A stretch of 61,964 nucleotides of DNA, counting the filler, from Hausera hauseri (taxonomy: Eukaryota), in assembly GCA_046269625.1 (NCBI GenBank). It is 10 parts of 10 records of this genome, joined end to end, with 100 filler letters (N's around TTAATTAATTAA, not from the genome) between each part and the next. Parts side by side here need not be neighbours in the genome. Positions count along the whole stretch, not along the records: positions 37,741 to 41,960 come from JBJURY010693327.1; 9 more parts are not named here. One strand, 5' to 3'. This document shows, one piece after another, positions 1-61,964 of this stretch. The notes under the pieces are model-generated. The model saw only the letters and a program-made list of their open reading frames with translations. It made no database searches and was not told the origin of the DNA. Positions within the stretch are counted from its first letter, which is position 1. Every line of letters starts with the position of its first letter. The position numbers and the translations under genes were made by a program.

Positions 1-12800: not shown

Positions 12801-14087
12801 ACTTTCAATATGGACAGAAGAAGTAGAAAATTCCATTTTTCTTTATTTCATAATAAGATTGCATTTTATGGCACTGATCTGAACTGTGCATTTTCAGCAC
12901 AATACTTTCAGTATTCTTTACACTAAAATTTTAAGTTTTCACAATGAAGATATTAGTACACTTACTTTATTCATGTTGATTTTGCGTAAACTGAATTTAT
13001 TAATTGGTAAACTTCATTATGTATAAGATGTCGTTAATTTTGTTTGGTATTTCTAACCAATCAATAAGTTACTATATAATATTACGCGTCTACTGCATTT
13101 TATGTATGTGTTAACTAAGCAGTGCGTGGTGACTTATTAAATTTAATTTAATTGTGTAATGCATGTAAACTACTAAAACGCATTTTTATAATTTCAATAA
13201 AAATAAATCACAGTAANNNNNNNNNNNNNNNNNNNNNNNNNNNNNNNNNNNNNNNNNNNNTTAATTAATTAANNNNNNNNNNNNNNNNNNNNNNNNNNNN
13301 NNNNNNNNNNNNNNNNCTCTCTTCCATCTTTGTCTCAACTACCATATAATCTATGTTACGCATATACCATCACATGTTCATTTAATTAAACCAATGTAAA
13401 CTTAACTATTATAAGTCATCAACCTCTATCATCATTAGTAATTCAAAACTTCAAAAACTGTTAACTACATATCAATCAATACAACATAATTAATATAAAG
13501 GTGGTTTTCATCAACCCAAACGTAACAAAAAAATCGCCTTCGCAATTTTTCAAAATTGCAATATCCAGCTAGACTATTTACAAACATCATAATTCATTAA
13601 ATTATACAATATACTGAGTTCCTAATTGTGTTCTTTAGTTCCTCATACCCCTTTGTTCCTTGCACATGTCTATGTCTCTCACATCCATCTCATTCGTCCT
13701 TCATGGACATCTCTACTTAGATGTACATCTTACTGTGGGTTCCTTTAACGCTTTAACTATCCACAGTTTACCCATTCACACTTCCTTTCACACTACACAT
13801 TCGCGGGTTTGGGTTTGTTGTTCCGTCTCCCAGTCCCAACTTTGTGCAATGCAATTTACTAGGAACTACTAACAACTATTTCCCGAAAAATCCCGAAAAA
13901 AAATGCTATGTCTCCCGGATCAAATTTTCCGGTTGAGCGTTCCTTCATTATACGCCCCCCTTCCAATTAAAAATCATTTACCATTCACTACAACGAATGG
14001 GAAATATTTTTCTCCCATCCCTAATCAACTGACGCTGTTTCCGTCTATATCTATGAATCATGTTTTCCTTACATTACTGTTTGTTAT

Positions 14088-16058
14088 TCAATGTCCCTTC
14101 TGTATAGTCAGATTTGGGTATATGGATCTGATGTCCTGATACTCCATTCTGACGTCTGTGGTTGGTGCTTGTCCCTTCTCCACCTGATCGACTTTTTGAG
14201 TTTCTTTGCGCTGCCTGTAAAATTCTTCAATTTTCGTCCACCAGTTGAATCTCTTGTTCAGCCCTATTATCATTCCACAAATTAGGATTATTGCTACAAT
14301 AATTATGCCACTTATTGTTGCTGTGTTGTTCTTGTCGTTTATTTCCTTAATTGCCTGAAACTGCTCCAATTCGTTCAACATATCGTTGAAATCTATTTTC
14401 GTCATTGCCCTTAAATGTGTTAACGGTCTTCCGAATATAAACTTCATCTTCTTTGCTACTATTCCTGCTTCGGTGTTTGTCCATAGTTGCCCGTTCATAT
14501 CGATATTCGAAGTCTTCATCTTTGTCATCGCGATATCTACTTTTGAATCAAACGTCCGTGGTTCGTTGATGATCATCTCGCTTGAATATAAGGAACATCC
14601 CCTTTCCAAATGAATTATTTCTAGCTTCCTGCTCAGACGTATTGTTTCCGTTTTCAATTTCCCATCTTGCTCGCATAACTTTTGAGCTTTCAGTTCCATT
14701 TTTGTAATTATGGCCCACATATCTCCGCTGATCTTCGTTGCTTGTGGTGCCCGTGTTCTTCTCACTAATTCTTTTCTACAATATTTCCCGGCTCTTTCCA
14801 CGTTGTTCTCGTATACATTCATTATGCACGACTCCGTTTGTTCGGTGTTGTATATGGGTTGTGTCATTTCACAATACGCCGTGTTCGTTTCACTACATTT
14901 GGCGAACTCTTCTGGTTGTAATATGGCGAACATGATATTCGCTTTATTTATTAGCAATGCCTTTCCTTCCGGGATATTTTTAACATAATAGTTTTTCCAC
15001 ACTTCGTTTTGGTCGTCTCTGTCATTCACGTTACCAGTGCTCGTTACTTCATACAGCTCATACTCCTCGGTGCTATCTACTAACGGGATATTCATTATCA
15101 TTATTAACTGGCCTCTGTCCATATACGTTTCTGTTTCTAACTGCTCGTAATATTCTATTAGGTGGTCTTCCAAATTAATCGGCAGTTGTAAACTCCGTGG
15201 TATGGTTTTCCGAATACTCTCTAAAATTGTCTTCAATTCCGTCGGACTTATCGCATTCACGTTTAGCCTTTTTAGAGTAGTGAGGCTAAAGATGTCCTCA
15301 AGATTATTGGCAATTCTTTCAATACGTCTTACTAATTCCCTACATCTGCTTTCAATTGATACCAACATCCCTACTTCATTTATTTTGGTTTCTAATTCTC
15401 TAGTTATATTTTCTATACCATTTCCCATTTCTGTTAGATAGGTTTCAATTCTCGCTATATGCGTAGTGTATTCGTTGATTTTCTTTCTATTTTCTGATAT
15501 TTCACGATTAGATATGTTTATCGCCGAAATGCTCCGCTCCATCACGTGTTTCATAATCTCAATATTACCGTTAATCACATGAACGCTCTGTTTGATGGTT
15601 TGCAACTCTTCATCTTTCGCCGTCCCAAATAATGTATCTAACAACTCCCCTACAAATGGTAAGATGGCTCGCTTGGTTCTACTGCTATTAAGCCAATTTA
15701 ATCTTTCTTTTATGTTTCTAACTTCGCTTTGCCATTGTTTCACTTCTCTTTCTGCTTCTAGCAGCATCTTCTGGAAATATGTGGCATCGGTGGGTTTCTG
15801 ATTTCTATGACTCAGGTATCTTCTTTCATGTAGCAATTTACTGGCGTTTTCTAATTTCCCCTCTACATCTATTACTTGCTCTTGGAAGTTCTTTATCGAT
15901 TGTGTAATTATTAACTTCCAGTGGGCTTTTATCTGGTGTACATCTTTAATTTTCACGAACACAATACCTTGATTTTGGAAAATCTCTTTCCTATCTTGTG
16001 TCCATCCGACAACTATCCAGCATACAAGAACTGTGACCATCAATTGATGCATGTTCAT
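14088..16058 (-). CDS. env: Envelope fusion glycoprotein, baculovirus-F/errantivirus env-like, intact 656 aa
   Basis: Signal peptide; furin site RTKR followed by fusion peptide AILPFVGELLDTLFGTA; heptad repeats; ISPTEL..IL motif; Cys-rich ectodomain; TM ISGIIIVAIILICGMIIGL; cytoplasmic tail. Confidence 0.9.
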   Translation of the reverse strand: MNMHQLMVTVLVCWIVVGWTQDRKEIFQNQGIVFVKIKDVHQIKAHWKLIITQSIKNFQEQVIDVEGKLENASKLLHERRYLSHRNQKPTDATYFQKMLLEAEREVKQWQSEVRNIKERLNWLNSSRTKRAILPFVGELLDTLFGTAKDEELQTIKQSVHVINGNIEIMKHVMERSISAINISNREISENRKKINEYTTHIARIETYLTEMGNGIENITRELETKINEVGMLVSIESRCRELVRRIERIANNLEDIFSLTTLKRLNVNAISPTELKTILESIRKTIPRSLQLPINLEDHLIEYYEQLETETYMDRGQLIMIMNIPLVDSTEEYELYEVTSTGNVNDRDDQNEVWKNYYVKNIPEGKALLINKANIMFAILQPEEFAKCSETNTAYCEMTQPIYNTEQTESCIMNVYENNVERAGKYCRKELVRRTRAPQATKISGDMWAIITKMELKAQKLCEQDGKLKTETIRLSRKLEIIHLERGCSLYSSEMIINEPRTFDSKVDIAMTKMKTSNIDMNGQLWTNTEAGIVAKKMKFIFGRPLTHLRAMTKIDFNDMLNELEQFQAIKEINDKNNTATISGIIIVAIILICGMIIGLNKRFNWWTKIEEFYRQRKETQKVDQVEKGQAPTTDVRMEYQDIRSIYPNLTIQKGH

Positions 16059-16092
16059 CTTTATCTGGGGAATTATACATTCCTTGTTACCG

Positions 16093-17184
16093 CTAGGCCA
16101 ACTTCATCATCATTTGCATAACATTGAACAATTTAGCAATATTTTCTGGCTTTCCTTCTTCTTGATCTTTATTTACTACTGCCATTTGCTCGGGTTGAGC
16201 TTTACCCTGTAGTTTACCTTCTACTTCTGTTATTGCTTTCGGTCGGATTTTACCCTGCGGACTTTCTTTCGCATCTTCGCTTTCCGTATCTTCTCCTATT
16301 CTCTGTTTCTTGTATATCATATCTTTCTTCATCGTTGTACAAGGGATCTCTTTTTGGTTGACTATTTCCGTCAGCTGTTTTCTTAATTTGGTTATAACTT
16401 CTGCCTTCTCGGCATTTTCTTCTTCTAGTTGAGCTGAATGCCTTTCCGCTTCCCTTACTTTACCTTGTAAGTCGCTGACTTTTATATCCATCTTCCTGTT
16501 ATCTTCAGTTAACTTCCCAATAGTTTTCTTTATGTCTTGCACTTCTTTATCTTTTCTATCTACTGTTTTGTATACTTCTTCTATACGAGCTTCTGCTTGT
16601 CTTTTTTCTTTTTCTTGTTTCTTCTTAATTTCTTCTGCTTTTTTCATATATTTCCTTCTCAGTTCTGCTTGACGAGTAACTTTAGCTTTAGGTTCATCTT
16701 CAGTTGACGTGCTTGAATCTCGCAACCTTTTTAATCTTTGCACCATGTGATCTAACTCGGATGTTTCGGTCTCAGTGTCTTCTACCAAAGTTTCCGAACT
16801 GCTATTTTCTACATCGTCTCGGGTCTCTTCTTCATTTTCTTGTGTTTCTTGAGCTTCCTGTCTCTCCCTTCTTTCTCTGTCTTCTAAACGTCGTTTTCTT
16901 TCTAAGTATGGTATATCACTGTCCTCAGATGAATTGCTTCTTATGGTTCTTCTTCTTTTCAATTGCTGGGCGCGAGCTTCCTCGAACCTTCTCCTTGCTG
17001 CTGCCCTAGTATTTTTATACGGTGCATCGGTATTCGTTTCCTTATCTGTTTTTGGTTCAGTTTCGTTTCTTATAGGTGTTTCTCTTCTAGTTCGATATGG
17101 GACCACTATTTCGTATCGCGTGTCGCTTTCGTTCTCTTCTTCGGATGTTTCTTCATTACTTTGACTTGTCTCCGTCGACGTTCT
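16093..17184 (-). CDS. Highly charged coiled-coil ORF between integrase and env, in frame with the integrase tail after a TAG
   Basis: E/K/R-rich ORF 16093-17106 whose frame is open from 17184, directly after the TAG at 17185-17187. Confidence 0.6.
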   Translation of the reverse strand, partial: RTSTETSQSNEETSEEENESDTRYEIVVPYRTRRETPIRNETEPKTDKETNTDAPYKNTRAAARRRFEEARAQQLKRRRTIRSNSSEDSDIPYLERKRRLEDRERRERQEAQETQENEEETRDDVENSSSETLVEDTETETSELDHMVQRLKRLRDSSTSTEDEPKAKVTRQAELRRKYMKKAEEIKKKQEKEKRQAEARIEEVYKTVDRKDKEVQDIKKTIGKLTEDNRKMDIKVSDLQGKVREAERHSAQLEEENAEKAEVITKLRKQLTEIVNQKEIPCTTMKKDMIYKKQRIGEDTESEDAKESPQGKIRPKAITEVEGKLQGKAQPEQMAVVNKDQEEGKPENIAKLFNVMQMMMKLA

Positions 17185-20100
17185 CTATTCGCTTTCACTT
17201 TTCGGTGGTACGACATATCTTGTTTTACGCATGGTGTTCTTATTTTCAAATTTCTGTTCTTCTGGGAATGTTCGGTCATCCTTTCTGAGTTGGGTCGTGG
17301 TGGTTGTTGCCTCATGCCCTGTTTGTTGATTCACCACTACATATGTGATCGGTCCTTTCTTCTCTAGGATCTTGTATCCCGGTATCCAATTATTTTCAAG
17401 CTTCGAGCTCTTCTTATTCTTGCGGTAATAAACTTTATCACCGACCTCGAAGTCTTGTTGCACTGTCTTCGGCTCTCTACTTTTTTCTCTTTTGAAAGGC
17501 TTCTCTCACATTTCTACTAACTTTTACAGTGATCTCGTGTAATTTCTGGAGTTGGTACTTGTAAAATTCCTCTCCTTGATATTTTAGTCTTGGTCTCAAT
17601 AAATTATCGATAGGAAGAGTCGGTTCTCGGCCAAATAACATCTCGTAAGGAGAGTACTTTCGACTACCGTTCTCCATAACTCGAACCACCATCGCTGCTT
17701 GACTTAGATGTATATCCCATTCTTTGGGCTGGTCTTGGGTATACTTCGAGATAACGTCATATAGCGTAGAATGCTGCCTTTCATTGACTCCGTTTGCGCC
17801 TGGATTATACACAGACGTTCGTATGTGCTTGATGTTTAACTCCTTTAGCGTGTTTCTCATCGCCTGATTTACGAACTCTCTGCCGTTATCCGTTACAATT
17901 ATTCTGGGGCATCCATATCTGGTTATGAATTTTCCTACCAGAATGTCAACAATATTTTCAGCCGTTTTGTCAGGCACCGCATATAACTCGGGCCGACCAC
18001 TATAGATGTCCACTATGTGTAAAATGTACCTATTTCCCGAAGCTGTTAACGGGTGGGGTCCAGACAAATCTAGGCTCACTTTCTCTATGGGAAAATTGGC
18101 ATATTCAGGTTCTTGGATAGGATGTTTTAGTATTTCCATGTTTCGTAACTTGCAGGGTTCACAAGTTTTGATGTAGTTCCCTATCTCCTGCAGCATATTT
18201 CGCCAATAATATTTCATACTAATCAACTCTGCTGTCCTATCTCTTCCCAAATGACCTAGCTTGTCATGGTGTTCCTGCATTACCCACTGCTTCAGATGCT
18301 GTGGTATGCACAGTTGGAAATTTCTTTTCTCTTCACTACCTACTCGATACAATTCTTCATCGTCAAGTATAAACTTTTTCCACTTTTTCAACCTCTCCTC
18401 TACCCCTGATTGTAAGTCTTCGATGATCTTCTTCAACTCCTCATCTTTCAGTTGTTCTGCCTTCATGTTTACTTTGTTTTCGTCTTCTTCACTAAGTTCT
18501 GTTTCCGATTCTCCTGTTTTGTCTACTTTCGTTTCGGTAGTGCTAACCGCTGAAATTTGAAGAGTATGTTCGTCTATTTCTGGGGTACCGTCGTCAGTGT
18601 TCTCTTCACGTGGTTCTTCATGCGTACTTTTATCTGGGATTCTTGATAACAGATCTGCAATAGTATTCTGTAGTCCCGGAATATATTCAATGTTCATGTT
18701 ATAGCCTTGTAGGTTTAAATTCCATGTCTGTATTCTTTTATTTTGCACGTCAGCCTTCATCATAGCTTTCAATGGCATATGATCCGTCCTAATTGTAAAC
18801 TTACTGTTGTGTAAATAAAAGTTAAGTTTTTGCAAGGCGTAGTGTATCGCGTACGCTTCTTTTTCAGTTACTGAACACTTCCGCTGCGATTTGGTTAATC
18901 GATGAGACAAGAAGTATATTGGCTTTTCCTTATCTACCTTCTTCCCTTGTATCGTTTCTTCGCCGTCCTTCTGCGCCAGTACTGCTCCTACGGCAAAATC
19001 GGACGCATCTGTGTACAGTACATATTCTTTATTTGTATTCGGGTAGACTAGTAGGGGTACAACTGTCAAGCTCTCCTTCAAGTATTCAAAAGCTTTTTGG
19101 CAGTTTTCATCCCATCGGAAACGAGCAAACTTTCTTGTTAGTGCCACTAGCGGCTCAGCGATTACAGAGAAGTTTGGAATGAACCTCCGATAGTACCCGC
19201 AAGTACCTAAGAATCCTCGTACTTCTTTGGTGGATTTTGGCGCTGCCATATTCCTAATGGCTACCACTTTTTCATTATCCGGTTTCACTCCCTGCTGAGT
19301 GATCACAAAGCCCAAGTATTTGGTCTCCTCTTTTAAAAATTCGCACTTACTCAACTTCAGTTTTACTTTGTGTTCCCTCAGTCGGTCAAATACTCGTTCT
19401 ACATGTTCTAAATGATCTTTTATATCCCCTTTTGTAAAGATCAAAATATCATCGATGTAGGCCAGTGCGTATGCCTGCATCCCTTCCAGTACAACGTTCA
19501 TCAAGGACATATACGTCGCCGGTGATCCCTTAAGTCCAAAGGGCATTACATTCCATGCGTAGAGCCCCGTGTGTGTGCAAAATGCACTCTTCGCTTTTGC
19601 CTCTGGCGACATAGGAATGCACCAGAAACCCGACCTGGCATCTAACGTTGTAAAATAGGTTGTGCCATCCAACAATCCTAGGATGTCATCTATCAATGGC
19701 ATCGGATAACTGACATTATTCGTGATGGCGTTTAAGGCTCGATAATCGACGCAAAACCGATGGCTGCCATCTTTTTTTTGATACAATGACCACCGGAAAT
19801 GACCACTCGGACCTTGTCCGTTCGATAATCCCTGCCTTCAGCATCTCTTCCACCGCCTTTTCAACTATTTCTCTATTTCCTAGCGGGGTGCGATAGGGCT
19901 TCAAACTTATTGGAGCGTGGTCTCCCGTTTCTATTTTCATAGTCACCGTCTGTGTTCTTCCCAGTTCCATGTCCGAAATGGCAAAGACGTCTGCATGTTT
20001 TCTCACGAAATCTTCGACGCACGACTTGTGTTTTTCTTCTACCTTTAATGTTTCCAGCAACTTCTTGGTTCTTTCGTCGTCTTGTTTGATTTCTGCTATT

Positions 20101-21117
20101 AACTGCCCTTGCTTTCTCCTCCATAACCCTTCTTTTATTTCCGACAACACTCTGTCACGGTGTGTTCTTCTTCTCGCCTTTTCTTCCCAATACTTATCTA
20201 ATTTCTCTTGGGCTGACTCTTTCTTAGTTTTCTCGGTTATGTTCACTGTTTCACATGTTGATGTGTCAATTTTGTCTAGCTTTGCTACTACACATCCTTT
20301 TTGTAGTGTTATAGTCTTTCCAGTATAATTGACAATCATTACTGGTACTTCTCTTTTTTGATCTAACGTCACAATCCCGCACACTGTTTGTAGACCGGGT
20401 TCTTCAATTATCTCCTTCTCCTCTAGTGGTGTTACAGTCACATTCTCCCCTTCACGCCAGTAACTATTTCTTTTTAGTGACGCCACTACGATATTTACCG
20501 AGTTTGGTTTCATTGTTATCTTTCTTCTAACTCGCACTATGGAAGCTATATGTATATCATTCTCTAAGTCTACGTACTGATCTTCCACTTTTATTTTCTT
20601 TAGGTCGAAATAAATTCTCACATTGTGCTTTTGGAGAAAATCTCTCCCAATGATAGCGCTTCGACACATGTTACGAACTATCAGAAAACCGTGTTTCATT
20701 GTTTTCCCTCCAATATGAAATTCCAGTATGGTCTTTCCTAAAACTTTCAATGCACTTCCAGAGACCGATCTCAAATCAACATCCTGTTTTATTAATTTTC
20801 CTTTGGCCTTCAGCATTCGGTATACCCGTTCGCTTAGGATGCTGACCTGCGCACCAGTATCTACTAAACATCTGACTCTTACTTTTCCAAAGTGTATGAT
20901 GCATGAACTCGGATCTTCTATTACATTTATTTCGTATTGTTGTTTCTGTTTCCTACTTCGGTCGCATTCTTCTCTGATGTCTTCTGCTTTCAATTGTTTG
21001 GGCCGGGGACGTTGTTTTTTCGGAATCTGGGTGTGGATATTATTGACCTTCTTGTTTTCAGGACGGGGTGGGAATAGCTTTGGGGTTTTCTCTTTGTTCC
21101 ATGTAACTTGCCTCTGG
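17185..21117 (-). CDS. pol: Gypsy pol (PR-RT-RNaseH-IN) with two small indels
   Basis: CLVDTGAQ; RFCVDYRALN; YIDD; YTDAS; HHDKLGH..C..C; SLD..VTDNG..NGVNER; FEVGDKV..WIPGY. Frame breaks at the T8 run near 19772-19779 and near 17470-17490. Confidence 0.95.
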
Positions 21118-21643
21118 TTTCATCCACTTCCATAGGTTCAGGTCCACTGTGCTTCTTCTTCTCTATTCCGTCTCGGCACTTTTGCACTGCTTCCCTTCTC
21201 GTTTCCATGTTAGTTTTCTCACACTGTTGGTTCACCTTTAACCCTATTCTACCCTTTCCGATTTCTTTGCCTTTATCCGTCTCTCTGCTTTTCATCACAG
21301 CATATTTTCGGTGATTGTTCCTTTTAACTGGGGTGTAGTCAAACTTGTTATTTTTCGAATTCACCGTTCTTCTGGTCTGACCGTAACTTCTACTACTTCT
21401 TCCATAGCCTGTTCTGTAATAATTTCTTTTCATATTTTCTCTTTCGTTATCGTTTCTCGGCTTCTCTCTTTTGTAGTTCGCCTCGTTCGGTTCCTTTTGC
21501 TTCATGTTTCCAGTCTTATATTTTTCTTCTTTTCTTAGTATTGGTCTGCTATTTCGATTTCTAATTTCTCTTGAATTGTTGATGGCTTCCTTTCCTTCCC
21601 TGCTCCGTCGGAAGCTTAAATCACAGCAGGGTTTCCGTTTCCC
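20990..21643 (-). CDS. Basic low-complexity ORF between gag and pol, in the -1 frame of gag
   Basis: K/R/N-rich with a PEPMEVD motif; overlaps the gag end and the start of the pol frame. Confidence 0.6.
   Translation of the reverse strand, partial: GKRKPCCDLSFRRSREGKEAINNSREIRNRNSRPILRKEEKYKTGNMKQKEPNEANYKREKPRNDNERENMKRNYYRTGYGRSSRSYGQTRRTVNSKNNKFDYTPVKRNNHRKYAVMKSRETDKGKEIGKGRIGLKVNQQCEKTNMETRREAVQKCRDGIEKKKHSGPEPMEVDETRGKLHGTKRKPQSYSHPVLKTRRSIISTPRFRKNNVPGPNN
21585..21643 (-). promoter_or_regulatory. -1 frameshift signal: G GGA AAC plus H-type pseudoknot
   Basis: Minus strand reads GGGAAAC-ggaaa-CCCTGCT-gtgatttaa-GCTTCC-gacgg-AGCAGGG-aaggaaa-GGAAGC. The heptamer is in the gag frame and both stems are perfect. 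Confidence 0.8.
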
Positions 21644-22497
21644 TGTTGCCTCGGAATTCGACCTTCTTCTGTACTGTTTACTTTGCACACCCGGGCAAAA
21701 TGTCCGGTTTTTCCACATCTGTAGCAACTTCCGCTATTTCCCGTTCTTGGTCTGTCACTGCTCGGTTTCGCTGTTCGGCTTCGGCATTCCCTAGCGAAAT
21801 GTCCTGGTTTTCCGCAACTAAAGCACTTCCTTTCCTTTTCAACCTCTTGGATCAACTTCCGGTTGTCATACCGCCTTTCTCTATGATGTTCATGTTCGTG
21901 CTGTCTTCTATGCCACTTAGGTCTGCATTGATCGATGTCCATTTGTTCTTCGTTTCGATCGTCGTGTCTTTCCCTTCCTAACCTCATGTTGATTCTTTTG
22001 TTAAAGTTCTCTTCTTCGACTGCCATTTGTATTGCGGTCTGGATCGTTCTCGGTTCATCTTTCATTAACTTAATCTTGATTCTCGTATTTTTCAGACCGT
22101 CTATAAAAATGGGAATCAGCAATTTTCCAGTCTCTTCGGACATGATATTTTGTCCGGTGTACGCTTCCTCAGCCATGTTGAGCATTCTGTCCCCGTACAG
22201 TTGTACTGCTTCCTCTCGTTCTTGTCTGATCTTTCTTAGCGCTGCCACCGCATAGTGTGAATCGCTCACCTCGGCATATCTATTGGCAAGTGTCTTCTTA
22301 AATTCTTCCCAAGTTTCATCTGGGTATGCCATAAATCTTCGTCGGATGAAGTCGTTGGCCAAGCCATCCGAAGTCATATAAGCCAATTCCTTTCTCTCAT
22401 CCTCTGTGGCCTTGACTAAGTACGCGTATTTCTCAATCTGAGACAACCATGTCTTGAATGTTTTGGCTTCCCTTCCACTAAACGGCTGAACAAAGGT
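21616..22497 (-). CDS. gag: Gag with two CCHC zinc knuckles, 5'-truncated by contig end
   Basis: TWEEFKKTLANRY; IRQEREEAVQLY; FIDGL; EQMDID; CFSCGKPGHFAREC and CYRCGKTGHFARVC. Confidence 0.93.
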   Translation of the reverse strand, partial: TFVQPFSGREAKTFKTWLSQIEKYAYLVKATEDERKELAYMTSDGLANDFIRRRFMAYPDETWEEFKKTLANRYAEVSDSHYAVAALRKIRQEREEAVQLYGDRMLNMAEEAYTGQNIMSEETGKLLIPIFIDGLKNTRIKIKLMKDEPRTIQTAIQMAVEEENFNKRINMRLGRERHDDRNEEQMDIDQCRPKWHRRQHEHEHHRERRYDNRKLIQEVEKERKCFSCGKPGHFARECRSRTAKPSSDRPRTGNSGSCYRCGKTGHFARVCKVNSTEEGRIPRQQGNGNPAVI

Positions 22498-22597
22498 NNN
22501 NNNNNNNNNNNNNNNNNNNNNNNNNNNNNNNNNNNNNNNNNTTAATTAATTAANNNNNNNNNNNNNNNNNNNNNNNNNNNNNNNNNNNNNNNNNNNN

Positions 22598-23722
22598 TTT
22601 AACATTCGCTCTACTTCCTTAGTTATCTCTGGTCTCAATGAATGAGGAGGCGGGTACCACTTGGGCATTTTCTGTTTTTTCTAGATCGATTTTGTCATTT
22701 TAGCCGGGTTTCTTTCTTAATTGAATCGTTAATCTCAGGACTTTAGCTCTGCCTATATATTCCTCATTTTGCGCAATTATTGAGCTATACTTACATAATA
22801 GTTCGTAGAATTTGCAATATGCTTCAGGATAGAATTTGGTTTCAACATGAGGTGGAAATTCAGCGTACTTATATGGTTTTTCTTCAATTATTATTGCCGA
22901 TACTCTACAAGTGTGACCTGTAGTAGTGTTGGCGTGCAATCGTACGAAAGTTGGTGCACACTTCACTAATCTAATGGGTATACGTCCCATTACTACTCTA
23001 CATAGAATATTACTAAGCATGAGGTTTGAATCGACATTCTCTTGCGGTTCGAAATATACTGGTAAATCTTCATCGTGACGAATCTGCGCAAAAATTATCA
23101 TTTTAGTTCTAGGCGGCATGTCCTCATCCACTGGAATCCATACTTCGCCTGATTTCCTTTCATTTATTACTTTTGTCTCTTTTATTGGTTCGAGCTCAAT
23201 TAATTTTCCATTATGCACATCGATTGCTATACCTGGTATCTGTTTTAATACGTCACAACGCAGTACTACGTCATCTGTTAATTGGTTCATTACCGCAAAT
23301 TCATGTGGAAGTGCTTGGCCCATCATATAAACGGTAGGGGTCCACTTAAATTTCGGCTTCAATACCTGTCCAAATGCTCCTACGCTACCTGGGTAAGATG
23401 ATGCGAGTGGACATAGCTGCTCCCGCAATGTGGTTGGTATCGATTCGTATTTTATAAACGATTTTTTTGATCCTGTGTCGATTAGCGCATACACTTCTCA
23501 ATCTTCGATGTGTATTTTGGCGAAAGGTCTTCCTTCTGCTACTGTTCCGTAGCAATTCGACACTATCTTTGACCGTTTTATAGTGTAGACTGTATGTACA
23601 TTTATCGTTATTTCTGGTGATGAAATGATATCCTGCCTTAATTTTCTTAAATCTTCATTCGGGTACAAATCGTTATTTGTTATTTCCGTGACGCGGTCGT
23701 CAATGAGCGGTTCTTGAGGCAA
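22598..23722 (-). pseudogene. Retroelement aspartic protease and start of RT
   Basis: RPFAKIHIE*..YALIDTGSKKSFI..HEFAVM..DVVLRCDVL; beta-rich spacer; ELLCKYSSII..IGRA; then YPPPHSLRPEITKEVERML at the contig end. Confidence 0.8.
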
Positions 23723-24149
23723 GGGACCTGAGATTGAACATAACCTCGAGTTCTCCCAGATCGTTGATTTCGATTCTATGTGACGAGGTATCCTTTTTGA
23801 GTATAATATTCCGTGGTCGTTTTCCGTTGGTCTTTTGTTGATAATGTTGATTTTTCGTAATGCTCCATATTGTTTTGTTTTTCCATAAGGGTTTTCATAG
23901 ATACAGGATCTGTAAGATATGACTGACTTTTAATCGCAGTTCTTGTAAATCGGCGCGGTTGGTGGCATGATGGGTATTGGTACATATGTTCTGTCTAACT
24001 TTATTCTGGAATTTCCTTCTCCTTCCTTAGGCTCCTCATCATCTGAGTCGTCTTTCCGCATTATTGCTTTTTATTTTTGCGTTTATTAAGAATCGAGGGT
24101 CTTTCCCGTCGTTTGCGATTGTAATATCCGACACGACGTTCTACATTAT

Positions 24150-25990
24150 TTTTCCATCGATTTTCTTCGTATGCTTTAAGCATTGTTTCGAAAGGTGTTA
24201 TAATTGCGGTTAAAATCTTACAGGAAAATCCGGTTAATGTGAGTATTTCGTATCCGTTTACGATAGCTTGTATACTGCTTTAATTAATTGTACTAAGACG
24301 TAGATGGCTAAGAATCCAGATGCAGCTTGTCCGATAATTAAAAATCTTCCCCAAATCTTGTACAATATTTCGGAAGTTACTTTTTGGTAGTGATTTGCGC
24401 CAAGTAGGGATTCCCACTTAGCCTGATATCGGGTGTCGTCTACAACCGAGGTCACGGCTCAATTTAATTCATGCGTTCATTGTCAGGGAAACGCGAGAAA
24501 TTGTCTAAAGGCTTCGATTTTCTTAGGCCTATATATGCCTTTTGATAAAGTGTCCTGAAATTTATCATCCGTATTTCCTCTCGCATGATTTGTTCCTGTT
24601 AATTTTTTCGAGGTAGCAGTAATACCTCCATTCGGTAAACTGACCCAGTCTGTCTCACTACGTCTAAACATGGGTTCTCCTAAGCTCGCTTTACAATCTT
24701 TAAGGATAGTAAGTTGGGTTGCATTATCAAATAATACTCTCGTCAATGGTGTAGCTAATGTGGAAACGTTTTGATAGATAACCGGAAGTTCCTGGATGCA
24801 ACATTTTTCTTCTACATTGACGGGTACATCTCTCTTCTCACATTCATAAGTTAGTAGTACTTCGCATGTGATACAACCAAAAATTTCCTCTCTCATAAGA
24901 ATGATTGGAGAAGCCAGTTCCGGATTGGCGTATATAAGAGCCAGTTTTGTCCTCATGATCTCAGTATCCAGTTTACAGTCATTTGTTATTATTTTGTGGT
25001 ATTACTAGGTTATTCCAGTTTGTCCTTTGTAATAGAAATAATCATCTCTATTCTTCAGGTAGTCCTCAATTCTGATATCTTGCGTTTTTATAAACTTATA
25101 AGTCCTTGCATTTATCTCAGTTTCAGCTACGAAGAGCGCTTTGTAGTTAGTATCAAACATCACCACATCACGTGACATTATTTCCTTCTTGATAAATTTT
25201 AGTCCACGCTGATCGGAGATTAATATGGTAGGCGTAGGATGTTCTAATACATCCTCGCGCGTCCTTGAATTGGTATCCAGTTTATCCACGTATCTTTTTC
25301 CGGTTGTTTCATTAAACTTAAGTTCTTTAATTTTAATAAAATTACAGCTTCTTGCTGAGGGAGGTTTCCATATTATAACCGAGCTCCTAAAAGCACAGGT
25401 CCCACCTTGTAAATGGCATTTTTGATTCTCCGTATATAACTTGGTGACACTATGAAACATTACTATCCTTGTTCTCATTTCTGATTTGTAGAAATCCACA
25501 ACTACTATATTTGTTCTAATCCTTTACCAGTATCATATTCAGCTCCACTACAGTGTCCAATGTACATGTCTAACCTTCCGCCTACCACTTTTTGTGCTCT
25601 AATTATTTTACCAGCTTGCATTTCTAATTCTATATTGTCGCATTGTACTCTTCCAGTCTCTTTAGCTTGTTTGCAGTGCTGCCGTTCCAAGTTCATGGGA
25701 ATTGGAGGAGTTGTCGGTTTGATTATTGAAGAATGTCCGAGTATTAACCCACAGTGGAAGATACTGCGAGATCGTCACAACATGCATTCCATTCCGTCTT
25801 GTGATATCAACTCTTGTTGATAATATAAGAAGTAATTCTTCTCTCTTGTTTCTAATTTGTGTGGTCGGGCATCTTCGCACGCCTCCAGATCCATTAGACA
25901 ATATCTTTCACCCATCTTAAATTTATCACAGTCGTATATAGTGACTGCTCCTAGCTGTTTTACTAACATCATTATTGTTAACAAATTGAC
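24150..25990 (-). pseudogene. Class III fusion glycoprotein (herpes gB / chuvirus G-like env), frameshifted
   Basis: Signal-like LLTIMMLVKQLGA then IYDC..YCLMDLEAC; LERQHCKQAKETG; C..QGGTC..VIIW; NPELA..EVLLTYEC..CIQELPV..TPLTRVL; TM KIWGRFLIIGQAASGFLAIYVLVQLIK. Confidence 0.78.
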
Positions 25991-26247
25991 TAACCAGTTG
26001 GATTCATTGACTCTATTTAAAGAGATATTTCGTATCATATCTTCTAACTTATTAGTTCCTTTTGCATTTTCCACTTTTTCAAACAATTTAGTCCACTTTA
26101 TTTCTTTGGGCACCCTTCTTGCAGCTTTTCTAGCTAATCCGATCGTCTTGTCAAATTCATTTTCTCGGAGAGGGTTAGTTCTTACCGTCAAATATATCAA
26201 GACTTTCCTTAATTCTTCAGTTGTATTATCTATCATAATTCTGTCAA

Positions 26248-26790
26248 TCACTGTTTCGTCAGGGAGGGTGCTTTTAGATAATTTAAATCGCGAAGTTTCA
26301 TGGTCCGAGCTACATTATATATTAGTCTTTCGTTTTTGGACAGTGTGTTACCTTGTAGTCCGGTATAATTAACTATTCTTATTAAATCTTTCATTAAGTC
26401 GATTAACTCTTCATTATCTGAACTTGGAGTGGGTACTGATAGTTGTCTTAGTTCCCTAATCAGATCGGCGTTATAGTCTACTTTTATTTTTCTTGGTCTT
26501 CCGGCTGGTCGTTTTAGTTTCACTGGTGGTAAGGTTTCACTCAGCGGGACCAAATTTTTATCATATTGCGGTTTGTCTTCATCCGTCGGTAAGTATTCAA
26601 AGTACATTGCGGCATTCTGAATTCCCATAATTTTCCCAACACAGTTTTGTGTATGTGCCTTCCTTGTGGCTTCGTCTTTGGTTTGCTCATTAGTAATTAT
26701 TGCTATTATCCGATTCACTTCGAGTGGTATAATTCCTACGTCTATTAAGAACTCTGGCTCATCTAATATCCTACCTCTGAAATAGAGTCT
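26248..26790 (-). CDS. Unknown ORF upstream of env with a UBL-like motif and an AT-hook, 5'-truncated
   Basis: The frame is open from the contig edge: RLYFRGRILDEPEFLIDVGI.., later KRPAGRPRK. Confidence 0.45.
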   Translation of the reverse strand, partial: RLYFRGRILDEPEFLIDVGIIPLEVNRIIAIITNEQTKDEATRKAHTQNCVGKIMGIQNAAMYFEYLPTDEDKPQYDKNLVPLSETLPPVKLKRPAGRPRKIKVDYNADLIRELRQLSVPTPSSDNEELIDLMKDLIRIVNYTGLQGNTLSKNERLIYNVARTMKLRDLNYLKAPSLTKQ

Positions 26791-28202
26791 NNNNNNNNNN
26801 NNNNNNNNNNNNNNNNNNNNNNNNNNNNNNNNNNTTAATTAATTAANNNNNNNNNNNNNNNNNNNNNNNNNNNNNNNNNNNNNNNNNNNNTATATTAACA
26901 TGATAAATTGGAGATTTCTATATTTAATGAGTTTGTTGGTTGTTATTGTTGAAGGGTTTGTATTTGTAGTCTAAATTTAATGGGTTTACAACCAACATAC
27001 AGATATTGTGATAAGTTATGAAGGTGGTGAGTTCGAGTCGGTATGACAACCATAGGTTATCCAGCGCCTGATGTATAATATATCCGCTCATTATTTGTTC
27101 AGTCTTTGATGGAGTTCGTATTTATCATTTTAATTATATTTTAAATCTTCTCTTTGGTATATATCATTCAATGTGCGTTATCCATATGTGAATGATAATA
27201 TATATTTAATATTTCTCCAATAAAATGCTAATTGCTAGGACAAATAAATAACAATCTAGTTAGTGATTTTATTATCTTTCCCTTTTCTTTATTTAATTAC
27301 TTTTTATTCATTCTGCGATTGTACACCTGTAACTAGATGCTAAATCCATCGCTTTACTCTATACAATACATGGTCTTTACCTAATTATAATACCTTACAA
27401 CGTTTTCGAGTTATGACCCAATTTCTCAATCTCATTTTGGTTCGCATATGTTTATTTTTGCATATTCGCATTTCTTGCCCGAAACAAAGGCTTCTTTCTC
27501 CTCTTTTATTGCTTACATATTCATGGTAGACAGTAACAGGGGAACCAGATATATCTTTGATAACATCTTTATTTTGTATTCATTCGAGTAATGATAACGC
27601 AATACGTATATTAATTAATTCCAGCACTGCCAAAAAATTGACAATATCAGTATATCAAATCATTAGGTACTCAGAAATCGTGTCGCTCGCAAATCGGATT
27701 TCTGAATGAATCATAAAATTTTATGAATAACGTTTCTTAAACAACAATATATCGATACATAAAATATGTGCAAGGTGTGACCAAAGAGTAATCATAATCA
27801 CATATTTATATTCAAAATTGAATATTTTACCACCTACCATATTGATCTTGATCCAAAGTTCTCTGATTGTTCACATCTTGACACGACATTGCAATTCTAT
27901 TGGGATAGTATTAATACAGAATTTGACTACTTTGGGAGCGATACTTTGAACAGTTTTCTATTTCACAATCTAGTACCAATGAAGTAACTATCGGATTTGG
28001 CTAATGATCAGGAAAACGTAAATTCTTCGTTTATCTAATAAATTATTATTGAATCAATAATGATTATTCACTGAGTAACCTGTAAAGTTATTTAAGTGTT
28101 TCCAGGTATTTCACTCAGTATGATGTTAGAAATATCTTCTGATTCTTCCTTTTGTGTTTTAGTTGTTGTTGTTTTCTAAATGTTGTCGGCTTATATACCG
28201 TT

Positions 28203-28470
28203 CGACACATAATTTTTAAAATTACTAATTGATTTTTGTAACCACATTTTCAATTTAACGTAATAATTCGGCTAATGCAAATGCCGGGTGTTTAATGCAT
28301 TATGGTTAATTTTGATAATGTCGACCTATGTTTTTTAAAATTGCTAATTGATTTTGTAACCATACTTTCTATTCAACATAATAGACCGAATAATGTAAAT
28401 GCCGGGTGTTTAATGCATTGTGGTTGATTTTGATAATGGTACAACATGTGTTTTTCAAATTTTAATTCGT
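28203..28470. repeat. Imperfect tandem repeat, unit about 118 bp, about 2.3 copies
   Basis: Repeated ..aaatgccgggtgtttaatgcatt(a/g)tggtt(a/g)attttgataatg.. and ..taaaatt(a/g)ctaattgatttt..gtaacca. Confidence 0.85.
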
Positions 28471-28782
28471 TTTCCGCAATATAACCATATCTCCATTTCA
28501 ATTATTATTTGGTTTATTAATTACTGTATTATGAAAATCCTTAATTCCATTTCTATTCAATATCACAAAACAATAACAATTTCTACTTGATATTATCTGA
28601 TGTAAACCTATATATTTTTTATATTCTAAATCTTATTCCTATCCCTAACAAAATGTGATTCAATGAACCTTCCTATGGTCACTCCACTCTGGTTAACAAT
28701 ACGCGTACAAATGACAGGGTTAATATCTATACATAATGTTGACAAAAATTACTTTGAATTGCTTTCCTAACCGTTGGCTTAA

Positions 28783-30207
28783 CATTAGATTTACCACAGG
28801 GTCATTTGGACCCGTCTGAGAAAACTTTGTTAATTTTTTTCAATAAAATTCTTGCCGTATTTTATGAGAGTATTTTAATTTTACTTGCATTTGTAAGACA
28901 ATTGCAAATCTTATCTTTCCTGTCTTCTGGTTTCGGAGAAATGTATATAGTATACCTACTTTTACCGAAAGGTATATTATATCTGCCAGCACATTTTCAT
29001 TTATTTGCTTACTTTCTTTTATTCCATAATTGTATTGTATTTAGATACACGCTTTTTCGTTTTTTCACTTTTTTATATGGATGATGGTCTGTAGAAGGGG
29101 ATTTTTGGATGAGAGGGTAGAAAGGAAGAGTAGTTTACTGCAATTACATTCTGCGCAGAAATCATTTCCGCCTCACGCGATGCATTACACTTATACATAT
29201 AAGTGGCGACATTTTCTCTAGCTCGGACTAAAATATTTGAATCGATAAAAAAGATTTCACTCGTATTCCGATGAGAGTCAGTGTTGACGGAACTGTATGG
29301 AAAAAATAAAAGAAAGATGCACTTCTGGAGGACAAAAATAGTTTTACTTTCAACTAAAATCATAGTCCCACAGGCTACGCAAAAAAAAATTAGTGAAAGG
29401 TAAAGTAGGTATCTCCTTTTTCTCGCTAATCAATAAGTAAATTATTTCGCACATGAGATTATTTACAGAACTAGAGGCTTTGCGAGTTTGGGAACAGATT
29501 GGAAATTCAGGAAAGAAGAATTTTGCGCATTTTTAGCAATTTTATATGCACGGGGTGCATACGAAGCGAAGAATTTGAAGATGTCTTATGTGTGGTCTAA
29601 AAATGGGGACCTCCCTTTTTAGAGAAACCATGAGTAGAAACAATTTTACGAACATTTTACTGTTCATCCTTTTTGATAAAAAAACTGAATTGTAATAATA
29701 CAATTACTGTGTTGACATGACAGACCAAATGGCTCGAAAATATACTGTAAAATCGTCATCTCAAAGATGGCCTCTGCAAGTCTTACAGTATCCTAGATTT
29801 TACTGGGATCAATTCGTGGGTATTATATAAAGAAACCACTGGTGAAAATATATCTAAGAAGGAGTATTTGTTCCAGTTAGCAGAAGAACTTGCTGTAATT
29901 ACAAAGGTTAATATGAATCAATAAATTTGAATGAGCTGTTGATGGATGCAATTGAGAGTTCCGGAACAAGACAAAATGCCAAATAGGCTTTTGCAGTGAA
30001 AATAAAACTCAAGTTACCTGTGACAGTTGCAAATGAAAAAGAATAAAAACAATTTCTAATAAATGTAATTTTATTGAGGTTCGTTTTTTCTCCTTTAACT
30101 TCATAATAGATAGGTCAATTTATATTTTCTCTATTTAAATACCGAAAGGGGTCATTTTGACCCCATTGGTAGAAATAGGTATATGTAAAGTCATGGTAAA
30201 CCTAGTG
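28783..30207 (+). mobile_element. Internally deleted piggyBac element with TTAA target duplications
   Basis: TTAA|CATTAGATTTACCA ... TGGTAAACCTAGTG|TTAA (12/14 TIR match); subterminal gggtcatt..gaccc at both ends; transposase remnants ETMSRNNF..ILFD and VDMTDQMARKYTVK..RWP..INSWVLYK. Confidence 0.88.
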
Positions 30208-33200
30208 TTAATGACAGAAGGATATGACATCGAATCAAGGCGAATATTCATTAAATTTTAAATGAAAAGAAACAAAAAATTGACGATATTTTCGTCACAG
30301 ATAATACAGAAAAGCCAGTGTTTGGATCAATGAAGTAAATTGAAAAATAAATGAATGACATAAGTACTATCCATTGAATATTCACAATCAATAAAACAAT
30401 TATTGATATTTTAACAAATACTATTTTCCAATTTGCATAACATTTTAAACAACTGTCTAATATGATTTAGTCTAATTTTTCTTTACTCCGGAAAAGTCGA
30501 ATGAGTTCGATCGAGATTGACAAACTTGTTTATTTAGTTAGTCGAATAGCTATTCTTGTTTAATCTGCCTGCCATTTGTAATTAGAAGAAAGCGTAGCAC
30601 AATATTGTTGGATTTTACCGCAATTAAACTTCAACAAGGTGAAGGTAGGGAAAAATAGACTTATAGCGAGTTCGATACTGGTAAAGGTCTTGACAGCAAA
30701 CGAATGACACCAAACGGCCAACGCTATGTTACAATCGTTTTAAATTTAATTAGTCTTACTGTTTATTCAATTACTTAAGGTCAAAAATATTGGTAGGTCA
30801 CCAGGGATCGAGTTGACAACCTCTGTAATGTAGAATTGATTAATTATCAGATTTAGCATGTCGCCAATTAGAAGTAAAACCTATAAGCGGTAATTTAATT
30901 ATTATTTATTGACATATCAATGGGTAAATTACGTTAGAAACAAATAAGGCATAACAAGTTAATTTAATTTTTAACAGTGAAACTAAAAATGAAATTGTGA
31001 TAAATAATAAAGCTCATTACATAGAATAAAAATAAACTTACACATTAAATGTCGTATGTTAGGTTAAAAAGAAACTCTTCTTTCAAATTAGCAGAAAATT
31101 TTACTTTTGTTTTTGCTTATTCCTTTATTTTTCTTTTGCGTATGTTTTTACGTTTGCTGCTAAATCTATTTATATGTGGTGGATAGTGCACGTGATACAA
31201 AGCTGTCTGCAATAAAATCATAAAAATCATAATAAATCATAAAATCTGTTAATCAAGAGGCGAATGTTTATCGACAACTGTATTGATGGTGACTGTGCGG
31301 TAACGTCAGTTATAACAAATGTCAATCTACCGCACAGTCCTTTTTAATACTGATTGGTTGTTATATTGATAAGTGCAATAAATAAACACGAATTTGTAAT
31401 TTTGAATTCAAATTTTATTAGATATTATGACAGAGAGTTGTATACGAAGTTCCGAGCATAAGGGACTTAAAACCGAATTTGAATATTCAGTTGGAATGTT
31501 TAAATGGAGGTAAAGTTTTCTGATTATTGAAATTCGATAAAATGAAAGCATTTAAGAAAAATAACCATCGTGTATGAAACGGTCTAAACATGTCGTGAAA
31601 ATAAAACTTATAATTCAGTTCTAATTTTTTACATAATATTTATGTTACGTTATATTTTTGGGAATTTTTTTATTGATTAGAATTTCCCTGTAGTGTCGTT
31701 ATTCGCACAGGTACTCGTGTAAATGAATAGAAATCAGACAATGATATTTTATCATATTCGACTTGAAAAAAATTCTACACGATATCGGCCATTTCTATGC
31801 CATTCAAATCGATAAAATTACCAATGCTTTCGAAGTTAGTATGCCAAAATAGGTGATGCGGCGTATTGTTCTGCGTATGAATCTAATTTTACGTTAAATT
31901 CATTTTTTATTTCTAATTAAAATGCAGTTTCTGTGGGCTTGCTAATTTTCGAGTTATCAAAATTAAACTGGATACTTTCATTGTTATTCCATTGGATTTG
32001 AGGGATATTCGATTATTTAGTAGATTCCAGTAACTTACCATATTTGAACAAAGCACAATTATTCTTTATAAACACAAATTCCTCTTCATCAGTACTTTTG
32101 GTAATTGATGAAAATAAGGCTGTCCCCATTCGCAATCATCAAATAAATTAAACACAATATTAATATTTAAATCACCATTTTACTGTCAATGAAATATAGT
32201 AAATTAAATCAGTCAATATTCTATTGATGTACAGTATTCTTCTGCAGTATGGACATCTACTCTGGCAAATTTTATTCCATGCTGTCAAAGTCTGCACAAA
32301 TGGAATTTTAACCATTTTATTCATTCTCAAATCGTGATATATAATAAATGGTCATTATTACAGTTATTGTCGACAATTATATTTAAGTATATTTTCTATT
32401 GTTGTCATTTATTAACATGATAAATTGGACATTTCTATATTTAATGAGCTCATGAAAAGAAAGATGTTTAAAAATCAATTCTTAAGAAAACTGACTAGCC
32501 TTATTAGAAAACGAAACGTACTTCTGAAGAGTTGTTCATAATTAATGACGATGTTTATTTGATAACAAAATGGAGATTTATTACAAAAATATGACCAAAA
32601 AGATCAAGTTTTTTATGGATAACAAATAAGGAGATTTATATATGCCACTTTTTCTGTGGACGAATTTTTCAATCGTTTTTGTTGTAATATTGATATTGCA
32701 AAATAAATGTGAAATTAAAATTTTATTTCGATTATTTATGGGCGATGCCTTAGATGTGTCATTTTATTTATTGTATCAATATATTTCGATTGCAACAAAG
32801 AGAAATTTGAGATACACGATGAATTTAATTTTCATTCGTTAACGTTGTTGACAACGATTTTGGTTCTGGTTTCTTCACATATCTTTGCGACGACGACATA
32901 AGGTTGAATGTTGCTTGTCCAGATTGCCCGTGAGTGAGATATTCTAACAGATGGTCTATAATGTGGCATAATCAATAATCAGCTAATTTTTAGCAATTAT
33001 AATTTCACCTTCAGATAAACGTTTGATACTATAAAAATCAATTCTTCTCAGAAATTAATTTCATTTTGTCTTTCAATATATTCAATCAGTTCTTTACTTC
33101 TTGAACACGATTTGATGTTTAATTACTTTGGAATTTCGCGATATTTTTCATAATTGCTCTCTTTCTCATTTTTCTTCCTTTAGTCAAATTATTTATTGCA

Positions 33201-36200
33201 GACAATCATTCATCGATCATTTCTGCATTTCATCTTATCAGAAAACCAAATATTTGACTAAATCGAACAAACATCAGTAAATAAAGGGACTGACATACAA
33301 ACGCACACAGTCAAATTGCATTGTCGTATAAATTTGGTGAATTTACCTCATGTTAATCAACATAAATAATTAATCAATTCTAGTTGAAAATGCAACCATT
33401 AATACAAATACTTATTCTATACAATACTTATGTTGGTTCACTGTCCAAAATTTCAACCTTTATTTCAAAGTTTTTTGTGGATTCCGTTTTGTGCAAATTG
33501 TGAATATTTATTAAATTTTCCTGGGTCGTTAGGATCAAATTTTATTTTTGATTTCCAGATATATTCTGTTTTGCAGAATAATAAAAGTTCTTTGGCTTCT
33601 GGTTCTGCGTAAAGTTTCAAAAATTCTTTAAAGGTATTCGGTTCCCAAATACCGTAGAAGTAATCCAACCTTATTTCTAACTTCACGCTTAAAAACTCTG
33701 AGGACTCAATTTATCAAGATCTTTATATGATGCAGGATAGATTGAATCAAAAATTTATTAATGAAGGTTATTTAAACCAAAAAGGAAAGAATTTATTTAT
33801 TCTTAAAATGTAATTATAATTTACTTTTTGTGTAGTTGACTTATCCTACTTGTGTTTCGGGTGTCTGCGATTAATATGTGGGAATATTTAGCTTACTTTC
33901 AAAGATGAAAAAGTAAAATAGATCACTGGTTTGACATTTACACAATAACAAGACAGAAATAAATTTGATTTTTGGTCCGTCGAAAAAACAATTGATTTGA
34001 ATTATGGAATAGGTTGTATTTGAAATATACAAGCTGTCTGAGTAGAACAGAATTGCACGATGATTGATTTCGCAAAATGTTTGAATTTAATTGACTATCC
34101 GAAGGAAGCGGAATAATTATTTTTATTGAATACTGATTTGAGTAGATCGCAAAGTTCAGAAAAAGGAGTACGATGCTTTAGACAAATTTTCCAAAAGAAA
34201 TGGAAACTGGCGATATAAATGTAAACGTTGAGGGCCAATGGCTTGTTCAAATAAGTCACGGTGTAATTTGAGGGCGATTTATTCCGATTTAACCAACGTT
34301 TATATAGTATTTTGTCAGGTGGTGGTGTGGGGTTTTCGGACTTCAGTTAAGTTACTTTCTGGGGTGCGGTATATAAATATTGTGTTACTTTATTCAGTAA
34401 CATTATGATGAAATTTACTAGTATATTTTGGTTTCGTAGAAATAACTATTTTTACTTCCACATAGCTACAGGCACTGTATCACACAAAAACCAATTTGAA
34501 TTCGGTGGAATAGACTATTTTTAGATATAAACTAAAGCGCTACGTATTTATTTTAAGCTAAAAAGCGCAGACCGCAAGTTTTAACACTTTGAAGTTATTT
34601 CGTATTGAAATGTTGTCAGATTAAGTGGAAATCTGAAGCTAGATCGAATTCGAATATGGTTATGCTGCATCAATGATACTTTCACGCTGAAAAGAAAATT
34701 TTCGCTTGAGAAGAGAACGAAGAAGATGAAGGACGCATTATGACGTGCGATGATGAGAGGATTGTGAAGAAGGCAACTTCAGTATGTAATACATTCGTAA
34801 TAGTAACATTGGTTCATTATTTAATGTGATAATTGTATTTTATTTGGTTTTTGGAATTTGGAATTCCATTACTCTTGTTCATTTGTTAGTTTTGTTGAAA
34901 ATTGCCTTATTTACAGATTCCTTTTACATATACGACAAAATAATCGGATCCATAAATATTCAATCGATCATTAAGTGCTTACATGTTTTATTGATTAAGC
35001 TGTCCACAACAAAAATTATTTACGAGTTTCCTGTTCGATAATTTTGAAATTTTTTTTTAAATTTCTTTATGATTCAAGATTTGTTAAAAATTTTCTTTAA
35101 ATTATTTAACGTTACATTTCGAATAGTTTGTTCAGTATCAATTTAATCAATTTATTCATCATTCAAAAATGCATGCCTAAAATTTGGCATTTTCTCATGT
35201 TTCTTTCTATTTTTCCACTATTTCGTTGCTAGTATACTATCATTGTTCAGTCGAACTATCAAATGGAAATGAGTTGAACATTAATTATTAAATCATTAGA
35301 TCTCGATAATTCGAATATCGAGGTAAACCGAATAAAGTATAAATATCAACGATATTCGATAGAAGGGAATTGTTTTTCGCCCTCGAATTTGCAATATTCT
35401 GAGAAGTTAAGAGGAATTTAAGTGGTACTGAAGAGCCTTGTGAGAAATCGCATGTTCATTTGACTTAACACTCACGATATTATTGTATGGTGATCGTATG
35501 AATCAAATTTGGGACGTACTATTCAATGGTTGCTATTCAATATTGGAAGTATTCCAGATATTTCGTTACCAAACTCGACTTATTCACAGTATTTTAAGAA
35601 ATTTTTATTGGAAGAATTTTGGCAAGGGTAAAAATCGAATTCAGTACACAAGTGATCTGAAATTTCCAACATTAAACTCTCAACGCTGATTGTTCTTCTA
35701 GTTCAGTCAGCTGCACTTTACTGCCAATATTCCTGTATATCCTACTGTGAAAAATTACTCTATCTGAAATGTGTGAGCAATGAAGTTCAAAAATTTATCA
35801 GATTTTCGAGTTTTTTCGCTCAAAATAATTTGTAACGCAAATGGATTATAATTTTCCGAATCGAGTTTAATCCGAGCTTTGATAATAAGACACTTTATTT
35901 ACAACTTGATAGCACTTCAAAAACAACGAAACTCAAGTATTTATTCGACGAAACTAATTGGACTAACAACTCGAGAATTTTCTACATGGATTTCCGAATG
36001 ATGATAATTTTATGAAATTCGTCTCCTTTTGAATGTATTATTCGATTCCATTATGTTTGGATTTTAAATTTCTCATTTTCTGAACATTTACAAATAGCAT
36101 ATTTATTAATTAATCGATTCTACAAATTGTTTTCGAATATTCGTGTAGATACAAATTGAAAATGGGGCATAACAAATTTTGAAATTTATTTTCCGAATAC

Positions 36201-37091
36201 TATATTCCAATTTTATCGATGGAGTTTAAAATTTCAACGAGCTTTGAATTTCTTTAGTATTTATGCAAATCTCAAAAATAATTATATATGGCAGTTTATT
36301 TTGAAAATCAGTTATCTTCATTCGCATATTTACTGCATAACATTATTTTTTCAATTCTTTTGAGTTTTTTATTAAGTGCGTCGATATTACTGCTGTGTAA
36401 CTTCGAATGTGCTGATTAAGTAATTTGTGTGTGTAATTTGAATTTTAGTTTCCAGTCTCGTGAGGATTTGATTTTTTAATGGCAATGAGTAAGTTGAAAC
36501 TTGGAATTATGTTGGATTTATCATTTTGATCAATTCCACTGAAATCGTAATAGCTGGATTGGATTAACTGCGTGAAATATTCGGTCAATTGAATGACATT
36601 GTATATTCTATGTATGATGATGAAATTTGATACGCTATTTATGTATTGATTTCATAGAATTATATGAAATGCCGTCGCACCATATATTGTACACCGAATA
36701 ATATTTCGAAAGGGAATATTGGTTTCCTTTGCAAAATTGTACTGCACATATGCACATTACATATTATAATTTTAGTTCGTTTCGAAATTCGGAGGGATTT
36801 CACTAATTCACAGTGATTTGTTAATGGTATTCGAAATTATAAGAAACCTAATTCACTGATTTCATTTTATGTTGAAGTTGGATATAGTCATCGATTCTCT
36901 TGTTTGAAATTATTATAACACGACAAAATATTCCAAAAGAATTGGTTTATAGTTGAAAGAAAATCGCCTACGAATTATATATTACTGGCTTACAATTAAT
37001 CGATCGAGACTGACAGTTTCTATTTGCAAAGTTTTCAAAATATTCCTAAATTTGAAATGTATTATTATTGTCGTTTGACTATGAAAATGTT

Positions 37092-37640
37092 AGTAGTTAG
37101 AAGGGAGGAGTTGGCACCAACCCCCCTCCCCTCAGGGAAGGAAGGAAGCCAATAGAAGAACACGTCATCGAGGGAAAGGGAAACTGGCGAATGGGAGGAA
37201 GCCACGTCATGGTGGAGAAGGAAGTAAGCCAATAGGAGTAGAGGACCAATCAGGGAGCATTGGTGCCAACTGGGTTTCACTATTCCCACCCCTTTAATGA
37301 GAAAAACATAAGAAAAACATTTACATAACATTTACAAATCTTTATTTATCCAAATAGTGATTGATGAAATAATCTGATTCAGTTTTGTCACTATGGAAGA
37401 CAATTCATATGACAAATACGTTAGATGTCGAATTCTCTTTTCCATTGGTGTTTCTTCTGGAATCCATTCAAATTGGACTCGTAACGTGTCATTTGTTAAA
37501 TCTAAGTATTGTAATGGGAAAAATTTTGGAAAACCACTTGGAATGTTGAGTTCACTTTCAGGTTTTATATAACAAAGCGGACTGCTGTCTGTTGTTATTT
37601 GGTTTGAACATATACAATTGCCTATTTCATTAAGTAGTGA
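37092..37640. mobile_element. Probable Polinton/Maverick terminus (TIR) with the 3' end of an ORF running toward it
   Basis: Abrupt GC-rich block starting AGTAGT (a known Polinton terminal motif) with three CCAAT and two CACGTCA motifs; a minus-strand reading frame runs from the contig end to about 37335. Confidence 0.55.
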
Positions 37641-37740
37641 NNNNNNNNNNNNNNNNNNNNNNNNNNNNNNNNNNNNNNNNNNNNTTAATTAATTAANNNN
37701 NNNNNNNNNNNNNNNNNNNNNNNNNNNNNNNNNNNNNNNN

Positions 37741-38143
37741 TCAGGTTCGCCTCGCACATTGGGCATTCGTCTTCTTCTTTTGCCCAATTCTCATCGTCTA
37801 GGTCCACTCTCAACAAAATCTCAATAGGCTCTACTATCAACCCTTCTTCATCTTGATACAAACAAGCGTATATTCTTTTTTGCTTTGGGTTTATTGAGCT
37901 TTTTTTAGGATCGCATCCGACAGCTATTAGGGTCCAATCGCTGATAGTATCTCGATCTAAATCTGGAACTTCACCAGTCGATCGGTATTTCTGGTATTGT
38001 TTCTTCAGCAGCAGTTTAACTGATTTATCCACAAAGACTAAGATTTTGCCATTCCGTTTTGACTGAAATATCGGGGCAACATATCTTCCAATTTTGGGAT
38101 TTTCCCAGACATAGGTATTCTCGTAGACTTGTCTGGCAGGCAC
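37741..38143 (-). CDS. Unknown accessory ORF of the LTR element, 3'-truncated
   Basis: Open globular-looking ORF; shares a QKYRSTGEVP-like motif with the ORF at 39210-39968. Confidence 0.45.
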
Positions 38144-38715
38144 TAGTTTAACAAAAACATTGCTTCTTTAATTTTCTGTTTGCTGTAATACTCTGTAGCT
38201 ATTAGCATCCTGGGATAGTCTGCTGCAGTGGCATAGTGGACATTTTCTGTGGATGTCTTCTTTCGCAAGACGTTTATTTCGGTTATTCATTCTTTTTGCT
38301 TGCTTGTTTTCTCCATGGTTTTCTCGACATGGGGCTGCTTGTTTGGTCTTAAGGTTTCCTCAGCTGATGGTTTCAATTTTGAATCTTTTTTCTCTGCCCT
38401 GGGTTCAGTCTTTAATCATTTTTTGACTTCTTTACTTTTCTTCTTGAATAAGTAGTCAAAAAAGAGGTTTTCCTTTTTATTGTTTTACCGCTTTCAGTCT
38501 CTGACCTTCTCTGTTTCTCTTCTATGTATTTCCGGGGTATTTCTGATACCTTAAATGAACTATTATTTGCTATAGCATCATAACTGGTACTGGGTCTTTC
38601 ATTGGTACATGCTTTATTTTCTGTCCCCTCCATTTTCAATCCTTGGATGGTTATTTGGTAGTTCCATTCTGGTTTGATTTCGACGTTTCTGGGTGGAGAG
38701 TAAGAGCGAAAATGT

Positions 38716-39310
38716 CTACGGTATCGTGAGCTGAGCCCTTCGGAAATCGGAAATTTCCTTTAAATTTTGTCCGGGGTTACTGGGAATCCATTCGTGTTCC
38801 CACTTTAACCCAGCATTTATATCTCTTAGATATTGTGATCTTTGACTTGCGGATAGTACTCTGCTTAATTTTATATTTTCTCCGGTCATGGCCTCTACCA
38901 TTAACTTGAAACGTCCTTCCATAATCAATGGTATGTGGCTCTTTTTTTCTTCTACCTTATTTCCCAGTTGTCTCATAATAGTCGTGTGGGTTTCTATTTC
39001 TCTTACTCCGGCTATATATGTTATCAGTATGGCCAACTTCCTCATTATGCTCTCTATTTTATACCCCACTAAGACGTATCCATAGAGGCATTGCGTTACT
39101 TCTTGTTTTACTAATTTGAAATCCTTTCCATGATTCAGATGCTCTCTTTTAATTCCGGTAATTTCTGCTTGCGTTTCAAACACTTTTTGTCTTGGATTGA
39201 TGATTTTGATTAGACTTCAATCCCGTTTTCTTCTCGGATGGATATTTCGATAACAAAGTAGTTTCGTTCTTCTCCTTCCATATAATTTATCGCGACGATT
39301 CTGAGATTTC
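38716..39310 (-). pseudogene. REX4/ISG20-like DEDDh exonuclease domain with degenerate catalytic residues and a 1-nt frameshift
   Basis: RIVAINYMEG..VIEISIREENGIEV / KIINPRQKVFETQAEITGIKREHLNHGKDFKLVKQEVTQCLYGYVLVGY compared with REX4 ALDCEMVG..RVSIVN..G..DKYVKP..V..TAVSGIRPENL..G..VQKEV..LKGRILVGH. Confidence 0.7.
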
Positions 39311-39968
39311 TCTCGTCAACCAACAGTCTGAACGAATGTAAGTGGGTATCTTGTTCCTTTTTCGTAGGCCTTTGACTAAACTCTAAAGGTGGTAACGATA
39401 TAGGTATTTCTTCTTTTTCTGTGGTTGCGATCATCATTTTTACTGGTAAGGCGGCTATGCGAAATTCCAATTCGTGATTTGTGAGGCGCCTACTGTTGAA
39501 TACAAAGGTACTAAACCGGCTTTGCCTACCTTGGAAGGAATCCCATTTTTGATCCTTCAGTCCATAATAAATTTTCCCGTCTGCCAAGTGCACATAAATT
39601 TTCTGTTCCTTCTCTGGTTGGTACTGAGCGATTGGTTTGAAAGGGTATGCCCTAGAATCTTTATCTTCCCTCCATGCGTACAAATATACTGCTCTAGCTT
39701 CCTCGGTTGTTCCTTTTAGCCCATTCGGTATTTCGCCCACTTTTCTATACTGCACGAAGCTTTTTCCTTGTAATTCTGTGTTTATTTTCCTATAGACGGC
39801 CTTTGAATTTGGGATCCGCACTGTTACGTAGTTTTGTAGAAATTCGTCGATACTAAGTCGACTAGTCATTTTCTCCGTGTCGATCCTAAGTTGGCTCGGG
39901 ACTTCCTTGGCGTCGATGCTAATTCGGCTTGGTTCAATCTGGGTCTGAGTACTTACCAATCTGAACAA
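39210..39968 (-). CDS. Accessory ORF: unknown N-terminal domain leading into the exonuclease-like domain
   Basis: 252-aa open frame whose C-terminus carries the ExoI-like strand. Confidence 0.55.
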   Translation of the reverse strand: MFRLVSTQTQIEPSRISIDAKEVPSQLRIDTEKMTSRLSIDEFLQNYVTVRIPNSKAVYRKINTELQGKSFVQYRKVGEIPNGLKGTTEEARAVYLYAWREDKDSRAYPFKPIAQYQPEKEQKIYVHLADGKIYYGLKDQKWDSFQGRQSRFSTFVFNSRRLTNHELEFRIAALPVKMMIATTEKEEIPISLPPLEFSQRPTKKEQDTHLHSFRLLVDERNLRIVAINYMEGEERNYFVIEISIREENGIEV

Positions 39969-40058
39969 AAGAACATAAAGGTTAATCTTAAAACAAAGGA
40001 TGATTTTAAACCAAAACCAATTCTTTGTGTAATGACAGAATAACCTGATCTGTAAATA

Positions 40059-41400
40059 TCAGATTATTTTATCATATGGATCTACAGGGTTCTCCAATTT
40101 CCTTATTTCCCATTTTGAATTTTTATGACGCTTAGAATAACAGTTTTTGGTGACTAATCGGAAAATCGCAATTAGTATAATGAGAACAAATGTTGACAGT
40201 ACCGTGATAGATACGATTGGTAGTGTAGTTAGTCCTATCGGTGCTTGTGTGTTCACTAGAGTTTTGATCTGCTCATCTATATCCTCATGTGTATGGGATT
40301 CTGTGCGAATCTCATCTAAAGTTTGCAATGTAACGGTCTGATTTTGCTTATTTTCCGCACATATTTGTACTATATATTCGGTTTGTGATTTTAATAGATT
40401 GCACTCTGTTTGATAAGTATTTTTAAATAATGTCACCACTTGATTATTATACGTTGTCCGACAACTTATGTATATATTGTAATTTTGTTTCTCTTCCACG
40501 AAGAACACAATCTTAGACCGATATGCCGAATATTTAATAGGGATACTTCCTAATTCTCTTTTTTGCATACTGGCCGATGTGATGGTTGACGTAATGGTAT
40601 TAATTTAAGTAGCTTATCTTCTGGTGGTCGTCGTTACTGAAATTTCCCAATTTCTGTTTTCTGGATAGTAAGTTCTCAACTGTATACTTGGTTTATTCGG
40701 CCTTACTTCATATAAGTCAAATCTTATTTTGAATTCCCGGTTTACGGGTATTTTACAGCATGGTTTTTGCACGCCTGCTCGAATAGAACAATATTCTATT
40801 TTCGGGGTCGGTCCAACTGTTGCTTCAAACGTGATCCTAATTTCCTGACTGAAAGTTAATCCTGTTCTAACGTCTACTTGAATGCATCGTTTGTCCTTAT
40901 TTACAGAGATTCTCTGGATATTTTCGTCTAATATTCTTATATCTGAGTCGGTAGATCGTAATATTTCATTCAGTTTTACTCCATGATGTCTGTTCCATGA
41001 AGGGATAATTAATTGAGAATGTGGCTTTGTTTCAATATAAGCTTCGGATGAATTTGGTAAGTATAGACGATAGGTGAGGTTATACGTGCGTCCAAAATCT
41101 ATGTCTCAGAACTGCATATTTTCTGGGGTTCGAAATCACAATTTTTCGTGGCTTTTGTGGTTAAATCAAGCAAGACAATTTGAAACCTTCCGAAATCGTA
41201 ATGCGGTTTCCAAGTTTTAAATCCAACGCATACTGCGTTTGGCGATTAATAGTGAACTGTCATCGACTGTAACAATTTAATATCTTTTTGTCTTTGAATT
41301 CCTATAACTGTTGGTTTCTTTTCCGATTTAACTGTTTCCGCTTTTGATCAACTCTTCCGAAGTCCATATATATCTCCTAACGTAGATTCGTCGTGCCACC
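40059..41400 (-). pseudogene. Type I membrane protein with fibronectin type III-like domains, decayed
   Basis: Beta-rich ectodomain with FN3-like C-terminal signatures (DIDFGRTYNLTYRL; CNLLKSQTEYIVQICAEN); TM LPIVSITVLSTFVLIILIAIF; basic stop-transfer sequence. Confidence 0.6.
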
Positions 41401-41446
41401 ATTACGCTTGTATTCTTGGGATGTAGGAGGCAATCAACGATAATGC

Positions 41447-41960
41447 TTAAACTATTTGAACATATGATATTGGTCTAGTAACTATCGACGAAGTTTTTAC
41501 CTCACGTTGGCGTAAATTATAACGTTTGCTGGGTCGTATTTCTGTCTTGACAACTCTCTGTATTGACACAACTTCTTCTTTTCCATTTTTGTTGACATAC
41601 ACTGTGGCTGGCGTGACTCTAGTGACTTCATACGGTCCTCTACCCGTACGAGTCAATTTTAGTGAGGTGCCTTTTTTGGCTACTGGATAATGTACATAAA
41701 CCCAGCTTCCTGATTCCAGGTCATGTGGTTTCGCTTTCTTATTGTATTGTCTTTTAAATTGCTCTTAATATTCTTGAGATAATTCCTTGGCTATTTCCCA
41801 ACACTCTTGCATCTGTTCTAAACTTTTTGGGATTAACTGTGTATGGCGTCATTCCTAAGTTCGTGGGCAACACGGCTTCACGTCCATACATCATAAAAAC
41901 GGCATAAATCCTGTTGCTAGATGTGGCGCAATATTAATTGCAAATTGCGTTCCTTCCAAA
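41447..41960 (-). pseudogene. Gypsy integrase C-terminal region
   Basis: QFAINIAPHLATGFMPF; KRQYNKKAKPHDLESGSWVYV; LKL..GRGPYEV (GPY motif); KRYNLR. Confidence 0.88.
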
Positions 41961-42060
41961 NNNNNNNNNNNNNNNNNNNNNNNNNNNNNNNNNNNNNNNN
42001 NNNNTTAATTAATTAANNNNNNNNNNNNNNNNNNNNNNNNNNNNNNNNNNNNNNNNNNNN

Positions 42061-42530
42061 TGGTATATTTATTTCACTCTGATTTGATGTTTGTTTATTT
42101 TCATCATCACTAATAGTGAATAGTTGAAAATTATCGTATAATATATCTTCTAACATTTCCCGTTGTTTTTTACGTTTTCGCGACAAAGGTCTTTTCTTTC
42201 TTTGCCTTTCTAGCTTTCCTTCTTCGGCGTTTTCTTTGTCATCACTTATTGGGTTAAAATCGCATTTTCGTGGTCTTCCTCCCTTTTTCTTGATGCCAAA
42301 TTCCATGGTAATCTGGTATATTTTTGAGTTGGTATATTTCTTTCCGGTAAAGAGTCCATATTTTACAACATGATCATTGTCAACGGCTAATCTGCCATGA
42401 ACATTGGTTTTTACTATTACATTAGTTTCAAGATCTAACTCAACTAACAGTTTCCTTCGGAGATTTGTAAATTTAGTGAACATTCCTGCTGTTACTTCGA
42501 TTACTTGTTCCAAAAAAGTTCTTTCATCCA
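42061..42530 (-). CDS. Unknown ORF with AT-hook-like GGRPRK and basic NLS, 3'-truncated
   Basis: Open from ATG (MDERTFLEQ..) to the contig edge; no family recognised. Confidence 0.35.
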
Positions 42531-42588
42531 TGAAGATGACGAAATACCCGGTATAGAAAAAGAAGATGATGTGCTTATTCACCTATAA

Positions 42589-42780
42589 AATCCAAGAGTT
42601 TCTGAATTTAAAAATTTTACCATTGAGAAATTGAAAGTTGTTGTACAACATTTTACTGCTCTTTCAGACTTATACTTAGCTATTAATTTTCTACCACTCG
42701 TTAATGCCAATGTCCGCAATTTTTTCTCTCCTTCAATCCCATACCTCGTTATCCATATACATTTACGCAATCGCGGTGGA
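42589..42780 (+). pseudogene. Ubiquitin-like segment ending in RNRGG upstream of gag (copy B)
   Basis: FTIEKLKVVVQHFTALSDLYLAIN..LVIHIHLRNRGG compared with ubiquitin TIENVKAKIQ..LHLVLRLRGG. Confidence 0.62.
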
Positions 42781-45700
42781 ATTGACTCTTTACCCACCAT
42801 TTTTGAAACTGACAAAACTACCTCTAAACCATCACATTTTGCTTTTCACCCGAAATAAACGACCGTAACCACGCCATCTACTTTCACCAGTTATACATCT
42901 GCCATCTCGCCAGCTAAACACACTTCTTCTCAGTGACGGAATATTTGATTGATTAGGAAAAATCGAGCAAAACCTGGCTCAGCTTTCACAAACTTTGGCT
43001 GCAGTCTAACAACATTACTGATCCCTAAGTAAAAGCTCATAGTTTACTTTACCTCTTACCAAACACAGTAAAGACTTCTCTTCACGACATTTTAGTTGTT
43101 TTTTAATAATCCGACCCGTACACAAATCTCTATAATGCAGTTTTAAAATTTACCGAATAGTATATGGATTCCATAATCCATAGATTCTTTAATGATAACG
43201 CCATTGGAACACAAAAACCTTCTGAGTCCCTACGTACGTTGTTGTCTCATCTACAAACGCTAAGTGTAACTAGGCAACATAATTCAGACCTTCTGTGACG
43301 ATATTTCTTAAACGCTTTGCCTATACAAATTAGAGCACTTCTTACCGTTGTAGAGGAATCTACGGCGTTTGATAAATTGGCGGAATTGGCTAATAAATTA
43401 CATGAAGTGCTACAATTGAATTCCCAACCAATTGTATCAGCAGCAGTCGCAACAAGCGACAATCAACATAATACAACAATAGATCAACAGTTGAGCCAAT
43501 TACGCGCTGAAAATGTAGCACTACAACAGATAATACATAGATTTAATAATAAGTTGCACGATCTTTCATTACCACACCGAAGTGTTCCTATTCATATTCA
43601 TAATTATTCTGTTTCCAGAAATAGGTCACCATTGCCTACACGATCATTTGTGTGCTATTATCATAGAAAATTTCACATTAAAGCTAATAAGTGGTGTTTA
43701 GATTGTAGATATTGCACTCCAAATTTACATTCAAACAAGATTTTTTGCATCTGCCATGCGAAATTTTGATTCCACGCTCCGAAATGTCTTTTAGGCTTCA
43801 ACTATAAGAACAACGCTAACCATACTACCGACAGACGTTCTATTTCCCGTAGTAATAGTCGGCTGAGCTCATCAATGCAAGAAAACTAATTTCGCTGCCC
43901 GTACCCATGGCAGAGTCTGGCAAAGGCAACTTCTCTAATACAATCTGCCGACACACTTCTTTTTCAGTCTTAACACTAAAGGCTTCGATAACCACACCAA
44001 CAACTCAATCCATAGATTTCCTTATCGACACAGGCGCTGCGGTTTCTTTGCTACCACTCACTTTCCCTGCACAAAATTCACCGTTCAAAGCTAAATCGTT
44101 ATTTACGGCTTCAGGACAACCGCTAGACATTTCAGGTACATCTAAATTGTCGTTCATCTTACCAAACTTTCAGTCCACGTTTCATTGGACGTTTACCATC
44201 GCTAACGGCTTCACAGCAATCCTAGGTTCGGATTTTTTATCGCACTCTAATCTTTTAGTTGATTGCAAACAACAATGTCTGAAACATAACACTACTGGAT
44301 ATCCTACCAAGCAAATAAATAGTATATCCGCTAAGGCACAAACGATCTTCTCGCGGAAGCCTGTACTCAAAAATCCTGTAAGTAATCCAAACTTCTTGAA
44401 CAAGCATTTTTCATTTCGTAAATTTTTAATGATAATTTCGATATTCAGTCGAGATTTGGTTTTGACAACTACGATTGTGTTGGTTCAGTACATTCACTAG
44501 ACGAAATTACATCTTCAAACACTATTTTTAATACTACTATCCTACACCAAATTCCCCTTAATTGCAATAACTCACAAACATCACTCGTCACTGCACATAT
44601 TGACTCAACACCATCACCATCACCCAATCTCTCACATTTAGCTGCAAGTCTACGGAAATACATACGCACTGCATGCCCCCGCTTAATCCAGAATGACCGA
44701 ACCTTCACATCTACAAACAACACTTTTCATCACATCATAATGCAACACCAAATACTTATTCTGCAAAAGGTACGTCCATTGTCACCTCGTCGTAGGCAAA
44801 CTGTCGAAACGAAATTTCTAGACCTTGAACGCTCCGACATTGTACGCAGATCTAAATCGTCGTGGTTTTCGCCTTTAGACGTTTTCTAAAAAAAGATGGA
44901 TCCTTTCGACCATGCGGTGATTACCGTCAGCTAAACACTTTAACTGCTATGTATGCACACGCTTTACCATTAATTAAGGATAACCCGCACAGGCTCAATT
45001 CCACTACAGTATATTCAACCATAGACTTAGACAAGACATGTCATCAAATTCCTGTAGCACCCTAAGACAGCGAGAAAACTGCAGTTACGACATCTTTCGG
45101 CCTGTAAGAATACATTGATATGCCTTTTGGTTTACGCAACGCTGCGCAGACTTTCCAACGTCACATCGATTACATCCTCTCGTATTTCACTTTCGAGCAT
45201 CCATATATCAACGATTTCTTGATTGCTTCGTCTTCAACCAAACAGCATGAGGAACATCTTCCTTCTATTTTTCAACGACTTAACAACCATAATTTACAAA
45301 TTAATTTTACGAAATGTCACTTCTTCCAAAGGCGTATTAACTTTCTCGGACACATCATTTCGGCAAATGGTCATTATTCTCAATCAGAACGTGTTAAAAA
45401 TCTCAAAAGTATACAAATACCCCGAAAAACAACAGAAATGAGGAGCTTTTTGGGAACTTTGTACTTCGTTCACAAGTATATGCCGTACTGCTCTGAACTT
45501 ACAGCACCATTTGCTTACTTAAGCGGCGGCAAAAAACATCTGCCAATCCAGTGGGCACTTGACCTGGTTGATAAATTTGATAAGCTACGCGAAGGAATCA
45601 AGATCGTCGACATTCTCGCTTTCCCCAAGCCTGATGCGGAACTCATTCTTACTACAGACACTTCAACCACTGCGGTAGGTGCTGTGCTTTACCAAATACA

Positions 45701-47411
45701 CAAAGAAGAAAATCAACCACTAGAATTTTTCTCTCGTAGGCTAACATCCCTTGAAACTTGATATTCAACGTTCGATTGAGAATTATTGGCCATAATTCTC
45801 GTTTTAAAGCATTTGTCCCACCTACTTGTCGCTCGCCGTTTTACCATACAGACCGATCACAAGCCCTCGCTAAACATCATGACTATAAAACATCCTTCCT
45901 CACGCCAAGAACGACAGATATCATATCTGTCGACATTTAACTTTGACATTAAACATATTAACGGGATTAATAATTTGGTTGACGATTTCCTATCTAGGAC
46001 CGTTGGTTCGATTAATTTTTCACCAATCTTCTCTCAAGTATAACTCTAACAGAACCAGTCACCTCAGGACATGCTTAATTCTTTTAAGTCTTATACAATT
46101 GTTGACGGCGTGGACTTAGACAATTCCAAACCAGGTCATTCCGTAATAATTCTCGCGCCACCTTTGCAATGGCAAGCTTTTAACAGTGTACATTCACCGA
46201 ACCATCCTAGTGCTAAGGCAACTTTTTGCTTACTCCACTGGCAAGTAATGTGGCCAATTATGCGTTCTGGTATGCAAACTTGGATTAAGGAGTGCGTGGC
46301 TTGCCAGAAATTTAAAATCACCAAACATTTGAAGCCACCACTATATAATTTCTCTTGCACATCACGTTTCGAGTCTGTTCATGTTGATCTCGTTGGCCCT
46401 CTTCCTCCTGACAACCGTCATTAGTTCATTTTGATCACGATGGATCGTTCCTCACGTTGGCCAGAAGCTATCCTATTACGGAGCACTAACATGTACACAA
46501 TAGCCGACGTTTTCATACGCACTTGTATCAGCATATTTGGATTCTCTAGATTCATTATTACAGACCAAGGTACTCAGTTTGAGTCCAATTTGTTTAAATT
46601 TCTCTTTAACCGATTAGGAATCAGCCATATACACACATCACTGTATCACTCCCAATCGAATTGTCTTCTGAAGATATTATAGAGAACACTAAAAACGTCA
46701 CTGAGAATCCTCGCAGAATCCAATAGCAGTTGGACTACTCTTCTTCCGTTTGTTCTTCTGGGTTTGCGTAACATCCCTTCTACTTCTACTGATTGTTCAC
46801 CTACGGAAGCCCTCTTCGGAACACCTGTACGTTCATTATTTGAGTTAACTGCCTTGAAGATACACCGACAGACGAAGCTATCCGAACGGCACAGAATCAT
46901 TTTGTCTCAGTCAGTAAAGATTCATTCTGCAGGATAATAAATAACAATAAAACGTACTTACCAGAGGATTTATATTTGGCAAAGTTAGTCTGGCTGAGAA
47001 ATCAGACGCCGTGCGGTTTTCAACCACGGTATTTGGACCTTACAAACTCGTTCAATTGCATTCCCGCAATGCCATTATTTCAAAAGACGGTAAGGAACTA
47101 TCGGTGCATATCAAAAATGTAAAGCCTGCTTTTTGCGTAGATGATACCCCCTGCCCAAATTGCATCTCCTACCCCCCCTTTTGACTCCTCCACCTTTTCC
47201 TCCTTCCGTTCCTCCACCACCTGCACCCATTTCCATGCCGACCCCTATTTCTACTTCTCTATAAGAATCTCCTCCAATATACAATTCTACTACCCTAACA
47301 ATTTTAGTCCCTTTTCTCCTACATTTTATCCTCCATCTTCTTCCCAGTCTTTGTACCACACAACACCTAACACGACCAAATCCGATTTTACTGTATCTCA
47401 ATCACCTCAAC
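42589..47411 (+). mobile_element. Ty3/Gypsy retrotransposon, heavily decayed (copy B; same family as 5041-8440)
   Basis: Gag LPIQIRALLTVVEESTAFDKLAELA; CYYHRKF; FLIDTGAA; RPCGDYRQLN; MPFGLRNAAQTFQR; TDHKP; integrase VHVDLVGPLP, RWPEA, IITDQGTQFES, GPY. Confidence 0.95.
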
Positions 47412-48049
47412 NNNNNNNNNNNNNNNNNNNNNNNNNNNNNNNNNNNNNNNNNNNNTTAATTAATTAANNNNNNNNNNNNNNNNNNNNNNNNNNNNNNNNN
47501 NNNNNNNNNNNGAATTTAAATTAAAAATGTAATATTAAAAGTATAATTTAATTTTGGAATTGTCGGAAAATTTGTTTCCAAATGAGTAATTTGAGATACA
47601 ATAAAATTTTCTACAACTGGTGTTACTTTGCAATGAGTAATTACAAACGATCAAATTCTGCTTTAGCGGACATACCAGGGGGCAGAGATTTTCCAACCCT
47701 GCTCAAGCTGGGTGGCGATGTGGACGGCGTGGTTGCGCCCGCGACCAATACCCTTAGTTATCTGAGTATGTAGAAGTGTCAGGTCCACCGCACTTCTCTG
47801 ATTGGTCAATCGACGAATCTGCGCATCTGATTGGTTAATCCGCACATTTAAAATTTTCTCACGACCTCCCTCCACGGTGGGAAAAGCTTCGAACATCGGA
47901 CCGACTCAAATCGGTAGAGCTCAACAAGCTGAGCAAAAGTTAATAGTTGTGTGGCTTACAGAAATGTAAGGGAGAGGCGCTAGAAGAGGAAGAAGCAAAA
48001 CAGAAAATGCTCCACGTGTAACGCAAAACATGTTGCTAGCACAGAGAAA

Positions 48050-49520
48050 ATGTGTACAAAGGGTAAATTGATTTTGACAAATCCTATGGACACGGTTGCA
48101 ACTCAATCAGACCATGGGAACATGGAGAAAAATCGATGGGAAATTTTCAAACGGGGAAAATTTCCCCTTGCACAATTCAAACGGCGGTGGAAATTGGTTG
48201 AGCATGTAGCCCATCAAAAGTTGAGCATTTCATATTATTGCCGCCTCACGATCGAACGAAAGGATCCAGGTGAATACGGCAACCGAACAAACAAACGAAC
48301 CGAAAAAACGCATTTTCAACCCTTGCCGTACGGTTCATTTGACTGGGTTGTCGAAAAACCGGAATTGCGTGCATTAATAGACAGTCTGCGTGTAGCAAAC
48401 ACGAAAGAAAGCAGCTCAGTAGGCTAACTGATGGAAGTCGATCTCGTTGTTCCATATGAGCCGCATGACGCTCTGGACGAATTACCCGTAGCACCAATTA
48501 GCCAATGTCCACCCAGCGGCTCAATAAAAGTAAAGAAACTGCTCATGACGCATGAACCAAAGCTGAATTACGTGGTTCATTGGCGTCTGCTGCAGTTTTA
48601 CATGGAGCTCGGTGTGCGTGTCACACAGCTTCATTGTGCAATCCGCTTCAATCAGGCGCCGATATTTAAGGCGTACACTGATGGAAATTTCTGGACACGA
48701 GCCGCAGCTTGTAAAAAGTTCGAAAAGGACTATTACAAGTTGAAAAATAATTTTCTTTACGGCAAAGCGGTAGAGAACCTCAAAAGGCAGCTCAATGTGC
48801 TCCTTTGCAACAACGAAAAGCGGCTGGTTACGTACACCAGCAAGGCTCAGTTCAGGCTGTCAATGCACATTGCCGACGGATTAGTCGTCGTGCTTGTACC
48901 GGCCAAGCTACATTGGAGATGTGGTATTGGACTTGAGCAAGTTGCGAATGTACGAGCTTCAGTATCGCAAGTTGGAACGTTACCGGCAAATGTTCGGAAA
49001 GGGCTGTGAGATCAGTATCGTTGCCGGTGACACAGACAGCTTTTTCCTTGAGCTGAAAAACATCGATCGGGACCAACTACACCGGCAAATGATGTCAAAT
49101 GGACTACTGGACACGTCCAACTACCCACAGAACCATCCACTATACGGCAGCGCGATAACAAACAAAACAGGTTGCTTCAAGGACGAAAGTGAAGGCCGGG
49201 TTCAATAAAGGAAATGGATTTTCCTACGCCCAAATGCTACAGTCTTCTGACGGACTTTGGGCCGAAAATGCGGGCCAAAGGCATCCAGCTGAAACAGACG
49301 GAAATAAATCACAGTGATTATCGCCGTGACTATAATGGACAAGAAGACGAAGAAGACGGAGGAGGCGGAAAGGCTGTTGTGTCTCAAACGACCATACGAT
49401 CGACTGAGCACTAGCTGTATACAATTACAAATAGGAAGGTTGCTTTGTCATGCAACAATGACAAGCAAAAGTGGGTGGGGCAAAATAAGAGTTGGGCGTA
49501 CGAAAATTGGCGGTTGAAGT
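48050..49520 (+). pseudogene. Polinton-like pPolB, internally deleted and decayed
   Basis: QPLPYGSFDW; EVDLVVP..HD..ELPVAP; KKLL..K.NYVVHWRLLQFY; KDYYKLKNNFLYGKAVEN; RPSYIG..VLDLSKLRMY; GDTDS; DTSNYP..HPLY..GCFKDE; PKCYS; RAKGI. Confidence 0.9.
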
Positions 49521-50270
49521 AAAGCACATACATTGCACAGTCAGGCAGCTCAGACCAAGTACAATCAGTCAGACAGTCATTACAATTTATAAAAACTATG
49601 ACACTTACTGTCATATTATTTAATGAATAATGCATATTTCTTCACGTATTTTGTTTTGTTTTGTTTTGTTTTTTTAACTTCACGTATTATTATTTTTATG
49701 TATGACATTTAATAAAATAACGAATTGAGAGAAAAGTAAAATCAATAATTTATTAATCATAAAACACAAAAAAGAAAGCAAGTTAAATCAAACTAAATTT
49801 GCCAAATTTCCACATTGGGGATTTAACGCCACACATTTCTTTGTAGCTTTTCAATTTCAGCGTCAAGCAGCCTTTAGCACCTTTGGATGTCAAAGTCGTC
49901 GCTTCTGATCTTGTTGTTGTTGTTATTGTTTTATCATTATTTAAACGACAATATTTTTCATATTGCCCTTGAGAAAAAAAGATGATGTGTCCCGAATACC
50001 ATTGGACAACACCAAATCACTGTCGACCTTTTTTAGCGTACGTTCCATCGTATCCAAATCACTGTCGCTGATTTTCTTTGCCAACAAACCGTATTTTACA
50101 TGTTTGAGTTTGACCGGTTGCGCCAATGACAATAGAATGAGCGTTCGTAGGTAGTTCAATTTGTAGCCATTGTACAACCGAAACGGTCTGACCAAATATT
50201 GATTATATCGTGGTTGACTTGCAGCAGCAGAATTCAAATCTATTAGTGCTTTATTAGAATTCACTGCCGT

Positions 50271-61964: not shown

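What the first reader, a model, noticed from the sequence alone, without database searches (positions are those of the whole stretch)
37741..41960. LTR retroelement with a multi-gene accessory region: FN3-TM protein, pseudo-exonuclease and unknown ORFs
Seen: downstream of a Gypsy integrase end there are more than 3.7 kb of co-oriented coding sequence with no LTR before the contig ends. It comprises an FN3-like type I membrane protein, an ORF ending in a REX4/ISG20-like domain, a basic low-complexity stretch and another globular ORF. Known: DEDD exonucleases occur as extra ORFs in some nematode and bdelloid rotifer LTR elements, and very large LTR elements are described in planarians. Inference: this is a giant, virus-like Gypsy with a surface or adhesion protein in the env position and possible anti-silencing cargo.
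Basis: partly seen in the sequence, partly recalled or inferred. Interest (0 to 1): 0.72.

Follow-up and report, generated by a model that had tools for sequence, protein, structure and literature searches.

The report
Retrotransposon carrying adhesion-like and ubiquitin-ligase genes
This is a decayed copy of a many-copy Gypsy-type retrotransposon that has, where an envelope gene would sit, a fibronectin-like membrane protein followed by one large protein joining a disabled exonuclease to a ubiquitin-ligase RING finger, which may help the element counter host defences.

Summary
The anatomy is real, but the gene count and "giant" are not supported. The 4,220-base contig is a decayed copy of a multi-copy repeat: 6,022 contigs of one public run and 415 of a second organism's run lie on it.

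After a Gypsy-like integrase end come two accessory genes, not four. The first is a ~460-aa type I membrane protein. It probably continues the pol frame through a signal-like stretch. Its membrane-proximal domain is FN3-like, and it shows no class I or gB fusogen marks.

An intact 870-aa relative, P0003, aligns across all three at 40% identity. It reads: unknown domain, DEDDh exonuclease fold without catalytic residues, basic linker, unknown domain, C3HC4 RING finger. The contig ends inside that RING, so the missing LTR is just truncation.

The element is at least ~4.1 kb longer than a plain Gypsy; nothing shows a Burro-size element. The best guess is a membrane anchor or adhesin plus a nucleic-acid-guided ubiquitin ligase acting against host defence. 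That function is inferred, and no single molecule links integrase to RING.

The parts
41450..41960 (-). C-terminal end of a Gypsy-like integrase: end of the core, GPY motif at 41638-41630, SH3-like region and basic tail. Broken by frame changes near 41900 and 41820 and a stop at 41767.
   Evidence: Six-frame reading. X-joined comparison with two window integrase ends, 0 of 2000 shuffles reaching either score. No Pfam or PDB hit.
41428..41470 (-). Signal-peptide-like hydrophobic stretch in the integrase frame. It spans the stop at 41449-41447, which is private to this copy.
   Evidence: Second-highest hydropathy peak, 1.73. At 41448 none of the laid depth in X1 (56 contigs) or X2 (15 contigs) has the window's letter.
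40059..41449 (-). Accessory gene 1: type I membrane protein of about 460 aa with up to three beta-sandwich/FN3-like units, a stalk, a TM helix and a short tail. Broken by one frame change near 41126 and internal stops at 41404, 41350, 41248, 41108, 40616 and 40607.
   Evidence: ORF pieces. Other copies differ at 2 of the 6 internal stops among the 40 places shown, and have length differences near 41126.
41027..41281 (-). Putative FN3-like unit 1 (inferred from an FN3 strand-F-like motif only; crosses a frame break)
   Evidence: Motif scan written by me from recalled FN3 pattern. Unit-to-unit similarity weak: global U1-U2 reached by 32 of 2000 shuffles.
40664..40946 (-). Putative beta-sandwich/FN3-like unit 2
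   Evidence: Beta-sandwich in a low-confidence model, mean pLDDT 38. Best VIA Z 4.6 with FN3 chains among tied rows: inconclusive.
40316..40553 (-). Membrane-proximal FN3-like unit 3
   Evidence: Atlas features 0.91, FNDC9/fn3/cytokine-receptor rows. Weak PDB hit to a neogenin domain, E 0.52.
40161..40217 (-). Transmembrane helix
   Evidence: Kyte-Doolittle 2.92 over 19 aa and 2.98 over 15 aa.
40059..40160 (-). Cytoplasmic tail of about 30 aa ending in Y-x-x-I and the true stop of gene 1
   Evidence: A divergent set of 4 X1 contigs keeps the Tyr, the Ile and the stop at the same places (loose-end table). Reading Y-x-x-I as a sorting motif is recalled knowledge.
39951..39975 (-). Pyrimidine tract + CAG (ends 39961), then 4 nt, then GTAAGT (39956): a splice-acceptor-like site followed by a donor-like site ahead of gene 2
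   Evidence: Only GTAAGT on the coding strand of the contig. CAG-N4-GTA is kept in one divergent X1 contig and one X2 contig. Splicing itself is not shown.
37741..39869 (-). Accessory gene 2: one ORF (about 820-870 aa when whole) from a Met at 39869 to beyond the contig end. Frame breaks near 39211, 38742, 38443 and 38153; stops at 38418 and 38289.
   Evidence: Frameshift-aware alignment to intact P0003: residues 58-754, 267 of 673 aligned positions identical.
39320..39851 (-). N-terminal domain of gene 2, conserved, no known family
   Evidence: 40-44% identity to P0002 and P0003. No Pfam, PDB or PHROG match.
38790..39299 (-). DEDDh-superfamily exonuclease fold without catalytic acidic residues (pseudo-nuclease), split by the 39211 break
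   Evidence: Profile hits: DnaQ 9.8e-6, PolC 7.7e-5, ISG20L2 0.0017, SDN1 0.02, ISG20 0.55, which are 5 of 5 hits at E<=1. PHROG 192, 1.1e-4. Atlas 0.89, a lead only. Motif residues.
38200..38790 (-). Basic, poorly conserved linker of gene 2
   Evidence: The matching P0003 residues 431-615 are 20% K+R.
37780..38200 (-). Second globular domain of gene 2, no known family
   Evidence: 47% identity to P0003 residues 623-754.
37741..37765 (-). First C-x-x-C pair of a C3HC4 RING finger, cut by the contig end
   Evidence: Aligns to P0003 residues 746-754. The P0003 RING scores 30.8 bits on PF00097, cut-off 21, and hits RING E3 ligases in the PDB.

Best explanation
The contig is the 3' half of a decayed copy of a multi-copy Ty3/Gypsy-type LTR retrotransposon family with two accessory genes. 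SHOWN: gene 2 is one protein, [unknown domain]-[dead DEDDh fold]-[basic linker]-[unknown domain]-[C3HC4 RING], kept in at least three lineages 40-53% identical. Gene 1 is a type I membrane protein with an FN3-like membrane-proximal domain. The breaks that could be checked are lesions of this copy. INFERRED, likely: gene 1 is translated as a continuation of pol and released or targeted by an internal signal peptide. Gene 2 is made from a spliced subgenomic RNA using the acceptor at 39961. INFERRED, best guess for function: gene 1 is a non-fusogenic membrane anchor or adhesin, or a receptor decoy, that tethers particles or particle-bearing vesicles to cell membranes. Gene 2 is a counter-defence E3 ligase whose dead nuclease fold binds nucleic acid or a nuclease partner and whose RING ubiquitinates a host silencing or restriction factor. 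My odds: architecture about 0.85, counter-defence ligase about 0.45, adhesin or anchor role about 0.5.
For: One intact 870-aa relative covers all three 'ORFs', and P0002 also runs in one frame across the 39211 junction. 4 of 4 frame breaks lie within 15 nt of a length difference seen in other copies; 6 of 200,000 random placements do as well. RING above the Pfam cut-off. DEDDh family in 5 of 5 profile hits. The first-motif acidic pair is absent in 3 of 3 relatives, so the loss predates this copy's decay while the fold is kept. Multi-copy coverage of 30 of 30 bins in X1 and 29 of 30 in X2. Contigs cross the integrase/gene 1 junction (41448, up to 82 letters from a contig end) and the gene 1/gene 2 junction (40003, up to 93 letters). 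A-rich coding strand throughout (A 0.37-0.39), like the neighbouring Gypsy pol and env. Precedent: accessory DEDD ORFs and spliced ORF3 messages in bdelloid LTR elements, and inactive DEDD folds that keep RNA binding in piRNA factors (PMC5408684). RING and ubiquitin-related domains in planarian Burro elements (PMC6431247).
Against: No record spans integrase to RING; the listed pieces are under 300 aligned bases. No DNA context was obtained for P0002 or P0003, so they are not shown to sit in LTR elements. Summed depth over gene 2 (125-3,373) is lower than over integrase plus gene 1 (1,066-8,812); this may be divergence or copies lacking gene 2, and the tool warns depth is no copy number. The length differences at the breaks are often a minority of the laid depth (39203: 74 of 274; 38152: 58 of 498 in X1 but 17 of 19 in X2). 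Only 4 of 10 internal stops appear among the 40 of 1,482 difference places shown. The pol read-through is checked only at its first stop, and a search for pol-fused relatives of 406-2000 aa found none among 946 candidates. Both structure predictions were poor (mean pLDDT 34 and 38). Pfam fn3 is not hit. No binding, ligase or adhesion activity was tested.
Confidence: 0.6

Rival explanations
1. Gene 2 belongs to a separate repeat (a nested element or endogenous viral sequence) that sits behind this Gypsy in only some copies.
For: Lower summed depth over gene 2 than over integrase and gene 1, and no long bridging record. No context for P0002 or P0003.
Against: Contigs cross the gene 1/gene 2 junction, where depth is among the highest (bin 39997-40137: 8,544 in X1, 241 in X2). 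The genes abut on one strand with the same base bias. No transposase or polymerase domain in P0003.
Confidence: 0.12
2. Gene 1 is a true envelope substitute, an unrecognised fusogen (for example class II-like, which also ends in an Ig-like domain, stem and TM), making the element infectious.
For: Env position, signal-like start, ~390-aa beta-rich ectodomain with 9 Cys, TM and a Y-x-x-I tail. Folds too poor to exclude it.
Against: No Baculo_F or Monjiviricetes fusion hit, though both families detect neighbouring elements in the same search. No R-x-K/R-R site in the pieces scanned. No internal hydrophobic peak above 0.7 between signal and TM. Atlas rows are cellular FN3 and cytokine-receptor proteins.
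Confidence: 0.12
3. The RING/pseudo-nuclease protein acts on the element itself or on competing elements (Gag or RNP turnover, copy-number control) rather than on host defence, in the way human PML-I promotes L1 ORF1p degradation.
For: PML joins a RING to a DEDDh-type C-terminal domain and restricts L1 through the ubiquitin-proteasome system (PMC10123124, abstract; the RING in PML is recalled knowledge). The host carries several other LTR families.
Against: The family is highly multi-copy, which fits an enhancer of spread better than a brake. No sequence link to PML among the PDB hits.
Confidence: 0.13
4. Both genes are host cargo captured by transduction and carried passively, with no function for the element.
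For: FN3-TM, DEDDh and RING are all common host domains.
Against: No cellular relative was found. The only relatives were P0002 and P0003 among 1.84 billion representatives and only P0003 itself among 7,257 candidates. An 870-aa uninterrupted ORF survives at 40% identity with shared loss of catalysis, which implies long selection.
Confidence: 0.05

Closest known systems
Bdelloid rotifer Juno/Vesta LTR retrotransposons with a DEDDy ORF3 (Rodriguez et al. 2017, PMC5408684)
   Same: An exonuclease-fold accessory ORF downstream of pol in a Gypsy-like element; ORF3s there are expressed from spliced messages; some families carry TM-containing ORF3s of unknown origin.
   Different: Theirs are RNase D-like DEDDy with catalytic residues intact and no TM or RING reported in the sections read ('RING' 0 occurrences). 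Here the fold is DEDDh/DnaQ-like, catalytically dead, embedded in an 870-aa RING protein, and accompanied by a separate FN3-TM gene.
Planarian Burro/GYPSM1 giant Gypsy elements (as reviewed in PMC6431247)
   Same: Gypsy elements loaded with host-like regulatory domains, including RING (AIR1) and ubiquitin/apoptosis-related domains.
   Different: Burro has an internal region up to 25 kb, one ~4,900-aa polyprotein, and env between gag and pol. Here the cargo lies 3' of integrase, is at least ~4.1 kb, and has FN3 and dead-DEDDh domains not listed for Burro in the passages read.
Metazoan errantiviruses (env-carrying Ty3/gypsy; eLife 2026, PMC13524379)
   Same: A type I membrane protein gene after pol.
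   Different: Their env is F-type or HSV gB-type. 'Fibronectin', 'FN3', 'RING' and 'exonuclease' occur 0 times in the main text and 0 times in 7 supplements. No fusogen family is detected here.
PML / Plex9 DEDDh exonucleases (PMC10123124), and Maelstrom/EXD1 (as cited in PMC5408684)
   Same: Works-like analogues: a RING plus DEDDh-fold protein acting through ubiquitin on retroelements, and dead DEDD folds that keep RNA binding in piRNA silencing.
   Different: These are host genes that restrict elements. Here the pairing is carried by the element, the domain order is reversed (RING at the C-terminus), and no homology to PML or Maelstrom was shown.

Membership tests
Ty3/Gypsy (Metaviridae-like) LTR retrotransposon | Integrase C-terminus with GPY/F motif at the 3' end of pol | tested here: met
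   GPY at 41638-41630. Similarity to two window integrase ends, 0 of 2000 shuffles each. Not detected by Pfam or PDB, so support is moderate.
Ty3/Gypsy (Metaviridae-like) LTR retrotransposon | PR-RT-RH-IN order, RT phylogeny, paired LTRs, PBS/PPT, target-site duplication | not testable with these tools
   The contig starts inside integrase and ends inside the RING ORF. No genome is held. No related locus found.
Ty3/Gypsy (Metaviridae-like) LTR retrotransposon | Dispersed multi-copy family | tested here: met
   6,022 contigs laid in X1, 4,748 of them under 95% alike, and 415 in X2.
Errantivirus (F-type or gB-type env) | Env with sequence homology to baculovirus F or gB/Monjiviricetes fusion proteins | tested here: not met
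   No such Pfam hit for gene 1 pieces or read-throughs. The same search finds Baculo_F at 1.2e-11 and Monjiviricetes_fusion at 1.7e-15 in neighbouring elements.
Errantivirus (F-type or gB-type env) | Fusogen fold | tested here: inconclusive
   Model pLDDT 38; no Foldseek hit at E<=0.001; best VIA Z 4.6.
Burro-type giant Gypsy | Internal region over 20 kb | not testable with these tools
   Only 4.2 kb seen. The longest contigs holding P0002 and P0003 are 12,445 and 16,242 bases.
Burro-type giant Gypsy | Env in frame between gag and pol | tested here: not met
   The membrane protein here follows integrase. Whether a second env lies upstream cannot be seen.
Bdelloid DEDDy ORF3 | Intact catalytic DEDD/DEED residues in a stand-alone RNase D-like ORF | tested here: not met
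   The first-motif D-x-E pair is absent in the window, P0002 and P0003; the second-motif D is absent in the window and P0003. The ORF is multi-domain.
DEDDh / DnaQ-like exonuclease superfamily | Sequence-profile homology over the core strands and helices | tested here: met
   DnaQ E 9.8e-6, PolC 7.7e-5, ISG20L2 0.0017; P0003 alone hits DnaQ at 8e-4; PHROG 192 at 1.1e-4.
REX4/ISG20 subfamily | Closer to ISG20/REX4 than to other DEDDh members | tested here: inconclusive
   The window piece alone ranks ISG20L2 and ISG20 first at E 0.17 and 0.36. The profile ranks DnaQ and PolC first.
C3HC4 RING E3 ligase | Eight zinc ligands in C3HC4 spacing | tested here: met
   Met in P0003: PF00097 30.8 bits, cut-off 21; motif printed. 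The window holds only the first C-x-x-C pair.
C3HC4 RING E3 ligase | E2 binding and ubiquitin transfer | not testable with these tools
   Needs an assay.
Fibronectin type III membrane protein | FN3 domain(s) before a single TM helix | tested here: inconclusive
   Atlas 0.91 with 172 shared features for the membrane-proximal piece and a TM helix. No Pfam fn3 hit, and the two upstream units rest on a motif and a low-confidence model.

The most novel reading that the evidence does not exclude
An undescribed lineage of animal LTR retroelements that replaced a fusogenic envelope with a captured cytokine-receptor-like FN3 membrane protein and encodes its own counter-defence enzyme. That enzyme would be a Maelstrom/PML-like dead exonuclease fused to a RING ligase, which binds small-RNA or retroelement nucleic acids and sends the host's silencing machinery for degradation.
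Probability: 0.3. Interest if true: 0.82.

Novelty: new variant of a known kind. Interest (0 to 1): 0.57.

Why it matters
Extra ORFs of invertebrate LTR elements are mostly fusogens or small enzymes, and their role is an open question. This family offers a specific, testable pairing that five literature searches aimed at it did not turn up. The pair is an FN3-type membrane protein in the env slot and a RING ligase with a dead DEDDh module, with an intact natural relative (P0003) available for biochemistry. If the ligase targets silencing factors, it would be a retrotransposon-encoded counter-defence resembling viral RING ligases. If the FN3 protein tethers particles, it would be a fusogen-free route of cell-to-cell spread.

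Tried and rejected
No whole genome is held for the window. No second copy of the accessory region elsewhere in the window. Scans for loci found no relative: viral contigs with P0003, alignment A2 and the integrase piece, and metagenome contigs with A2 and P0003. The GTDB genome scan was not used. A search for longer relatives of the integrase-tail/gene 1 read-through found none at E<=0.001 among 946 candidates, which is weak evidence. No RNA holder was listed among the 2 runs returned. AlphaFold models of P0003 (pLDDT 33.7) and of the gene 1 ectodomain read with X at stops (38.4) were too poor: Foldseek gave no hit at E<=0.001 and VIA best Z was 4.6. My idea that the two unknown domains of gene 2 are repeats of each other was rejected: hhalign probability 0.2, and 5 of 6 pairwise comparisons were at shuffle level, the sixth reached by 29 of 1000 shuffles. 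Tandem duplication of the three FN3-like units was not shown: 5 of 6 tests at shuffle level. The Pfam 'ZYG-11_interact' hit (E 4.6e-5, below cut-off) covers the stalk and TM and was treated as compositional. Three look-ups of earlier scan notes returned nothing. A recalled resemblance of the integrase-tail motif Y-N-L-R to the foamy virus Gag chromatin-binding motif was not confirmed: I saw only the search listing. One path segment (38446-38742) was read in the wrong frame and was ignored; the open frame there is 38412-38759. The host organism was not determined. Repbase and subscription-only papers could not be searched, and the Burro primary paper was seen only through the review, so an earlier description there is not excluded.


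Full report
Setting. The window is ten contigs joined by N44-TTAATTAATTAA-N44 spacers, and the finding is one whole contig, 37741-41960. Neighbouring contigs are not contiguous DNA and hold no second copy of the accessory region. No genome is held, and the host was not determined. The window is an animal-like assembly rich in LTR elements.

Integrase end. On the minus strand, 41960-41450 reads in three frame pieces as the end of an integrase core, a helix, a GPY motif (41638-41630) and an SH3-like region. Pfam and PDB sequence searches miss it. Read with X at the breaks, it scores 68 against the end of the neighbouring Gypsy integrase (Pfam rve upstream) and 66 against a second integrase end in the window; 0 of 2000 shuffles reach either score. 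The identification is therefore supported but moderate, and no phylogeny was possible.

It is a multi-copy family. Two public runs from two coded organisms hold the stretch. At 80% likeness, 6,022 contigs of X1 and 415 of X2 lie on it, covering 30 of 30 and 29 of 30 bins; 4,748 of the X1 contigs are under 95% alike, and changes are mostly transitions. Listed single contigs have depth 2-25, while summed X1 depth is 1,066-8,812 over integrase plus gene 1 and 125-3,373 over gene 2. The tool warns this is no copy number, and X1 may be the window's own source. Contigs cross the integrase/gene 1 junction (place 41448, up to 82 letters from a contig end) and the gene 1/gene 2 junction (place 40003, up to 93 letters). 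No listed piece is longer than about 290 aligned bases, so linkage from integrase to RING is a chain of overlaps, not one molecule.

Gene 1, the membrane protein. The stop that ends the integrase frame (41449-41447) is private to this copy: none of the laid depth in X1 (56 contigs) or X2 (15 contigs) has the window's letter at 41448. It lies inside a hydrophobic stretch at 41470-41428, the second-highest hydropathy peak (1.73) after the TM helix (2.98). I infer that pol runs on through an internal signal peptide into a ~460-aa type I membrane protein ending at 40059. Other copies also differ at the stops at 41108 and 40616 and show length differences near the frame change at 41126. Three further stops in the first part and one at 40607 are not among the 40 of 1,482 difference places shown, so the read-through is checked only in part. 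A search for longer pol-fused relatives found none. The terminal stop is genuine, because four divergent X1 contigs keep it together with the Y-x-x-I just before it. The membrane-proximal piece scores 0.91 with 172 of 256 shared features against FNDC9/fn3 and cytokine-receptor clusters. Two more units upstream carry an FN3-strand-F-like motif (pattern recalled). Pfam fn3 is not hit, the units are not demonstrably repeats, and the model is too poor to decide (pLDDT 38, best Z 4.6). Fusogen marks are missing: no Baculo_F or Monjiviricetes hit although both families detect neighbouring elements, no furin-type site, and no internal hydrophobic peak above 0.7.

Gene 2, one RING protein rather than three ORFs. 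The 282-aa piece has only two relatives among 1.84 billion representatives: P0002 (333 aa) and P0003 (870 aa), both unnamed single-member clusters from ENA, 53% identical to each other. P0003 aligns across the whole rest of the contig: residues 58-754 to 39851-37742, 267 of 673 positions identical, with frame breaks at 39211, 38742, 38443 and 38153 and two stops. All 4 breaks lie within 15 nt of a length difference listed for other copies (distances 8, 6, 14, 1). Random placement does this 6 times in 200,000, using the 6 listed places in that span; 32 further places were not shown. These differences are often a minority of the laid depth. P0003 ends in a C3HC4 RING (PF00097 30.8 bits, cut-off 21; RING E3 ligases in the PDB), and the contig stops after its first C-x-x-C pair. 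At least 116 more codons follow, so the missing LTR is truncation and the 3' cargo is at least ~4.1 kb.

The exonuclease fold. A profile of the relatives hits DnaQ (9.8e-6), PolC (7.7e-5), ISG20L2 (0.0017), SDN1 (0.02) and ISG20 (0.55), which are 5 of 5 hits at E<=1. PHROGs and atlas features agree (the atlas score of 0.89 is a lead only). Where DnaQ has D-I-E, all three relatives have A-[IV]-N, and neither possible register supplies the acidic pair. The second-motif aspartate is absent in the two that reach it; my placing of the third motif is by eye. The domain is thus an old pseudo-nuclease, not a product of this copy's decay. The N-terminal domain and the domain before the RING match nothing and are not repeats of each other.

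Expression of gene 2. A pyrimidine tract and CAG end at 39961, followed four bases later by the only GTAAGT on the coding strand. One divergent X1 contig and one X2 contig keep CAG-N4-GTA. A Met lies just before the conserved domain in all three relatives (39869 in the window). I infer a spliced subgenomic message. No RNA data were available.

Mechanism. Shown: the domain architecture, its conservation across three lineages, its multi-copy state and the copy-specific nature of the breaks that could be checked. Inferred: gene 1 anchors or tethers particles or vesicles to membranes, or acts as a receptor decoy, without fusing them. Gene 2 uses the dead nuclease fold as a nucleic-acid or protein adaptor and the RING to ubiquitinate a host silencing or restriction factor. 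Rivals are a separate nested repeat, an unrecognised fusogen, self-regulation and passive cargo; each is weighed in its own section.

Comparison with the literature. Rodriguez et al. 2017 (PMC5408684; I read parts 1-2 of 5, the Discussion and term passages) describe catalytically intact DEDDy ORF3s and spliced ORF3 messages in bdelloid LTR elements, and note Maelstrom and EXD1 as inactive DEDD derivatives. Arkhipova and Yushenova 2019 (PMC6431247; passages) describe Burro elements with RING, BIR and MATH domains and env between gag and pol, and set giants at over 20 kb internal. The 2026 errantivirus survey (PMC13524379; passages and a term search of 7 supplements) has no FN3, RING or exonuclease mention. 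PML (PMC10123124; abstract) is a host-side analogue. PMC6338049 and PMC3985635 (passages) added nothing closer. Searches pairing LTR/retrotransposon with fibronectin type III or FN3, or with RING plus DEDDh or pseudonuclease, listed no paper whose title, abstract start or term counts describe this combination; I saw listings only, the top 20 where more were found. Repbase and subscription journals are outside the library.

Verdict. This is a real and unusual accessory region on what is most likely a Gypsy-type element: a new variant of a known kind. It is not shown to be giant or infectious. The RING plus dead-DEDDh protein is the strongest new result. Interest 0.57.

Noticed in passing
window 14091-22497, minus strand: A separate Gypsy element with CCHC gag, protease, a weak dUTPase hit (E 0.0013), RT/RH/integrase, a long charged extension after integrase, and a 670-aa F-type env (Baculo_F 1.2e-11) in gag-pol-env order. 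If the host is a flatworm, this would differ from the statement in PMC13524379 that flatworm errantiviruses carry only gB-type env.
   Followed up: partly
window 22706-25523, minus strand: Broken Monjiviricetes-type fusion glycoprotein (1.7e-15) upstream of a protease-like ORF (weak RVP hit, E 0.11), i.e. env-before-pol order. PMC13524379 reports that order for nematodes, bryozoans and flatworms.
   Followed up: partly
window 43299-47200 and 5674-8440, plus strand: Two decayed, related Gypsy copies (64-66% DNA identity; RT/RH hits). The gag motif recalls the CsRn1 clade (name recalled, not tested).
   Followed up: no
window 2400-4300, plus strand: Intronless, stop-ridden reading frames that look like processed copies of a Miro GTPase gene followed by a clueless-like gene (identities recalled; Pfam gave no hit at E 0.01 for 3462-4073).
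   Followed up: no
window 48428-49006 plus; 9344-12004 minus: Fragments resembling Polinton/adintovirus-type DNA polymerase B (DNA_pol_B_2 E 0.0025 for 48428-49006; no hit for the two minus-strand pieces). Contigs 1-8440 and 47512-52462 share a 68% alike stretch.
   Followed up: no
window 1204-1929 plus; 56956-57564 minus: An intact-looking bHLH reading frame (HLH 7e-17) and a piggyBac-like transposase fragment (DDE_Tnp_1_7 2e-17).
   Followed up: no
window 37100-37300: A G+C-rich stretch with several CCAAT words, a purine run on the minus strand and a 10-base inverted pair, just downstream of a cut ORF at 37335-37640. It may be the end of another LTR element; it lies on a different contig from the finding.
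   Followed up: no
window 41530-41505, minus strand: The integrase tail holds K-R-Y-N-L-R-Q-R, which recalls the foamy virus Gag nucleosome-binding motif (recalled; search listing only).
   Followed up: partly
window 39860-39950: A short degenerate repeat between the acceptor-like site and the gene 2 Met varies in length among copies (joints table).
   Followed up: no

What the first reader, a model, noticed from the sequence alone, without database searches (positions are those of the whole stretch)
42589..42860. Second copy of the UBL leader retains the ubiquitin helix motif
Seen: FTIEKLKVVVQ resembles the ubiquitin helix start TIENVKAKIQ. It is followed by a YL strand and, at roughly ubiquitin-like spacing (about 54 residues from TIE to GG), IHIHLRNRGG ending at 42780. 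Found on a separate contig in a strongly diverged copy, this argues the domain is an ancestral part of the element rather than a chance insertion.
Basis: partly seen in the sequence, partly recalled or inferred. Interest (0 to 1): 0.7.

Follow-up and report, generated by a model that had tools for sequence, protein, structure and literature searches.

The report
Ubiquitin-like cut site before retrotransposon Gag
Two long-diverged, dead copies of a jumping gene in this animal both keep a protein-coding leader that ends in a ubiquitin-like tail right at the likely start of the shell protein, probably so that host enzymes cut the shell protein free, but the 'ubiquitin helix' flagged in this copy is not shared by the other copy and a ubiquitin fold is unproven.

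Summary
The quoted motifs are at the stated places, in a decayed CsRn1-like Gypsy element on its own contig. The two tails rank first and second of 323,870 six-frame positions for likeness to ubiquitin 66-77. Met follows the GG in copy 1 and in 7 of 7 contigs of run X1. None of 12 other CsRn1-type gag starts has the motif. The headline claim is not supported. FTIEKLKV lies upstream of about 42642, where the copies show no homology and X1 cover falls from about 300-750 to 31 (3 contigs). Pfam, PDB profiles, the atlas and two low-confidence folds do not establish a ubiquitin domain. Best reading (0.5): an ancestral ubiquitin-derived processing signal, cut by a host deubiquitinase to release Gag, as in cytopathogenic pestiviruses. 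This scan noted the same layout before in another genome (e1-8073826); six literature searches listed no description of it.

The parts
42061..42510 (-). Piece of a different, much more abundant repeat in the opposite orientation (149 open codons, no family match); it stands where the LTR and primer site of copy 2 would be
   Evidence: Depth 3,000-33,000 in X1 and 130-650 in X2; 26 X1 contigs go on differently behind 42510. No Pfam match. No primer-site match in this part.
42511..42641 (+). Low-copy segment holding the FTIEKL(KV) helix-like motif (42616-42639) and a stop at 42586-42588; origin unknown: a foreign scrap, or a subfamily-specific front half of the leader
   Evidence: 3 X1 contigs, depth 31; none of them shares the stop; one family contig has 58 unlike letters before 42642. 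No homology to copy 1. No significant PDB or Pfam match.
42642..42780 (+). Family-wide coding leader of copy 2 (46 codons): SDxYL strand 42664-42687, last strand and R-x-R-G-G 42751-42780
42781..42858 (+). Start of the segment behind GG (likely Gag N-terminus); Ile here, Met in copy 1 and in 7 of 7 X1 contigs; the frame ends in a stop at 42856-42858
42960..43886 (+). Decayed gag of copy 2 (weak DUF7041 match; a decayed CHCC finger from 43653 and a second partial finger from about 43746); 6 stops
   Evidence: DUF7041 E=0.0063, below the cut-off
43859..47100 (+). Decayed pol of copy 2: protease, RT, RNase H, integrase; no 3' LTR before the contig ends
   Evidence: Pfam RVP (E=0.027), RVT_1, RT_RNaseH, Integrase_H2C2, rve
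5043..5054 (+). tRNA-Trp-type primer binding site of copy 1, 2 mismatches in 12
   Evidence: published pattern in PMC2582038 section 6
5199..5381 (+). Leader of copy 1 ending LHIHFRIRGG, followed directly by Met (5379-5381); two stops at 5193-5198; no in-frame ATG between primer site and GG
5382..8440 (+). Decayed gag-pol of copy 1; capsid core 5595-5753 in the same frame as the leader; intact CHCC finger 6217-6270; protease, RT, RNase H
1204..5042 (+). Host-gene pieces in sense orientation upstream of the primer site of copy 1: a bHLH gene, EF_assoc/Ras pieces (Miro-type, name recalled), SPT5 KOW4
   Evidence: Pfam HLH 7e-17, EF_assoc_1 1e-8, EF_assoc_2 6e-18, KOW4_SPT5 1e-9

Best explanation
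The stretch is a protein-coding leader, shared by two diverged CsRn1-like Gypsy elements, that ends in a ubiquitin-type R-x-R-G-G directly before the likely Gag Met and probably serves as a ubiquitin-derived site where a host deubiquitinase would cut Gag free. Shown: the homology, selection on the protein, the tail's likeness to ubiquitin 66-77, Met behind GG in copy 1 and in X1 contigs, and absence of the motif from 12 other CsRn1-type gag starts. Inferred: (1) an ancestor of this lineage picked up a ubiquitin-family coding piece by template switching onto a host mRNA; (2) leader and Gag were translated as one chain from an upstream start; (3) a host USP/UCH enzyme cut behind GG and released Gag with a fixed N-terminus; (4) this made Gag independent of whatever captured sequence lay upstream, which would suit a family whose 5' region is often overwritten. 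The helix motif of copy 2 is not needed for this reading and may be a replaced or subfamily-specific front end.
For: Leader pair 89 against 27±5. Codon identity 1.0/0.89/0.11 in HIH...RGG and 0.75/0.88/0.38 in SDxYLAxN; leader block dN 0.35 against 0.19-0.41 for gag and pol blocks, dS saturated. Tails score 39 and 33, ranks 1 and 2 of 323,870 positions, next best 30. Weak profile hits include SDE2 across the YL strand and the GG joint (E=1.1) and polyubiquitin (E=1.7). Met follows GG in copy 1 and in 7 of 7 X1 contigs; 9 of 9 X1 contigs differ from the window at the residue before RGG and read Ile as copy 1 does. In copy 1 the leader and capsid core share one frame with one stop between. 0 of 12 other gag starts have GG-Met or RxGG upstream. 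Deubiquitinases read the LRGG tail and R72, and USP5 cuts a UBL of under 20% identity (PMC13572447, passages). Ubiquitin works as a processing signal in pestiviruses (PMC8310069, passages). Host-gene pieces lie upstream of the primer site of copy 1.
Against: No Pfam match for either leader. The PDB profile aligns only ubiquitin 66-77, at 1.7 bits per copy, and eIF1 (E=0.24) or RPB3 (E=0.49) rank as high or higher. AlphaFold models have pLDDT 39 and 50 and matched no ubiquitin fold. Only 46 codons before GG are family-wide, too few for a whole ubiquitin fold. The front half is not homologous between the copies. Neither leader has an in-frame ATG upstream of GG, and both carry stops, so the start is unknown. 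Both copies shift frame between the post-GG segment and the capsid. Sites segregating among X1 contigs fall 5/2/7 on codon positions 1/2/3, p=0.15, from a cut table. The tail scan was made after the motif was seen, and the two hits are homologous, so they count as one.
Confidence: 0.5

Rival explanations
1. The leader is a lineage-specific N-terminal extension of Gag with another fold, or a short tail-only mimic. It is coding and ancestral but not a ubiquitin-like domain, and the likeness is confined to one strand.
For: All domain-level tests were blank or not significant. The folds were low-confidence and had no match. Only 46 codons are family-wide. L010 and L011 also have 119 open codons before the capsid motif, without GG.
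Against: The best-kept residues are those that deubiquitinases read. GG sits directly before a Met. The tails rank 1 and 2 of 323,870.
Confidence: 0.25
2. It is a ubiquitin-like unit, but its main role is not to free the Gag N-terminus. It stays on part of Gag as a turnover or sorting tag, or acts after release as a decoy or conjugated modifier, while most Gag starts at its own Met.
For: The Met behind GG is kept and could start Gag alone. Ordinary CsRn1-type gags start at a Met shortly behind the primer site. Burro elements carry internal Ubi2/SUMO-like domains of unknown role (PMC6431247, passages).
Against: A kept GG makes the joint cleavable; a tag meant to stay on would be expected to lose it (inference). 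Nothing here shows conjugation.
Confidence: 0.17
3. The stretch is non-coding (a packaging or dimerisation signal behind the primer site), and gag starts at the Met.
For: No in-frame ATG upstream in either copy.
Against: Third positions are 11% identical while first and second are 100% and 89%. The DNA alignment of the two leaders is barely above shuffles, 88 of 1000.
Confidence: 0.03
4. Each copy captured a scrap of a host ubiquitin-like mRNA on its own, as dead cargo.
For: Captured host pieces lie upstream of copy 1, and the front end of copy 2 is a mosaic.
Against: The position and the GG-Met joint are the same in both. Homology runs on into gag (33 against 20±4 behind GG, 37 of 3000). Divergence matches that of gag and pol, and the copies are sisters.
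Confidence: 0.05

Closest known systems
Ubiquitin insertions of cytopathogenic pestiviruses (BVDV Osloss, CP1, CP Rit); PMC8310069 and PMC13517609, passages read
   Same: A ubiquitin-family unit directly before a viral protein, behind variable captured sequence; host hydrolases give the protein its proper N-terminus (shown there, inferred here).
   Different: There it is a near-intact host ubiquitin gained recently by single RNA virus strains. Here it is an old, strongly diverged, lineage-wide leader of an LTR retrotransposon, placed before the capsid protein.
Cellular UBL fusions SDE2 (PMC13572447, abstract and passages) and FUBI-eS30/FAU (PMC8354635, search listing only)
   Same: A divergent N-terminal unit ending in GG. 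A weak match to an SDE2 chain covers the YL strand and the GG joint (E=1.1).
   Different: These are host genes with a proven UBL. SDE2 continues with KGG, this leader with Met-Asp. No significant homology was shown.
CsRn1 clade of Ty3/Gypsy (CsRn1, PwRn1, AgCR; PMC2582038, passages and section 6)
   Same: tRNA-Trp primer site, CHCC finger, PR-RT-RH-IN order; RT groups with 20 such loci (95/92).
   Different: 336 bases from primer site to GG in copy 1, with a coding leader; two CHCC-like fingers in a row; the pair branches as sister to the 20 loci fetched.
Burro/GYPSM1 giant Gypsy elements of planarians (PMC6431247, passages)
   Same: A Gypsy element reported to carry a ubiquitin/SUMO-like motif.
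   Different: There the motif lies inside a polyprotein of about 5,000 residues, behind Gag. Here it is in front of Gag in a compact element and ends in GG-Met.
LTR-mediated retroposition (Tan et al. 2016, PMC5131818, abstract only)
   Same: A likely route by which the leader and the host pieces upstream of copy 1 were gained.
   Different: It explains capture, not the long-term selection on the leader.

Membership tests
Ubiquitin-like (beta-grasp) domains | C-terminal strand ending in a basic residue and Gly-Gly | tested here: met
   Aligns to ubiquitin 66-77; ranks 1 and 2 of 323,870 positions
Ubiquitin-like (beta-grasp) domains | Significant profile match to a ubiquitin, NEDD8, SUMO or SDE2-type family | tested here: not met
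   No Pfam hit for either leader; best PDB profile E-values 1.1 (SDE2) and 0.24 (nine summed ubiquitin tails of 1.7 bits or less each). Both queries are decayed copies, which lowers the power.
Ubiquitin-like (beta-grasp) domains | Beta-grasp fold of about 75 residues | tested here: inconclusive
   pLDDT 39 and 50 from two-row alignments; best Z 4.0 and 4.1
Ubiquitin-like (beta-grasp) domains | Front hairpin and helix shared across the family | tested here: inconclusive
   No homology between the copies upstream of 42642; only 3 X1 contigs share that part; intact copies could not be read
Cleaved ubiquitin fusions | UBL in one frame with the partner | tested here: inconclusive
   Same frame as the conserved post-GG segment in both copies and as the capsid core in copy 1; both copies are broken in between; X1 and X2 contigs differ from copy 2 in length in that interval
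Cleaved ubiquitin fusions | Cut behind GG by a host deubiquitinase | not testable with these tools
   Needs a cleavage assay
CsRn1 clade of Ty3/Gypsy | tRNA-Trp primer binding site | tested here: met
   Copy 1 at 5043, 10 of 12; not found in copy 2, whose 5' end looks replaced
CsRn1 clade of Ty3/Gypsy | CX2HX9CX3C (CHCC) in Gag | tested here: met
   Exact in copy 1, one Cys lost in copy 2 (definition)
CsRn1 clade of Ty3/Gypsy | RT groups with the clade | tested here: inconclusive
   Sister to 20 unnamed metagenome loci of this type, 95/92, bootstrap not fully settled; no named reference element was in the tree
CsRn1 clade of Ty3/Gypsy | Paired LTRs and a 4-bp target-site duplication | not testable with these tools
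   Both contigs end before a 3' LTR; no genome is held

The most novel reading that the evidence does not exclude
A lineage of CsRn1-like retrotransposons has used a domesticated ubiquitin-like unit as a host-cleaved insulator in front of Gag for long enough to saturate its synonymous sites. The front half of the unit and everything upstream can be swapped for captured scraps without changing the released capsid protein, and that tolerance is what lets the family act as a gene-capturing, gene-shuffling vehicle.
Probability: 0.25. Interest if true: 0.75.

Novelty: new variant of a known kind. Interest (0 to 1): 0.5.

Why it matters
LTR retrotransposons are taken to mature Gag with their own protease and to start it at its own Met (established knowledge). 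A conserved ubiquitin-type GG-Met joint would mean that a lineage borrows host deubiquitinases for this step, a device so far documented in pestivirus variants and a few cellular fusions. It would also offer a reason why these elements tolerate host-gene cargo at their 5' end. This second copy matters because it shows the joint is old and was selected as protein. It does not show the ubiquitin fold, and the same layout has been noted by this scan in another genome, so the gain from this single finding is moderate.

Tried and rejected
No whole genome is held, so further copies could not be read. All three word-based homolog searches were blank: copy-1 leader plus gag, longer proteins; copy-2 gag; the leader alignment at E up to 10. 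The full HMMER search of representatives never ran, because the queue was full on all 10 tries. Both atlas searches gave no usable hit. Single-sequence PDB searches of each leader found no ubiquitin. Foldseek and VIA-align listed no ubiquitin-family chain for either low-confidence model; this absence is not evidence on the fold. Viral contigs held no RT relative. Neither leader hit any of the 26 metagenome loci by tblastn at E up to 1. No RNA holder was listed. Run X2 barely covers the leader. Segregating sites in X1 gave no significant third-position excess (one search showed 40 of 72 rows). The identity of 42061-42510 and of 42511-42641 stayed unknown. I suspected a further SPT5 piece at 4847-5040 from a recalled motif; Pfam and PDB did not confirm it. 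Look-ups of earlier findings by sequence and by relatives were empty. Literature searches listed no paper on a ubiquitin-GG-Gag retrotransposon; I saw only listings for those hits, most subscription journals and Repbase reports are not searched, and no supplements were read.

Full report
Setting. The window is a chain of contigs joined by spacer runs. The finding lies on contig 42061-47411, which holds a decayed Gypsy element: gag with a weak DUF7041 match (E=0.0063), protease, RT, RNase H and integrase. A second such element lies at about 5043-8440 on the first contig, 66-70% identical in DNA over gag and pol. Copy 1 has a tRNA-Trp-type primer site at 5043 (10 of 12) and an exact CHCC finger, the two marks of the CsRn1 clade given in PMC2582038 (passages and section 6). 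In an RT tree of 26 rows the two copies form a clade (97/91) that is sister to 20 metagenome loci of this type (95/92 for the whole group). L024, L025 and L026 were left out as too short, and the bootstrap had not fully settled. The host is an animal; earlier notes of this scan say probably a flatworm, which I did not test.

The observation. The motifs and the 54-residue spacing are as stated. The two leader frames align at 89 against 27.0±5.0 for shuffles (0 of 3000), and up to GG at 56 against 22.1±4.2 (0 of 3000). The codon pattern is that of a protein. In the nine codons HIH...RGG, positions 1, 2 and 3 are 1.0, 0.89 and 0.11 identical; in SDxYLAxN 0.75, 0.88 and 0.38. The 31-codon block around GG has dN 0.35 with saturated dS, within the 0.19-0.41 of six gag and pol blocks. 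The leader was inherited from the common ancestor of the two copies and was kept as protein.

The tail. A profile of the two leaders aligns to ubiquitin only at residues 66-77, at 1.7 bits per copy, which is not significant. As a control I scored that 12-mer against all six frames of the window and the 26 fetched loci. The two leader tails rank first (39) and second (33) of 323,870 positions, and the next best scores 30. The test was made after the motif was seen, and the two hits are homologous, so it counts once. Met follows GG in copy 1. Copy 2 has Ile there, but 7 of 7 X1 contigs that cover the place have Met, and 9 of 9 have Ile before RGG, as copy 1 does. Of the 26 loci, 12 showed a recognisable gag start, and 0 of 12 had GG-Met or RxGG upstream. 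Neither leader hit any of the 26 by tblastn. The joint is therefore special to this lineage among what I could sample.

The helix, which is the finding's headline. Without the last 12 residues the pair scores 31 against 20.5±4.0 (71 of 3000), carried mostly by SDxYLAxN. Upstream of 42642 neither DNA (815 of 1000 shuffles reach the score) nor protein (best of three frames 45 of 1000) shows homology to copy 1. Contigs of run X1 laid at 80% likeness cover 42520-42627 with 3 contigs at a summed depth of 31, and 42640-42771 at 245-750. One contig carries 58 unlike letters before 42642. Depth of contigs is no copy number, but the step and the unlike letters say that most relatives differ from the window just where FTIEKLKV lies. 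The front of copy 2 is a mosaic in any case: 42061-42510 belongs to a far more abundant repeat in the opposite orientation, and no primer site was found there. The helix motif may be the true front half in a small subfamily; the three contigs do not share the stop at 42586. It may also be a foreign scrap. It cannot be used as evidence of shared ancestry.

The fold. Pfam found nothing for either leader, nor did the atlas or three homolog searches. A PDB profile search gave five weak rows: eIF1 twice (E=0.24, 0.33), SDE2 (1.1, over the YL strand and the GG joint), RPB3 (1.1) and polyubiquitin (1.7). AlphaFold models from two-row alignments had pLDDT 39 and 50. The first shows strand-strand-helix-strand-strand, the second lacks the second strand. 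Four fold searches gave no significant match. Membership of the ubiquitin-like family is thus met for the tail, not met for a profile match, and open for the fold.

Frame and start. In both copies the leader runs in frame into a conserved segment behind GG (33 against 20.3±4.2, 37 of 3000). In copy 1 the capsid core lies in the leader's frame with one stop between, although about 35 codons in the middle match copy 2 in another frame. Copy 2 changes frame between the leader and the capsid, and contigs of both runs differ from it in length in that interval, so the break is probably not shared by all copies. Neither leader has an in-frame ATG upstream of GG. The start codon has decayed or lies further upstream. 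In copy 1 the sequence before the primer site is made of host-gene pieces in sense orientation (bHLH, EF_assoc/Ras, SPT5 KOW4).

Mechanism. The residues kept best are those that deubiquitinases read in ubiquitin, the LRGG tail and R72, and USP5 cuts a UBL with under 20% identity (PMC13572447, abstract and passages). In cytopathogenic pestiviruses a ubiquitin unit behind captured sequence is cut by cellular hydrolases to give NS3 its proper N-terminus (PMC8310069 and PMC13517609, passages). I infer the same here: leader and Gag are made as one chain and a host enzyme cuts behind GG, so that Gag starts correctly whatever lies upstream (0.5). Rivals are a Gag extension of another fold or a tail-only mimic (0.25), a UBL with another role (0.17), independent dead cargo (0.05) and a non-coding signal (0.03). 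No cleavage, expression or translation was shown.

Novelty. Six searches of the paper library listed no report of a ubiquitin-GG-Gag retrotransposon; I saw only listings for those hits. The nearest retrotransposon case I read is the internal Ubi2/SUMO-like motif of planarian Burro elements (PMC6431247, passages). Gene capture by LTR elements is known (PMC5131818, abstract). Verdict: a real, ancestral, selected coding leader with a ubiquitin-type GG-Met joint; the helix claim is not supported; a new variant of a known device; interest 0.5.

Noticed in passing
window 6217-6360 and 43653-43800: Both gags carry a second, partial CHCC-like finger behind the first; the clade description read mentions one.
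   Followed up: partly
window 1204-4846 (+): Three host-gene pieces without evident introns (bHLH, EF_assoc/Ras of Miro type, SPT5 KOW4) are stacked in sense orientation before the primer site of copy 1, the same pattern that earlier notes describe for this genome.
   Followed up: partly
window 4847-5191 (+): A frame open for 114 codons runs from the sequence behind the SPT5 piece through the primer site of copy 1 and stops just before the leader frame opens; it could be a relic of read-through from upstream sequence or chance.
   Followed up: no
window 694-763 (+): A primer-site-like 11-mer (2 mismatches) at 694 and a 38-column likeness of about 726-763 to 5107-5140 (12 of 500 shuffles); possibly the remnant of another leader.
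   Followed up: partly
window 14091-22497 (-): A different Gypsy element with CCHC gag, protease, a weak dUTPase match (E=0.0014), RT, RNase H, integrase, an unassigned 363-codon frame and a baculovirus-F-type envelope gene (E=1e-11).
   Followed up: no
window 42061-42510 (-): 149 open codons of a very abundant repeat with no Pfam match; it looks like a protease-RT linker of another Gypsy element (recalled likeness, not confirmed).
   Followed up: partly
window 48428-49006 (+): Weak match to a type-B DNA polymerase (E=0.0025), perhaps a Polinton piece.
   Followed up: no
L004 3564-4300, L006 161-900, L010 255-1000: Close RT relatives (one clade) share a long gag N-terminus, but L004 and L006 seem to lack the capsid part that L010 has.
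   Followed up: no
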